A stretch of 64,000 nt of DNA from an uncultured Clostridia bacterium (GCA_947591785.1 CANQDK010000002.1:2510-66509), one strand, 5' to 3'; positions 1-64,000 are shown, counted from the stretch's first letter. Notes: generated by a model not told the origin, from the letters alone. A program made the numbers and translations.

Positions 1-266
1 GCTCCACGAACAGCAAGACTTGTAAGTCCCTCGTCTTCCAAAAATTTTGCTTCAGTTTTTCCTCCAAGTTCAGAAGATTTTTGTTGTTCTGTTGTGCCAT
101 TAGCCCAAACTATCTGAGCCTCTCCTGTATAAATAAATTCTCTTCCAACCAGCCCATTTGCATTTGTGCTTCTCCAATTAGCATACCACATTCCTGCGAA
201 AAAGCCACCAATTAGAACCCCACAAATAACCACTATTAATATTATTGATTTTAAAACTTTTCCCAT
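1..266 (-). CDS. Membrane-anchored exported protein, paralog of 524..1042 (3' end outside window)
   Basis: Hand translation from ATG at 266: MGKVLKSIILIVVICGVLIGGFFAGMWYANW...QIVWANGTTEQQKSSELGGKTE..., open to the window edge. It aligns with MGKILKSFLLIVSFILAVGAGFGAGW...YVWAKSATEADKANVGG of the neighbour. GGAGGT RBS at 272-277. Not in the ORF track. Confidence 0.85.
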   Translation of the reverse strand, partial: MGKVLKSIILIVVICGVLIGGFFAGMWYANWRSTNANGLVGREFIYTGEAQIVWANGTTEQQKSSELGGKTEAKFLEDEGLTSLAVRG

Positions 267-283
267 TTCTTACCTCCGAGTTC

Positions 284-311
284 ATGATATCACGGGGGGG
301 GGATTTGTCAA
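284..311 (-). promoter_or_regulatory. sigmaA promoter with a C9 tract in a 16-bp spacer
   Basis: Minus strand reads TTGACA-AAT-CCCCCCCCC-GTGA-TATCAT, with an extended -10 TG. G9 at 294-302 on the + strand. Confidence 0.8.
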
Positions 312-470
312 TTAATTTAGCAATTTTTTTACTTTTGACAAAAATTTGTCATTTTCCACTATTCTTATATAAATATAAATTTAATAAATAATTTACATAT
401 TAGAAATTTGCTAAAAAATCTGTTAGACAAAAAGTTTATTTCTCACATATTTCACTAACATAACACACTT

Positions 471-505
471 AAAAAAAAGTTTGTTTCAATCTTGAAACAA
501 ACTTT
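471..505 (-). terminator. Intrinsic terminator after the 172-aa gene
   Basis: Perfect inverted repeat AAAGTTTGTTTCAA-tc-TTGAAACAAACTTT (476-505), followed by a U-run on the minus strand. Confidence 0.75.
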
Positions 506-523
506 ATATTTTCCATTATTATA

Positions 524-1042
524 TTAAACAGCTTTAAAGACTACATAAACATCTGTGCACTTTTTATCTGCTTTTTCCCAATCTGCTCTACCTCTGAAAT
601 CTATAAAATTAAATCGTATCCCACCATTTATGATTTCAAATGTATATTTGGATGGAACACTATCTTCTATGGAATAAAGAGTTACAATCACCTTGCCTCT
701 ACTCTGTTCCCAATCTCCGGTTGCACGATATTGCTCTGGAATATCCAAAATTGAATTTGAATAACCTACTTCACCACCTTCCTTAAATGTCAAACTCATA
801 TTCTTATACATAGATTTCAAGCTTCCATCAAAAGTATCAAAAGACATCCCACCTACATTTGCTTTATCTGCTTCTGTTGCACTTTTAGCCCAAACATAAT
901 CTATAGTTCTAAAAGCATATGTTCCACTAATACTTTCTTGTGGTTCAATATAATCTTTAACAATCCAACCAGCACCAAAGCCAGCTCCTACTGCCAAAAT
1001 AAAACTTACTATTAGTAAAAAGGATTTTAGTATTTTCCCCAT
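524..1042 (-). CDS. N-terminally membrane-anchored protein with a predicted lipocalin-like beta-barrel, 172 aa
   Basis: N-terminal hydrophobic helix, then a GTY...LTFKEGG...GDWEQ...YTFEI...VVFK beta-strand pattern. GGAGGT RBS at 1048-1053. The fold is inferred from the pattern only. Confidence 0.75.
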   Translation of the reverse strand: MGKILKSFLLIVSFILAVGAGFGAGWIVKDYIEPQESISGTYAFRTIDYVWAKSATEADKANVGGMSFDTFDGSLKSMYKNMSLTFKEGGEVGYSNSILDIPEQYRATGDWEQSRGKVIVTLYSIEDSVPSKYTFEIINGGIRFNFIDFRGRADWEKADKKCTDVYVVFKAV

Positions 1043-1059
1043 TTTTTACCTCCGACCAT

Positions 1060-1088
1060 AGAATATCACGGGGGGGGGATTTTGTCAA
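1060..1088 (-). promoter_or_regulatory. sigmaA promoter with a C9 tract in a 17-bp spacer
   Basis: Minus strand reads TTGACA-AAAT-CCCCCCCCC-GTGA-TATTCT. G9 at 1070-1078 on the + strand. Near copy of 284-311. Confidence 0.8.
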
Positions 1089-1343
1089 TTAATTTCGCGA
1101 TATTTTTTATTTTTTGCAAAAATTGTCAATTTTTTTCACTTTTTGCTATTTTTTATCACTTTTTTATATTACTATATAATAAATTAATAAATAAATCACA
1201 TATAAATATGAAATGCAACTTAACGCGAAGCGTAACAGATTGACATAGAATGGCTTAATTTAATTGAAAAAAATTAGAATTTTAATATTTGATTCAAGAT
1301 TGTTAAAAATTGATTTTTAATGCAAAAATATCAAAAATTTTTA

Positions 1344-1913
1344 CTAATTTTTATGTTTTTTATCAACAAAACAAAAATGTTGATTTTTCACATTAGCCCA
1401 AAAAAACTCCCCATCGGTTGAAAGCTCTCCTTTAAAAAAGATTTTTGCACTCTTAATCTCATCATTATTTTCTTCTTTATATTCTATATCATAGAATTTG
1501 TAACCTAAAATGTTTAAAAGTGGATTAATATAGTAAAGAGAATTATTTATATACACAATTCCAATCATTATCAAAACAAGCACATAAACACAGTAAGCAC
1601 TCACAAGTGAAAGGTCTAATGGTATTGCAAAAAACACAAAAAGTGAAAAATAGCCTAAAAAATGCTTGTCAGTTATGTTCTGTTTTGAAATAATCTTGAT
1701 TTTCACAGATTTATCTGTTGAAAATTTGACATTCCAAATAAGCCCACCAACCCCTGCGAGTATGAGCAAAAGCAAAGTAACAAAGTTTAATGTGTTAAGG
1801 ACATTAAAAGAGATGTTTTGATTTGCAATCTCCACACAAAGTTTGACAAACACCAAAACATACATTGGCACAAAAGCACTTATATATAGCAAAAGATTTT
1901 TAACAAAATTCAT
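1344..1913 (-). CDS. KwaA-like (Kiwa anti-phage system) 4-TM membrane protein
   Basis: About 189 aa from ATG at 1913, four hydrophobic segments, and the motif IGIVYINNSLYYINPLLNILGYKFY resembling the KwaA YxNPxLxxxG(Y/F)xxY signature. Recognised from memory, not searched. Confidence 0.6.
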   Translation of the reverse strand: MNFVKNLLLYISAFVPMYVLVFVKLCVEIANQNISFNVLNTLNFVTLLLLILAGVGGLIWNVKFSTDKSVKIKIISKQNITDKHFLGYFSLFVFFAIPLDLSLVSAYCVYVLVLIMIGIVYINNSLYYINPLLNILGYKFYDIEYKEENNDEIKSAKIFFKGELSTDGEFFWANVKNQHFCFVDKKHKN

Positions 1914-2367
1914 TCTAATATAATGTAACAAATTTACAAAAATATTTTTATAATGCCCTAAACTTTTTTAATCTATAAAAATTCCAAAAGCTAAAAAACT
2001 ATTAAAAATTAATTAAAATTAAATTATAAAAAATATTAAAAAATTACATAAAAATATGTAAAAATTATTAAAAATAAAAAATATATTTAAAATTATAAAA
2101 AAAATACTAAAAATAATATTTATTTTTTAATTTTTTATTTATTTTCATTTATTTTCATTTATTTTATTCCCCTTATTTTTATTATAAATAAATCAAATTT
2201 AAATTCATTTTTTTTGCAATTTTTTAGATTAATTTTATTAAACAAAAAATATGTATTTTATATGTTATATTATATATAATAAATTTATATAAATATATCC
2301 TATTTTTATTTTGAAATTGTCTTGGTTTTGTGCTAAAATAATTTTGAAATTTGAGAGAGGTGTTTTT

Positions 2368-5300
2368 ATGAGAAGAACAAATTTCTTATTTAAAAATGTT
2401 TTCGCGATTTTTCTTTCACTCTGTTTCCTTACACTTGGAATCACTGCTTTATTATACAAACAAGATAGTGTGAGTTACGCTGAAAACGCACAATCTGAAA
2501 CTTTAACAAACAACAAACTTCATGAAACTTTTTCAAAGCAGGAAAAGATTTATTCTGATGGAAATTGGGTGGACAACCCCGCTTCCTTTATTGATGACGA
2601 TGTTTTTGTTTTCGTTCGCAATACAGAAGACCCAACAAAACCAAACCAGCTGGAGCTTTCCTTGAAAACGAACGGAGCAATGAAAGGATATGAAGATAAT
2701 GTTTACAACTTTGTTTATTATCCTGATGTTACAAACCCTGATTCAAATTTGTTTTATTTTTACGATGTGTCAAACGTTTCTCTTACAATTAACGGTGTTG
2801 ACCAACAGGAGAACTTTTCTCGGGAGCACAAAGAATTCAGGACATTCAGTTCTTCTCGATTTCCAAATTATCTCGACGGACGACAGCCAAACACATTCAA
2901 AATGGTTCTTGGAAACTCAAACACAGAAAGTTATGAATATAAAATCACTGATGAAAATGGCCGTTTAAATAAAGAAGGAGTTTATCATTTAAACATTCAG
3001 TTAATTTTGTATACATGCCATAATGGTAGAACAGATGCTCAGGAAGAAGAGAGTGACTTTGACCCATCTATCCCTGTTGAAATTGATTACACATTCTTTG
3101 TTGTTGACGAAACAAACTATTTCTCTCAAAACAAACCAATCATAACTAACGGAGCTTTCGACAGTCAACTTAATATCTCTGGACTTCAAGAACCTGCTTA
3201 TTATTTTTACAGCAACTATTCATCTAAGAAGTCTGACAGCATTCAAGAAGAAAATTCCATTCCATATATTCAATACGACAGTCGTAGATTTGAAATTGAA
3301 ATAAAGAAGGAAGTCCCTGGAGAAACAGTAATTCATAATATGAGCTTGAAATTCAATACAGATATTGACGATTGTAAAGAAAAACCTGTTCTGCTTGAAC
3401 AAGAAAAACTTGTTGAGTGGATTATGTATTCCAACAATTTTGTAAGGCTTTACTTCACAGACATTGGAAAATACACCATAAAATTTAAGGCAATTCATGT
3501 TATTGGCTCAAACGAAACTTCTTTAAAGAAATATGAGATTGAAGGTTTAACAAAAAAATCTCGTGAAATCCTTGTTTTTATGTTCGGTTATCAAGCAACC
3601 TATGTTGACTATGATTCTCCTGCTGATGAGAACAACACTCGCCCAACAAAAGATTTAAAAACACTAAATCTATTTAACGAAGATGGCAGACCTCTGGAAA
3701 ACGGAACTTTTTCTGAAAGTGCCGATATAACCAGTAAATTTTTAAACTCAAACAATGATTATAAACAAGCAAACGACCCAACTTCGTTCACCTTGTCCAA
3801 TATTCTTGAATTTTTAAATAAACAAGTTGCTGTGGAATCTCAATTTGTTTATGAAAATATACCAATTTCAACAAATCAAGTTCCAATAAGAATGATTACT
3901 AATGCCAGATTGGTAAACAACGCAACAAATCATAGTTATGTTTTGTCAACAAGAGAATTGGCTGGTTCAAAACTTGCAAAAGACGATGATGATAACACCT
4001 TGCGACTTCAAGGGGAAGACCTTTATATTAAAGATTTTGACACAATAACAGAAAGTGGCACAGGAAAATATATTTACATAATCCCATACACTTTTGAAAA
4101 TTTCTATGAAAATTACACATCGCCTCCCGCTCTTTCAAAAATTTTCTATCAAATTTTCTTCTTTGAAATTGAAAACACGCTTCCAAAAATTGATATAAAA
4201 ACTGTTTCTGGAAAAAGAGTGAATGATGGCGACTTTGTCAACGAAGATGTTGTCATTCTTGACACAACAAAAGATGAACTTTACAACAAAGATGTGACTG
4301 TTCAAATTTATGCTTACGACTATGTAAACAACACCTATCTTGATGAATTTTTTGGCGAAAGAGGAAAATCTCTGGAAGTTCGCAGTGCAGAAACTGGCAA
4401 TGAAGAACATAAATTAATCCTTAAGAAAAATGAGAACGCAAAATACACTATAAGATTATACACAACTTCTTCAATGCCTTCTGACACAAGAATTTCAAGC
4501 AATACAGGATTTTTCCGTCAAAGAACATTCACGATTGACTCCATGGAAATCACTGGCCTTGAAGCAAGAACGGTTGAAGAGACTTCTTCAAACTATGTTG
4601 TTCTTGACACACTGCCAACAGACAGAATATTCACAAATCAAAGCATTATCCTTTCTTGGGATAATAAACTTAGCAATGCAACAACAACGGCTTATTATAG
4701 ATACTTCCCATTTGTTGATGAACAATATTACAACACAACAAACCTTTCAGGGCTTCTTGACAGTTTACTGGAAGATAATGAATCTTTTCACTATTTGCCA
4801 ATAAACAAAGTTTTGAATATGTCAACAACAAACAATGATTGGGTGCCTTACAAAGGGAACACAAAATATGAACTCCAAAACGAAATAGGCACTGAATTTG
4901 TTTTGTCTGATTCTGGATTATATCTTGTTGATGTCTATGACCAAGCTGGAAATCATAAACTTAACGTATTTATTGTTGACGACACAAAACCTATTTTTGC
5001 AATAAAAGATGAAGAGAACGGTTATTATCTTCCAAGTGCGAACACCCCAATTGACAGAGATTCCACACTTTATTGGGGAACTCATAAACTTATTTATATT
5101 GCAAACTTCACAACATCATTCTTTGCTAACTCAATTGAAGACCCTTCTTCAGTCACAACAGAAATGCTCGAAGCAGACACTTATAATTTTTACAAAAACT
5201 ATAACAAACAAACCAGTCGCGAAATATATGAACTGCTCTATCAAAAATTGTTCCGCTCAAACTATTTTAAAAATGTGACAGTTTCCTCAAGCATAGTAAA

Positions 5301-8300
5301 AGATGAAGGTTCAACATTCATCAATTCTTACAGCGGTTTATATGTTGCTGTTCCAATAAATAATGTTGTATATTTCATCGATAATGACAATCAAAATCAC
5401 ACAAGATTAGTTGATTCATATAAAAAATCATTTGTCGCTGAAAAAAGATATAATTTTAAGATTTGGATTCGTGATTATTCAAACACAACTGGTTATAGTG
5501 CAAGCGAAAACATTCTTTACACTCAATTTTATAGTGCTACGCAAGCGATTTCAATAAGTTTTGATACATCAGAATTCAAAATTATTTATAAAAACAATGA
5601 CACTCCTGTCGCCCTTGATTCTGTTATAACAGAAAGCGGAGTTGACGAAGATGACCCTGCAAAAACTTGGATGACAACCTATATTGGACCTATTGGAGTC
5701 AAGAAAATCCTTTATATTTCATTTAAGCCTGTCACAAAATTTTCAGAAGAAGATAAAAGAACTGAAGTTGAAAGTGTCAATATGAAATATTGGGCTTACA
5801 TTCCAACATCTGAAAACAAGACAATCCAAACAGGTTCTTCTTCCACTGAAAGAGCATTTCATTACTACACACTTTCTTCAACACCAGAAGAGCAAAGTTT
5901 TGCATTTAACGCAACGGAAGATGTTTTTGAAGCTCCAATTCGTTCAAGTGCGAACTACACTGCTCCAGGGAAATATGAGATAACAAGAACTTATAAAATT
6001 GGAAGCAACTACACTTTCAACGACAAAGATTCATATAAATTCACTTATGTCTTTTATGTTGACCATTTTGGTATTGTTACAAGTGCCGAATCATATAATG
6101 ATGGCCCATTGGAAAGTTTAGTCGGTGGAGATATTTTTGTTGCAAGTTATGATAACAAAATAACAACCGATTTGGTGGTAACCTTCCCAAACAGTGAAGA
6201 AGGAAACACTGATGGAACATCAACTTACAACAATGATGTCAACAATCTTAGACCAGTCATAACAACAAACAAATTGCCAGTTAATGTTTATGTTCCACAG
6301 TTCAAATTTACAAAATATGTCCTTAAAGATTCAAACGATGCTGGTTATAGTTTTAAAGTTGAAAACAATTCAGATGTAAACAATTTTAAAAGCGATGCTG
6401 ACAATAAAATTGTAGTTCAGGAATTTGCTTTATATGCGGAGATTTATAGAGGCGGATTATTGCAACAAAACCTTATCGCAAAGACAAATGAAAGCAATGC
6501 GATAATAACAAATGAAAAAGGAAATCCTATTGAAAATCCTGCAGTTGCAAATAATGGATTTTTAAAGTTTTATTCAACAACTGGTGCTCAAGATTTTGGG
6601 CCAATCACCTCTCCTGGAAGTTATTATGTGAAAATATATCAAAACAGATTTGGAACACATTTTAATGACAATACTGAAACAGGCTTCAGCTATGACCAAT
6701 CTTTCGTTTTCCAATTTGATATAACTTCATCAACTCCTGATTTCGATGTGCAAGCAAAGAATGGCGAATCGTTAAATGCACGCGAAGAAAATGGTATTAT
6801 GACCTACTACACAAATCAAAGTGAAGTGACTTTAACTTGGAACGCTTCTCCAAACAAATACATGGCAGAAATAGACAAAGACGCAATTTCCTTTACTGTT
6901 GACAATGTTATCACAACAACAAGTGAAACAGATGGAGGAAAGAGATTCTGGAGTGACGAGCCAACTCTTCAAAACAATTCAACATGGGCAGGAATTTTAG
7001 GTTTCACAGAGCAAAAACTCAACATTTATAAAAATGGTGGCGAAGTTTTAATCACAATGCAATATCAAAATCATGACACTGCAAAAGACGCAAATGGAAG
7101 AGATTTATATAACAAAATCACAAAACGCATAAAGATTGACCTATCCGCACCTAGTGATAATGTTGAAAATCTTGTTGATAATTCACTAAACAGAAACATG
7201 ATTCCAACAATGACAAGAAATGCTTTGCGTGATTATAAAACCGCAAACGGACAGCATGCAACATCACTTGATGTGACATCATATAACACTAGCAATAAAA
7301 CGGACTCAGTTTTCGCATATTATTCTTACACCGTGCCTGCAACATATTTAGAGAAATTGAAAACATCACAAGATTATATAACTTATATTCGTGATTTCAA
7401 CAACACAAAATATGACAACAATTACGAACAAGAAGTTGATGCAACAGCACCTTTAATTAATGGTTATAACAAAATTGATGCTTTTGACAAACTTGAAGAA
7501 GGGCATTACTACGAAGTAGTTGAAACAGACCTTGCAGGAAATAGAGCAATTTACACTATCTATATCTCATCACGTGCAGATGAAAACATCAAATTATTCT
7601 CCTACACTGTTCCAGCAGACAGCACAGAAGGCGAGCCAACACAAACATTAACAGAAAAATTCTATACAATCAAAGATTTTAATCTCGTTTCAAGCAGAGC
7701 TGGAGCTATCAACAACATCTATGCACACACAGGATTTAAACTTGAAGACATAAATTTCTTTGGTGATGTTTGGGCTCAAATGCTTATAAACACCTTTGAT
7801 GAAAACGGACGACCAATCACACGAATAGTTCTTTCAACACCAAAAGGTTACCGAGAGTATGTTGGTTCAAAAGACACATTGATTTCAGTTTCATCTCTTG
7901 TTCCATCAAATTTTGATTCTCACAAAAAAATGTGTTTCTCAATTTATGACAGACAAACAGCAAGAATGATTGACTTCTATCTCAACATAAGCGACATTCC
8001 TTTAACAGCACAATTAACAGACCAACAAGAACGAGAATTTATTCGTTTTGCAAAAGTCACCGATGCGGAAATTCAAAGCACCACATCTCCAAGTTTATAT
8101 CTCACTCACCTGAGAATCAGCAGAAAAACATCTTCAGGAAATGAAATTTTGTTTGAACAAGAAAACCAACTTGGCTATATGGACATTTGGCACTCAGATG
8201 AGCAACAAAACATTTTGGTTGATTCAAATGGTTTGACATTAAATTTTGAACTGAATCCAAACAAGGAATTTTCTCCAAACACCTGGATAACATATGATTT

Positions 8301-10896
8301 TTGGGACAATTATGGACAACATTATAGAAAAATTCACATTTATCGTGAAGCAGTTATTGACCCAGACAGAGAAATAACTTCAAAAGACGACACTTATGAC
8401 ATTTACTACTATCTAAACGAGGCAGAAGGAAGATTCTATTACATCACACAAGACAATTTGCAATACACCTACAACCGAGAGAAATTTTCACTAGTTTATG
8501 CAGAGATTATAAATGGCACTGAAAATGAAGATAGTCAAAATGTGAATATGAGCGTTCCAGAAACCAATAGAGATGGAACATCAACGGTAACATTCTCAGC
8601 AAACAAGGTTTCGGATTATGACATCACAGTTGTAATAAAACTATACGAATTTGATGGCGTTGAAACTGGAGCTTGGGTTGAAAACATTTATTTCAAACTA
8701 TACAACAAACTCCCAGTGAGAAACATTAGCGAAACAGCAACAAATAAGAAAAATGAATTTAAACTTACAGATGCAAACAATAAAAACATTACTCTTGATG
8801 TTTTAAACGACCAAGGTTCAAATGATATGGGCTACTATTCTGAAGTTCGTGTTCAATACAACCTTGATGAAACAGAAAATTCAATTATTCCACCTGTCAG
8901 ATTTTCAATCAGCACGGATAGAGAAAATTGGAAACCAATCGCTTCGGGAACAAGAATCAGAAGCACAACAAACGAAATGCAAAAATATTTCTTAAAGATA
9001 TGGTATGATGAGCAATGGCTCAAACAATGGCCTGAGAATAAAAAAGCAAACTCCGAATATGTGTTTGGAATCGTTCCTGAAAGCCAAATCCTAGAATTTA
9101 ACCTAACCTCCCTTGCAGTGACATATTGGGTAGAGAAAACAGTTGATGGTGTGACAACCATAGTTGACCGAGCAAAACAACCATTCAGAGCAGACGATGG
9201 TTCTCTATATTCAAATCACTATATTGTCAACCTTCACTATGACGATCGTAAATCAGTTCAAGTGCATGTAAACAATGAACAATCCTTAATTGCGTATGAA
9301 ACTGAAGATAGATGGGATAGCCCAGATGGACTTGTAACAAGCAAAAAATGGATAATAAGAACAAGTGACCCAGATGTTAAACCAAAGTTTGAAACAGAAA
9401 TAATTATCACATACATTCCATATGTAAGCAATTTTGTTAATGAATTCTTTGCATACGGAATAAGAAAAAGTGCCAACTTTGCTGACCCCGAACTAAAAAT
9501 GACAAAAGACACTCTTGTAGTTTCACAAGAAAACCTTGATAAAGTTCAGTTGCAGTGGTCTAAGTATTTTGGAATCCCTGAAAATGAAATAACCTTGCTT
9601 GTTGAAAAAGACGGAGTTGAATTCACCCCAACGATTTACTCCAAGAAAGAAGATGGAAAAGATTATTTCTACACAAACTTAAATTATTCTGGAAAATATT
9701 CTCTATCTCTTAAAGATTCCGCTGGAAATATGCAACGCTTTGGCGATGGACAAACAGAAAAGTTCACATATATATTCCTTAAAGATGTTCCTTTCACAGT
9801 GACATACACAAATCCACTCACAGGAGAACAGGAAACATCGTTGCCAATCAAACAAGCGGTTTATAACGGAAGTGTTACAATAAACATCGATCAATCGACT
9901 TTAACTGATTTTTACACCTTGCAAGGCCGCCCAGTTCTTTACTATGCAGATGAAGAAAATCCTCAAAACTCACACTATCTTGTAAAGAGAAATGGTGTGG
10001 AATATGAAAGAGAAGATTTCCGCTCATCAAATGCGAAATATGAGTTTAACTTACCTGGATTTTATGAGATAACATTCCTTGCAACAAGCAATACTGGTGA
10101 TGGACAAATAAGACAAGAAACATATCAATTTTCAATAATCAATCCGAACGAAAACAAAGTTTCTTATGTAGTAAACAGATATGGAAATTATTATGTTGAA
10201 CAAGTTCTTAGAGTAATAAGAGATGAAGGTTCGGATAAGGAATTTGAAGACATAACAAGCACCTTAGTAAAAACAATTGACGTAGAAACAATAACAAAAA
10301 CAATTCGAGAGTATGTTGTTGATTCAAATGGACATGGAAGTTATGTTTCAACACGAAAAACCTATCTCACATCATTGCCGATTTCATTCTTAGATGAAAA
10401 AACTGGAGCAGGAACTTATTATATCACAGTAAACACAGGTGACAATCAGTTTGCACAAGATTCTCAACATCAACGCTACACCTTCAAACTGAGCATAAAA
10501 GTTGGTTCTGCGTCAATAAGCATTTCTGCAAATGAAGGGAAAGAAACAACTGACACAATCACGGTAAGATATAATCAAGAAAAACTTTACGATGAAATGG
10601 GCGAATGTTCACTGAGAATTTTGAGAAAATTGGACAATGGCTCTTACAGCTACTTTGGCGAAGAAATTCAAATTAATGCAGAAAGCACTGGGGAATTGAG
10701 TTTGTCAATAACATCTGCAGGAACATATTATATACAAATTCTTTCTCCAAGCAACACACTCCTCTTCACATATAAAGTAATCAAGAAAGATCCAATGAAT
10801 GCTGCATCAATAGTTGCCATAGTGATTTCTGCTCTTGTGTTAATTGCAATCATCGTGCTTATTGTAAAACTTAGAAAGAGAATTTCTGTTAAATAA
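2368..10896 (+). CDS. Giant (about 2840 aa) secreted surface protein with Ig-like repeats and a C-terminal TM anchor
   Basis: ATG at 2368 after GAGAGAGG, signal peptide, recurring GxYx5-6DxAGN motifs (SGLYLVDVYDQAGN, GHYYEVVETDLAGN, SGKYSLSLKDSAGN), and a C-terminal hydrophobic helix plus KLRKRISVK. Confidence 0.85.
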   Translation: MRRTNFLFKNVFAIFLSLCFLTLGITALLYKQDSVSYAENAQSETLTNNKLHETFSKQEKIYSDGNWVDNPASFIDDDVFVFVRNTEDPTKPNQLELSLKTNGAMKGYEDNVYNFVYYPDVTNPDSNLFYFYDVSNVSLTINGVDQQENFSREHKEFRTFSSSRFPNYLDGRQPNTFKMVLGNSNTESYEYKITDENGRLNKEGVYHLNIQLILYTCHNGRTDAQEEESDFDPSIPVEIDYTFFVVDETNYFSQNKPIITNGAFDSQLNISGLQEPAYYFYSNYSSKKSDSIQEENSIPYIQYDSRRFEIEIKKEVPGETVIHNMSLKFNTDIDDCKEKPVLLEQEKLVEWIMYSNNFVRLYFTDIGKYTIKFKAIHVIGSNETSLKKYEIEGLTKKSREILVFMFGYQATYVDYDSPADENNTRPTKDLKTLNLFNEDGRPLENGTFSESADITSKFLNSNNDYKQANDPTSFTLSNILEFLNKQVAVESQFVYENIPISTNQVPIRMITNARLVNNATNHSYVLSTRELAGSKLAKDDDDNTLRLQGEDLYIKDFDTITESGTGKYIYIIPYTFENFYENYTSPPALSKIFYQIFFFEIENTLPKIDIKTVSGKRVNDGDFVNEDVVILDTTKDELYNKDVTVQIYAYDYVNNTYLDEFFGERGKSLEVRSAETGNEEHKLILKKNENAKYTIRLYTTSSMPSDTRISSNTGFFRQRTFTIDSMEITGLEARTVEETSSNYVVLDTLPTDRIFTNQSIILSWDNKLSNATTTAYYRYFPFVDEQYYNTTNLSGLLDSLLEDNESFHYLPINKVLNMSTTNNDWVPYKGNTKYELQNEIGTEFVLSDSGLYLVDVYDQAGNHKLNVFIVDDTKPIFAIKDEENGYYLPSANTPIDRDSTLYWGTHKLIYIANFTTSFFANSIEDPSSVTTEMLEADTYNFYKNYNKQTSREIYELLYQKLFRSNYFKNVTVSSSIVKDEGSTFINSYSGLYVAVPINNVVYFIDNDNQNHTRLVDSYKKSFVAEKRYNFKIWIRDYSNTTGYSASENILYTQFYSATQAISISFDTSEFKIIYKNNDTPVALDSVITESGVDEDDPAKTWMTTYIGPIGVKKILYISFKPVTKFSEEDKRTEVESVNMKYWAYIPTSENKTIQTGSSSTERAFHYYTLSSTPEEQSFAFNATEDVFEAPIRSSANYTAPGKYEITRTYKIGSNYTFNDKDSYKFTYVFYVDHFGIVTSAESYNDGPLESLVGGDIFVASYDNKITTDLVVTFPNSEEGNTDGTSTYNNDVNNLRPVITTNKLPVNVYVPQFKFTKYVLKDSNDAGYSFKVENNSDVNNFKSDADNKIVVQEFALYAEIYRGGLLQQNLIAKTNESNAIITNEKGNPIENPAVANNGFLKFYSTTGAQDFGPITSPGSYYVKIYQNRFGTHFNDNTETGFSYDQSFVFQFDITSSTPDFDVQAKNGESLNAREENGIMTYYTNQSEVTLTWNASPNKYMAEIDKDAISFTVDNVITTTSETDGGKRFWSDEPTLQNNSTWAGILGFTEQKLNIYKNGGEVLITMQYQNHDTAKDANGRDLYNKITKRIKIDLSAPSDNVENLVDNSLNRNMIPTMTRNALRDYKTANGQHATSLDVTSYNTSNKTDSVFAYYSYTVPATYLEKLKTSQDYITYIRDFNNTKYDNNYEQEVDATAPLINGYNKIDAFDKLEEGHYYEVVETDLAGNRAIYTIYISSRADENIKLFSYTVPADSTEGEPTQTLTEKFYTIKDFNLVSSRAGAINNIYAHTGFKLEDINFFGDVWAQMLINTFDENGRPITRIVLSTPKGYREYVGSKDTLISVSSLVPSNFDSHKKMCFSIYDRQTARMIDFYLNISDIPLTAQLTDQQEREFIRFAKVTDAEIQSTTSPSLYLTHLRISRKTSSGNEILFEQENQLGYMDIWHSDEQQNILVDSNGLTLNFELNPNKEFSPNTWITYDFWDNYGQHYRKIHIYREAVIDPDREITSKDDTYDIYYYLNEAEGRFYYITQDNLQYTYNREKFSLVYAEIINGTENEDSQNVNMSVPETNRDGTSTVTFSANKVSDYDITVVIKLYEFDGVETGAWVENIYFKLYNKLPVRNISETATNKKNEFKLTDANNKNITLDVLNDQGSNDMGYYSEVRVQYNLDETENSIIPPVRFSISTDRENWKPIASGTRIRSTTNEMQKYFLKIWYDEQWLKQWPENKKANSEYVFGIVPESQILEFNLTSLAVTYWVEKTVDGVTTIVDRAKQPFRADDGSLYSNHYIVNLHYDDRKSVQVHVNNEQSLIAYETEDRWDSPDGLVTSKKWIIRTSDPDVKPKFETEIIITYIPYVSNFVNEFFAYGIRKSANFADPELKMTKDTLVVSQENLDKVQLQWSKYFGIPENEITLLVEKDGVEFTPTIYSKKEDGKDYFYTNLNYSGKYSLSLKDSAGNMQRFGDGQTEKFTYIFLKDVPFTVTYTNPLTGEQETSLPIKQAVYNGSVTINIDQSTLTDFYTLQGRPVLYYADEENPQNSHYLVKRNGVEYEREDFRSSNAKYEFNLPGFYEITFLATSNTGDGQIRQETYQFSIINPNENKVSYVVNRYGNYYVEQVLRVIRDEGSDKEFEDITSTLVKTIDVETITKTIREYVVDSNGHGSYVSTRKTYLTSLPISFLDEKTGAGTYYITVNTGDNQFAQDSQHQRYTFKLSIKVGSASISISANEGKETTDTITVRYNQEKLYDEMGECSLRILRKLDNGSYSYFGEEIQINAESTGELSLSITSAGTYYIQILSPSNTLLFTYKVIKKDPMNAASIVAIVISALVLIAIIVLIVKLRKRISVK

Positions 10897-11106
10897 CAAC
10901 AAAATGAAAATTCACTTAAAACGAAATTAAAACTTTACTTACAATTCACATAAAATCATTTTGATTAACTTGGATTAATTTGAAAATTTTATCTTTAAAT
11001 TTTAACTACTTTTCAAATTTAAATTGCTTATAAAATATAGAATCTTTAAGTAAACAAGTTTTAAACATAAATCTCTTTAAAGGTGAGAGCGACATTAAAA
11101 CTCTTG

Positions 11107-11126
11107 ACAATACAATACAATACAAT
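11107..11126. repeat. (ACAAT)4 pentanucleotide repeat
   Basis: acaatacaatacaatacaat seen directly. Confidence 0.8.
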
Positions 11127-11131
11127 AAAAT

Positions 11132-11159
11132 AAAAAAAGACCAACTTTGGTCTTTTTTT
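11132..11159. terminator. Bidirectional intrinsic terminator between the two convergent giant genes
   Basis: AAAAAAAGACCA-actt-TGGTCTTTTTTT. Confidence 0.8.
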
Positions 11160-11224
11160 ATTATATTGTACTTAAACTAAGATTTCGATTTAGAGATAAT
11201 AATCAAATCAAATAAGTTGGTTTA

Positions 11225-14200
11225 TTATTTCTTCAATTCTTTGTCAAGTTTAACTTTTGAAACAATGAAGTAGATGATTACGCCTGCAAGGACAACAACT
11301 GAAACAACAATCAAAATTGTTCCAACAGTCTGGTAAACCATTTGAGCATCTTGAGTTTTTTCTTCAACAGTAAACTTCTTCTCATAGGTTGTCTTGTTTC
11401 CAGCAGTATCTGTCACAGTGAAAGTCAAAGTGTAGTTACCTGTTTGTTTGAGTTCAAAAGTCAAAATCTTTGAATCAAGATTATCTTCTTCTTCAATCTT
11501 ATCATCACCAAGATAAAGAGTAACTTCTGGAACTGCATCAATCTTAACACCACTGTCATAAACTTCAATGTCGTTCAAATTGATTTCTAAACGTTTCTTT
11601 CCACTAACTTCTTCAAGTTTGTAAGTTTCTTTAACGATGTTTTCTTTAAGGAACTTGAATTCTGGTGGAATAGCATCGCCGACAACAACTTTATAATCTT
11701 TGCTTGTTCTATGGCCGCTCTTGTCATAAACAGTATAGTTAATTGTGTAAGTAGCGTCTTTATCAGTTGTAAATTCATAAACCTTCTTGTCGAAAGAACC
11801 TTTATATTCCATTGGATTAACAGTTTTGCCATCTGCAAGTTTTCCAGAAACAGTTACCAATGAACGTGTCCAATCAATATCTTCATCAGGACATTCAATT
11901 CCATAGATGTCAAGTTTCATATCATATTTTTCTGGATTTTTCAAGTCATCAATAGAGATATTTTCAACATATTCATATTCTCTCAAAGTTGGAGCAATTG
12001 TGTCTTGAGCAGTAACATAATAAACATCACTTGTTCTTTGGAAGAACTGAATATCTCTAAACATTTGTTGAAGATCCTCTTCGGTTAATTCGTAGGTTGA
12101 TAAGCTTCCAGTTACAATAGGCTCATTTGTGCTGTCCTTAGCACTGAATTTATCACCTTCTCTAACAACGAAAATTTCTACAGCAGGTTTTGCAGAATCT
12201 GTAAACACAACTTTAAATGTGTTTTCATCAATTGTGTAGATTTTATGTTTTGTAAGTTTTTCGTTTGTAAAGTAACCACCATCCTCTGTATAGGTTACAT
12301 TTTTAAAGTCGTAAACAGTGACGTTTACAGTGTATTGAATTTCATATTGTTTTTCTTCTTTTGGTGTAAAAGAGCCAACAATTCCTTGATTTGTATAATA
12401 ATCGTAAGCCCTACCATTGCTGTCAACACCAAGAATCACATAATCTGTGCTGTTATATCTTGATTTTTCATCTGAACTTGCAGTTTCTTTCTTATAAAGT
12501 TCACTGTTAGCCTTGAAGATGTCGTATGTGACGCTGTTTTTAATTGAATATGTCACTGTTGGATCTGGAATAAAAACGGTGTCTTTATAAAGTTCTACAG
12601 ATTGTGGAATAGAAATGCTTCCTTTCTCAATTTGAATTGAAGAACCTAAAACTCTTGGTTTAACATAATAATTTGCGAAATAAACAATTGTGTTTTTCTT
12701 GCTATCAATGATAGAAATTCTTGCTTGATAATTTCCAGATGCTGATGCATTAAATTTTCCAGCATACAATTTGAGTTCACCAGATTTGGATTGTTCCCAA
12801 ACACGACGACTTAAAATTTTTGTGTCAATAACATTATCAAATTCTGTTTCAGTTCCGTCTTTTTCAATGTGGAACAACTTAACTTCATAATCAACAAATC
12901 CAATCGCATCGTCTTGAACTGTTATTGTTGGAAGTTCAATATCTTCGTCTTGAAGATATTCAACATCTTCCATACCTGTTGCTGAGATGAATTTTGGAGC
13001 AGCATTATCTTCTGAGTTGAGAATTGAGATTGTTTCAGCATAAATTCCAACATTTCCACAATCATCATAAACATAAGAGAAGATTTGAAGTGAAAGAGCA
13101 TCTTTGCATTCGCTTAAATCAATACTATAAGAAGAAGCGGTTGAATCTGTTAAATCAATATAACCATCTTCAGTTTCAACTTCGGCTGCTACTTCATGGT
13201 AAGCCTTATAAATGTCTGTCAAGAACATTCCTTTTGACATTTTTTCATTTATATCTGTCCAAAGTGAAGAAAGGTTGATTCCTTTAAGATTTGTCCCATC
13301 TTCGTCTGTGTTTTTACCCTTAACTTTGATAGGTTTATTTGAACCGTCCAAGAAACGATAAAGTGTTACAACTTGCATTTCTGCATCACGATTGTCAGTT
13401 GCAGTTGGAACATTGAAAGTCACAACTGAATTTGGAAGATAAGTTTTTTGAAGTGTTGTGGAGAATCTGATTTCTGGTGCTTGTTCTTCTGTTTCAAGAA
13501 GCACAATGCTTATGTCATAAGGAACATCTGTTGTGTTTCCTGCAGCATCAGTTGCGATGTAATGGATATAATAATTATCTCTTCCTGTTCCATCGTCTGC
13601 TTCGTCAGCACCAAATGTTTTGTCTGTGTCAATATAAGCAAAACCTTTTGCTAAAACTTCAGGAGCTTTTGATTTAAGCCAAGCAATTGCTGCATTTTTC
13701 TTTGCTTCAGCAACAGCTTCATCATGTCCATCTCCTGCTTCAATACCATCTCCGGCATTCTTCACACTGTCAATGTCATCAAAAATTTGATTTCCTTCAG
13801 CATTGAAGATTTCATAGATTTTTTCTGCGTTTGCATTATCAACAACAATCAAATAATTGTGTTTTTGAAGCCATTGTAACATATCTTTGTCTGTTTTGAT
13901 TTTATCGTCAACAGTTGTGCCGCTAAGAGATTTATCTTCAGCAACAGCTTTTCTGACAAGGAAATTGTTTGTCAAGAAATTTTGATAAGCTTTATAAGCA
14001 GATGAATCGCGATAATTGAAAACAAGGTTGTATTTGTTGTATTCGTTGATTTCAAGAATTGTTTCTGCACCACGCATAATTTTTCTTGTCAATCTAACCT
14101 TACTATTTTCGTTTTCAGCAGGAACACCTTGAATTGCTTCGCTTGTCTTTGTGACATTATCATTCATTCCAATAGCATAAACAATAACACCATTTGATGT

Positions 14201-15700
14201 TGCATAAGTTTTTAATTTTTCGTGTTCGTCTTTATGCTCTTTATCTTCATAATCTTCAACATCAGCATATTGTGATGCATCATAAAGAACAACTGTTGGG
14301 TCTTTTTCATCTTTCACATCATCAAATTTGTAAACGCCTTCAGGTGTTTCATATTCATGTCCATAGAAGTCAGTGATTTTGTAGATAAATGTGTAGTATC
14401 CATCTTTGAGTGGAGTGAATTTTGTTGGGTCTGCAAGATAATAGTTCCCTTCGCCATCTTCTTCAAGAATATCAACTTCATTTCCGTCTTCATCGGTTAC
14501 AGGTGGATAATCTTCTGGTGTGATTTGAGTATAACTTGAATCTCCATATTTTTCTTTAAAACGAACTTGAACTTTGTAAGAAACTGCAATTTCTTCTCCT
14601 GCAGGTGTTGCATCTTTTGGTGTTACACCAATAGCAGTTGGAAGAGTGCTTTCTTCACCACGTTTTCCATTATCAACCCAAGATTTTGACAATTCAAGTT
14701 TGATATCGTCAAAGTTTTTGTAGTATGGGTTGTTTTCATCATTATAAACCTTAAATGATTTTGTTGTTGATGTCACAAAATATGGTTCACCTAATGATTC
14801 TCCAGTTTTAGCACGAGTATAATAAGAATATTTTATTGTGTAAGTGCCTGCACCAAATTTTACTGCTGCTTCGGCATCATCTTCAAATTTTGAACCATCA
14901 ATATAAAGACGAGTGCCTTCTGTTTCTTTTGAAATTTCAAAAGAAGAATTGTTTACACCACCTGTTGCTGTGACAACAACAAAGTCTGCCTCATTTGCTG
15001 CTTTTGCTTCATCCAATGATTTATAAAGTTTCACAGCGATTTCTTTGCCATTTTCTCCTGTAACTTTTGGAGTTGGAAGATATACATTTTTTGGCTTTTC
15101 AACGTCTTCAACTTTTTCTTTTGCTCCCTTAACAGAAAGGTCAACAACATCTGGGAAGATGACATTTGGGTCTGTTAAATCAAATGAAGCCGAAGAAAGA
15201 ACACTCTTAACTTTAAGCTGATGACTGTTTGTCAAAATTGTTTTTGTTTCATCATCTTGAGCGTAATATGAATAAGAATATGTCACGGTGTAAGTTCCAA
15301 TTCTATCAGCAGTAAATTTTTCACCGCCATTTGAATTGACTTCTTTTAAAACACCTTTATCATCAACTTCATCATTGAAAGAAACTTTAACACTTGATGC
15401 AGTGATAACATATCCATCTTCATTTTTATCAGAGTCTGTTTCATTTATAGATGAATCTCCAACTTTTAAGCTTGTGTTTCCGCCAATATAAGCATCAGGA
15501 ATTGTGTATTCTCCACCTCTATTGACAACAGTTTCAACTTCTTTCTTGCCATCACCAATTGTCAAGAAATTATAATCTGTGTCTGTGTCGCTTACTGCAA
15601 GAGCAACAAGTTCCTTAACAGGAAAACAAAGTGCGGTTAGCATAAAAGCAACAACCATCACGATTCCTTTAAAAAGCATTGAATGTTTTTTCACTTTCAT
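11225..15700 (-). CDS. 1491-aa acidic surface protein with Ig-like repeats and a C-terminal TM anchor
   Basis: Signal peptide, repeated DxxxP domain starts (EDNAAPKF, QDTIAPTL, GDAIPPEF) and YxxxYxxxDxxGN/H ends (YIATDAAGN, YTVYDKSGH, FTVTDTAGN), a TM helix plus KVKLDKELKK, and an AGGAG RBS. Confidence 0.85.
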   Translation of the reverse strand: MKVKKHSMLFKGIVMVVAFMLTALCFPVKELVALAVSDTDTDYNFLTIGDGKKEVETVVNRGGEYTIPDAYIGGNTSLKVGDSSINETDSDKNEDGYVITASSVKVSFNDEVDDKGVLKEVNSNGGEKFTADRIGTYTVTYSYSYYAQDDETKTILTNSHQLKVKSVLSSASFDLTDPNVIFPDVVDLSVKGAKEKVEDVEKPKNVYLPTPKVTGENGKEIAVKLYKSLDEAKAANEADFVVVTATGGVNNSSFEISKETEGTRLYIDGSKFEDDAEAAVKFGAGTYTIKYSYYTRAKTGESLGEPYFVTSTTKSFKVYNDENNPYYKNFDDIKLELSKSWVDNGKRGEESTLPTAIGVTPKDATPAGEEIAVSYKVQVRFKEKYGDSSYTQITPEDYPPVTDEDGNEVDILEEDGEGNYYLADPTKFTPLKDGYYTFIYKITDFYGHEYETPEGVYKFDDVKDEKDPTVVLYDASQYADVEDYEDKEHKDEHEKLKTYATSNGVIVYAIGMNDNVTKTSEAIQGVPAENENSKVRLTRKIMRGAETILEINEYNKYNLVFNYRDSSAYKAYQNFLTNNFLVRKAVAEDKSLSGTTVDDKIKTDKDMLQWLQKHNYLIVVDNANAEKIYEIFNAEGNQIFDDIDSVKNAGDGIEAGDGHDEAVAEAKKNAAIAWLKSKAPEVLAKGFAYIDTDKTFGADEADDGTGRDNYYIHYIATDAAGNTTDVPYDISIVLLETEEQAPEIRFSTTLQKTYLPNSVVTFNVPTATDNRDAEMQVVTLYRFLDGSNKPIKVKGKNTDEDGTNLKGINLSSLWTDINEKMSKGMFLTDIYKAYHEVAAEVETEDGYIDLTDSTASSYSIDLSECKDALSLQIFSYVYDDCGNVGIYAETISILNSEDNAAPKFISATGMEDVEYLQDEDIELPTITVQDDAIGFVDYEVKLFHIEKDGTETEFDNVIDTKILSRRVWEQSKSGELKLYAGKFNASASGNYQARISIIDSKKNTIVYFANYYVKPRVLGSSIQIEKGSISIPQSVELYKDTVFIPDPTVTYSIKNSVTYDIFKANSELYKKETASSDEKSRYNSTDYVILGVDSNGRAYDYYTNQGIVGSFTPKEEKQYEIQYTVNVTVYDFKNVTYTEDGGYFTNEKLTKHKIYTIDENTFKVVFTDSAKPAVEIFVVREGDKFSAKDSTNEPIVTGSLSTYELTEEDLQQMFRDIQFFQRTSDVYYVTAQDTIAPTLREYEYVENISIDDLKNPEKYDMKLDIYGIECPDEDIDWTRSLVTVSGKLADGKTVNPMEYKGSFDKKVYEFTTDKDATYTINYTVYDKSGHRTSKDYKVVVGDAIPPEFKFLKENIVKETYKLEEVSGKKRLEINLNDIEVYDSGVKIDAVPEVTLYLGDDKIEEEDNLDSKILTFELKQTGNYTLTFTVTDTAGNKTTYEKKFTVEEKTQDAQMVYQTVGTILIVVSVVVLAGVIIYFIVSKVKLDKELKK

Positions 15701-15946
15701 AAGTCTTCTCCTAAATTGTTTGTATTATAACATATATATTTTAACGCAAACTCACCTGGCAAGTCAAACAAAAATCTCACAAGTCTGCGAAATTTACAAA
15801 TATTTTGCGAAAGCTCCAAAAATCTATGTAAGAATAAAAGCACTTTTATTGTCGAAAAGTTGTCTAAAACAAATTCTTTTGCTGTTTTTATCTGTATTTT
15901 TGGCACTTTAACAAACAAATTTACAACAAATCTAATTAAATAAAGT

Positions 15947-16043
15947 AAGGCAGACTTTTATGTCAAAAATCCATATCTGCTTTAAGAGTAAACCATCTGC
16001 GTTCACCAAAAAGCTTTTGGATTTTTTGACACCAGTCCGCCCC
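15947..16043 (-). other. Long imperfect stem-loop immediately 3' of rplA (candidate structured RNA)
   Basis: Nested pairings on the minus strand: GGCGGACU/AGUCUGCC, UGUCAAAAAAUCCA/UGGAUUUUUGACA, GCUUU/AAAGC and GGUGAAC/GUUUACU. Confidence 0.55.
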
Positions 16044-16048
16044 TAAAC

Positions 16049-16732
16049 TTAAATGTTGTATGTCACCTTAACACCTGGGCCCATTGTTGATGCAAGAGTC
16101 ACACTCTTAATATATTGCCCTTTTGATGCGGAAGGTTTTGCTCTTACAATTGCGTCCATAACTGTCTGGAAGTTTTCAAGAAGTTTTTGTTGTCCAAAAC
16201 TCTTCTTTCCAATAATAACATGAACGTTGTTTGTCTTATCCAAACGATATTCAACCTTTCCTGCTTTAACATCACGGATTGCTTTTGCAACATCTGTTGT
16301 CACAGTTCCACTTTTTGGGTTTGGCATTAAGCCTTTTGGGCCAAGAATCTTTGCAATTCTTCCAACAACACCCATCATATCTGGAGTTGTGATGCAGACA
16401 TCAAAATCAAGCCAACCACCGTTTATCTTTGCAACAATTTCTTCTGCACCAACAAAATCTGCACCATTTTTGGTTGCTTCATCTGCTTTATCACCACGAG
16501 CAATAACAAGCACTCTAACATTTCTTCCTGTTCCGTTTGGAAGAACAACAACACCACGAACTTGTTGGTCTGCTTGACGTCCATCAACACCCAAGCGAAC
16601 ATGAAGTTCGATTGTTTCATCAAATTTTGCTGTTGAAGATTTCAAAACATTGTCAATTGCTGTTGTGACATCATAAGAAGCAAGTTTATCGAAACCTTCA
16701 AGAGATTTTACATATCTTTTACCTTTTCTCAT
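16049..16732 (-). CDS. rplA: 50S ribosomal protein L1
   Basis: [31 protein letters not shown] and STMGPGV motifs. Confidence 0.98.
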
Positions 16733-16743
16733 TGTCTTTCTCC

Positions 16744-17169
16744 TTAGTCAATCACTTCAACGCCCATAGATCTTGCAGCTCCAGCAATCATTGACATAGC
16801 ACTTTCAATGCTTTCTGCATTAAGATCAGGCATTTTTGTTTCAGCAATCTTTCTGATTTGCTCTTTTGTGATTTTTCCGACTTTTTGTTTGTTTGGTTTT
16901 GCAGAACCTTTATCAAGCCCAATAGCTTTTTTAATAAGCACTGCTGCTGGTGGAGTTTTTAACTCAAATGTGAATGATCTATCTTCAAAGATAGTAATCA
17001 CAACAGGGATAACAAATCCTGCTTGAGATGCGGTTTTATCGTTAAACTCCTTAACAAACGCTCCAATGTTGATTCCATGTGGTCCAAGAGAAGAACCGAC
17101 TGGTGGTCCTGGAGTGGCTTTTCCCGCTTCGAGTTGTAATTTTACAACTGCTTTAACTTTCTTTGCCAT
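16744..17169 (-). CDS. rplK: 50S ribosomal protein L11
   Basis: [21 protein letters not shown] and [12 protein letters not shown]; directly upstream of rplA. Confidence 0.98.
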
Positions 17170-17183
17170 TTTCTACCTCCTAA

Positions 17184-17218
17184 TGTGGTGAACGGATTTT
17201 GGCATTAATCCTCCCACA
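17184..17218 (-). promoter_or_regulatory. Putative L1-binding autoregulatory leader of rplK-rplA
   Basis: Minus strand GUGGGAG-GAUU...AAUCC-GUUCACCAC hairpin with an internal loop, directly before the rplK SD (AGGAGG), as expected for L1 operators. Confidence 0.7.
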
Positions 17219-17351
17219 ATGATTTGTCAGTTTAATGTCATAACGGACAATATTAAATGAAAATCTTGCAATTTTCAAAAAATATCAATTAAATAAGTTT
17301 GTTATTAGTCAACTTTGACTTTTTTCTCTTTTTCATTCTTTAAAATAAGAA

Positions 17352-17888
17352 TTATTGTTGCACCTTGTGAATTTGCTCAAATGAAAGTTCAACATTATTT
17401 TCTCTGCCAAACATTTCAACAGTCACAGTCACAATTCCAGCTTCTGCATTGACAGCAACAACAGTTCCAATCATCTTGTCCAAAGGCCCTTCAATGATTT
17501 CAACCTTATCGCCAACAGCAATGTCAGTTTCAACCTTAATCTTTTCAAGTCGCATTTTCATCACTTCTTCATCTGTAAGAGCAAGTGGACGCCCTTTTGG
17601 GCCAACAAATCCTGTTATGCCACGTGTGTTTGTGATATTGTGCCACAAATCATCACCATATATCATTTTTACTAAAAGATAGCAAGGCATACTTTTTCTT
17701 GTGACAAGTTTTTTCTTTCCATTTTTTTCTTCAATAACATCTTCTTCTGGAATAATAATATCAAAGATTCTGTCTTGCAAGTTAAACTTTTTCACAACAG
17801 TTTCCAAATTTTCTTTTGCAACGTTTTCATAGCCAGAAAAAGTGTGAAGAACATACCATTTTGGTTCGCTTGAATAGATGTATTCCAT
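17352..17888 (-). CDS. nusG: Transcription elongation factor NusG
   Basis: WYVLHTFSGYE, TRGITGFVG and the KOW domain GDKVEIIEGP...VEMFGRE. Confidence 0.97.
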   Translation of the reverse strand: MEYIYSSEPKWYVLHTFSGYENVAKENLETVVKKFNLQDRIFDIIIPEEDVIEEKNGKKKLVTRKSMPCYLLVKMIYGDDLWHNITNTRGITGFVGPKGRPLALTDEEVMKMRLEKIKVETDIAVGDKVEIIEGPLDKMIGTVVAVNAEAGIVTVTVEMFGRENNVELSFEQIHKVQQ

Positions 17889-17926
17889 AAATAAAACTCC
17901 TTAAATTCCTTTTGCTGATTTTATAA

Positions 17927-18298
17927 TCAAACAATCAAAAGTCCTACCAAATAAGCAAGAAGGGTGTTTACCCCGAACAAGAAAAGTCCAAAAATGATAA
18001 CAAAAGCAATAACAATGCCTGTTTTTTTGACAACTTCACCAAAAGTTGGCCAAGTCACTTTTTTAAGTTCAGACATGGTTTCTTTAGTCTTTTTCACAAG
18101 ACCGCCTTTATTTTCTTTTTTGTTTTTCTTGTCTTTTTTGTCTTTTTTCTTATCGCTAACCTTTTTGTCTTTAGTATCTTTTTTAGAATCCTTTTGCTTT
18201 GAATCAGTGTCTTTAACAATTCCTTGAGAAATTTGATCTTTTGTCAAATCTTCTTTTTCATTGAGATTAGCATTAAGTTTTTTTTGTTTCTTAGACAT
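17927..18298 (-). CDS. secE: Preprotein translocase SecE with a long Lys/Asp-rich N-terminal extension
   Basis: SELKKVTWPT motif plus a TM helix, located between rpmG and nusG. Confidence 0.93.
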   Translation of the reverse strand: MSKKQKKLNANLNEKEDLTKDQISQGIVKDTDSKQKDSKKDTKDKKVSDKKKDKKDKKNKKENKGGLVKKTKETMSELKKVTWPTFGEVVKKTGIVIAFVIIFGLFLFGVNTLLAYLVGLLIV

Positions 18299-18318
18299 AC
18301 AAAAACCCCTTTCAAAAC

Positions 18319-18480
18319 TTATTTTGTTTCTTTATGTTTTGTGCGTTTATTACATCTTGGGCAGAATTTATAGATTTCAATTCTTTCAGCATTGGCAGAA
18401 GTGTTTTTCTCAGTTGAATAATTTCTTTCGTGACATTCTGTGCATTCCAAAGTGATAATTTTACGTTTTGGTGCTGCCAT
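18319..18480 (-). CDS. rpmG: 50S ribosomal protein L33 (Zn-binding form)
   Basis: [21 protein letters not shown]...[16 protein letters not shown]; ATG at 18480 with AGGAG RBS. Confidence 0.96.
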
Positions 18481-18671
18481 AATTTTTCTCCTAACAAAAA
18501 AACTAACACCCGCAAGCGGTAGTGTCACAAATAATATAGCACACAAACAAAAGGTAAGTCAAGAGTTTTCACAAAAAATTTTAATTTGTCTTAAATAAGA
18601 GCATAAAAGCAATAATTAACCTTAAACAATCACAACTTTTTTTGAAAACTTTAAATCTCGCGTGTTAAAAT

Positions 18672-18699
18672 AAAAAAAAGCGAAGAGGAAAATCTTCGC
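18672..18699 (-). terminator. Intrinsic terminator after the HicB-like gene
   Basis: GCGAAGA/TCTTCGC stem followed by U8 on the minus strand. Confidence 0.7.
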
Positions 18700-18712
18700 A
18701 AATTTCAGTATT

Positions 18713-18997
18713 TTATTCTTCCGCTTCTACAACAGCATCAATATACATAACAGTTTCGTTTTTCTTGCATTTTGGTATCAGTTCTTCCAATTTGCTTGGA
18801 CGATTGAAATCCGTTTCATATTTAAGAGCATAAGAAAAATAAACTCTCAACAAATCCTTCGCATAAAGATATGCACGCGAAAGGTTTTTGCCGTCTGTAT
18901 AAATGTTCAAATCTGGAAAAATCACTTGATAAGAGCCGTTCTCTTCATCTTTGACAAAAATTGCTGGATACAAAAATTGATATTCTTTCATAGACAC
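18713..18997 (-). CDS. HicB-like antitoxin-fold protein (no DNA-binding tail, no adjacent hicA)
   Basis: YPAIFVKDEENGSYQVIFPDLNIYTDG...AYLYAKDLL matches the HicB N-terminal pattern YPAIF...Y.V.FPDL..C.T.G....A...A.D.L. Confidence 0.7.
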   Translation of the reverse strand: MSMKEYQFLYPAIFVKDEENGSYQVIFPDLNIYTDGKNLSRAYLYAKDLLRVYFSYALKYETDFNRPSKLEELIPKCKKNETVMYIDAVVEAEE

Positions 18998-19127
18998 TCC
19001 ACATCACATATTCAACACTATTTTATCACAAAGAAAAGAAAATACAAAATAATTTTAAAAAAAATATCGATTTTTCTCGATATTTTTCAATTTTTTACCA
19101 TCAAAAAACTTTTTAAATGGTTTAAAC

Positions 19128-19307
19128 TTATTTTCCTAAAATTCTTGAACTCCAAATTTCTTTTTCCTCGTGAGTCAAAGGTGTTTTAACTTTTTGAATA
19201 TCTTCAATGTTTGCTTCTTTAACTGGGAAGCTTTTTCCAGTAATATTTTCATCTGCTGTAAAAATTGTAACTCGATTTCTATAAATCTCACCAATTGTAA
19301 CTTTCAT
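19128..19307 (-). CDS. Small protein of unknown function, 59 aa (below the ORF-track cutoff)
   Basis: MKVTIGEIYRNRVTIFTADENITGKSFPVKEANIEDIQKVKTPLTHEEKEIWSSRILGK*; GGAGGTG RBS and a TTTACA-17-TATGAT promoter upstream. Confidence 0.7.
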   Translation of the reverse strand: MKVTIGEIYRNRVTIFTADENITGKSFPVKEANIEDIQKVKTPLTHEEKEIWSSRILGK

Positions 19308-19484
19308 AATAACACCTCCGTGTGTTTAGTTGTTTTAACTGTCCATATCATAACACAATTTTTTAAATTTGTAAAGACCTTTTTAAAAATTTTTTATTTT
19401 TTTCAAATATTTTTTCGCTCAATATTATAAGCCATCTAGCACCTTATTAATATATATAAATAAGTATCCTAAACAACTTACTCA

Positions 19485-19528
19485 TTGATTGGTTGGTTTT
19501 ATCAACTTGATTGATTAGTTTCATCAAC
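19485..19528. repeat. Two tandem imperfect 22-bp repeats
   Basis: TTGATTGGTTGGTTTTATCAAC / TTGATTGATTAGTTTCATCAAC (19 of 22 identical). Confidence 0.7.
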
Positions 19529-19635
19529 TGTAACCGGTTCTGCGTGACTGTCAGCTTTGGACTATTGATTGAGATTTAAAAATGATTGAGATATTTTAAA
19601 AAAAGCATTAGCATACAAGTAGTCAGGATTTCTCT

Positions 19636-21480
19636 TTACATTTTTTCAACACTGTCAATACCAAGTGTCCACAGTGCCTTTTCAAGACAACTTTTAACCA
19701 ACATACAAATTGCAAGCATTTCTTTTCTTCTCTTCTCGTCTTTCTCTGACAATATTTTGTAATTATTATAGAAAGTTGAAAATGCACTTGCCAGTTCAAA
19801 TGTGGCAAGACAAAGACTATTGAGAGAATAGGAATCATACGAGATTTGATAAGCAGAATTGAGTTTTAAAATTGCAAGAGCAATATTCTTTTCTTCATTT
19901 GTCTTAATATCAACCATAAAATCCTTAGATCTTGTTGTTTCACAGCCTGCTTTAAGCAAAATAGAGTTGATTCGTGCAATAGTATATTGAATATAAGGGC
20001 CTGTTTTTCCATCAAATGACAGGAATTTTTCAATATCAAAAACATAATCCTTTTCAATAGTGTTTGATAAATCACCAAATTTCATTGCACCGACACCGAT
20101 TTTTCGTGCAAGTTCTTCATCTCCCTTTATCCCATTTGCTGCAAGTTTTTCGCTTGCTTTGTCGATAAGAAGTCCAACAACATCTTTAAGACGAACAACT
20201 TCACCTGAACGAGTCTTAAATGGTTTTCCATCTTTTCCATTCATTGTTCCAAAACTGATATGAATCAATTTCTGTTTTTCTGGAGAAATTCCTGCAAGCT
20301 TACAGCACCTAAAAACTTGCTCAAAATGAGTTTCTTGTCTTTTATCCGTCACATAGACAATTTCATCGGGAACATCTTTTTCATTTCTCATAACAACAGT
20401 TGCAATATCTGTTGTCGCATAAAGATCACCTCCATTATATTTTTTTATTATTGCTGGTGGCATTGGGTTTTTGTAACGCTGTGGCTCATCTTCACTTTTC
20501 TTTGCGATTGGAATATGCTCTCCCTCTCTCGCAACATCAACAACAAGAGCCCCCTCACTTTCGCGTGCAAGTTTCTTTTCAACAAAAATATTTATTGTGT
20601 CATCAATATATGATTGTGCATCACTTTCACCAAAAGTATAATCAAACTCACAATTCAAAAGTTTGTAATTTTTTAAAATCTCCAAAACTGAAAGTTGACG
20701 AATTTTTTGATAAATTGTGTAATAAGGTTCAACTTTTCTTTGAATTAACAATGTGACTTCATCAGCAAGTTTCTTAAAATTTTCATCAATATCTTTTTTC
20801 TTTGAAGCCTTTGGATATTCATCATTTAAAACATCTAAAGTAACATTTTTAAGTGAAATTTTTGAAAAATCGATGTTTTTTTCACAATTTTTTGCATTTT
20901 TTTCACATTTTTTTTGCGTTTTTTCATTTTTTTCAAAAAATTCATTCAAAAAACCATCTTCTTTAAGTTGCAAAACTGTCAGCCCCATTTGGAGTCCATA
21001 ATCACCCAAATGCATATCAGAAAGCACCCTATCACCTCTGACAAGATGCACTCTCTTTAAAGCTTCTCCAACAATTGGAGAACGCAAATGGCCAACGTGA
21101 AGTTCTTTTGCAACATTTGCACCGCCATAATCAAAGAAAACCAACCTCGGATTTTTAACTTGCTCTATACCCAAGTTTTTATCATTTGAAATTTCATTGC
21201 AATAATCGGAGAGTTTTTTATTTGTAACTTTCACATTTATAAAACCTGGTTTTACTGCCAAAAATTCAAAATTTTCATTTTTTTTGATGTTTTTTACAAT
21301 TTTTTCAGCCAAATTTAATGGATTTTCATTTAAACGCTTTGCACACATCATTGCGAAATTACATTGATATTCACAAAGTTCTGGCCTGTTTGAGAATGCA
21401 ACAGAAAGTCCATCTGTATCAATTTTCAAACTTTTCACCGCTTCTGAAATAAGTTTTGAAATTTCCTCTTTTATGTTCAT
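19636..21480 (-). CDS. argS: Arginine--tRNA ligase
   Basis: NVAKELHVGHLRS (HIGH-like), GDYGLQMG, FKTRSG and TGPYIQYTIARINSIL. Confidence 0.96.
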   Translation of the reverse strand: MNIKEEISKLISEAVKSLKIDTDGLSVAFSNRPELCEYQCNFAMMCAKRLNENPLNLAEKIVKNIKKNENFEFLAVKPGFINVKVTNKKLSDYCNEISNDKNLGIEQVKNPRLVFFDYGGANVAKELHVGHLRSPIVGEALKRVHLVRGDRVLSDMHLGDYGLQMGLTVLQLKEDGFLNEFFEKNEKTQKKCEKNAKNCEKNIDFSKISLKNVTLDVLNDEYPKASKKKDIDENFKKLADEVTLLIQRKVEPYYTIYQKIRQLSVLEILKNYKLLNCEFDYTFGESDAQSYIDDTINIFVEKKLARESEGALVVDVAREGEHIPIAKKSEDEPQRYKNPMPPAIIKKYNGGDLYATTDIATVVMRNEKDVPDEIVYVTDKRQETHFEQVFRCCKLAGISPEKQKLIHISFGTMNGKDGKPFKTRSGEVVRLKDVVGLLIDKASEKLAANGIKGDEELARKIGVGAMKFGDLSNTIEKDYVFDIEKFLSFDGKTGPYIQYTIARINSILLKAGCETTRSKDFMVDIKTNEEKNIALAILKLNSAYQISYDSYSLNSLCLATFELASAFSTFYNNYKILSEKDEKRRKEMLAICMLVKSCLEKALWTLGIDSVEKM

Positions 21481-21590
21481 AAATCATCTCCAAGTATTTC
21501 TTTTTTATAAACTGAGTTTATCATAAAAAAAAATAAAAAGCAAATTTTTCGTGCTTTTTGATTAATAAAATAAAAACGCACAATAGTGCG

Positions 21591-22184
21591 TTAAATTTCT
21601 TGTCGGCTTTTCAACGCCTTCTCCAATGTTACTTCATCAGCAAATTCAATGTCGCTGCCAATTGAAATCCCTTGTGCAAGTCTTGTCACCTTGACGCCCA
21701 ACGGCTTCAACAATTTTGCAATATACATTGCTGTTGCTTCTCCCTCAACATCTGGATTAGTCGCCATAATAACTTCTTTAACATTGTTTTTTTGAACACG
21801 AGAAAGCAATTCTTTTATTTTTATATCATTTGGCCCTTTGTTTTCAAGCGGATTTATACAACCAAATAAAACATGATAGACACCATCATAACTCTTCACT
21901 TTTTCCATTGAAACAATATCTTTTGGTTCTTGAACAACACAAATAAGTTGATTATTCCTTTTTTCACAAATCTTACACAAGTCGTTTGTGCTGTAATTTC
22001 CACATTCTCGACACAATTTAACCTTGTTTTTCACTTCTAAGATTGCATTTGCAAAATTTTCAGCTTTCTCCTTGCTGTTTTCAATAATGAAAAAGGCATA
22101 GCGTTGTGCTGTTTTATAGCCCACCCCAGGAAGTGCTTTAAAATATTCTATCAACTTTTCAATTGGTTCTTCAAAATCATTCAT
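21591..22184 (-). CDS. recR: Recombination mediator RecR
   Basis: LPGVGYKTAQR, a C4 Zn finger, and Toprim EVIMATNPDVEGEATA. Confidence 0.97.
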   Translation of the reverse strand: MNDFEEPIEKLIEYFKALPGVGYKTAQRYAFFIIENSKEKAENFANAILEVKNKVKLCRECGNYSTNDLCKICEKRNNQLICVVQEPKDIVSMEKVKSYDGVYHVLFGCINPLENKGPNDIKIKELLSRVQKNNVKEVIMATNPDVEGEATAMYIAKLLKPLGVKVTRLAQGISIGSDIEFADEVTLEKALKSRQEI

Positions 22185-22187
22185 CTA

Positions 22188-22505
22188 TCATATTCCCAAA
22201 TTTGGAAGTCTTCTTTGTTCATCTTCTGCAATTTTTTTCATACAATCATTGAAAGCACTGACAACCAAATCTTCCAACATTTCAACGTCATCAGGGTCAA
22301 CAACTTCTTTTTTTATGTGGACAGCTTTAACTGTCTTATTTCCAAGGCAAGTCACTTCCACCATTCCACCGCCAACTGTTGATTTATATTCTGTTGCGTC
22401 AATTTCTTCTCGAATTCTCTTCATATCCTCTTGCATCTTTTGTGCTTGACGCATAAGAGCTTGCATATTTTGTCCACCAAAGCCACCGCCAAATCCGTAT
22501 CCCAT
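22188..22505 (-). CDS. ybaB: YbaB/EbfC nucleoid-associated protein
   Basis: MRQAQKMQ...GGGMVEV...VDPDDVEMLEDLV; lies between dnaX and recR. Confidence 0.95.
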   Translation of the reverse strand: MGYGFGGGFGGQNMQALMRQAQKMQEDMKRIREEIDATEYKSTVGGGMVEVTCLGNKTVKAVHIKKEVVDPDDVEMLEDLVVSAFNDCMKKIAEDEQRRLPNLGI

Positions 22506-22554
22506 TTTTATTCTCCTTTTTATATGTTTTAGTTTTTATTATTAATCTTGAATC

Positions 22555-22887
22555 TTATTCAATCTCGACTGTTGTAAAGAAATTTTTAATTTTTTTTATG
22601 TCTTTTTCAATTTTCTGCTCTGCACTTTCAAATTTAACAACCTTAAAAGTAAGGTCAAGTCCTTGCCATCTAAGTGCAGACTCAATATCCCTTTTCCCAT
22701 TTTCCAAAACATCAACCAAAAAAGCATCGCTTGTTCTTATAATAAGTTCACCGCCCTCAATTTGAGCATTTGTAATGTCACCGCAAGCAACATGCAATGC
22801 AACCTTGTGATGTTCTTTCAAATACAAAACAACCTTTCCCCAAACATTATTTGCTGACAATTTCGACTTGTCAACCTCAATTTTCAG
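22555..22887 (-). CDS. dnaX: DnaX (tau) C-terminal part, reached by -1 slippage at an A9 run
   Basis: The frame is open from CTG at 22887, directly after A9 (LKIEVDKSKLSANNVWGKVV...). It has no SD of its own and sits in the dnaX-ybaB-recR synteny. Confidence 0.75.
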   Translation of the reverse strand: MKIEVDKSKLSANNVWGKVVLYLKEHHKVALHVACGDITNAQIEGGELIIRTSDAFLVDVLENGKRDIESALRWQGLDLTFKVVKFESAEQKIEKDIKKIKNFFTTVEIE

Positions 22888-23987
22888 TTTTTTTTTGCAT
22901 CAAAACCAAGAATGGCATTCAAACAAGTTGTTTCAAGAAGCAATCTTACTGAAAGTGTGTAGCGAAGTTCACTTTCCGCACTTGAAAAGACTTGCATATA
23001 TCTAATCAAATCTTTCTCATTAAATTTCTCTGCTTGTGACGAAAATTTTTCAAAAACATCATCTGTTAAATTTAAGATTTCATTTGCGTTTTTGCAACTT
23101 TTACAAACAAGCAAATCTCTTGCATGACGCGAAAGGTCTTTTGCAAAAACAGCCAGATTTTTTCCTTCCTTTTCTATCTTATCAATATAGGACAAAACCT
23201 CACCAAGTTCTTTATCATATATTTTATCAAAAAATTCAAGCGTCAAATTTATGTCAGTTGTGCCTAAAACCTGCAATGTTTTTTCTTTTGTGATTTGCCC
23301 TTGCGAATATGCCGAAATACTGTCTGCGATTGAAAGAGTGTCACGCACACTTCCCTCACCAGCATTTGCAATGATTTTTAAACTGTCTGCATCATAGGTT
23401 ATGTTTTCTTTATCAAAAACCTTTGCAAGATGTTTTGAGAGTTCGTCAACACTGACAAGTCTAAAATCAAACCTAACACATCTTGAAAGTATTGTTTGTG
23501 GAAGTTTATGAACTTCAGTCGTTGCGAGAATGAATATAATATATGGTGGTGGTTCTTCCAAAGTTTTCAAAAGAGCATTAAAAGCACTGTCAGAAAGCAT
23601 ATGCACTTCATCAACAATATACACTTTATACTTTGCACCAACAGGCATAAATTTCACTTTTTCACGAATTTGTCTAATGTCATCAACTTTGTTATTACTT
23701 GCTGCATCAATTTCAATAATGTTTATATCATTTTCTTGTTCAAGTCTTTTACAATTTTCACACTCTCCACACGCAGAACCATTAACTGGCGACAGGCAAT
23801 TCACCGCCCTTGCAAATATTTTCGCAACACTTGTTTTTCCAGTCCCTCTTGTTCCTGTAAAAAGATAGGCATGCCCAACTTGGTCGTTCATAATTTGATT
23901 TTGCAAAGTCTTAGTGATATGGTCTTGCCCAATCACTTCATCAAATGTTTTTGGTCTATATTTCCTATACAATGCAATATGATTCAT
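22884..23987 (-). CDS. dnaX: DNA polymerase III gamma/tau (gamma-length zero-frame ORF)
   Basis: LYRKYRP, GTRGTGKT, CGECENC, IDAASN, DEVHML and SRC motifs; ends GCA AAA AAA AAC TGA. Confidence 0.96.
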   Translation of the reverse strand: MNHIALYRKYRPKTFDEVIGQDHITKTLQNQIMNDQVGHAYLFTGTRGTGKTSVAKIFARAVNCLSPVNGSACGECENCKRLEQENDINIIEIDAASNNKVDDIRQIREKVKFMPVGAKYKVYIVDEVHMLSDSAFNALLKTLEEPPPYIIFILATTEVHKLPQTILSRCVRFDFRLVSVDELSKHLAKVFDKENITYDADSLKIIANAGEGSVRDTLSIADSISAYSQGQITKEKTLQVLGTTDINLTLEFFDKIYDKELGEVLSYIDKIEKEGKNLAVFAKDLSRHARDLLVCKSCKNANEILNLTDDVFEKFSSQAEKFNEKDLIRYMQVFSSAESELRYTLSVRLLLETTCLNAILGFDAKKN

Positions 23988-24051
23988 TCTTGTCCCTTTA
24001 ACTTTTCACATAAGTAAAAAGATTTTTTCTGCATGAAATTAAATGTAAATA

Positions 24052-24816
24052 TTAATAGTTCTCTCTTGCAATAACTGAAAAGGCATCGACATCTAAACTT
24101 GTGGCACCAATAAGAACACCATCGATGCTTTCGTTTGAAAGAATCTTTTTATAATTGTTCAATCCAACACTTCCGCCATAAACAACAGTGATTTTTTTAG
24201 ATGCTTTCGTAGAAAATTGGATTTCAATTTCTTTCCTTATAACTTCAACCATCTTTGAAATATCTTTGTTTGTTATGCCCTTATTTGCACTTGACTTGTT
24301 TGTGCTTATTGCCCAAACAGGTTCGTATGCAATGATAACGCTTTCAAGTTCGTTTTCATAAATCCCTTTCAAATCATCGTCAATTTGCTTTCGTATGAAA
24401 TTTTGAGTTTGTTTACTTTCTCTCGTTTGCAAACTTTCGCCAACACACAAAATAACTTTCAACCCATTGGCAAGTGCTGTTTTTATTTTCTTGTTGATTG
24501 TCTTGTCTGTTTCCTTAAATTTGTTTCTGACATCACTATGTCCAACGATAACATACTCTGCACCAAGGTCTTTTACCATTTTTGCACTCACTTCTCCAGT
24601 AAAAGAACCACTCTCTTCCGCAGACATATTTTGAGCACCATAAGCAACTTTGCTTGAACTTAAAAATTCTTGTGCAACTCCCAAATGCGTGTATGGTGGG
24701 CAAACTATAATGCTGTTTTTTGAACCTTTCGCCTTGGTTGCGATTGTCATAGCATAATTTTTGAACTCGCTTGGAGTTGTGTTCATTTTGAGATTTGCAA
24801 TAATAAGTTTTTTCAT
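24052..24816 (-). CDS. tpiA: Triosephosphate isomerase (divergent motifs)
   Basis: NLKMN, FTGEVS, GHS, AYEPVWAI and YGGSV; downstream of pgk. Confidence 0.9.
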   Translation of the reverse strand: MKKLIIANLKMNTTPSEFKNYAMTIATKAKGSKNSIIVCPPYTHLGVAQEFLSSSKVAYGAQNMSAEESGSFTGEVSAKMVKDLGAEYVIVGHSDVRNKFKETDKTINKKIKTALANGLKVILCVGESLQTRESKQTQNFIRKQIDDDLKGIYENELESVIIAYEPVWAISTNKSSANKGITNKDISKMVEVIRKEIEIQFSTKASKKITVVYGGSVGLNNYKKILSNESIDGVLIGATSLDVDAFSVIARENY

Positions 24817-24852
24817 AATGCTCTCCTTTAATTGTTATTATATTTTTATATT

Positions 24853-26022
24853 TCAAATTGAATCAATAACTTCAACTGCTGGCAAAATTTTTCCTTCCAT
24901 AAGTTTCAAACTCGCTCCACCCCCAGTTGAAAGATGATTTATTCTGTCAGCAACTCCTGCTTCTTGAACAGCACTAACACTGTCTCCACCACCTACAATA
25001 GAATATGCTCCACTGTTTGCAACTGCCTTTGCAACTTTTTCTGTCCCTTTTCTAAATCTCTTATCTTCATATTTTCCAAGTGGTCCATTCCAAATGATTT
25101 GTTTTGCTTTAAGAATTTCACTTTGGAACATCTTTGTTGTTTTTGGTCCAATATCAAAACCAACAAACTCGCCCTCTATTTCTGGCTGTCTTACAGTCTT
25201 GACTTTCCCATTACATTCTGCAATATGGTCAACAGGAAGCAAAACCTTTATTCCTTTTTCTTTTGCTTTTTCTAGTATAGTTTTTGCATCATTGACAAGT
25301 TCATGCGAACAAATGCTGTTTCCAACACTCACACCCTCTGCCTGCAAGAATGTGTATGCCATTCCGCCTCCAATAAGAATAACATCTGCCATTCCTAAAA
25401 CATTGCTTATAAGATTCAGTTTGTCATCAACTTTTGCTCCACCAAAAATTGCAACAAACGGATGAGCAGGATTTTTGAATGCCTTATCAAAAACTTCCAA
25501 TTCTTTTTCAATCAAAAAGCCCATAGCATTTGGCTTTTTAAGAGCAACCCCATAGTTTGATGCTTGTTTTCTGTGAGCAACTCCAAAAGCATCGTCAACA
25601 TAAATGTCGCATATTTTGCAAAGTTCTTTGACAAAAGTAGGGCTATTTTCTTCTTCACCCTTGACAAATCTTAAGTTTTCAAGCATTAAAATTTCGCCAT
25701 CTCTAAGTTTTGAAATGGCAAGGTCAACCTCAGGTCCAAAAACTTTACTGCAAAACTTGACTTTATTTGGAAAACTTTTCATAAGATAAACTGCAACAGG
25801 AAACAATGATAGGAATTTGTCATATCCCTTCGGCCTTCCCAAATGCGAACAAACAATAAGTTTTGCACCTTTTTCAACCAAATATTTTATTGTTGGCAAG
25901 GCGGCATCAATTCTGTTAGCATTTTGAATGTCACCCCAATTGTCAAGTGGCACATTAAAGTCACAACGAAGCAGCACTCGTTTTCCTTTAATATCATTCA
26001 ACTCTCTTATTGTTCTTTTCAT
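24853..26022 (-). CDS. pgk: Phosphoglycerate kinase
   Basis: RCDFNVPL, SHLGRP, LENLRF, GGAKV, WNGPLG, GGGDS and HLSTGGGASL. The start may be 26022 or 26028. Confidence 0.96.
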   Translation of the reverse strand: MKRTIRELNDIKGKRVLLRCDFNVPLDNWGDIQNANRIDAALPTIKYLVEKGAKLIVCSHLGRPKGYDKFLSLFPVAVYLMKSFPNKVKFCSKVFGPEVDLAISKLRDGEILMLENLRFVKGEEENSPTFVKELCKICDIYVDDAFGVAHRKQASNYGVALKKPNAMGFLIEKELEVFDKAFKNPAHPFVAIFGGAKVDDKLNLISNVLGMADVILIGGGMAYTFLQAEGVSVGNSICSHELVNDAKTILEKAKEKGIKVLLPVDHIAECNGKVKTVRQPEIEGEFVGFDIGPKTTKMFQSEILKAKQIIWNGPLGKYEDKRFRKGTEKVAKAVANSGAYSIVGGGDSVSAVQEAGVADRINHLSTGGGASLKLMEGKILPAVEVIDSI

Positions 26023-26115
26023 ACACACCCACTTATTAAGTATATTTTACACCATTAACGAAAAAAAACAAAATGTTTTCAAGCAGTTATCAAAAAAAGA
26101 AAAAATGGCTGAACT

Positions 26116-26556
26116 TTATTTGCCAAAGCCATTTTTTTCGTTATTCTTTTTTATATCAGGGAATTTTAGAATTTCTCCTTGCTGAGAGTTTTGATTTGTT
26201 GGAATATTTTGTGATTTTTCTTCTTTCTTGTCTGGAAGTTTAAAATCTGACAAACTTTCTGAATAGTAAGCTCTATATGTGTCTAAATCTCGTTGTTCAT
26301 TTATGTCAAGATTTTGAATTCTTATATCCACTTTAATCTTGCCATTTGGACAAAGAATATCAATATCCACCTGATAGCCCTGTTGTTTCTCGTATTTTGC
26401 TCTCTTGCTTAAATATTTATCAACAATCACACCAAGTTGTATATCATACATGTCCATAACATACATATCTCTTCTTTGATACGCAGTTGTCATTTTTTTC
26501 TCAATTTTCGCAATTTTTCTGTTAAACTTTCTTTCCAATTTCTTTTCTTTTGTCAT
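26116..26556 (-). CDS. Hypothetical protein, 146 aa
   Basis: ORF with GGGGAG RBS and a TTGACA...TAAAAT promoter; no motif recognised. Confidence 0.7.
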   Translation of the reverse strand: MTKEKKLERKFNRKIAKIEKKMTTAYQRRDMYVMDMYDIQLGVIVDKYLSKRAKYEKQQGYQVDIDILCPNGKIKVDIRIQNLDINEQRDLDTYRAYYSESLSDFKLPDKKEEKSQNIPTNQNSQQGEILKFPDIKKNNEKNGFGK

Positions 26557-26639
26557 TTTATCTCCCCTTTTTATAGGGAAATTTTATCACAAATAACAAT
26601 GCTTGTCAATAGTCATTTTTCAAAATTTTGATGTTAAAT

Positions 26640-27635
26640 TTAATCCTTTGAAATTCCCCATGAAGATTGCAGTATTTTAAGGCATTCATCAATATTATCA
26701 CACGTTGCAAGTTTGTTTCTCACTGATGCTGTCATCGAAAGTTCTCTCGCATACCACAAAAAATGTTTGCGAATATAGTTTTCAAGCCACTTTTCATCAA
26801 ATTTTTCTCGCAAAATCTCAATATGCTTTTTCACAGTTTGAAATTTTGCTAAATTTGTGATTTTTCCTTTAGAGTCAAATATATTTTCAATGCCCAAGAA
26901 CCCTTTATCATAATTTTTGATTTTGTCTTTTGATAGTTCCGCAAAAATCCATGGTTTCCCAAGACTTCCTCTGCCAATCATAACACCATCAACTCCTGTT
27001 GAACACATCAATTTCAAACTCTTTTCATCAAAAACATCTCCATTTCCAATCACTGGAATATGAAGTTTTGCTTTCACGGTTGCAATAGCATCATAATCCG
27101 CAGTGCCGCTATATCCTTGTGCAACGGTTCTTGCATGAAAAGTCACATAATCCGCACCACTATCCTCACACATCTTCGCAAATTCAAGAAAATTTTCCGT
27201 TCTGTAGCCTTTGCGGAATTTTACTGACACTTGTTTTGTTGTTGCCTTCTTGCAAGTGGAAATAATTTTGCTTGCAAGAGAGAGATTGTCCATCAAAGAT
27301 GCACCCTCGCCATTTTTAATTATCTTTGGTGCTGGACAACCCATATTTATATCAAAAGAATTAAATTTTTCAAGCAGTGGACTTTGAACTGCCATTTGCA
27401 TAAATTCTGGCTCGTGTCCAAAAATTTGTGCAATTTTCACTTTCTCTTGCTCTGTTGTTAAAGTCATATATTGTGTTTTTGTTGGATTTGCAAACATTGC
27501 ACGAGCAGACAACATTTCGCTCACTGTAACATCTGCACCAAAAAAACTTGCCACCGCACGAAAACCTACATCGGTGACTCCTGCCATTGGAGCTAAGATT
27601 AATGGTAATTCAATTTCCTCGCCTGCAATTTTCAT
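26640..27635 (-). CDS. dusB: tRNA-dihydrouridine synthase (DusB family)
   Basis: LAPMAGVTD, DINMGCP, HART, IGNGDV and GVMIGRG; probable ATG at 27635. Confidence 0.92.
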   Translation of the reverse strand: MKIAGEEIELPLILAPMAGVTDVGFRAVASFFGADVTVSEMLSARAMFANPTKTQYMTLTTEQEKVKIAQIFGHEPEFMQMAVQSPLLEKFNSFDINMGCPAPKIIKNGEGASLMDNLSLASKIISTCKKATTKQVSVKFRKGYRTENFLEFAKMCEDSGADYVTFHARTVAQGYSGTADYDAIATVKAKLHIPVIGNGDVFDEKSLKLMCSTGVDGVMIGRGSLGKPWIFAELSKDKIKNYDKGFLGIENIFDSKGKITNLAKFQTVKKHIEILREKFDEKWLENYIRKHFLWYARELSMTASVRNKLATCDNIDECLKILQSSWGISKD

Positions 27636-27746
27636 AACAAAAATATAACACAAAAAAAGAATGTTGGCAAACCTTTTGCTTCCATTCCTCTAAAAATTTT
27701 ATGTTCTATTCTTCTAGAAAATTTACTTTTCTTAAGAGTCCATAAA

Positions 27747-28013
27747 TTAAGATTCAGGCATTTTATTGAAACTTTTAAAGGCAATCGCTCTTTTAGGTGA
27801 TGCAATATAATATCTTTTTGTTTGTGGATTTAGATATTTCCTTGCTTTTCTTTCTTTTAACAAAAATTTTCCAAAATCTCTCCAAACAACTTCTCCACCC
27901 TTATAACAAACATCAAAAACGGTTTCTTTAAAACAGCGAAGAAATAAATCACACTTTGATTTTGACAGATTTGTTTTTTTTGCTAAAACTGAAACAAACT
28001 CTTGCTTATTCAT
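27747..28013 (-). CDS. HU/IHF-family DNA-binding protein (divergent)
   Basis: MNKQEFV...LSK...FGKF...RKARKYLNPQT...FK; GGAGGAG RBS. Confidence 0.88.
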   Translation of the reverse strand: MNKQEFVSVLAKKTNLSKSKCDLFLRCFKETVFDVCYKGGEVVWRDFGKFLLKERKARKYLNPQTKRYYIASPKRAIAFKSFNKMPES

Positions 28014-28061
28014 ACTCTCCTCCACTAAAATGTTTGACACAAATAAAATTTTTAAACATTT

Positions 28062-29675
28062 TTACAAAGGAATTTCATGATTTTTCATCTTGTTTCTTTT
28101 TAATTTCGGCAATAACCTAACTAAGAAAGGAGTTGTCAAAATCAAATAAACCGCTCCCCCAATTATAATTCCAACAATAATGTTTGCAAAAGCGGAAAAG
28201 TAGTTGCATTTGATGAAAAAATAAACCGTTACAAACATAACAAAACACGAAAAAAGCAAATCAAAAACATCAAAAAACTTTAATGAAAAGAAGATTCTCT
28301 TTTTCAATTTCATAAGTGACAACAAAGCAACAGTGCTGGAAAGTATGATGTTTCCAAGAACCAGAGCATATATATTGAAAGTCGGAATTGCAGAAAAAAT
28401 AAGAGAAATCAACGCTTTCAAAGTTCCGCCAACAATTGAATAAAGCAATATTTCCCCAAATTCTCCATCAGCTTGCAGAAGCATAACAAAATATTGCATC
28501 AATGCTGTCAAAACAACCGAAAATCCGCCATAAAAAGTCAGTCCATTTGCAACATCTAAAAATTTTGGACTCAAATTTGGAAAAAATAGTGTAAATAGTT
28601 GCCTAGAAAGTGCAACAATTCCAAATGTTGTTGGCAAAATGAAAAACAGCAAAATTTTAAGTCCTTTTTCAACAACCCATCTGCCACCACTTCCACGTGA
28701 AAAAAGAAATGAAATATTTGGTAAAAGAGTTGTTGTCATTGCAATTGAAATTATAAGCGGAAAATTTAAAATCGAACCAACAATCCCTGTTTGCAATCCA
28801 TAAAGTTCCGTTGCAAGACTTTGCGTCATTCCCGCTTGGACAAGTCTTGAAACTATAAAAAGTCCATCGAATGCATTTACAAGCGGAAAGATTGAAGCAG
28901 AAAGCATTAAGGTGAAATTTGCTTTATCAAATTGTTTACGTGCAAACAAAATCTCTTTATTTCTTTCTATATTTCGACTTCTTTCTAAATTTCTATTAAT
29001 TTGGTTTATATTTAAGTTTCTATGGACATCTCTTTTTTGTTTCTTATTTTTTATAAGAAAATAGATTGAAAGATAAAGCAGGGAAATAAGTTCGCTAAAA
29101 ACAATCCCAACAAATGCTCCAAAAACACCTTTTCCGCCTCCAAATTTGGAAAAGTAGTAGGCAAAAAGCAATCCGAAAGCAAATTTAAAAACTTGCTCAA
29201 TCACTTGACTTATCGCAGTTGGAAGCATATTCTCAAAGCCCTGAAAAAAACCTCTCAATGCGGAAAGCCCTGCTCCAAGTGGTAAGAGAAAAATGAAAAG
29301 CATATAAGATGAATAAGCATCAACACCCTGTAAAGCAGAAATAAATTTCCCCAATAAAAGAAAAATTGCTCCTATAAAAATTCCAATTGCAACACTAATG
29401 AAAATCGCACGATATAAAAAAATATATATTTTTGAATAGTCACTTTTTGCTCTTGCAGAGGATATAAGTTTTGATAGACTTGTTGTAACTCCTCCAGAAG
29501 TGATAACAAGTGCAAAAAGATAAAGAGACATAACAAGTTGAAAAACACCAATCCCTTCAATCCCAAGAAATGAAGTCAGTGGGAAACGAAAAAGTGCTCC
29601 CAAAATTTTGCAAACCAATCCACTTGCAAGCAAAATTATAGCACTGACACTCAAATTTGTTTTATTTTTTTTCAT
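28062..29675 (-). CDS. MOP-superfamily flippase (SpoVB/YabM/MurJ-like polysaccharide biosynthesis protein)
   Basis: KILGALFRFPL...G.EG.G.F, RGFFQG..NM.PTAISQVIEQ, and about 14 TM segments. Confidence 0.88.
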   Translation of the reverse strand: MKKNKTNLSVSAIILLASGLVCKILGALFRFPLTSFLGIEGIGVFQLVMSLYLFALVITSGGVTTSLSKLISSARAKSDYSKIYIFLYRAIFISVAIGIFIGAIFLLLGKFISALQGVDAYSSYMLFIFLLPLGAGLSALRGFFQGFENMLPTAISQVIEQVFKFAFGLLFAYYFSKFGGGKGVFGAFVGIVFSELISLLYLSIYFLIKNKKQKRDVHRNLNINQINRNLERSRNIERNKEILFARKQFDKANFTLMLSASIFPLVNAFDGLFIVSRLVQAGMTQSLATELYGLQTGIVGSILNFPLIISIAMTTTLLPNISFLFSRGSGGRWVVEKGLKILLFFILPTTFGIVALSRQLFTLFFPNLSPKFLDVANGLTFYGGFSVVLTALMQYFVMLLQADGEFGEILLYSIVGGTLKALISLIFSAIPTFNIYALVLGNIILSSTVALLSLMKLKKRIFFSLKFFDVFDLLFSCFVMFVTVYFFIKCNYFSAFANIIVGIIIGGAVYLILTTPFLVRLLPKLKRNKMKNHEIPL

Positions 29676-29740
29676 AAAGCACCGTTTGGATTAGTAGTAA
29701 GATAAAAACAAAAAAATATTCATTTTTTTTCAAAATGCTA

Positions 29741-29769
29741 TTTACAAAACAAAAAATCTATGTTATAAT
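29741..29769 (+). promoter_or_regulatory. sigmaA promoter
   Basis: TTTACA-17 bp-TATAAT with an extended TG. Confidence 0.7.
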
Positions 29770-29798
29770 TTGAGAAACTAATGATAAGTAAAGGAGAA

Positions 29799-30278
29799 AT
29801 GAAAATGTCTGATTATATTGTTGAAAAATCCAATAAAAATCATCCAGGAGTAACAATTTTAAAAAACGGAGACAAAACTGCTCTTCCAATTGGAATGTTT
29901 GTTGATAATCTTAATGGAATAGTAGCTTTGCTTCATGGGGAAAGCGATTTTCACACTTTGGTTTCAACAGGAATGACAAATCCTGACCAATACAATGAAT
30001 TTATCAAAACTTCCAAAAAATTTCTAGACCAATGTGATTCTGGCTTACTGTTAAGTCTTAAAAACATCGGTGATAAAGTGTATGTCCCAGATTTTACATT
30101 TTTCTCAAATGAATATGATAAAATTATGAAAAGCACAGACCCAAACACTTCTCTTAGAATGGGAAGAGCAAAAACATTATATGAATCATTTAGTTCTGTT
30201 TTGTCAGTATGCATTGACAAGAACAATGAAAATGGACTTAAACGTGGCTTTGTTGTAACAAACTCTAAAAACAAATAA
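29799..30278 (+). CDS. Hypothetical protein
   Basis: ORF with AAGGAG RBS (start 29799 or 29805), its own promoter and a terminator. Confidence 0.7.
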   Translation: MKMSDYIVEKSNKNHPGVTILKNGDKTALPIGMFVDNLNGIVALLHGESDFHTLVSTGMTNPDQYNEFIKTSKKFLDQCDSGLLLSLKNIGDKVYVPDFTFFSNEYDKIMKSTDPNTSLRMGRAKTLYESFSSVLSVCIDKNNENGLKRGFVVTNSKNK

Positions 30279-30305
30279 ACATTTCAAAATTAAGAATATG
30301 AAAAT

Positions 30306-30333
30306 AAAAAATAAGGCATAAACCTTATTTTTT
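30306..30333. terminator. Bidirectional terminator
   Basis: AAAAAATAAGG-cataaa-CCTTATTTTTT between convergent genes. Confidence 0.7.
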
Positions 30334-30334
30334 T

Positions 30335-31678
30335 TTATTTATTAAATGCTTTCCCCAAATCAATTTTTGTTTGTTCCATCTTTAAAGGCTGAACATTACC
30401 TTCAAAATAATCACTCGTTTTACCTTTATCAAAAGTAAAACCAGCATTATTCTTTGTTTCACCTTTTTCCATATCACCAAAAGAATTCTTTGCAGAAGCA
30501 ACGCTTTCCATAAGTTTTTGGTATTCTTTTTCATCATTGCTTAAATCAGCTGTCTTATCTGGCATTGAGATTTTAGGAGATTTTGGTTCTTTTGGTTTCT
30601 CTGATGAAGGTGAAGCCTGAGAATTTCTATTTGGAGATTGTGGAGTCCTTGATAAAGGAGTCATTGGTGTTGGACTGAATGATGGTGCTTTATATGTTTT
30701 CATATCAAAAACAAAAGTTTTTGGACTCTTCACTGGAGATGTCTTTTTGACTTTTGGCTTTGTCGAAGTTGTTGATGACTTCTCCGATTTTTTCTCTTCC
30801 TTTTTAAGATTTGAAGCCTCAATGTTTGTTGTGAAGGTTTTATCACGAATGTTTTTTATTGGTGTGTAGTAGCCTTTCAAAATTGAAATACCTTCGTTTT
30901 CTTTTAGTATTTCAGTCAACATTCCACTTTTCATCAACAGAATATCTAGAATTCTTTTTTGCATTGCAAAATCATGAGAAAAATCCATGCCCTTTTCAAG
31001 ATATTTTCCCATCAAGCGTTTAAAATCAAAACGAATCTTTGCTCCTTTTTCTCCCATTCTTTCAAGTAAAGCCAGCATTCTTACAATGTATAATTGTCCC
31101 AAAACATCGTAAAGTTCACGCGAAAACATGAACTCTTCCTTTTGAAAACGTAGGAGATTTTTCAAAGAATCTTCTTTTTCAATTTGACTTTCGTCACGCT
31201 TTATATTCCATCGCTCAAATATATGATTTTTAAAATCAAGACTGTAAGGTTCAAGAAGCTCATCAAGATATGTTTCATGCTTAATGCTTTCGTCAAAGTT
31301 GCTTTCCATTTCAATAATATAAAGTTTCGCTTTGCAGAAACTTTCATCAATTTCAATATCTATTCTAAAATTTAAAATAAATTCTCCCAATCTTGTTGAA
31401 ACACGAACAACCTTTTCATCACTCTCTCCAAATTGTTTTGGAGCTTTTATGAGGATTTCCTTAATTTTGTCTGGAATCACATATTCGTTTTCTTTGAAAT
31501 TTCCAAGCAAATCATTTCGTTGTTTACGCTCATAGTTTAAAATATCAAGATATTCTTTCTCAATCTTTTCAACATCTTCCATCACTGCTTGCGTAGGCTT
31601 TGCTGGTGTGTTTTCAACAGCATTTTGTTTCTTTTCTGAGTCATTTACAGCAGTTTTAGAATTTTTTCCTCTTCCCAT
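30335..31678 (-). CDS. Hypothetical protein with a Ser/Pro/Lys-rich disordered C-terminal third
   Basis: Long ORF; probable ATG at 31678, 6 nt after TATAAT. Confidence 0.75.
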   Translation of the reverse strand: MGRGKNSKTAVNDSEKKQNAVENTPAKPTQAVMEDVEKIEKEYLDILNYERKQRNDLLGNFKENEYVIPDKIKEILIKAPKQFGESDEKVVRVSTRLGEFILNFRIDIEIDESFCKAKLYIIEMESNFDESIKHETYLDELLEPYSLDFKNHIFERWNIKRDESQIEKEDSLKNLLRFQKEEFMFSRELYDVLGQLYIVRMLALLERMGEKGAKIRFDFKRLMGKYLEKGMDFSHDFAMQKRILDILLMKSGMLTEILKENEGISILKGYYTPIKNIRDKTFTTNIEASNLKKEEKKSEKSSTTSTKPKVKKTSPVKSPKTFVFDMKTYKAPSFSPTPMTPLSRTPQSPNRNSQASPSSEKPKEPKSPKISMPDKTADLSNDEKEYQKLMESVASAKNSFGDMEKGETKNNAGFTFDKGKTSDYFEGNVQPLKMEQTKIDLGKAFNK

Positions 31679-31844
31679 AGAAATATTATACAACACAAAA
31701 TTTTCTTTTGCAAGATATTTTTATAAATTCTTTTTTCTTATTAATCTTTTCACATATCCTATTAACTTTTTTCACATATAAAATTGTTGGATTAAATCCT
31801 TTTGATATAATTTTTTTGTAAGAAAAAAGAGCTTTGATGCTCTT

Positions 31845-32972
31845 TTAAGAATTTTTCATTTTGCTTTTAAATTCTTTTGCTTTTGGATAATCATTTTCAT
31901 CAAACTTTGATTCAAGTTCTTTCAATAAATCTCTGCCTTTTTTTGCAAGATTTTTTGGAATTTCACTCTTAATTGTCACAAGCAAATCTCCATACGCTTC
32001 ACGATTAAGGACTTTCACTCCTTTGCCTTTAACACGCATAACCGTTCCGTTTTGTGTTCCAGGTTCTATTTCAAGAATCTTTGTTCCTTTGGTGAGTGGA
32101 ATTTCAACTTTGCCACCCAAAAGGCATGTTGTGAACGGAACATATAAATCAAACAAGAGATCTGTTCCAACGCGTTTAAAAATTGAATGTTGCCCAACAG
32201 TAACCTTTATGTTCAAGTCACCAGAAACGCCCTGCCCAGCAGGAGCATTTCCCTCGCCTCTCATACGGATTGTTTGCCCATCGTCTATGCCTGCAGGGAC
32301 TTTAACTCGAACTTGTGCAGGGACTCGCTTACACCCTTTTCCACCGCATTCTTCACAACGCTCTTTAATCATCTTACCAGTTCCACCGCATCTTGGACAA
32401 ACACTTTCTCTAATTGTTGTTCCAAACATTGTGTTTTGCTGAATTCTAACTCTTCCAGCACCTTTACAATCTGGACAAGTTGTAAATTCTTTTCCGTTTT
32501 TTGCACCAGTTCCATTACATTTTGAGCAAGTTTCAACTCTATTAAATGAAATCAATTTTTCAACACCAAAAATTGCTTCCTCAAAAGAAAGTCGCATCGA
32601 AATTGTTATGTCTTCTCCACGCTGTTGCATACGAGGCCCACGCCCATTTCCACCACCGAAAGCAGAAAATATGTCTGAAAAAATATCTGAAAATCCGCCA
32701 AAACCACCAAAATTAGAGAAATCTCCATCAAAACCACTGCCTTGAAATTGTGGCCCATCTGCAGAACCAAACTGATCATAGTTTGCACGTTTTTTCTCAT
32801 CACCCAAAACTTCATAAGCCTCGTTTATTTCTTTAAATTTTTCTGGGGCTTCTGGGCTTTTGTTCAAATCAGGGTGATATTTTTTTGCCAAACGACGATA
32901 TGCCGACTTAATCTCGTCTGCATCTGCGTTTTTATTTACGCCCAAAATTTCATAATAGTCCTTTCCTGCCAT
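31845..32972 (-). CDS. dnaJ: Chaperone DnaJ
   Basis: J-domain HPD, G/F-rich region and four CxxCxGxG repeats. Confidence 0.98.
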
Positions 32973-32996
32973 ATTTTTTTGCCTTTTATTTTTATG

Positions 32997-33493
32997 TTAT
33001 AGTTTTTTAATCAAACTTTCTTTGCCAAAATTTTTACAACACAATTTTTCAAAAACAGCCTTTGGCATTGGCTTTTTTGAGTGCGATGCGACAGCATCTA
33101 GCACTATTTTTGGTTGAATTTTATTGTCAAAAAGTTGAAAACAAATTGCGAGAACACAAGAATCATAATCAAGCCCACAGATAAAAACTTCATCTCCTTT
33201 ATTGAAAAGTTTTAGAAAATCATTTTCTCCCCCCCCGCTAAGGAATATGAAGTTTTTTCCACAATTTTTGCATTTTTGGGCAAATTTAATGCGATTTCAG
33301 TTTCATCATCTGTCAAAAAACGCTGATAATTCAAGTATTCCACAAATTGACTTTCTTTTCTATTGACAAACTTTGTAGCAATAATTTGGTTAAAATTTCC
33401 ATTATCCACCAAATCTTGAATTTTGTTTGCCACAAAGCTGCAATTATCGTTCAAAAATCCTTTTTGAACATCTACAATCAAAAGTTTTTTCAT
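32997..33493 (-). pseudogene. Isochorismatase-family cysteine hydrolase, frameshifted at a G8 tract (candidate phase-variable gene)
   Basis: The 5' part has LLIVDVQKGF...EKTSYS. After G8 (C8 at 33229-33236) another frame reads ENDFLKLFNKGDEVFICGLDYDSCVLAICFQLFD...LIKKL* to 32997. G9 would give an intact 165-aa protein. Confidence 0.85.
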
Positions 33494-33574
33494 AGTTTTT
33501 ATTTTACAATTTTATATTTGTTTTTTGCAAATAATTTTCATAACTTATGCCAAAACTTAACGTTCATTCAATTT

Positions 33575-35404
33575 TTATTCGATTGTCACATCTGGGTCAT
33601 TCCCATCAGTTCCGCTTCCTGTTCCATTGCCAGCATCACCTGTGCCTGCATTTTGGTTTGGATTTGCATTTTGATACATCTTTGTGAACACTTCGTTTGA
33701 AACTTTTGTAAGTTCATCAAGTTCCTTTTTGATAACTTCTATATCATCACTTTCAAATTCTTTCTTTGCTTTTTCAATTTCGTCTTCAAGACGTTTTTTG
33801 TCTTCAGCAGAAATCTTATCGCCATTTTCTTTCAAAAGTTTTTCGAGAGAGTAAACCATGTTGTCAGCATTATTTTTTGTTTCAACAAATTCTTTACGCT
33901 TCTTATCTTCTTCAGCATGTGCTTCTGCTTCTTTAATGGCTCTTTCGATATCTTCTTCTTTCAAGTTTGAAGAAGCTGTGATTGTAATGTTTTGTTCTTT
34001 GTTAGTTCCCAAATCTTTTGCAGAAACCTTAACAATACCATTTGCATCAATATCAAATGTAACTTCAATTTGTGGAACGCCTCTTGGTGCAGGTGGAATA
34101 TCAGAAAGTTGGAATCTTCCTAAAGTTTTGTTTTGAGCAGCAAACTCTCTTTCGCCTTGCAAAACATGAATATCAACGCCAGGTTGATTGTCAGCTGCGG
34201 TTGAGAAAATTTGAGATTTCTTTGTTGGAATAGTTGTGTTTCTTTCAATAAGTTTTGTAAACACTCCGCCCAGAGTTTCAATACCAAGTGAAAGTGGTGT
34301 AACATCAAGAAGAAGGACATCTTTAACTTCTCCTGCCAAAACACCTGCTTGAATTGCAGCACCAACGGCAACACATTCATCTGGGTTAATGCCTTTAAAT
34401 GGTTCTTTTCCAGTGTATGATTTAACAGCTTCAACAACAGCAGGAATTCTTGTTGAACCACCAACAAGGATAACTTTATCAATCTGTGATTTTGAAAGTT
34501 TTGCATCTTTAAGGGCTCTTTCGCAGCACTCAATAGTTTCTTTAACCAAATCTTCTGTTATGGCATCAAACTTCGCACGAGTAAGTTCACATTCCAAATG
34601 TTTTGGCCCATTTGCATCTGCAGTTATGAATGGAATTGAAACATTAACCATTGTTTTTGATGAAAGATCAATCTTTGTTTTTTCAGCCTCGTCTTTCAAA
34701 CGTTGCATAGCAAGTTTGTCTTGTGAAAGATCCATACCACCATTTTTATTCTTAAATTCTTCAACCAAGAAGTCAATAATACGATTATCAAAATCGTCTC
34801 CGCCAAGTCTTGTGTTACCATTTGTTGATAGAACTTCAAAAACATTATCTCCAATTTCAAGAATTGAAACATCAAATGTTCCACCACCAAGGTCATACAC
34901 TAAGATTTTTTGATTTTGATTTTCACCTTTATCAAGTCCATAAGCAAGAGCTGCTGCAGTAGGCTCGTTGATAATTCTCAAAACATCAAGTCCTGCAATT
35001 TTTCCAGCATCTTTTGTTGCTTGACGCTGACTGTCATTAAAGTAAGCAGGAACTGTGATAACTGCTTGTGTCACAGGGCCGCCCAAATAACTTTCAGCAT
35101 CACTTTTAAGTTTTGAAAGAATCATTGCAGAAATTTCTTGTGGAGAATATTCTTTTCCACCCATTTTTGCTTTGAAATTTGTTCCCATTTCTCTTTTAAT
35201 TGAAAGAATTGTGTTTTCGTGATTTATAATTGCCTGTCTTTTTGCAACTTTACCAACAAGTCTTTCGCCCTCTTTTGTGTAAGCAACAACTGAAGGAGTT
35301 GTTCTGTCCCCCTCTGCGTTTGCGATAACAGTTGGTTTTCCTCCTTCCATAACTGCAACACATGAATTTGTTGTTCCAAGGTCAATACCAATAATTTTAC
35401 TCAT
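33575..35404 (-). CDS. dnaK: Chaperone DnaK
   Basis: [26 protein letters not shown] and [12 protein letters not shown]. Confidence 0.99.
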
Positions 35405-35517
35405 TTTTTTATTCTCCTTTTTTATTTTTTACATAATTTTTGTTTATTTTTTTAATTTTTAATTTTCTATTTTTATTTAAAATTCAAATTTAAATTGAAC
35501 ACTTTTTTATTATTTTT

Positions 35518-36273
35518 TTATAATTTATTTACAACAACTTTTGCATACCTTATAACTTTTCCGTTCATAGTCCAACCTGATTGATATTCTTCCAAAATTG
35601 TGTCGTTTTCTTTGCTTTCATCTTTGAAAACAGCAATAACATTGTGAAGATGTGGGTCAAAGTGCTGTCCAATTGAATTGATTTTTTCAACTTTTAAACT
35701 GTTGAGAGCATCAAGAATTTTGTTCTCTATCATATTAATTCCAGTCAAAATATTCTCATCAGTCACACTCTTTTTTGCTTCTTTGAAGGAATCCAAACAA
35801 GGTAAGAACACTTCTATCACACTTCTTGCACCCTCTTGCCGTTCGTGTTCAAGCTGTTCAGCAACACGCCTGCGATAGTTGTCAAAATCCGCTTGCAATC
35901 GTTGTGCCATCGCCAAATATTCTCCTGCTTCCAAACTTTGCTTTTGATTGCTTTCTTTCTTTTCTTCTACTTCGCTTTCACAAGAACATTCGCTTTCACA
36001 TTTGCAATCGTCTCCGCAGGTGCAATGCCCTTCCTTATCTCGACAAGAACATTTTGAATCGCAAGTGCATTCTTCTCCACGATGGCAACCACATTCTGGC
36101 GGACAGGAACATTCTCCTTTACAGCCACAGTTTTTGTGAGATTTTTTGTTCTCTCCATGTTCACAACAATCATCACAGTAGCATTCTTCTTCACATTCAC
36201 AATTATCTTCAAAGTCATTAAGGTTTTCTAAATTGTCTTTTTTTATTTCTTTATTTTTCTTTGTCACTTTCAT
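35518..36273 (-). CDS. grpE: Nucleotide exchange factor GrpE with a Cys-rich metallothionein-like N-terminal domain
   Basis: RLQADFDNYRRR, FDPHLH and GW.MNGKVIRYAKVVV; residues 25-98 contain 22 Cys. Confidence 0.95.
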   Translation of the reverse strand: MKVTKKNKEIKKDNLENLNDFEDNCECEEECYCDDCCEHGENKKSHKNCGCKGECSCPPECGCHRGEECTCDSKCSCRDKEGHCTCGDDCKCESECSCESEVEEKKESNQKQSLEAGEYLAMAQRLQADFDNYRRRVAEQLEHERQEGARSVIEVFLPCLDSFKEAKKSVTDENILTGINMIENKILDALNSLKVEKINSIGQHFDPHLHNVIAVFKDESKENDTILEEYQSGWTMNGKVIRYAKVVVNKL

Positions 36274-37253
36274 TCTCCTTTTTCTCCTGCAAGTTGTTCA
36301 ACAACCACTTTCAGTGCAGAAGCAATGTTCAAATAGTCCATCTTTTGCGGGCCAAACACACCGATAGAAGCCACTTGTTTTCCGCCAACCAGAATTGGTG
36401 CTTTCACAACCGAACATTTTTCGTCATCGATAACTGCTGAAATCTCTTTATCATCGCTATCCAAAACTTCAATAAGTTCATTTTCGTTGTTTAGAGTTTT
36501 AAGCACTCTTTTTGCTTCATCAGCAGAACTGTCAACCATATCAGCCATGCCTTCCGCTTGCACATTTAAAAGTTTTTGTTTATTCAATCTTGACAGCCCC
36601 AAAATAACATTGTCAACCACTGCCTGAAAAGCTTTAATTTCTCCGCTCATACCTTTTTTAAATTGCTCTATGTTTGCAATTAAAAAACCAACACTTTCGC
36701 CTTTGAAATATTTAGTCAAATAATTTGAAGCATCTTCACAACTTTTTGCAGGAGCAGAAATTTCAAGTTGCTGAGTGATATACCCATAATTTGTTCCAAT
36801 CAGAACCAAGCATTTTTCTCCAAGCAATGGAACAATTTTAAATTCCTGCAAAATTAAATTCTCAATTCCATTGACAAGCACAACAGTTGGATAGTTGGTT
36901 GCTTTGCTGACAAGCTTTGCAATTCCACTGACAATTTCGCTTAGATTTTGAGTGCGATTTTCAATAAGTTTTCGCACAGATTCAAGTTCAGCATTGCTTG
37001 CTTTTATGTTTTTAAGCATGTTTTGAACATAAAAACGATAGCCTTGTGCAGTTGGAATGCGTCCACCCGAAGTGTGAAGTTGTTTCAAAAATCCCATAGC
37101 TTCCAAAGCATTGAGTTCTGCACGAAGTGTTGCAGTGCTGACACCAAGTGCCGTGCTATCCTTGACAGAACCACTTGTGATTGGAGCAGAATCCTTGATA
37201 AACTCTTCAACAGCAATATTCAAGATTTTGATTTTTCTTTCGGAAAGTTCCAT
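36270..37253 (-). CDS. hrcA: Heat-inducible transcription repressor HrcA
   Basis: LSERKIKIL, STATLR.E...LE..GFL.Q.HTSGGRIPT.QGYRFYV and GVFGP.KMDY; probable ATG at 37253. Confidence 0.95.
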   Translation of the reverse strand: MELSERKIKILNIAVEEFIKDSAPITSGSVKDSTALGVSTATLRAELNALEAMGFLKQLHTSGGRIPTAQGYRFYVQNMLKNIKASNAELESVRKLIENRTQNLSEIVSGIAKLVSKATNYPTVVLVNGIENLILQEFKIVPLLGEKCLVLIGTNYGYITQQLEISAPAKSCEDASNYLTKYFKGESVGFLIANIEQFKKGMSGEIKAFQAVVDNVILGLSRLNKQKLLNVQAEGMADMVDSSADEAKRVLKTLNNENELIEVLDSDDKEISAVIDDEKCSVVKAPILVGGKQVASIGVFGPQKMDYLNIASALKVVVEQLAGEKGE

Positions 37254-37279
37254 AAATTTAAAACCTTTAAACAAATCTG

Positions 37280-37306
37280 CTAGCACTCTCGACTTGCAAG
37301 TGCTAG
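37280..37306. promoter_or_regulatory. CIRCE element (HrcA operator)
   Basis: CTAGCACTC-N9-AAGTGCTAG versus the consensus TTAGCACTC-N9-GAGTGCTAA. Confidence 0.92.
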
Positions 37307-37310
37307 CATT

Positions 37311-37339
37311 ATTATATGCCTATCAAAAGCAAAAGTCAA
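37311..37339 (-). promoter_or_regulatory. sigmaA promoter of the hrcA operon
   Basis: TTGACT-17 bp-TATAAT immediately upstream of CIRCE. Confidence 0.85.
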
Positions 37340-37531
37340 ACATTTTTGTCAAAATTTTTAAAAATTTTTTATTTTTGATTTGTTGAAAGTTTTAAAACTC
37401 AATTTTTTCATTCTTAATCTCTATCCAAATAGACATTTCAAAAACACCTTTTGATTTTAATTTGTTTCATTATATTTGTTTCATTATAGATGATTTTAAC
37501 AATTATAAAAATATAATAATATAAAATATAT

Positions 37532-37699
37532 ATGAGTCAAACAGATGAAGATTTAGTATTATTTGCAACATCAATAGCAATGGAACTTGCAAGAGGTTTG
37601 GAAATGCAAGAAATTGAAGAACTGCGAAATCTCATTAATCAAATTTCTTGTTCACTAACAACTCTTATAAATTGCCGTTTTAAACATATAAAGAAATAA
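37532..37699 (+). CDS. Small helical protein, 55 aa, DUF6774-like (missed by the ORF track)
   Basis: MSQTDEDLVLFATSIAMELARGLEMQEIEELRNLINQISCSLTTLINCRFKHIKK*; a coding-like island in AT-rich DNA that resembles small clostridial DUF6774 proteins (from memory). Confidence 0.6.
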   Translation: MSQTDEDLVLFATSIAMELARGLEMQEIEELRNLINQISCSLTTLINCRFKHIKK

Positions 37700-37916
37700 A
37701 GATTATCTTTCAAAGAAAATAATATTGCGATGTTTTTCTATAAAAAATTTTTATTTTAATCTTATGTAATTTTAAAATCCATAAATCAAAAAAACAAAAT
37801 TAAGGAACATTATACAAAAAATTCATTTAAAAAGAAAAAATACAAAAAAAATAAGAAAAATTGTAAAAAAACATCAAATTTTCTTATTTTTTCAAAGATT
37901 TTTCAATTTTTAGCAT

Positions 37917-38360
37917 TTACAAATTTTCAACTGTAACAACAAATTTTGCAGTTATTTCTGGATAAATTCTTGCCAAAACATTATAATTTCCAACAGCTTT
38001 TATTGGCTCTTTAATTTCGATTTTCTTTTTGTCCAATTTGATTCCAATCTTTTCAAAAGCATCTGCAATTTCCTTTGCAGTCACAGAGCCAAAAGTTTTC
38101 CCATTTTCTCCGCATTTAATTTTCAACAAGATGTTTTGCCCCTCAATTTGTTTTGCAACTCGTTTTGCTTCCAAAATTTCTTGTTGCTTATGATATGCCT
38201 GAGCATCTTTTTGTATTTTATTTTCACTCAAAGCGGAACTGTCTGCAATGCGAACATATCCATTTTTTATTAAAAAGTTTTTTGCATAACCATCTGCAAC
38301 CTCTTTTATTTCTCCTTTCTTGCCCGTTCCCTTAACATCTCTCAACAGAACAACTTTCAT
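37917..38360 (-). CDS. rplI: 50S ribosomal protein L9
   Basis: [30 protein letters not shown] and GKTFGSVT. Confidence 0.97.
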
Positions 38361-38476
38361 TTTCTATGCTCCTTTTGATAAAATATTTAATTTATAATAA
38401 ATTTATCATATTATGTTTGTTTTGTCAAGAAAAGGAAAAAATATATGGAGCATAAGAGAGTATTTTTGGAGGTTTT

Positions 38477-38788
38477 ATGGATATTCGTTGTAGAAAAACA
38501 AGTTGCAGATATAATGATAAATATACCTGCAAAGCAAAAGAAATTCAAGTTAGGCAAAATGCTGAATGTGGAAAATATGAAAAAGGAAACAAACCGCCAG
38601 TTGATAAAACAAAATGGATTTTCACAGACACTCCCCCTGAATATGCACCTCAACGCGACAGTGCAACGATAGAAATTGGATGCAATGCACACTGCCTTTT
38701 CAATCAAGACGGAAAATGCGTTGCAAACGGAATCACTTTAAATGACTTAAAAGAAAAACCATTTTGTGTTACATTTCTTAAAAAATAA
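38477..38788 (+). CDS. Cys-rich protein with two DUF1540-like repeats
   Basis: CRKTSCRYNDKYTCKAKEIQV...C and CNAHCLFNQDGKCVANGI...CVTF; GGAGG RBS. Confidence 0.75.
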   Translation: MDIRCRKTSCRYNDKYTCKAKEIQVRQNAECGKYEKGNKPPVDKTKWIFTDTPPEYAPQRDSATIEIGCNAHCLFNQDGKCVANGITLNDLKEKPFCVTFLKK

Positions 38789-38937
38789 AAAATATTAAGT
38801 TTTATAAAATTATAAATTTTAAATGTATCAAAATCTAGATAAAAAAATTCAAATAATATAAATTTGGATAATATAAATTTAAATAATAAAGATAAAAAAT
38901 TAGAAAATAAAAATCTCATAAATTTTAACAAAAAATT

Positions 38938-38966
38938 AACATTTTAAATATCCTCTTCATATTTTA
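38938..38966 (+). promoter_or_regulatory. Putative sigmaK (mother-cell) promoter
   Basis: AACA-16 bp-CATATTTTA matches mACm-N16-CATAnnnTA. Confidence 0.5.
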
Positions 38967-38995
38967 TTAATGTATGGACTTTAAGGAGGTTTAAA

Positions 38996-39667
38996 ATGTC
39001 ATTTTATATCAACAACACAAATCCCAACAGACCTGGACCAATATGTGGGAATGTGACAAGTGGAATATGTGAAAAAATTTTAATTCAAACAACAAAAGTT
39101 TTTGATGCATGTGTTTGTTCCAGCACAGAAACTGGCATTATTTTAACTGGAACAGACTTCTTCCCAGCTGACCCTGTGCAACCACTTACATACGTGTCTG
39201 CCGAAAACACACAAGGTTCAGTTGCAACAATAAGCGATGTTGTGGTTGACAGATTAGAAAGTTGTCCAAATTATGCAAATGTTTCTTTCACACTCAGCAT
39301 TCCAATTACAATAACATACAGTGATGCAAATGGAACACTTGGCTCCGCTTTGTCAACTCTCATTGTCAACAAATCAGTAATTTTGTTTGTTCCACAGCCA
39401 GCACTTTCTCCAGTTGATATTGTTGCCACAGGTTTATTCTCAAGCAGAATAGGCACTTTCACAGCACCAAATGTATTCACCGTTACAGGTTGCATACAGG
39501 TTATCGTCAAAGTTGTCAGCACAGTTGATGTTCTTGTTCCATCTTATGGCTATCCAGTTTTGCCACCATGTAAACAAGCACCACAACAAAGTGCATGTCC
39601 AGGACTGTCCAACTTGCCAATATACCCAACCGCAACAGCAATAAACAGCAGTATTCCACAAGTATAG
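38996..39667 (+). CDS. CsxA-like Cys/Pro-rich spore coat or exosporium protein
   Basis: RPG...IQTTKVFDAC and IVKV...VLVPSYGY..LPPC...LPIYP resemble the termini of clostridial CsxA-type proteins; AAGGAGG RBS. Confidence 0.65.
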   Translation: MSFYINNTNPNRPGPICGNVTSGICEKILIQTTKVFDACVCSSTETGIILTGTDFFPADPVQPLTYVSAENTQGSVATISDVVVDRLESCPNYANVSFTLSIPITITYSDANGTLGSALSTLIVNKSVILFVPQPALSPVDIVATGLFSSRIGTFTAPNVFTVTGCIQVIVKVVSTVDVLVPSYGYPVLPPCKQAPQQSACPGLSNLPIYPTATAINSSIPQV

Positions 39668-39715
39668 CAAAATTAATTTTATATTAAGACAAATTAAAAA
39701 AAACTAAAAAAATAA

Positions 39716-39744
39716 TAAAAAACCATATTTTTTATGGTTTTTTT
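39716..39744. terminator. Bidirectional terminator
   Basis: AAAAAACCATA-ttttt-TATGGTTTTTT between convergent genes. Confidence 0.65.
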
Positions 39745-39776
39745 ATTGATTTTTTATAAAATTTTTGTAATTTTTA

Positions 39777-40658
39777 TTATTTTAATAATTTATAAATACT
39801 TAAAAATTCTTCTAAAGAAAATGTTTCAGCTCTTCTTGATAATGTTTTTTCATCAAGTTTTTCCTTTAAAAATTCTTTTGGAAATTTTGATGAAAGATTA
39901 TTAAGTAGCGTTTTTCTTCTCATTGAAAAGCATCTCTTAACAAACTCAAAAAATTCTTTTTTTTCAATATCTTTATGAGAATTTTCAATTTTTATATGCA
40001 AAAGTGCACTGTCAACATTTGGAACTGGATAAAAATTTTGTCGTCCAATTATTCGTGTGATTTGTGGAGTCCCATGAAATTTTGTCATGACGGAAAGCAC
40101 GCCATAATCTTTACTTCCAACTTTTGCACAAACCCGCTCTGCAACTTCTTTTTGAACCATAATTGTCAATGACATTAAATTTTCACTTTCTTCCAACAAC
40201 TTAAATATAATTGGCGTTGTGATATAATATGGCAAATTTGCAACAACCTTGAAGCCATGGCTTTCACAAGATTTGCTTTTGTTTATTTTTTGTTCATTAT
40301 TTTTATTTTTTTGTTTTTCTTTTGTTTCTTTTTGAGAAAGGCAATCTTTTTCTTCTTTATCATCAAAAAGAGTTTGCTCCACTTCCATCATATCTACATT
40401 CATAAAATCTTGAAAAACAAATTGAACATTTTTTAAATTCATACCAAGCAAAACATCTTTTAAATCCTTATCAATTTCAAAAGACAAAACCCTTTTTGCT
40501 TGTTTTGACAATTCTTGCGTTAAACTTCCAGCACCTGCACCAATTTCCAAAACAAAGTCATCTTCATTTATGCCAGCATCGTTCACAATGGCTTTAAGAA
40601 GATTTTTGTCTGATATAAAATTTTGTCCAAATTTCTTTTTAAAAACAAATTCACTCAT
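39777..40658 (-). CDS. rsmA: 16S rRNA m6,2A dimethyltransferase RsmA/KsgA
   Basis: KKKFGQNF, VLEIGAG.G.LT, VANLPYYITTPI and MVQKEVAER; probable ATG at 40658. Confidence 0.96.
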   Translation of the reverse strand: MSEFVFKKKFGQNFISDKNLLKAIVNDAGINEDDFVLEIGAGAGSLTQELSKQAKRVLSFEIDKDLKDVLLGMNLKNVQFVFQDFMNVDMMEVEQTLFDDKEEKDCLSQKETKEKQKNKNNEQKINKSKSCESHGFKVVANLPYYITTPIIFKLLEESENLMSLTIMVQKEVAERVCAKVGSKDYGVLSVMTKFHGTPQITRIIGRQNFYPVPNVDSALLHIKIENSHKDIEKKEFFEFVKRCFSMRRKTLLNNLSSKFPKEFLKEKLDEKTLSRRAETFSLEEFLSIYKLLK

Positions 40659-40665
40659 AATTTTC

Positions 40666-41553
40666 TCATTTTTTAATTTTAATATCATAAAGTCTTTTTG
40701 TGTTTTTTGTTGTCTGTTCAACAACTTCTTCAATTGAAACATTTTTTATTTTTGCAATTTTATCAGCAATATAAATCAAATTTTTAGGTTCGTTTCTCTT
40801 TCCTCTGAAAGGTTCTGGGCTTAAATAAGGGCAATCCGTTTCCAACAAAATTTTTTCAATTGGTAAAAATTGAACAACCTCTTGAATATTTTTAGCATTC
40901 TTAAAAGTCACAACACCACCAAACGAAAATGAATATCCAAGCTTAATCAATTCTTTTGCACTTTCAACACTTCCACCATAGCAATGGAGTAAACTTTCCC
41001 TGTTTACAGGATTTTCTCTTATGATTTTAAGAGTGTCCCCCATGGCATCTCTGCTATGCACAACAATAGGCTTCTTTAGTTTGTTTGCAAGTTGGATTTG
41101 ATTTTTAAAGGCAAATTTTTGAAGTTCTTTAAAAAATTCAATTTCGACTTCATTATACTCATCAAAAAAGTGATAATCAAGTCCTATTTCTCCAATTGCA
41201 ACAACTTTTTTGTTCTCACAAATTTTTTCAATTTTTTTTAAGCATAATTCAAATTGATGGCACGTTCTTTCAAAAAATTTTTCTTTTGCTATTTCATCAT
41301 CTTCTTTCAAAATTTCTTTTAACTGAACTATATCACAAAAATCCGAAACAACATTTTCTGGATGTATGCCTGCCGTTGCAAAAATATTGGAATTTAAATT
41401 TGCAAGTTTTAAAGCTTCCTGCGAAGATTCCAAATCAAAACCTGCAGAAATAACACCTTCAACATTATTGGTTTCAAAATTCTTTATGATTTCCGCCAAA
41501 TCATCTTTATATTTTTCGTCTGTTAGGTGTGCATGTGCATCAAATAGTTTCAT
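40666..41553 (-). CDS. tatD: TatD-family hydrolase
   Basis: DAHAHL, GIHP, AIGEIGLDY, HSRDA and LETDCPYLSPEP.RG.RNEP. Confidence 0.95.
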   Translation of the reverse strand: MKLFDAHAHLTDEKYKDDLAEIIKNFETNNVEGVISAGFDLESSQEALKLANLNSNIFATAGIHPENVVSDFCDIVQLKEILKEDDEIAKEKFFERTCHQFELCLKKIEKICENKKVVAIGEIGLDYHFFDEYNEVEIEFFKELQKFAFKNQIQLANKLKKPIVVHSRDAMGDTLKIIRENPVNRESLLHCYGGSVESAKELIKLGYSFSFGGVVTFKNAKNIQEVVQFLPIEKILLETDCPYLSPEPFRGKRNEPKNLIYIADKIAKIKNVSIEEVVEQTTKNTKRLYDIKIKK

Positions 41554-41729
41554 TTAATTTCTGTCCTTAAAATAAATTTATTTTAGTTTAACAAAAATTG
41601 CACTAAATGTCAAAGTTTTAATTTGCCATTCAATATTTTTATTATTTTTCAAATAAAAATTTGAATAATTTACATGATTTTTTTTAACATTTGCTCTTTT
41701 TTCGACTTTTTTCGCATACATATATTGAT

Positions 41730-42320
41730 ATGAACTCTTTTTGGATTATTATGATGCTTTCAAGCATTCTTGTTTTGCTAATCACAAACCCCGGTGCCGT
41801 CTTATCAGAAATGGTTTCCGCATCAACAAGTGCATTAAGTTTATGTATTGAATTATGTGCAGTGTATGCTGTTTGGCTTGGAATTATCGAACTTGTTGAT
41901 GCTAGCGGACTTGGACAAAAGCTTGCAAAACTGCTTAGGCCATTAATAAAAAAAATTTTCCGTGTTGAAAATCCAGAAACACAACGACTGATTGCTTTAA
42001 ATATTTCCGCAAACATGCTTGGGCTTGGAAACGCAGCAACTCCAATGGGTATAAAATCCATGCAAGCACTTGATGATGGAAGTGGAAAAGCAAATTTTGC
42101 AATGATAATGCTTATTGTCATAAACGCAACTTCCATTCAACTTCTTCCAACAACCGTGATTGGTTTACGGACAAGTGCAGGTTCAAATAATCCAGCAGAT
42201 ATAATTTTGCCAACTCTCATTGTCACATTTTGCACCACAATATTAGGGATAACTTTAGTTTGCTTAGTGGATAAAATCATAAAAATAATAAAAAAACGAC
42301 AAAAAAGTCGAAAAATTTAA
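41730..42320 (+). CDS. spmA: Spore maturation protein A
   Basis: WLGI, ANMLGLGNAATPMGIK and INATSIQLLPTT; probable ATG at 41730. Confidence 0.92.
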   Translation: MNSFWIIMMLSSILVLLITNPGAVLSEMVSASTSALSLCIELCAVYAVWLGIIELVDASGLGQKLAKLLRPLIKKIFRVENPETQRLIALNISANMLGLGNAATPMGIKSMQALDDGSGKANFAMIMLIVINATSIQLLPTTVIGLRTSAGSNNPADIILPTLIVTFCTTILGITLVCLVDKIIKIIKKRQKSRKI

Positions 42321-42396
42321 TATTTTTTCTAGAATTTATCAATTTTTTTAAAAATTTTATATTTACCACTTTAAAATTTAATATTAAGGATTTTCT

Positions 42397-42903
42397 ATGA
42401 GTGAATATATCCTTCCAATAATTTTTATTTTCCTTTTCATTTATTGTTTGTTTAAACGCATTAACACATACGACTATTTTGTTAAAGGTGCAAAAGGAGC
42501 AATTAAACTTGTTGTTGAAATTTTCCCATTCATCGCATCAATTCTTATTGCTGTTGCTCTTTTGCGTGTCAGCGGAATCACCGATTTTCTCGCCTCACTT
42601 CTTAGCCCTATTTTCAACGCATTAGGAATTCCAACCGAACTTGTCGAACTTGTGCTTTTAAGGCCTTTTACGGGAAGTGGAAGTTATGGCATATTGGAAG
42701 GAATCTTTTCAACCTATGGAGCGGACAGTTACATCTCTCGATGTGCGTGTGTGATTATGGGATGTAGCGAAACAATTTTCTATGTTGCAACAATTTATAT
42801 TTCCCAAACAAAAGTGAAAAAACTTTTGTATGCAATTCCAGTTGCACTTGTATGCAGTTTGATTGGAACAATTTTGGCTTGTCTTTTTTGCAAAATTATG
42901 TAG
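42397..42903 (+). CDS. spmB: Spore maturation protein B
   Basis: YDYFVKGAK, LLRPFTGSGS, GADS and SETIFYV; follows spmA. Confidence 0.92.
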   Translation: MSEYILPIIFIFLFIYCLFKRINTYDYFVKGAKGAIKLVVEIFPFIASILIAVALLRVSGITDFLASLLSPIFNALGIPTELVELVLLRPFTGSGSYGILEGIFSTYGADSYISRCACVIMGCSETIFYVATIYISQTKVKKLLYAIPVALVCSLIGTILACLFCKIM

Positions 42904-42947
42904 AAACAAAATTTAATTTTTAAAGCGACTTTTTAATTTTTAAAAAA

Positions 42948-43706
42948 TTAAATAAAATATTTTGTGTGTAATGTTGCAATATAGTCACCATTTTCTTCAT
43001 TTGTGATAAGATTAGGATAAACCTTCACACCATTTTTTGCTCCCTTAACACATTTTACAACAACAAGTTTTACCCTCCCTTTTCCATTCTCAGTGAAAAA
43101 CATTTCTTTCACAGTCAAACCATTATTTTGACAACAAGAAATTAATTCGGCCGAACGCTCTGCAATATGACAACAATAAAAAACCCCTTTATCTTTCAAT
43201 AACGCAAAAGAAATCTTTACCAAATCTTCCAGAGAAAGACTAACTTCCTCTTTTGCAATTTTGCTTACCTCATTTTGAACAAAATTTGTCGTTTTAAAAT
43301 AGGGAGGATTGGAAAATACAACTTCAAATTTTCCTTTTTCAATATATTTATCAAAATTTTTAACATCGTCAGCAATAATTTCAATTTTTTCTTGCAAATT
43401 GTTTATTTCAACATTCTTTCTTGCTAAATCTGCCATTTGTTTTTGTATTTCAAAAGCAAAAATTTTTTTTATAGGATTTTTTGCTTGAACAAGAATAGAA
43501 ATAACTCCACTTCCAGCACCAATTTCAACAGCAGAATCATTTGTATGAGTGCGAATAAAATTAGCCAAAACAACACTATCACTTGTGAAAGTGTAAAGAT
43601 TTTTGTTTTGTAAGATTTTTAAATTCTTGCATTGCAAATCTTCCAATCTTAAATCTTCATTTTCACGCAAAAATTGTGTTAATTTTTCATCGTTATCTTT
43701 GAACAT
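42948..43706 (-). CDS. YabB/TrmN6-family tRNA N6-adenine methyltransferase
   Basis: IIQ/ILQ..Y.F..DSVVLA, EIGAGSG and SNPPYF; follows yaaT. Confidence 0.88.
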   Translation of the reverse strand: MFKDNDEKLTQFLRENEDLRLEDLQCKNLKILQNKNLYTFTSDSVVLANFIRTHTNDSAVEIGAGSGVISILVQAKNPIKKIFAFEIQKQMADLARKNVEINNLQEKIEIIADDVKNFDKYIEKGKFEVVFSNPPYFKTTNFVQNEVSKIAKEEVSLSLEDLVKISFALLKDKGVFYCCHIAERSAELISCCQNNGLTVKEMFFTENGKGRVKLVVVKCVKGAKNGVKVYPNLITNEENGDYIATLHTKYFI

Positions 43707-44523
43707 TTCCTTCCTTCTTCAACTTTATTTCTTCCAAAGGATAAGTTTTTATTTCGATGTCCTCACCACGAACATATTTGACATCAACATTTCTATTCAG
43801 TAAATCATTATAAACCACAGTCCCTTGTCCATCTTTTGTGCTAACATTTGCTCCAATTTTTGGCATTATTTGCAAACTTTCTTGATAAGTTGGATTTTCA
43901 TAAGCAATACAACACATCAACTTCCCACAAAGCCCAGAAATACTGTTTGGATTTAAAGATAAATTTTGATTTTTTGCCATTTTCATGGACACATGATCAA
44001 ATTCTCCCATATTTTGAACACAACAACAAACTTTTCCACATGGGCCAAAGCCTCCCAGCATTCTCACTTCATCTCGGCTTCCAATTTGTCGAAGTTCAAC
44101 TCGTTTTTTTAAAGTTTCCGCCAATTTTTTAACTAATTCACGGAAATCAACACGTGTTTCTGCTGTGAAATTTACAATATATTTACTATTATCAAAACTT
44201 GCCTCAACTTGAACAACTTTCATATCAAGCCCAAATTCTTTCACAATGTTTCTTACAGTTGGAAGAAATTTCTTCGCTTCCAAATCATATTTTTCCGCTT
44301 TTTCAACCATATCCTTGGTTGCTTTCTGCAGAACATTTTTAAGCGGAGAAACAAGTTCGCTTGCATCAATTGTTTCTTTCTCTTTAACAATAACTCCAAG
44401 TTCTGTGCCTTTGTCAGTTTCAACTATAACATAATCCCCATTATGAACTTCAATTCCATTAGGAGAAAAAGAATAGACATGATTTCCATTCTTGAACTTC
44501 ACTCCAACTGTTTCTATTTGCAT
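43693..44523 (-). CDS. yaaT: Stage 0 sporulation protein YaaT/RicT (PSP1 domain)
   Basis: RVDFRELVK.LA, RQIG.RDE, GPCGK.CC and SGLCGKLMCC. Confidence 0.95.
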   Translation of the reverse strand: MQIETVGVKFKNGNHVYSFSPNGIEVHNGDYVIVETDKGTELGVIVKEKETIDASELVSPLKNVLQKATKDMVEKAEKYDLEAKKFLPTVRNIVKEFGLDMKVVQVEASFDNSKYIVNFTAETRVDFRELVKKLAETLKKRVELRQIGSRDEVRMLGGFGPCGKVCCCVQNMGEFDHVSMKMAKNQNLSLNPNSISGLCGKLMCCIAYENPTYQESLQIMPKIGANVSTKDGQGTVVYNDLLNRNVDVKYVRGEDIEIKTYPLEEIKLKKEGNVQR

Positions 44524-45467
44524 AAGTATTTTACCTCCAATATTTTTAGCAGAAAATTATCTATTGAAATTGTAAGATTCGCATTAAATTCAATTTTTTT
44601 TCTTAAATCTGTGATTAAATTAAAAATTCCGCAAAGGGCTCTCACTGAAAACTCTGCTTCAACATTTTTTAAGTCGACAATATAATCTTGTAATTTGCAT
44701 AGATTTTCGCTATCGCACTTGATTTTTACAATATCTTCAATCGCCAGTGCAAGAACCTGCAAAATCAAATCCTTTTCACTTTGATATTCTAAGAATTTTT
44801 TTGAAAATCTTAAAACTTGTTTACTGTTCTTCATTTCAGTGAACAAAGAAATTGCAAAATTTGATAAATTCTTTAACTCATCCTTTTGTGCATACTCCAA
44901 AGTTTTACCAATATAACCTCTTCCAAGAACATTTGCAAGTTCATCTGTTGAAATTTTTCTTATCTCTTCAATAGGTAATGGATTTATCTTTATCTTCTCA
45001 CATCTTGAGCGTATAGTTGGCAAAACTCTATCTTGAGAACTGGAACTTATTAGAAAATAAACATTTTGAGGTGGTTCTTCTATAACTTTTAACAGTTTGT
45101 TTTGTGCCTCTTCAGTTGCAACATCAAAATCAAAAAGCAGAAAAATTTTATTTGGTAGATTTACAGGCTTAACAAAAACCTCTGTCACAATTTCTCCAGC
45201 ATCTGCAACAAGAATTTTATCGCCTTTTGGAAAAACTTTTATATCCAAATCAACTCCACTTTTGACACGCACATATTCGTCACTTTTTTCATTCATTAAA
45301 TCGAAAGTTGGATATTCAAGCATTAAGGCTGTCAAAATTAAAACCGCTCTTGCTGTCACTTCATCTTCACAGAAAAATAAAGTGGCATTTGGAAAAATAC
45401 CCTTTTCTTTCTTTCTTACAAGTTCCTGAAAAAAATCTTGATTTTTTAAAATTTCTGTCAAATTCAT
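44514..45467 (-). CDS. holB: DNA polymerase III delta-prime subunit (divergent)
   Basis: AQNKLLKVIEEPP and LPTIRSRC; upstream of yaaT. Confidence 0.88.
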   Translation of the reverse strand: MNLTEILKNQDFFQELVRKKEKGIFPNATLFFCEDEVTARAVLILTALMLEYPTFDLMNEKSDEYVRVKSGVDLDIKVFPKGDKILVADAGEIVTEVFVKPVNLPNKIFLLFDFDVATEEAQNKLLKVIEEPPQNVYFLISSSSQDRVLPTIRSRCEKIKINPLPIEEIRKISTDELANVLGRGYIGKTLEYAQKDELKNLSNFAISLFTEMKNSKQVLRFSKKFLEYQSEKDLILQVLALAIEDIVKIKCDSENLCKLQDYIVDLKNVEAEFSVRALCGIFNLITDLRKKIEFNANLTISIDNFLLKILEVKYLCK

Positions 45468-45666
45468 AGTTTAATTATATCACAATAAGTATTAAAAAAC
45501 AAGAATAAAAACCACCAATTTCGCCCACCACTTAAATTTTGCAATAAAAAACTTCCACACAAAATGGAAGTTTCTTGTTATTTATTCCAAATAGTCGCTT
45601 TGTTAAAAAGTTTCGTCATTACAATCAAGATTTTTAATTTTTATAAAGTATTAGAGAATTATTTGT

Positions 45667-46230
45667 TCACAATTTTTGTATTGCATTATGCAATTCACCT
45701 GAAACAGTTTTAAAATCTTCTTCAGCTTGGTTTTTCTTATTGTCACAATATATGCTTGTCCCAAGAGCCACAAGTCCAGTTGTTGCAGCAGCCCCAAAAA
45801 TCGAAAACGCACTTACGTCAAGTGCAAAATCTTGAGCCAAGTGAGTTTGATATCTCACCTTAGTCTCTTCTGGTGCATAGACGGTGTAATACTCTTCTTT
45901 GTATGTTTTGTCAGCCAATTCTTTCAATTTTGAAAATTCGCTTACGTCAATTTCTTTTGCATCAAGTTTGTCACTTATTTCTTGGTATTTTGTCGCAAGG
46001 TATGTGGAAAGTCCCTCTTCATTTTCTTTATCAATATTTTTCTTATCAACACATTCAAAAATTATATCACCTATTATAATCCCAAGAGAAACCACTGCAA
46101 GTCCCAATGCACCAACAACTGCTTTCAAAAAACCAGAGCCAATCTTTTCATACCTTTCATGTTTGTCAAGCAAAGTGTTTCTTTCACGACAAAGTTCTTC
46201 AATCGTCATTTCATCTAAATCTTTTTTCAT
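45667..46230 (-). CDS. Hypothetical membrane protein with two TM segments
   Basis: Two hydrophobic helices, a GAGGGGAG RBS and a TTGACA-17-TATAAT promoter upstream. Confidence 0.7.
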   Translation of the reverse strand: MKKDLDEMTIEELCRERNTLLDKHERYEKIGSGFLKAVVGALGLAVVSLGIIIGDIIFECVDKKNIDKENEEGLSTYLATKYQEISDKLDAKEIDVSEFSKLKELADKTYKEEYYTVYAPEETKVRYQTHLAQDFALDVSAFSIFGAAATTGLVALGTSIYCDNKKNQAEEDFKTVSGELHNAIQKL

Positions 46231-46415
46231 AAATAATTTTCTCCCCTCGTGTTGAGATTTTTTAATCTTTACATTGAAATTATATCATATTTCTCACCAA
46301 CTGTCAATACCCTATTTTTCACCCATAACAATAAAAAATGGCATTTTTTGATGTTTTTTTCTAAAAAATCACCTTTTTTTGCCACTTTTTTGAGTTTTTT
46401 AATTTTTAGTCAAAA

Positions 46416-49172
46416 TTAAGATTTTCTTTCTCTCCCAAAATGTTTTTCAATTAATTTATATATTTCTCCAAAAAATATGATGGAAATTGAGAATAAAAAT
46501 ACAACCAACCAACAAGAAAAATTCAAAAGTTCAAGTCCCAAAATGTTTCGTAAGTTTGTGCAAGCAATCAATCCCAGCAACCCGAATCCAACAACAATCG
46601 CAAGGGTAAAAAATTTGTTCTTAAATGGATTTGTTTTGAAACAACAACCATTACATCTTGCCGTGAACATATAGAAAAGCTGAATGAAATTAAGTGTGTA
46701 GAAAGCCATCGTGATGGCAACTTGTTCATTATGGACAAAATATCCAAAAAGATATGCACCCATCGTCAACATCGTTTGCATCAATCCAAGCACAAAAAGC
46801 GAAAGTCCCATACCACCGCCAAAAAGTCCTTCATTTTTATTTCTTGGTTTTTCGGACATTATTTCTTTTTCGACAGGTTCAACCCCCAATGCAATTGCTG
46901 GAAGGCTGTCAGTGATAAGATTGACAAAAAGAATTTGGACTGGGAGCAAAAATGTTAATCCTGGAAAAATTATAGTTAAGAAGAAAAGTGACAAAATCTC
47001 TGCCATATTTGCTGAAAAAAGATACTTTATCGTCTTTTGAATGTTGCTATATATCTTTCGCCCTTCTTCAACAGCAACAATAATTGTTGCAAAATTGTCG
47101 TCTGTTATAAGAATATCAGCAACATCTTTTGTAACATCAGTCCCTGTTTTGCCCATTCCAATTCCAATATCAGCTTTTTTCAAACTTGGTGCATCATTAA
47201 CTCCATCACCTGTCATTGCAGTTATATGCCCATTCTTTTTCAAGGCCTCAACAATTCTCACCTTATGTGCTGGTGAAACACGTGCAAAAACATTCTTTTT
47301 TTCAACTTGTTTTGAAAATTCTTCATCTGATAGTTTGTCAATTTCTTCCCCAGACATAACTTCGCTTAAATCTGCAACAATTCCCACCTGCTTTGCAATT
47401 GCATAAGCGGTGTCCTTGTAATCACCTGTTATCATCACAGGTCGCATACCTGCTTTACGACATTTTTCTACTGCACTCTTTATCTCTTTTCTTGGTGGGT
47501 CTTGCAAGCCACACAATCCTAAAAACACAAACTCTTCTTCTTTCAAGTTATTTGTTTTCTTAAAAGCAAAACTTATAACACGCAAAGCGTTTTCACACAT
47601 TTTTTTGTTCCGTTTTTGAATCTCGGCTTTAACTTTTGATTCAAGTGGAAACACACCTTCTTCTGTTAAATAATAAGAACAATGTGAAAGAACTCTGTCA
47701 AGAGCTCCCTTCATAAAGCAAATTTTTTCACCATTGACAAGGTTTTGCGTGGACATCATCTTTCGAGTTGAATTAAAAGAGATTTCATCTATGCGTGGAA
47801 ATTTTATATCCAAAGCTTCTTTTTGCACACCCTTTTTATTTGCAAATTCGACAAGAGCAACTTCTGTTGAGTTTCCAACCCAACCTTTTTCTCCCATTTT
47901 AGCATCATTACAAAGAACCATGGAATTAAGAAAAATTTGAAAATATTCACTTTTTTCATTAAAAAATGTAAAAAAATCAACAGTTTTCATTCGATTTTGT
48001 GTTATTGTGCCTGTTTTGTCACTGCAAATAACATCGCATGCCCCCAGAGTCTCAACCGCATGCATGCGTTTTACTATTGCTTTTTGATGCGATAACTTTG
48101 CAATACCAAGACTCATTATGATTGTGATAACTGCAGGCATACTTTCAGGAATTGCCGCAACGGAAATTGCAACAGCAGTTAGAAATGCACGAAGAATCTG
48201 GTTAGGGTTCGCCAAACATTCCAATATAAATGTGACTGTTGCCATAAGCAAAATGATGTAGGTAAGCACCTTCCCAACACCTTGAATAGACTTTTGAAGC
48301 GGAGTCAAATCTTTTTTCGTGCTTGAAAGACTTTTTGCGATTTTGCCAATTTCACTCTCTTGCCCAATTGCAACAACCATTCCTTTTGCATGTCCACTCT
48401 CAACGATACTGCCAGCATAAGCCATATTTTTTCTTTCGGCAAGCACAAGATTTCTCCCCGAAACAAAATCTGCATGTTTTTCAACAGCTTCACTTTCTCC
48501 AGTCAAAGATGCTTCCGAAATTCTCAAATTTGTTGTTTCAACAAGTCTTAAATCTGCAGGAACAATACTCCCAGATTCCAAACAAACAATATCACCATAC
48601 ACAAGATTGCAAGTTTTTAATTTAAAAATTTTTCCTTCTCGCAAAACATTTGTTTCAGGTTGCGTTAAATTTTTTAAATTTTCTATTGCTTTTTCACTCT
48701 TTCTTTCTTGATAAACTCCAAAAAGAGCATTCATAACAACAATACCCAATATAATAGCACCATCAACTATTTCACTTGATGAGTTTTCAACAATCCCTAT
48801 AATTATTGAGAGGATTCCTGAAACAAGAAGAATAAGCACCATGAGTTCTTTGATTTGTGCAAAAAATTTAACAAAAAAACTTTGTTTTTTTTCTGGTTGA
48901 ATAAGTTTCTTTTTTGCATCAGGAAGTCGTCTTTCCGCAATTTCATTTGATAAACCATTAACATTTGAATCATAATACCGTAGCGATTCTTCAACCGATT
49001 TCTTATAAAACTCAATTTGATAAGATTGTTTTTGTTCAATATTGCCACAATTTTTTGATTTTTTCAGCAATTTTTTTTGATTTTTTTTATTTTTTTCAAT
49101 ATTTTTAATATCTTTATTTTCTTTATTTTTTATTTTAGAAAATTTTTCTTTATAAAAATTATTTTCTTTCAC
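46416..49172 (-). CDS. P-type cation-transporting ATPase (P2A, Ca2+-type)
   Basis: LTGES, AAIPE, CSDKTGT, KGA, DPPR, MITGD, TGDGVNDAP and NLITDSLPAIAL. Confidence 0.95.
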   Translation of the reverse strand: MKENNFYKEKFSKIKNKENKDIKNIEKNKKNQKKLLKKSKNCGNIEQKQSYQIEFYKKSVEESLRYYDSNVNGLSNEIAERRLPDAKKKLIQPEKKQSFFVKFFAQIKELMVLILLVSGILSIIIGIVENSSSEIVDGAIILGIVVMNALFGVYQERKSEKAIENLKNLTQPETNVLREGKIFKLKTCNLVYGDIVCLESGSIVPADLRLVETTNLRISEASLTGESEAVEKHADFVSGRNLVLAERKNMAYAGSIVESGHAKGMVVAIGQESEIGKIAKSLSSTKKDLTPLQKSIQGVGKVLTYIILLMATVTFILECLANPNQILRAFLTAVAISVAAIPESMPAVITIIMSLGIAKLSHQKAIVKRMHAVETLGACDVICSDKTGTITQNRMKTVDFFTFFNEKSEYFQIFLNSMVLCNDAKMGEKGWVGNSTEVALVEFANKKGVQKEALDIKFPRIDEISFNSTRKMMSTQNLVNGEKICFMKGALDRVLSHCSYYLTEEGVFPLESKVKAEIQKRNKKMCENALRVISFAFKKTNNLKEEEFVFLGLCGLQDPPRKEIKSAVEKCRKAGMRPVMITGDYKDTAYAIAKQVGIVADLSEVMSGEEIDKLSDEEFSKQVEKKNVFARVSPAHKVRIVEALKKNGHITAMTGDGVNDAPSLKKADIGIGMGKTGTDVTKDVADILITDDNFATIIVAVEEGRKIYSNIQKTIKYLFSANMAEILSLFFLTIIFPGLTFLLPVQILFVNLITDSLPAIALGVEPVEKEIMSEKPRNKNEGLFGGGMGLSLFVLGLMQTMLTMGAYLFGYFVHNEQVAITMAFYTLNFIQLFYMFTARCNGCCFKTNPFKNKFFTLAIVVGFGLLGLIACTNLRNILGLELLNFSCWLVVFLFSISIIFFGEIYKLIEKHFGRERKS

Positions 49173-49338
49173 AAAAATCTCCTGACATATTTTATTGATA
49201 TGAAGAGAAGATTTATAACTTTTTATTTAAGTTTTCAATAAAAATGTTAATTTATTTTTTTATTTTAATAATAAAAATGATAATTTATTTTTAATAGTAA
49301 AAATGATAATTTATTTAAACAACAAACTGCAATTTCTT

Positions 49339-50127
49339 TTAAATAATAAACACGCTGACAATCGAAATTATTGCAAGATATAATGAAAACCATTTTAAAT
49401 TTGCTTTTTCAGTCAACTTAATCATAACCTTAATTGCAAAAATACCAACTAAAAATGCGGCTAAAAATGCAATTATTGTTGGAAAAATTTGAATATTCAC
49501 AACTTCCTTGCCTGCCACAATTTCATAAATTTCCATTATAAGCGATAAGAAAATCACAGGTATTGACATTAAAAAAGAAAACTTTGCAACCTCTTTTTTA
49601 TCTTTTCCTTGCAGTAATCCTGCACTTATTGTCGAACCAGAGCGAGATATCCCTGGAAAAACAGCAAATCCTTGTGCAACACCAATCCAAAAAGCACTTT
49701 TGTAATCAATCTCTTTTAAATCAGGATAATCTTTGGTTTTATGATTTTTATTGTTAAATTTTTCTGCAAAAAGGAGTAAAAAAGCCGATAAAGCAAAACA
49801 TATTGGTAACAGTTTCCCTGCAAAAGACATTTTTATAATGGGCATAAGCACAAGAACAATTATGCAAGTTGGAATTGTTGCAACAGCAATTTGAATTGTT
49901 TTTTGTGAAAAAGGGTGTTTTATCATTTCCCAAATATCTTTTCTAAAAATTACTAAAATTGAAAGTAGTGTGGCAAAATGAAGCAAAATTGAGAAAAAAA
50001 GACTCTCTTCAATTCCAAATAATTTTGAGAACAAAACCAAGTGTCCTGAAGAAGAGACTGGCAAAAATTCAGTTAACCCCTGAATTATTCCTAAAAAAAA
50101 TAAAGCAAGAAACAAATTCATAAACAT
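49339..50127 (-). CDS. uppP: Undecaprenyl-diphosphate phosphatase BacA/UppP
   Basis: QGLTEFLPVSSSGHL, PGISRSGSTI and FSFLMSIP. Confidence 0.96.
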   Translation of the reverse strand: MFMNLFLALFFLGIIQGLTEFLPVSSSGHLVLFSKLFGIEESLFFSILLHFATLLSILVIFRKDIWEMIKHPFSQKTIQIAVATIPTCIIVLVLMPIIKMSFAGKLLPICFALSAFLLLFAEKFNNKNHKTKDYPDLKEIDYKSAFWIGVAQGFAVFPGISRSGSTISAGLLQGKDKKEVAKFSFLMSIPVIFLSLIMEIYEIVAGKEVVNIQIFPTIIAFLAAFLVGIFAIKVMIKLTEKANLKWFSLYLAIISIVSVFII

Positions 50128-50215
50128 TCCTTGCTTTATTTTATTTAATTTTTTATAGAATTATTGCACTATTTTAATCAAATATTGCTATTATTATTGT
50201 TCTAAACATTAATAA

Positions 50216-53200
50216 TTACTGTTTTGAAAGTTTTTCTCTCTCTTTTTTCTTCTTTCTGTTCACGACAATTAAAACAACAATAATTAAGATTAACAGCAAC
50301 AAAATTATAAGAATCAACCACAGATACCAATACGATGTTTTTCCTAAAATTATCGTTGCTTTTGAGCCAATAACACCAAACAATCCATTATATCTGATTG
50401 GATTATATTCCATTGCCAGCCCAATGCCTGAAATCGAATGGTCATTGAAGTTGAAATAGCCATTGAAGAATTGTTCTCTTGTGCCAATTGGTGTCCAGAA
50501 CTCTTCTCCTAAATCAATGTCATTCACAACCACCCAATAGCATTCATTATATTTCACTTCATTTGAATTTGACATGCCTTTATTACACAATGCCATCATC
50601 TGAGCAAGTTCTTTCTCAGAACTAATCTTATATGGATTTTTATATGTTCCTTCGCCCTTAAACAATATTTCTTCTTCATCATTAAATTCATTTTCCCACA
50701 ATAATCTTGTGAATTGAATGTGAACATATATCGTTCCTTGAATTCCATTTGCTTGAATAAATTCTCTTGTAAGAATGATTTTGCCGTCTTCTGTGAAGAA
50801 CTGACTCATATCCGTGAAATTTTGCCCCATGTTTGAGATTGTGACACTGCTGATTGCATATCTTTCATTGCATACAGTGTCAAAGGCAACCTGCCCTTTG
50901 TTGCTTACTGAGAAGAATTTGGTCATTTCTCCATTGAATAATGCCCCACCAGCAACATTGACATCATTTCCATCCAGTGCATCTTGTATAATATCTTTAT
51001 CAACAAAACTGTTTGTTATATAGATTGCAAAAGATGTGTTTTCAAAGATTGGAACAATTTCAACAACCTTTTCGTGTGCATTGTTTGTTTCGTTTGCATG
51101 TTCCGCAGTGATTTTAAGTGAGAAGAGATGTCTATTGATGTTTTTGTCATAACCCAAATATGAAACATCTTTTCTTTCACCCCAGTTGACAGAATATCCT
51201 TCATCAACAGTCAGAGCGAAAGTGACATCACAGCCAACTCTAACATCCACTCTAATACGTTCTTTCACGAAAGCCAGTCCAGTGCCAGAACCTAAAACAT
51301 AAGAATAATTTTCGCCATTAATAACTTGTGAATACATTTCTCTGATTTGACCAAATTTTGTATCGTAGTCATTAAAGCCGAGAGTTACCTTATCACCTTC
51401 CAAATTAAGAACCAGTGATGCTCTGCGAACAATTGCACGCATTTGCAATGGATTGTCTAACGAAGTGACGCCACCATCTGAAAGAATATTCCAATTCAAG
51501 AAAGTATAACCCTGTTTTAATTTTGCAGTAAGGGTGAATTTTTCGCCAGTCATAACAAAGCCTTTCTTTAACAGCGTCTTCCCTTGGGAGTCGGTGACTG
51601 GTTCTTGTTCTATGGCAATTTCTTCAACTTCACCGCCAACAATTCTTATGTCAACTTGTGCAAAATATATGATTTGAACCTGACATTCAACATAGTTATC
51701 TTTATTGTTTGTTGACCATGGAAGATTTTCTGCAAATGATTCAACGTCAGCAACCCAATCTCCATTGCCATTTCTTTGTTTGATTACAAATTTATAGAAT
51801 TGATAGCCATTGATTTTTGGAGCCGTGAAATAAATATCTGTGTTATACGAAACTTCCATATAATGTGGAGATGCTTCATAATACCAAGAATTTGTGTAAT
51901 CAACTCCACTTATAATTTCTTGTGCAGTATAGTTTAAACTCTCGCTTGGAACAATGCTAATGTTGATTCTTGTTTTTTGATATGATTGATATTGATAAAC
52001 AGAAATTTCAAAATTTCCCTCATCATCAATTTCAAGATTTTCGCTGTATTCAAACAAATTCGTAACTTTATTATAGACGTATCCATTCTCCAGCCACTTT
52101 CCAACCACATCTCCATTATAGTCGATGTATTGTTTTCCGCCTCCGTTTTGGCTGGTGAAATAGCCCATGAAAACATATCCCGATTTTCTTTGAACAAGAT
52201 TTAATCTACCATTAACATATTTTATAGAAGGATCTTCATGAATATTATTAGAATTCAATCTTGACAAATTAATTGATTCATTGAATGAAACATTTTCAAC
52301 ACGAGCAAGAGTCTTATCACCATTCTTAAACACGACTGTATATTTGCTTGAACCTAATGTGATGACAATATGGTTTCTTCCCAAGAATTCTTCAACGCCA
52401 CCGTTGATTCTGAATGTCACCTTGCCAACATAACCAGTTTCTTCGATTGAAAGCTCATGATATTCAATACTGTTCTTGTCAACAATTGAATATTCTTTCA
52501 GCTCACCTTTAACTTGATTGAAGTCAACAGTGAAACCTGCACGAACATAAGCAACAATATCGAAGTGGCTGTCTGTGTAAGCAAGAACAGAAAGTGCAGA
52601 ATAATCGCTTCCAGAAGTCCAAACTTTATGTTCATTTCCAAGTAATGGAATCACTTCAAAAGCCCCACCTTCTGCCTTGTCACCATTATTGTAGAAATCA
52701 AGGTCAATGATATTTAAAAGTGGTTTGAACACAACTGTCACATAAACATATTTACCACCAATAAGTTTGTCAATACAGAAAATGCTGTAATCCGCTGCTT
52801 CAAGAATTTTCGACACTTCTGGATTTTCAACACCTTCTTGTTGCATTGACAGAATTGCTTCAACTCTGTCAATAGTATATCCAGCTCTCTCTGTTTCAAC
52901 TTTTATGAAAACTTTACTTGATGTGTAAGCAATAATTGAAAATTGCTTTGTGTTGTCAGTTGGATATTCTTCATAATGAACCAAAGTTCCTTCAACATAG
53001 CCATATTTGTTGACCGTTTCACCTTCATTGTTTGTTAATTGAACTTTTCCAACATCAAGGTCCAATTCTCTAAAGCCTTCAACTTCAATGATTGTGTTGA
53101 CTTGAATTTGTGTTGCACGAGGAATCAAAACAACATAAATTGTATTGACACCCACACCAAATTCTCCATTCTTAATTTCAACAGAAATTTGACTTCCGCT

Positions 53201-56200
53201 TGTTGTTTCGCCACCAAGTAAAACAAATTCTTGAGCATCTCCTTCTGTTTTGTAATAGCCATATCCACGATACAAATAGCCATCTGGAATTTCAACATTA
53301 AAGTTAAGGTCAAGGCCAAAATTGTAAGCAACTGAAGTTATTTTTTCTCCGCGTGCATTTGTAAAATTCAAAGCAGGCATTGTTGAATAAACTTCTTCAA
53401 CCTTTTCAGGTTCATCTGCTTCATATTCTTCAAACAGTTTATAATACAATCTTGCATCAAGGTTGATATTGACAGTCTTTGTTGTAAATATCGCATAAAT
53501 AATATAACTACTGCTTTCAACATCATAACTAGCACTTGTCAAAAGTTCTTCTGTCAATGTGCAAGAATATGATTTTGCATTGCTAATATAATGTCCGCTT
53601 TGACGACTCAAACTCCAACCAGCAAAATCGTAGCCTTCCTCACCATTGGTTGCAGTCAATGTTACATCGCTCAAGAAATCTATTTCTTGTTTTGTCAAGT
53701 TTGTGTTTGTTCCAAAATATGCTTTATTATTTGCAACTTGTTCTTCTCCAACAGAGTCAAATGTCACAGCAACAAGCGAAATATTAAATTTAACATATTT
53801 AGAACTTATCAGAACTTCACCAGATTTCAAAATTCCACTTATCAAAATTTCAACCCAGCCATCTTTATCAACGTTAATTTTTTCTGCCGAACAATTTGTT
53901 GGAGAAACAGTTGAAAATTCATAACCGAAATTATACTTCACAAAAATGCTTGTGCTAAAATCAGAGCCAGCAATTGCAGAAATTTTTGGTAAAGCCGACA
54001 AACCTTCACCGAAATATGTTTTTTCATTAATTTTTACAGAATTAACCGCTTTATTATCGCTAAATCTCAGTGTAATTTCAACAGGCAATTCGTTTATATG
54101 GAAAGTTATTGCCAAGTCTTCACTTATTCCCTCAATCTCGACAGTCAAAACATTGTTCTCAACCACTTTTGAAACAGTCAGCCCAGAAGTTTGCCCAACA
54201 AAATCAATCTCATTTGTAATTTCATAACCACTATCTGGTGTGACAACAAGTTTAAGTTTGTGTCCCTTAATAATGTCAACCGAACCAGATATTTCAGCAA
54301 GTTGATTGTCATCTGTCATATCTGTTGCAACAACTGACAATAATTCTGTGTTGTAAGAAACTTTAAATTTAATATAGTCTGCAATCACTTCAAATGAAAC
54401 ATTTTCAGCAGGCATAGTCAAAGAAATTTCAACATAACTCTTTGCTTCGTTCAAGAATGTAACATCAAAACCTTCGCCATATTTTGTTTCAAGAGTTTTC
54501 CATATCTCTAAGTCAAGATGATAGAAATCTTCGCTAACCAACATTCTAAATGTAACTTTTGTGCCATAAGAAATGTCTGTTGCAACAACTTTTCCACCTT
54601 CTTCACTCTCAACAAACAGATTTCCAAGAGGCTCTTCGTCAAGAACGAAATTTACATCGCTTATAGAAAGATTTTGATATGTGATTTCAATGTTTGATTT
54701 AATAATGTTCCATTTTGCATAAAGAGAAATATTACCAACTTCACCAATTCCAATTTCTGCCTTCAAAGTTTCTTCTTTGAATTCAAAATCGGTAAACCAA
54801 CCACCAAAAGTATATCCTTCCTTCGTTATAGAATCTTCTCCTGGCAAAATCACACCTTTATCAGTTGTGTAAGATTTTGGAACGCTTTCTTCATCAACCC
54901 AAACACCCTCATTTGTGTAGTATGTAATTGTATAAGTAATAATGTCGTAAACAGGCTTTATTGTCAATTCGGCATCATCTTCCAAATCTGAAAGAAGTTC
55001 TCCCAAAGTTTTGTTAAGGTTTTCATCCATTTCTTGCCCGCCAACCTCAAACAAATACTCTGTTCCATTGACATCAAAACCTTTAATGTCATAGCCATCA
55101 CGCTCTATATTTTCAGCCAAATCTTGAAGAGTGTATTTTTCCAAATTGTCATAAGAAGTTTTCCATTCATAAATATTTTTCTCAGTTTCTGCCTTCTTGA
55201 CAAAATTGCCATCTTTCATTGTTGCATCTTCTGGAAGTTCAAGTTCAACATTAACTTTTTGGTATCTCATTCTTACGTAAATTGTGAAATCTTTGCTAAC
55301 ATTTGAAATTGTCAATTTATTTCCAGAGATAACAACATTTTCGCCAGCTTCAAGATACGATTTACCATTGTAGAAAGAATCAAGAACAAAGTGATTTGCT
55401 GGACTAACTGTCACAGAAAAACTTTGGCCATACTCAACCTTTCCATTAAATTCAGTAATATTGTTTTCGTTTATTTCTAAACTTGGAACTTCAACAGTCA
55501 ATGTTCCACGATTTTCAACAACTCCGCTTCCTGAGACAAGTTCATCACCATTTTCGTCAACAATATAGACTCTCAAATTTTGCTTTATTGTTTCCCATAC
55601 TGAAGTGAATGTGACATCAACTTTGTTTTCTTCATCTTCCATTCCAGTTTTATCCTTAAATGAATAGCCAAGTTCTCTATACGAGTCATCTCCAACAAGA
55701 AGATTTAAGAATGTTACAGTCTTAGCATCATTTCCAACAACAACCTTAATCTTATTTGGCTCGTTTTCATCTTCGATTGTTGTAAATCCAGAAATTTGAT
55801 ATTTCAAATTAGTTAAAAGTTCTTTAAGTTCAGAAGCATTTCCTTTGTCTGAGAAATCAAAATCCATTGTCCAGTATAAGAACTCTTTTCCAACAGGAAT
55901 AGTCGCTGGAACAAACTGAGTTGGGAATGAACCTTCATTCTTTTGTTCGCTTGAAACAGCATTATCTGTCAATCTTTGCAGATTCTTTAATGGATAAGAT
56001 ACATCTGACAAGAGTTCTCTTCCGCCAAGCCTATATTCTGCTTCACTTTCAGTGTTCACAAAATTAATATGAATTTTAATTGAGATGATTCTTCCAAACA
56101 TATTTGGTTCAACATAGTTGTTTGCATCATCACCACTTAATGTAAAGTTAATCTTAATTGAATCGCCACTTACAGAAGCAAACTCTGCGTTAGAAATTGT

Positions 56201-59200
56201 GACATCATCATTTTCAACCTTATTTGTGATATTAAAGAGAAGTTCTCTTTCCATATCATCAGCAAAGATTTTCAAATCAGTTGTTCCGTCGTAAGCTTTT
56301 GTGAAAATGTTTGCAAGAGGAATTTCAAGCTCTTCCAATTCAAGTTGTCTTTCAACAATTGTCAAACCATCTGTAATTTTTCCAAGTTCAATTCTCTCTC
56401 CGTTTTTAATGAATCCAACAAGTTGGAAATCATCACTTTCAAGCATAATTTCAATATCGTGTGAACCAACAATATATTTTTCGCTTCTTAATGATTTTTC
56501 GCCATAAATTGTATATACAATTTCAAAACGTCTTGCAAGCATATAGGATTGAATGTTAAACAAAGTCAATTCGCTGTTAAATTGATATGTCAAATTAGGT
56601 TTGATTTCGTCACCATAAATAAACACCATTGCATCTGAATCAAGATTTATGACAACAGGTGCTTTTGTAATGACACCCTTAACTTCCACGCCATCAACTG
56701 TTGTGCATGATGAAATATCATAATTTCCAGCATCTTTACCTGTCAAAACAGCACTGATAGAATAAGGTTCTTCACCAACATAAACAGCAGGTTGTTTTCC
56801 AGAAGTAAGGAATGTCACTTGAACCCCAACTTGCTCATCATTTATGATTCCTTCAAGAATATCTTGACTATAAGAGAATATTGCTGGAGCATTTGTGAAC
56901 ATTTCTTGCAATGTTTTATATTCATTTTTGAAATAAAGCTTCTTTTGTGCAACATTAAGTTTGAAAGCAAATTGAGTTTCTGTTGCAGATTTTCCAAGAC
57001 GAACTTCATTTGTTCCAGAAGTTGTGGTTCCAGCATAAATCAAGTATGAGCCAACTCTGTTTATAAATTTGTCAGAACTGTTTTGAGCAACAAAGTTGAT
57101 TCCTGTTGCAACAAAATCACGAACTTCTCCAGTGTAAAGAACATAATTTTCCAACTCTTTCACAAAGAAGGCAAGTTCAAATTCTTTTTTATCTCCTGTC
57201 GCTTGATTCTTTACAACCAAGTAATATTTTGTTTTAGCTTCAACATCTTTGCTTTCAATAAGAATTTGATCATAAACTTTTGCATCATATTCAAATGTTG
57301 CTTCATTAGTCCCATCAGCGAAAAGAACATAAATCAAAGAAGATTGCATTTTTATAATCTGGAAAGCACCTTGCACACTCTTATCGTTGACACTCAAAGA
57401 ATAGTCTGTGTTTGAACACTCAACACCAATTATTCTGTAATAACCAACTTCAGGTGAACTATCGTTTCTTTGTAAAACTATTTCAAGACTTTCAGCAAGT
57501 GGTGCTTTGTCCTCAGTCAAAGTGTAAGTATATTTATCACCTTGAATAAGGCTTGAACCATATTCAACTGTAATTTCTCCATCTTCCTTATACACAATTT
57601 GGTATTCATAAGGAGAAACGACAATTTGTCTTTCAAAACTCTGGAATTCATAGTTTGCAACAGTGCCAGAAATTTTTGGAGCACCTGTGACTGTCAAAGT
57701 GTATGTTCCAGTTCTTAAATAGCCCAATGCAGAATAGATTGCACCTTCGCCATCAGTTTTAGACAAACTTATATTTAAAGTATAAAGGTTTTCAGAAATA
57801 GGAAGTTTGTTGGATTCCAAAGTTCCGTTTGATGTGTCATAAACAACAAAGTTAAGTCCAATATATGCATTTCCGTCATCTATATGTTTGATGTCACCAT
57901 AGATGTAGTTGAGTTTATCTCCGTCAATAGTTATTGTGGCTTGTGCAGGTTTTATATCCCCAGTTGTTTGTGATGCGGACAGTTCATAGTTTGCCAAAGC
58001 ATTCCCTTGCATTCCAACAAAACGCAAAGTCTTTCCATCTCCAACATTAGGATCTGAGAATTGTCCTGACAAAGTCAAAGAATCGCCTTCGGCAAGGAAT
58101 GATTCATCAACATTAACTTCAACATCTGTTCTTCCATCATAGAATTTCTTTATTTCCAAATCATCAACATTGATGACTTTCTTCTTTATAACAAGTTTAT
58201 ATTCATCATAGAACAAAACGCTTCCATAACTCTTATCAGCAACACTTGCATCTAATTTAAGTTTATAAGTTCCAGCATTTTTAACTTTTCCTGCATCTTC
58301 TTCAGATGCTCCAACAATTTCAATTTGGAATTTTGAGAAAACAAATTCATTTTCTGCAACTTCATTTTCAGAGCCATCTGTTTCCATTAAAACGAATGAA
58401 ACAGCAACATCAACTTCATTGAGAGAAAGTTTTTTGGATTGTGAAGAATCAAGAATCATATTTTCTGTCACAAAGCCATAGAATTTCCCATCATAAGTGA
58501 TGTCTTCTGGCATTACAAGTTTAACAAACAAAGTTTCTTCTGCTGGCATAACATAGAAACCTTTATTTCTTTCAAGTCCACTGTTGCTTATGAGTTGAAT
58601 GCTGATACTTCCACTCACATAGTCCATCTTAAAAGTCTTTTCTCCACCATTAAGAAGGCTTATTGAATAATATTCTTCTGCGATAAATTCGTCCACATCG
58701 TCAGTAAGCACAAAAATTAGTTCAAGTTCATCGCCAGTTTCGGCAACAATGTATTGTTCTGCATAGCTTTCAAATTCTTTTGCCTTTCTCAATGTTCGAC
58801 TGATATATCCATCGCGAACCATGTAATTTATTTCTTTTGTTGTCACGCTAAATGCTGGATAATCATTCAAAACATTTTCAGTTGCATTTGTGATATTGAA
58901 ATCTTCAAAAGAAACATTTACTAAAACTGTGTATTCCCCTTTGAGAAGGAAAGTTCCATTTCCATTATCATTTGTGTAAATAGTGTCTTTGCTTTCTTTA
59001 ATTGACACACCATTAAATGACGCAATCGAATAAACGAGTTGGTAGTAGCCTGCAACAAGCATACTGCCCTTAACATCATCTCCATTTTTATCTTCCAAAC
59101 TTAAAATTGAGATTTCATTTCTAAGTTGATTTTCTGAAAGTTGTCCATAAATATATGAATCTTCCATTTTAAGAGAAAGTTGTGCATCTCTCTTCAAAAT

Positions 59201-62200
59201 TTTACCGTAGCCACGAACAGATGAAAGAGCATAGTTTCCAAGATTATATTCGCCTGTTCCATCACCAGCAACATCTTCTGTGTTTGCAAGCATAAGGTTA
59301 ACACCAATGTTTTCACCTGCATGAACCGTGTCAAATGTTGCATAGATGTAGACCCCACTGAAGCCTTCCAAATCTTCAATTTGTTCACCTGTTGTGATGC
59401 TGTATTGTGCATAAAGAGTGTTGTCATAAACTTTTTGCAATTTATCAAGATTATCGCCAAACAATTCTTCAAGGACAATTTTCTTCTGCAAAATTTCAAA
59501 TCTGCAATTTTCTGCCATTGTCACATTTGCATAATAATTTGAAATGTTCTTTACATCAGCATAAGATTCATCTAATTCAAAAACATAAGAATAAAGTCCA
59601 CTGTTGATTGCAGGTTCAATTTTGTTTGACATAAAGAATTTTGCATCAATCGTATTGACAATTTGTCTCAAATAATCAAGAATTTTCTCGTTGGAGATTA
59701 CCGCATTTTGAGTTTCATCATAAAGTGAAATCTCAACAGTAAATGTTCCTGCAGTTGAACTGAATTGTAAAACAAATTTATCATCTTCGCCAACAGCGAC
59801 AGAAACAGAATATCCGCCCGATACAAAATCTTTTTGTAAAACATTATTTTCAACTTCTGTGTAGAACAAACGTAATGTTCCACTGTTTGTGATTGTGAAA
59901 ATTCCAATTGGAGTGTCGCTTTCGCTTGGAGCAAGAATCATTCCATCTTGGAAAATAACTTCTCCATCGAAAGTGATTTTGTAGTTCTTCATGAAATTTC
60001 TTTTACTTTCAATTCCTGTCAAGTAAAGGTTGTATTCACCAACATCTTCACCTTCATCTCTTCGGAATTTGAGTGACAAAGTTTCAAGGAAAGAGTCTCC
60101 CACTCTGACATCGTAAACAGACGCGAGTTCTTCTGGTTCTTCAGAATTAAATTTCTTTCCAAGAGAAATTTGGGTGTCAGATGTAAGAGCAATTTCATGT
60201 GGTGTAACTTTAAAGTAGAACGAATTTTCTTCTTTGACACCCTCCATGAATGTGAATTTTGCATCTTGGAATTTCAAGTCAATTCTATACGAACCAACAT
60301 TGACAATTTCGTCAGCTTTTTCTTCTTCCGCTTGATTATAAACAAGGAAGTAAATCGAACCAGTTGTTATGTATTTTAAATTAATTTCTTCGCCATTATT
60401 TCTGTCATAATCTTCATGTTCTTGACTGTAAACATAATACTTAACTGTAACATTAAACCAATCATCAAAAGGTGACTTCAAATAGTCTTGCCCATTAAAC
60501 TCCCCTTCCTGTGCATCTGGAACAATAATTTCATAGACTTCATTTTGTTTAAATTCCAATGTAAAGTCAACTTGTTCAGAAACTTCAAATTCATCAGGAC
60601 TTTGAAGAGAATTTCGATATTGCTCTTTTAAAGTTGCTGTTATAAGAATATAGTATGTTCCACTTTCATTTGCACTACCTTGTTCTTCCAAAGTCAAAAT
60701 TTCATCAGATGAAACAAGTTGTCCGCTTCCAGAAATATCACGTTTATACCAAGCATAAGTGTAGTCAAACAAATCATCGTTTTGATTTAAAAGATAAACA
60801 ACATCATCAATATTCAAACTTGAGAATGTGCCAACAGCACCTATAAATTCATCAAGATATTGAATATAATCTAATTCATCAAGTCTCCAAGTTGCTAAAA
60901 GAGTTATTGGTTTGAAAATCGCATCGCCATAGCCAACAAAAACACCATTTTCACCTTGGAAGAGCATCTCTGCATCATCTCCAGTGTCCTTTCCATTTCT
61001 CAAAATTTTCAAAGAAGTGCAAACAAGCCCTTTAACACTTGGAATTCTCAAATCAATGTTTGTTGAAACACCCAAAGAGAGCATGCTCACTTCTTCTGTG
61101 TCATACATTTGAAGATTGAGATTGTAAGTTACAAGAACAAAGTTGGTGTAAACTGCAAATCTATTTAAAATAGTCAAGCCTTCATTATTGAATTCTTCTT
61201 CAATCATCTCTTTTGTGTAAGTGAAAGTTGTTCCATCTTTTTCATACATTGCCATTGTTCCGTCAATGGTGTATATTGAATCACTTACCCATTTATAAAG
61301 TCCATAAAAACCATCATAAATAGTTTCATTATTTGCCCTAATCTTAACATTTTTGATAAAATTCTTGTTTACAATGACAGAGATTTCGTTTGCATCATTT
61401 GTGACAACTTCAAAAATGACAACACCATCTAAATCAGTGTAAGCACCACTTTTTGGAATATCCACACCTGAAACAGTTTTTTCTTCTTCGCCTTCTTTTT
61501 GATATGTCACACTTTCAACAGAAAGCAATCCTTGTTCTCTTTCTCCATCAATAGTTTTAAACACAGTGTCATAGCCATCAGAAGAAAGACTTCTTGTTCC
61601 AACATTAAGAAGTGCAACATCACCAGTTCCAAGGATAGTGTAAATGTCTTCTTCAGTCAAAACAACGCGGAACTGCCCTAAAATAGACTGTATTCTGTCA
61701 TTTACGAGATACCCAATATCAATTGTGTCAAAATACAGGAAATCATTATACTCAAAATCTTTTTCTCCACTATGGCAAGTTGTGAAAGCAAAGTTTGAAT
61801 CTTTCTCTGCAACACCTGCATTTGAAGTGTGAAGAACAGCATAAAGATAGAGTGCTCTTGTCTGATAAGTTTGCTCAAGTTTGTAATAAGTTTTTCCGTC
61901 AAAATCAACCTTTTCTCCAGTTGTGTTTGGAACAAAATTAACTTCTCTCTTTTCATATAAAGAAGAATAATAACTCTTCTTTTCAGATTCAGGAATATTG
62001 TTTGTTTTTGTCAAGACTTCTGGCAAAACAAATCCACAATCCTTGATTTCAACATACCTTCGTCCTGTTTCACTTTCAACAGCGAGATTGTAATTTTCAA
62101 GAACTCCATCGTTTGCTGTGAGATAGACTCTAAGATTTTGTATTGTGCTTTGGCTTGGATACAAATCAATTCCAACTTTCGTGTAGATAACAATTTCTTC

Positions 62201-64000
62201 AATCTTGACACTTTCTTCAATATTAACATTATTCACATTTGATACAACTTTGAAGAATTTGCCATAATCTGTCGAAATTTGTTTTCCAACATTTTCGTGA
62301 TTGAAATAATCGAAATAACTCAAAGCTTCTATCAAGCGTTCTTTTTCAGCGGCTCCTTCTCCTTGAGCAAATTCTTTAAAATCATTATATGTCCAAAGTT
62401 TGTATGTTCTATAAACACTACCATTATTAAACATAAGATAGAAATATTTAAGCATTATGTATTCATAGATTTGAGTTGGAGTTGCATCTGCAGCAATTTC
62501 TCTATCGCCAGTATTAAGTGAACGAATTACTCTTGCAAAATCTTGAAGTTCGCTTGTCTTTGAAATTTGTTCATAAATTTCACTATCAACAAAAGGTTTC
62601 ATTATCCTTGATGCATTGTAAATATAATATGTTTGATTAGTTTCATCTCTGACAACATTCAATTCCGCCAAAGTTAATATTCCTTGCAAATCAATTGATG
62701 CAGTCCACAAAGTTCCAAGATTAAGCAATTCAGCATTATCAGTCACAACAACAGAAAGTGTGACGATGCACTGCCCAACATTGAGCATAGAGAAACTATC
62801 TTTTTCAACACTGACATCTGTTGAACTTAAAGTCCAAGACAATGTTACATTATCAAACAAATTCTCATCAATTGATATGTTGAAAGTATTGTCATCAACA
62901 GAGATATTGAAACCATTTTCATTATAGTTTCCAATTGAAAAGTAGTCTGCCAAATAGAATTTCTGTTCAACACCCGAATATTCTTTTTGCTGAGCATTAT
63001 CAATAATTTCAAGCATAAATTGTGTTGTATCAAAAGTCCATCTGGCATAAATAACAACTGCTATATCACCTGTGAAAGCAAATGTTGGCAATGAGTTGTC
63101 AAAAGTTGTTGCATTTGTGACAGAATAGAGATTTATTCCCTCAAGGATATAGAATCCTGCAAAATTAAATCCATTTCTGGCTGGCTTTATTGCCTCAATT
63201 CCAATCTTATCACTATTGGATTTCAAATTTTCAAAAGTGTCGCCATAAGTGACAGTATAGTCCTTATATTCCATGTTTGCTTCTGCAACATCAACATCTT
63301 TTTCAGTCAAAGATGTTGCACCATTAAACATAATTCTTGCAACAAATTCAGCCGAACTCCAAATTGCGTAAACATTAAGGTTGCCATTAACAACATAGTT
63401 GCCAACTGCATCGAAATATTTATTGCTTGTAAACGCAGCACTTGTTCTGTTTAAATTTCCATCAACTGTAAACAAGAAATCACTTGTTTCATTCTTAATG
63501 ACACTCCAACCGATAAGTTCGTGTCCCAGATTTGTTAAATCTGTGCTTTTTGGAACTTTATCAACATCTGTAAATGGCAGTTCATAGAAGACATCAACAG
63601 ATTTTGCGGTTGTCCTATCCGAATAACTTCCACCATTACTATTGAAAATAATTTGGAATTTTTGATTGTTCCAATTGCGATAGAAAGAAAGTTCAAAACC
63701 TTGAGTCAACACGTCCATATTCAAGTTCAAATCAGAGCCATAAACAGATATTTCAACTGCACCATTCTTACAAGCCCAATAATATGTGTCTGGCAAAGTG
63801 TAGCCATCACGTGAAGCAAACAACTGTTCAACTGTCAACTCTTCTTCAAGAGGAACTATTATATTTAAATGAATATCTGTGCCAAAGGTTTGTGTTATTG
63901 TGTATTTATTTTCTGTTGTTATATCTCCATTAACATTACGAACAACACCATTTTTTCCATCTCCAAATTGATTTCTCTCTCCTGTTCCAGAGTAAAAATT
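50216..64000 (-). CDS. Giant (at least 4594 aa, 5' end outside window) adhesin-like surface protein with InlB B-type, YDG and MBG-like repeats and a C-terminal TM anchor
   Basis: The frame stays open for 54 more codons from 63838 to 64000. Motifs include TKEGYTFGGWF...LYAKW (Listeria-Bacteroides repeat), KFYDG/KAYDGT...D.V...F...G..A.NY (YDG), RRDEGEDVGEY/YIYG (MBG-like) and GEGTYKNPYKI...WTPIG...GLFG, then a TM helix plus RKKKKER. Confidence 0.9.
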   Translation of the reverse strand, partial: NFYSGTGERNQFGDGKNGVVRNVNGDITTENKYTITQTFGTDIHLNIIVPLEEELTVEQLFASRDGYTLPDTYYWACKNGAVEISVYGSDLNLNMDVLTQGFELSFYRNWNNQKFQIIFNSNGGSYSDRTTAKSVDVFYELPFTDVDKVPKSTDLTNLGHELIGWSVIKNETSDFLFTVDGNLNRTSAAFTSNKYFDAVGNYVVNGNLNVYAIWSSAEFVARIMFNGATSLTEKDVDVAEANMEYKDYTVTYGDTFENLKSNSDKIGIEAIKPARNGFNFAGFYILEGINLYSVTNATTFDNSLPTFAFTGDIAVVIYARWTFDTTQFMLEIIDNAQQKEYSGVEQKFYLADYFSIGNYNENGFNISVDDNTFNISIDENLFDNVTLSWTLSSTDVSVEKDSFSMLNVGQCIVTLSVVVTDNAELLNLGTLWTASIDLQGILTLAELNVVRDETNQTYYIYNASRIMKPFVDSEIYEQISKTSELQDFARVIRSLNTGDREIAADATPTQIYEYIMLKYFYLMFNNGSVYRTYKLWTYNDFKEFAQGEGAAEKERLIEALSYFDYFNHENVGKQISTDYGKFFKVVSNVNNVNIEESVKIEEIVIYTKVGIDLYPSQSTIQNLRVYLTANDGVLENYNLAVESETGRRYVEIKDCGFVLPEVLTKTNNIPESEKKSYYSSLYEKREVNFVPNTTGEKVDFDGKTYYKLEQTYQTRALYLYAVLHTSNAGVAEKDSNFAFTTCHSGEKDFEYNDFLYFDTIDIGYLVNDRIQSILGQFRVVLTEEDIYTILGTGDVALLNVGTRSLSSDGYDTVFKTIDGEREQGLLSVESVTYQKEGEEEKTVSGVDIPKSGAYTDLDGVVIFEVVTNDANEISVIVNKNFIKNVKIRANNETIYDGFYGLYKWVSDSIYTIDGTMAMYEKDGTTFTYTKEMIEEEFNNEGLTILNRFAVYTNFVLVTYNLNLQMYDTEEVSMLSLGVSTNIDLRIPSVKGLVCTSLKILRNGKDTGDDAEMLFQGENGVFVGYGDAIFKPITLLATWRLDELDYIQYLDEFIGAVGTFSSLNIDDVVYLLNQNDDLFDYTYAWYKRDISGSGQLVSSDEILTLEEQGSANESGTYYILITATLKEQYRNSLQSPDEFEVSEQVDFTLEFKQNEVYEIIVPDAQEGEFNGQDYLKSPFDDWFNVTVKYYVYSQEHEDYDRNNGEEINLKYITTGSIYFLVYNQAEEEKADEIVNVGSYRIDLKFQDAKFTFMEGVKEENSFYFKVTPHEIALTSDTQISLGKKFNSEEPEELASVYDVRVGDSFLETLSLKFRRDEGEDVGEYNLYLTGIESKRNFMKNYKITFDGEVIFQDGMILAPSESDTPIGIFTITNSGTLRLFYTEVENNVLQKDFVSGGYSVSVAVGEDDKFVLQFSSTAGTFTVEISLYDETQNAVISNEKILDYLRQIVNTIDAKFFMSNKIEPAINSGLYSYVFELDESYADVKNISNYYANVTMAENCRFEILQKKIVLEELFGDNLDKLQKVYDNTLYAQYSITTGEQIEDLEGFSGVYIYATFDTVHAGENIGVNLMLANTEDVAGDGTGEYNLGNYALSSVRGYGKILKRDAQLSLKMEDSYIYGQLSENQLRNEISILSLEDKNGDDVKGSMLVAGYYQLVYSIASFNGVSIKESKDTIYTNDNGNGTFLLKGEYTVLVNVSFEDFNITNATENVLNDYPAFSVTTKEINYMVRDGYISRTLRKAKEFESYAEQYIVAETGDELELIFVLTDDVDEFIAEEYYSISLLNGGEKTFKMDYVSGSISIQLISNSGLERNKGFYVMPAEETLFVKLVMPEDITYDGKFYGFVTENMILDSSQSKKLSLNEVDVAVSFVLMETDGSENEVAENEFVFSKFQIEIVGASEEDAGKVKNAGTYKLKLDASVADKSYGSVLFYDEYKLVIKKKVINVDDLEIKKFYDGRTDVEVNVDESFLAEGDSLTLSGQFSDPNVGDGKTLRFVGMQGNALANYELSASQTTGDIKPAQATITIDGDKLNYIYGDIKHIDDGNAYIGLNFVVYDTSNGTLESNKLPISENLYTLNISLSKTDGEGAIYSALGYLRTGTYTLTVTGAPKISGTVANYEFQSFERQIVVSPYEYQIVYKEDGEITVEYGSSLIQGDKYTYTLTEDKAPLAESLEIVLQRNDSSPEVGYYRIIGVECSNTDYSLSVNDKSVQGAFQIIKMQSSLIYVLFADGTNEATFEYDAKVYDQILIESKDVEAKTKYYLVVKNQATGDKKEFELAFFVKELENYVLYTGEVRDFVATGINFVAQNSSDKFINRVGSYLIYAGTTTSGTNEVRLGKSATETQFAFKLNVAQKKLYFKNEYKTLQEMFTNAPAIFSYSQDILEGIINDEQVGVQVTFLTSGKQPAVYVGEEPYSISAVLTGKDAGNYDISSCTTVDGVEVKGVITKAPVVINLDSDAMVFIYGDEIKPNLTYQFNSELTLFNIQSYMLARRFEIVYTIYGEKSLRSEKYIVGSHDIEIMLESDDFQLVGFIKNGERIELGKITDGLTIVERQLELEELEIPLANIFTKAYDGTTDLKIFADDMERELLFNITNKVENDDVTISNAEFASVSGDSIKINFTLSGDDANNYVEPNMFGRIISIKIHINFVNTESEAEYRLGGRELLSDVSYPLKNLQRLTDNAVSSEQKNEGSFPTQFVPATIPVGKEFLYWTMDFDFSDKGNASELKELLTNLKYQISGFTTIEDENEPNKIKVVVGNDAKTVTFLNLLVGDDSYRELGYSFKDKTGMEDEENKVDVTFTSVWETIKQNLRVYIVDENGDELVSGSGVVENRGTLTVEVPSLEINENNITEFNGKVEYGQSFSVTVSPANHFVLDSFYNGKSYLEAGENVVISGNKLTISNVSKDFTIYVRMRYQKVNVELELPEDATMKDGNFVKKAETEKNIYEWKTSYDNLEKYTLQDLAENIERDGYDIKGFDVNGTEYLFEVGGQEMDENLNKTLGELLSDLEDDAELTIKPVYDIITYTITYYTNEGVWVDEESVPKSYTTDKGVILPGEDSITKEGYTFGGWFTDFEFKEETLKAEIGIGEVGNISLYAKWNIIKSNIEITYQNLSISDVNFVLDEEPLGNLFVESEEGGKVVATDISYGTKVTFRMLVSEDFYHLDLEIWKTLETKYGEGFDVTFLNEAKSYVEISLTMPAENVSFEVIADYIKFKVSYNTELLSVVATDMTDDNQLAEISGSVDIIKGHKLKLVVTPDSGYEITNEIDFVGQTSGLTVSKVVENNVLTVEIEGISEDLAITFHINELPVEITLRFSDNKAVNSVKINEKTYFGEGLSALPKISAIAGSDFSTSIFVKYNFGYEFSTVSPTNCSAEKINVDKDGWVEILISGILKSGEVLISSKYVKFNISLVAVTFDSVGEEQVANNKAYFGTNTNLTKQEIDFLSDVTLTATNGEEGYDFAGWSLSRQSGHYISNAKSYSCTLTEELLTSASYDVESSSYIIYAIFTTKTVNINLDARLYYKLFEEYEADEPEKVEEVYSTMPALNFTNARGEKITSVAYNFGLDLNFNVEIPDGYLYRGYGYYKTEGDAQEFVLLGGETTSGSQISVEIKNGEFGVGVNTIYVVLIPRATQIQVNTIIEVEGFRELDLDVGKVQLTNNEGETVNKYGYVEGTLVHYEEYPTDNTKQFSIIAYTSSKVFIKVETERAGYTIDRVEAILSMQQEGVENPEVSKILEAADYSIFCIDKLIGGKYVYVTVVFKPLLNIIDLDFYNNGDKAEGGAFEVIPLLGNEHKVWTSGSDYSALSVLAYTDSHFDIVAYVRAGFTVDFNQVKGELKEYSIVDKNSIEYHELSIEETGYVGKVTFRINGGVEEFLGRNHIVITLGSSKYTVVFKNGDKTLARVENVSFNESINLSRLNSNNIHEDPSIKYVNGRLNLVQRKSGYVFMGYFTSQNGGGKQYIDYNGDVVGKWLENGYVYNKVTNLFEYSENLEIDDEGNFEISVYQYQSYQKTRINISIVPSESLNYTAQEIISGVDYTNSWYYEASPHYMEVSYNTDIYFTAPKINGYQFYKFVIKQRNGNGDWVADVESFAENLPWSTNNKDNYVECQVQIIYFAQVDIRIVGGEVEEIAIEQEPVTDSQGKTLLKKGFVMTGEKFTLTAKLKQGYTFLNWNILSDGGVTSLDNPLQMRAIVRRASLVLNLEGDKVTLGFNDYDTKFGQIREMYSQVINGENYSYVLGSGTGLAFVKERIRVDVRVGCDVTFALTVDEGYSVNWGERKDVSYLGYDKNINRHLFSLKITAEHANETNNAHEKVVEIVPIFENTSFAIYITNSFVDKDIIQDALDGNDVNVAGGALFNGEMTKFFSVSNKGQVAFDTVCNERYAISSVTISNMGQNFTDMSQFFTEDGKIILTREFIQANGIQGTIYVHIQFTRLLWENEFNDEEEILFKGEGTYKNPYKISSEKELAQMMALCNKGMSNSNEVKYNECYWVVVNDIDLGEEFWTPIGTREQFFNGYFNFNDHSISGIGLAMEYNPIRYNGLFGVIGSKATIILGKTSYWYLWLILIILLLLILIIVVLIVVNRKKKKEREKLSKQ

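Follow-up and report, generated by a model that had tools for sequence, protein, structure and literature searches.

The window analysed here is a stretch of 64,000 nucleotides (G000:C2:2510-66509) from the genome of an uncultured Clostridia bacterium, a metagenome-assembled genome (MAG) of 1.196 Mb in 16 contigs with a G+C content of 32%, referred to below as G000. Words of the window sequence were present in 8 rabbit-gut metagenome runs from 2 studies. At its left end, the window contains two genes in tandem, A and B, each preceded by its own promoter with a run of nine cytosines (C9) between the -35 and -10 elements. The locus comprises the following features (window coordinates):

1..266, minus strand: 5' part of gene A, with the ATG at 266-264; the full gene (G000:C2:1867-2775, 302 aa) runs past the left edge of the window
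272..277, minus strand: Shine-Dalgarno sequence GGAGGT of gene A, 5 nt ahead of the ATG (direct sequence reading)
284..311, minus strand: promoter A, with a 16-bp spacer (sequence reading and consensus scan), composed of the -35 element TTGACA (306-311), AAT (303-305), C9 (294-302), GTGA (290-293), and the -10 element TATCAT (284-289)
312..352, minus strand: A/T-rich conserved block preceding promoter A, which includes the palindrome TGACAAATTTTTGTCA
476..505, minus strand: intrinsic terminator of gene B, located between genes B and A, with a 13-pair stem, a 4-nt loop, and a T-run
524..1042, minus strand: gene B (172 aa)
1048..1053, minus strand: Shine-Dalgarno sequence GGAGGT of gene B, 5 nt from the ATG (direct sequence reading)
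1060..1088, minus strand: promoter B, with a 17-bp spacer (sequence reading and consensus scan), composed of the -35 element TTGACA (1083-1088), AAAT (1079-1082), C9 (1070-1078), GTGA (1066-1069), and the -10 element TATTCT (1060-1065)
1089..1129, minus strand: A/T-rich conserved block upstream of promoter B, with a second TTGACA at 1124-1129

An initial annotation of this DNA had described genes at 1-266 and 524-1042 as paralogs behind duplicated upstream blocks. The paralogous pair stood, but the extent of gene A had to be corrected, as its reading frame ends only at G000:C2:1867, outside the window. Direct reading of the sequence also recovered the duplicated block, which in both copies follows the order TTGACA, AAT or AAAT, C9, GTGA, TATCAT or TATTCT, about 10 nt, GGAGGT, 5 nt, and ATG; the C9 reads as G9 on the plus strand at both promoters. 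In a consensus scan, promoters A and B matched at 11 and 10 of 12 positions, respectively, with a TG preceding the -10 element in both, and the spacer lengths of 16 and 17 bp given previously were found again by reading and by scan alike. At both promoters, a homopolymer of at least ~8 nt (C9) thus lies entirely between recognisable -35 and -10 elements.

The upstream blocks of A and B were 83% identical over 182 alignment columns and near-identical from about -45 to the ATG, whereas the encoded proteins shared only 33% identity across their first 84 residues (E 2e-4), in agreement with the earlier statement that the promoter blocks are far better conserved than the proteins. A and B are therefore tandem paralogs in which a conserved block of promoter and N-terminal targeting sequence is joined to a divergent mature part. 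As both C9 tracts stem from the duplication of a single block, they do not represent independent chance events. Runs of C8 or longer occurred at three places of the window only (294-302, 1070-1078, and 33229-33236), as had been noted for G/C runs of this length, and gave 5 overlapping matches compared to a mean of 0.10 in 100 shuffled sequences.

The annotated terminator between the genes was confirmed as a strong one, a 13-pair hairpin with a T-run at 505-476. It insulates gene A from gene B, so that the two cassettes would, as we propose, vary independently. The array had been suggested to extend to the left of the window, but this was not borne out: left of the stop codon of gene A, a promoter-like stretch is followed by the 5' portion of a 23S rRNA gene (1183 positions), within which the contig ends. 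The palindrome TGACAAATTTTTGTCA was considered as a shared, recurrent operator and rejected, as a genome-wide search returned just 7 loose matches, none of them beside the other poly-C promoters.

The product of gene A consists of an N-terminal hydrophobic anchor and two copies of a ~135-aa beta-rich domain, and that of gene B of an N-terminal hydrophobic anchor (helix 2-27) and a single copy; the domain copies of A and B were about 25% identical among each other. Neither window protein matched a Pfam family at the gathering score (P0001 had no match, and the best match of P0002 was DUF5640 with 13.9 bits at a cut-off of 28.5, E 0.05). Both proteins retrieved only themselves from an index of 5.8 billion proteins. 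Relatives of P0002 were not found in GTDB species genomes, nor were relatives of P0001 in 40 other genomes of the genus and order. Three credible relatives came from a profile search against 1.84 billion representatives: P0004 (3 repeats), P0005 (1 repeat), and P0008 (4 or more repeats). Both window proteins matched P0005 directly (E 1e-12 and 2e-7), and P0004 and P0005 had only sub-threshold matches in Pfam. The same search also returned P0006 (5892 aa), the PKD-repeat protein P0003, and P0007, a triple tandem heat-labile enterotoxin B chain (E 5.5e-4). P0003 and P0007 were rejected as chance or repeat-inflated matches, and the weak similarity to enterotoxin B chains was dismissed as not significant; when the profile was run against PDB sequences, nothing but cholera toxin B entries came up, again without significance (E 0.26-0.66). 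Judged from these sequence comparisons, the family of A and B is very small, and its members are membrane-anchored proteins with 1 to 4 repeats.

Structure prediction, which had been suggested along with the annotation, was confident in the N-terminal helix only. The AlphaFold2 (AF2) single-sequence model of the gene B product had a pLDDT of 41.7, helix 2-27 being its sole confident part (pLDDT about 85), and an AF2 model from a 3-row alignment of the domain reached a pLDDT of 50.3; neither is good enough to assign a fold. With this low-confidence domain model, Foldseek gave no match at E 0.001 or better; the best hits were fatty acid-binding proteins (FABPs) at E 0.01 or weaker and a TM score of about 0.45. 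Atlas neighbours with Lipocalin_4/DUF5004 scored 0.82-0.84, under the lead level of 0.9. As the Pfam matches stay below threshold, the models are of low confidence, and the structural matches to FABPs are weak, the lipocalin-like character proposed earlier is kept as a weak lead to a possible lipocalin/calycin fold of the ~135-aa domain. Of the proposed surface protein, the confident N-terminal helix is the part that held. No cysteine was present among the N-terminal 30 residues of the gene B product, and the VVIC-G of gene A departs from the usual lipobox. Both products are near-orphan, fast-evolving, membrane-anchored proteins; they are probably extracytoplasmic and may be exposed at the surface.

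Throughout G000, there were 16 G/C runs of 7 or longer. Twelve of these measured exactly 9, three measured 8, and one measured 7, whereas runs above 9 were absent. Runs of 5 were as frequent as expected (185 observed, 188 expected), runs of 6 and 7 were depleted (5 observed versus 30 expected, and 1 versus 4.9), and runs of 9 were ~90-fold enriched (12 versus 0.13 expected). The distribution is bimodal, with intermediates purged and a distinct class of 8 to 9 kept. A genome search for TTGACA-spaced tracts, as had been recommended, placed 4 of the 16 long runs 3 to 4 nt after a perfect TTGACA, namely, those of A and B and the ones at C2:104188 and C7:2460. Nine tracts were located within genes or split them, with G on the coding strand in 9 of 9. 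At four of these, the assembled gene is truncated or broken in two, whereas the remaining five are in frame, in a second NUDIX gene, a dCMP-deaminase-type gene, a serine hydrolase gene, a GT4 glycosyltransferase gene, and one unknown. The further tracts behind a TTGACA and those at broken genes are as follows:

C2:104188: TTGACA-linked tract ahead of a 534-aa orphan
C7:2460: TTGACA-linked tract ahead of a signal-peptide-like ORF downstream of metK
Tract at a broken Acyl_transf_3 gene, split into 186 + 145 aa
Tract at a broken HD-domain gene
Tract at one broken NUDIX gene
Window 33229-33236: tract at a broken isochorismatase-like ORF

Long tracts are in excess in G000, with a length that peaks near 9; within genes, the coding strand carries the G's, and such genes occur both in and out of frame. 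Missing mismatch repair was considered as a cause of tract instability and rejected, since MutS (MutS_V) and MutL domains are present in the genome. In addition, we determined the spacer preference of G000 from its perfect TTGACA-N13-21-TATAAT pairs, among which 27 of 49 had a spacer of 17 bp, 8 of 18 bp, and 4 of 16 bp.

The long runs were flanked asymmetrically. On the C strand, the 3' neighbour was a G in 12 of the 16 long runs, compared to 8-12% of C runs of 1 to 5 in this CpG-poor genome, and the 5' neighbour was a G in 1 of 16. Genus-wide, an exact C8 followed by G yielded 148 matches, and the reversed pattern 10. A C likewise preceded the poly-G tracts of promoters in 28 of 32 sites. 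As the CnG bias does not depend on how the promoter is oriented and extends to coding tracts, the TG of the extended -10 element does not explain it.

The promoter design recurred in the genus. TTGACA-N2-5-C8+ was present in 34 of 61 sampled genus genomes, compared to 5 of 79 other genomes of the order, and the reversed control pattern gave 2 matches in total; the G-strand form TTGACA-N2-5-G8+ was found in 14 of the 61 genomes. We read 33 sites in 30 genomes, taking the first-listed site of each genome and any others inside its ±1.5-kb locus. Tract lengths at these sites were C8 (11 sites), C9 (20 sites), and C10 (2 sites). A good -10 element followed at 14-17 bp in 30 of the 33 (16 bp, 16 sites; 15 bp, 5; 17 bp, 5; 14 bp, 4), the remaining 3 having a doubtful one, and a Shine-Dalgarno sequence and an ORF were present downstream of most. 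Spacers of 16 bp or less, rather than 17 bp, were thus seen in 25 of the 33 assembled poly-C promoters, which on average appear to fall about one base short of the optimum of 17 bp, if this is taken from the TTGACA...TATAAT pairs of G000. Either a "low" state predominates, or consensus calling shortens the tracts, or C-rich spacers have another optimum.

Of 24 downstream proteins scanned, 16 had no Pfam family, and those assigned included two ankyrin-repeat proteins, a BspA-type LRR protein, an ABC transporter, a DUF4116 protein, and RidA. This spread indicated that the regulated genes are mostly fast-evolving accessory genes and not uniformly genes for surface proteins; the ankyrin, RidA, and ABC transporter genes do not suit a theme of surface variation. 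Among seven tandem arrays taken from other species of the genus, each gene had its own poly-C promoter block in 6. Clear paralogs (38-63% identity) were present in 4 of the arrays, and tract length was unequal between the copies in 3. One of the seven arrays (L128) consisted of three essentially unrelated ORFs behind near-identical promoter blocks. Homologous promoters of different species differed in tract length: in one pair with 95% amino acid identity (L014/L017), the tracts were C10 and C8 and the spacers 17 and 16 bp, and in a second pair with 48% identity (L024/L031), N4+C8 was replaced by N3+C9 at an equal spacer of 16 bp. Scans of metagenome contigs for the promoter with a variable tract returned 0 stretches.

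Slipped-strand promoter switches are textbook knowledge for Neisseria, Haemophilus, mycoplasmas, and Campylobacter. The gene-family architecture of A and B is closest to that of the Mycoplasma hyorhinis vlp family, in which a conserved 5' block precedes a divergent mature part. The likeness extends to tandem genes with their own promoters and a homopolymer inside the spacer, an arrangement in which independent combinatorial switching, proposed here for A and B, would be possible, and to a 5' block (promoter, leader, and N-terminal membrane-targeting sequence) that is far more conserved than the mature protein. However, the spacer tract of vlp genes is poly-A, whereas that of A and B is poly-C; moreover, gene B is devoid of a lipobox, no C-terminal tandem repeats were seen, and only two members were found. 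The host also differs: A and B, for which switching is proposed, belong to a lineage of gut Clostridia that has a cell wall and possesses MutS and MutL. Indels in the -35/-10 spacer switch mycoplasma vlp, maa2 (M. arthritidis), and vmm (M. mycoides), according to PMC2268961.

With Neisseria porA (poly-G) and opc (poly-C), genes A and B share a G/C homopolymer between -35 and -10 that determines their distance. The poly-G spacer tract of porA gives graded expression, and the tracts of porA and opc comprise about 9-14 nucleotides. Each of them is a single gene in a proteobacterial pathogen, and their tracts are longer, whereas A and B are duplicated cassettes with a TG-extended -10 element in an uncultured commensal of the Bacillota. 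For opc, PMC13742949 describes that the poly-C tract sets promoter spacing and that such a G/C spacer homopolymer results in graded expression levels.

Taken over the whole genome, the G/C tracts resemble the contingency loci of Campylobacter jejuni in that 9 is their most frequent length, the coding strand carries the G's of tracts in genes, and many of the genes are out of frame. The tracts of C. jejuni are mostly intragenic, while a quarter of those in G000 are located in promoter spacers. Moreover, C. jejuni is not known to possess MutS/MutL-type mismatch repair, whereas G000 has mismatch repair genes. The tracts of G000 also have the CnG flank bias. With MutS and MutL in the genome, slippage may be slower than in Campylobacter. 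According to PMC3401435, the polyG/C tracts of C. jejuni are most often 9 long, are located on the coding strand, and have an insertion bias at G8-9 and a deletion bias at G10-11, and in a given genome many of the genes are out of frame. A shift from insertion to deletion of this type around G9-G10 would, by analogy, explain the narrow range of 8-10.

We consider slipped-strand variation of the promoter spacer, of the type known from porA, opc, and vlp, to be the best reading of the A and B promoters, with a probability of roughly 0.7. Promoter anatomy and the comparison of tracts argue for the slipped-strand tuning that had been put forward in the initial annotation, whose interpretation is thereby supported in part. 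Each gene would be transcribed from its own sigma-A/sigma-70-type promoter, in which C9 sets the distance between -35 and -10. Slipped-strand mispairing during replication would add single C's to the tract or remove them and thereby shift the spacer over roughly 15-18 bp, so that promoter strength would rise or fall in a heritable but reversible manner. This presumes that the tracts are hypermutable in the organism and that transcription depends on their length, both of which we consider probable from the known systems. Because 17 bp is the preferred spacer in G000 (27 of 49), gene B as assembled would be transcribed at full strength or close to it, and gene A, with 16 bp, one step lower; the previously suggested order of 17 bp high and 16 bp lower fits this preference of the genome's consensus promoters. 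The TG-extended -10 element probably makes the promoter a dimmer rather than a strict on/off switch. With the cassettes separated by a terminator and varying independently, the cells of one clonal population would differ in their combination of A and B, and a benefit of this variation may be supposed. The locus would be one case of a genus-wide placing of C8-C10 tracts in promoter spacers and reading frames. Some observations speak against switching: both tracts are C9 in the assembly, metagenome contigs yielded no match to the promoter with a variable tract, the range in the genus (8-10) is narrow, mismatch repair genes are present, most of the assembled poly-C promoters have spacers below 17 bp, and the extended -10 element may buffer spacer changes.

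Other explanations of the tracts have to be weighed against slipped-strand tuning. The C9 might be a fixed promoter element without useful variation, either a rigid G/C-rich spacer that acts on strength or melting or the binding site of a regulator. Both copies are exactly C9, as 12 of the 16 long runs in the genome are exactly 9, mismatch repair genes are present, and the conserved, palindrome-bearing upstream block suggests that conventional regulation occurs as well. Moreover, a promoter-adjacent homopolymer need not switch, as the T-tract of the M. agalactiae vpma promoter has no role according to PMC2268961. However, the geometry of the tracts was not constant, with a distance from the -35 element of 2-5 nt, a length of 8-10, and C or G on the promoter strand; the tracts also occurred inside reading frames, where four of them break the gene; homologous promoters differed by tract indels; and the palindrome did not recur. 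A fixed element is therefore unlikely in our judgement. It is very hard to see the tracts as spurious poly-G/C introduced by sequencing or assembly. The source is a MAG, a consensus sequence may miscount a homopolymer by one base, and in other MAGs several of the poly-C promoter sites are no more than 200 nt from the start of a contig, but the flanks are unique and functional-looking, the tract is found twice at the locus and at 16 places in the genome, the design is carried by 34 of 61 independently assembled genomes, and words of the window occur in runs of two studies.

A mutational or repair process of the lineage that makes or preserves CnG would produce the tracts as a by-product; they would slip, but the effect on A and B would be incidental and unselected. 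The flank signature is strand-intrinsic, is strong across the genus, and appears in both promoter orientations as well as in coding tracts, all of which favours such a process, and several of the tract-bearing genes encode ordinary small hydrolases. In contrast, 4 of the 16 tracts sit precisely within the window of 16-19 bp after a perfect TTGACA, a good -10 element is correctly spaced at nearly all genus sites read, the tract is kept at homologous genes down to 48% protein identity, and runs of 6-7 are depleted. Placement, -10 spacing, retention, and this depletion point to selection on where tracts are kept, and we regard a pure by-product as quite improbable. A bolder proposal would combine such a property with function: a genus-wide phasome built from asymmetric A/T-Cn-G tracts (n = 8-10), produced or stabilised by a dedicated or unusual property of replication or repair, in which portable poly-C switch cassettes stand before fast-evolving orphans and A and B are just one pair. 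We put this forward as a speculation that is unlikely to be correct. The array with three unrelated genes behind near-identical promoter blocks (L128) is an example of what a portable cassette would look like.

Interpreted as slipped-strand tuning of the spacer, the A/B locus would represent a known type of promoter switch in a new host, an uncultured genus of gut Clostridia. Literature searches returned, as judged by titles, no report of phase variation for Christensenell- lineages with homopolymeric tracts, and those on contingency loci in MAGs returned nothing related. Such switches have been little considered in uncultured gut commensals, and what deserves notice in this case is the extent across the genus, the arrangement as tandem cassettes, and the CnG signature. 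If the interpretation is true, a whole genus of gut Clostridia with reduced genomes uses homopolymer slippage to diversify the expression of many orphan, partly membrane-anchored proteins and of small hydrolases. The reading of MAG consensus sequences would be affected, since genes frameshifted at G9 tracts need not be dead, as would the interpretation of strain-level heterogeneity in gut communities. Tract lengths would then also provide simple markers for following population bottlenecks in vivo.

In a related genome of the same genus, the tandem-array locus at G018:C1:21500-27000 (L128) contains three tandem ORFs encoding proteins with essentially no similarity to one another. Near-identical blocks consisting of the poly-C promoter plus leader precede all three, with tracts of C8, C9, and C9. 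Since unrelated ORFs share these blocks, it looks as if the promoter module has been copied or homogenized independently of the genes.

Poly-C promoters also recurred at the ends of assembled sequence: in other metagenome-assembled genomes of the genus, at least 10 sites lay within ∼200 nt of a contig start (for example, G048:C12:4-21, G048:C21:4-21, G072:C22:68-85, G012:C87:82-99, and G003:C14:123-140). Assemblies seem to break at these sites, owing either to repetition of the promoter blocks or to heterogeneous tract length within the sample. The contig carrying the window itself terminates within a 23S rRNA gene, to the left of gene A, the 302-aa member of the tandem pair. No 16S or tRNA gene was found between gene A and the 23S rRNA gene, which is preceded by a strong promoter-like site (TTGACA, 17 bp, TAGAAT) and may represent an unlinked 23S gene.

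Features left of and within the window:
G000:C2:1-1866 (within this interval, left of the window): 23S rRNA gene, 5' part, starting 670 nt beyond gene A
Window 2311-10896, plus strand: giant ORF, 2861 aa, with a signal-like segment at the N terminus and a hydrophobic one at the C terminus
Window 11225-15700, minus strand: giant ORF, 1491 aa
Window 33212-33493, minus strand: small isochorismatase/cysteine-hydrolase-like gene, with a G8 tract at 33229-33236
Window 50216-63838, minus strand: giant ORF, 4540 aa

The long G/C tracts, taken together, showed an asymmetric flank, both in the genome under study (G000) and in 61 genomes of the genus. In G000, G was the 3' neighbor of 12 of the 16 C-runs of 7 to 9, compared with 8 to 12% for short runs; across the 61 genomes, C8 followed by G gave 148 matches versus 10 for the reversed pattern, and C preceded poly-G promoter tracts at 28 of 32 sites in the genus.

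Nine long tracts of G000 were associated with genes (C2:35738, C3:34041, C3:77010, C6:81715, C9:52821, C10:410, C10:32575, C11:6077, and C11:25311). The first is the G8 tract of the isochorismatase/cysteine-hydrolase-like gene, which is flanked by dnaK-like and dnaJ-like ORFs; its frame stops soon past the tract, the rest of the protein being encoded in a different frame. In the assembly, four of the nine tract-bearing genes were split or truncated at the tract. These genes are better viewed as candidate contingency loci in coding sequences than as dead genes.
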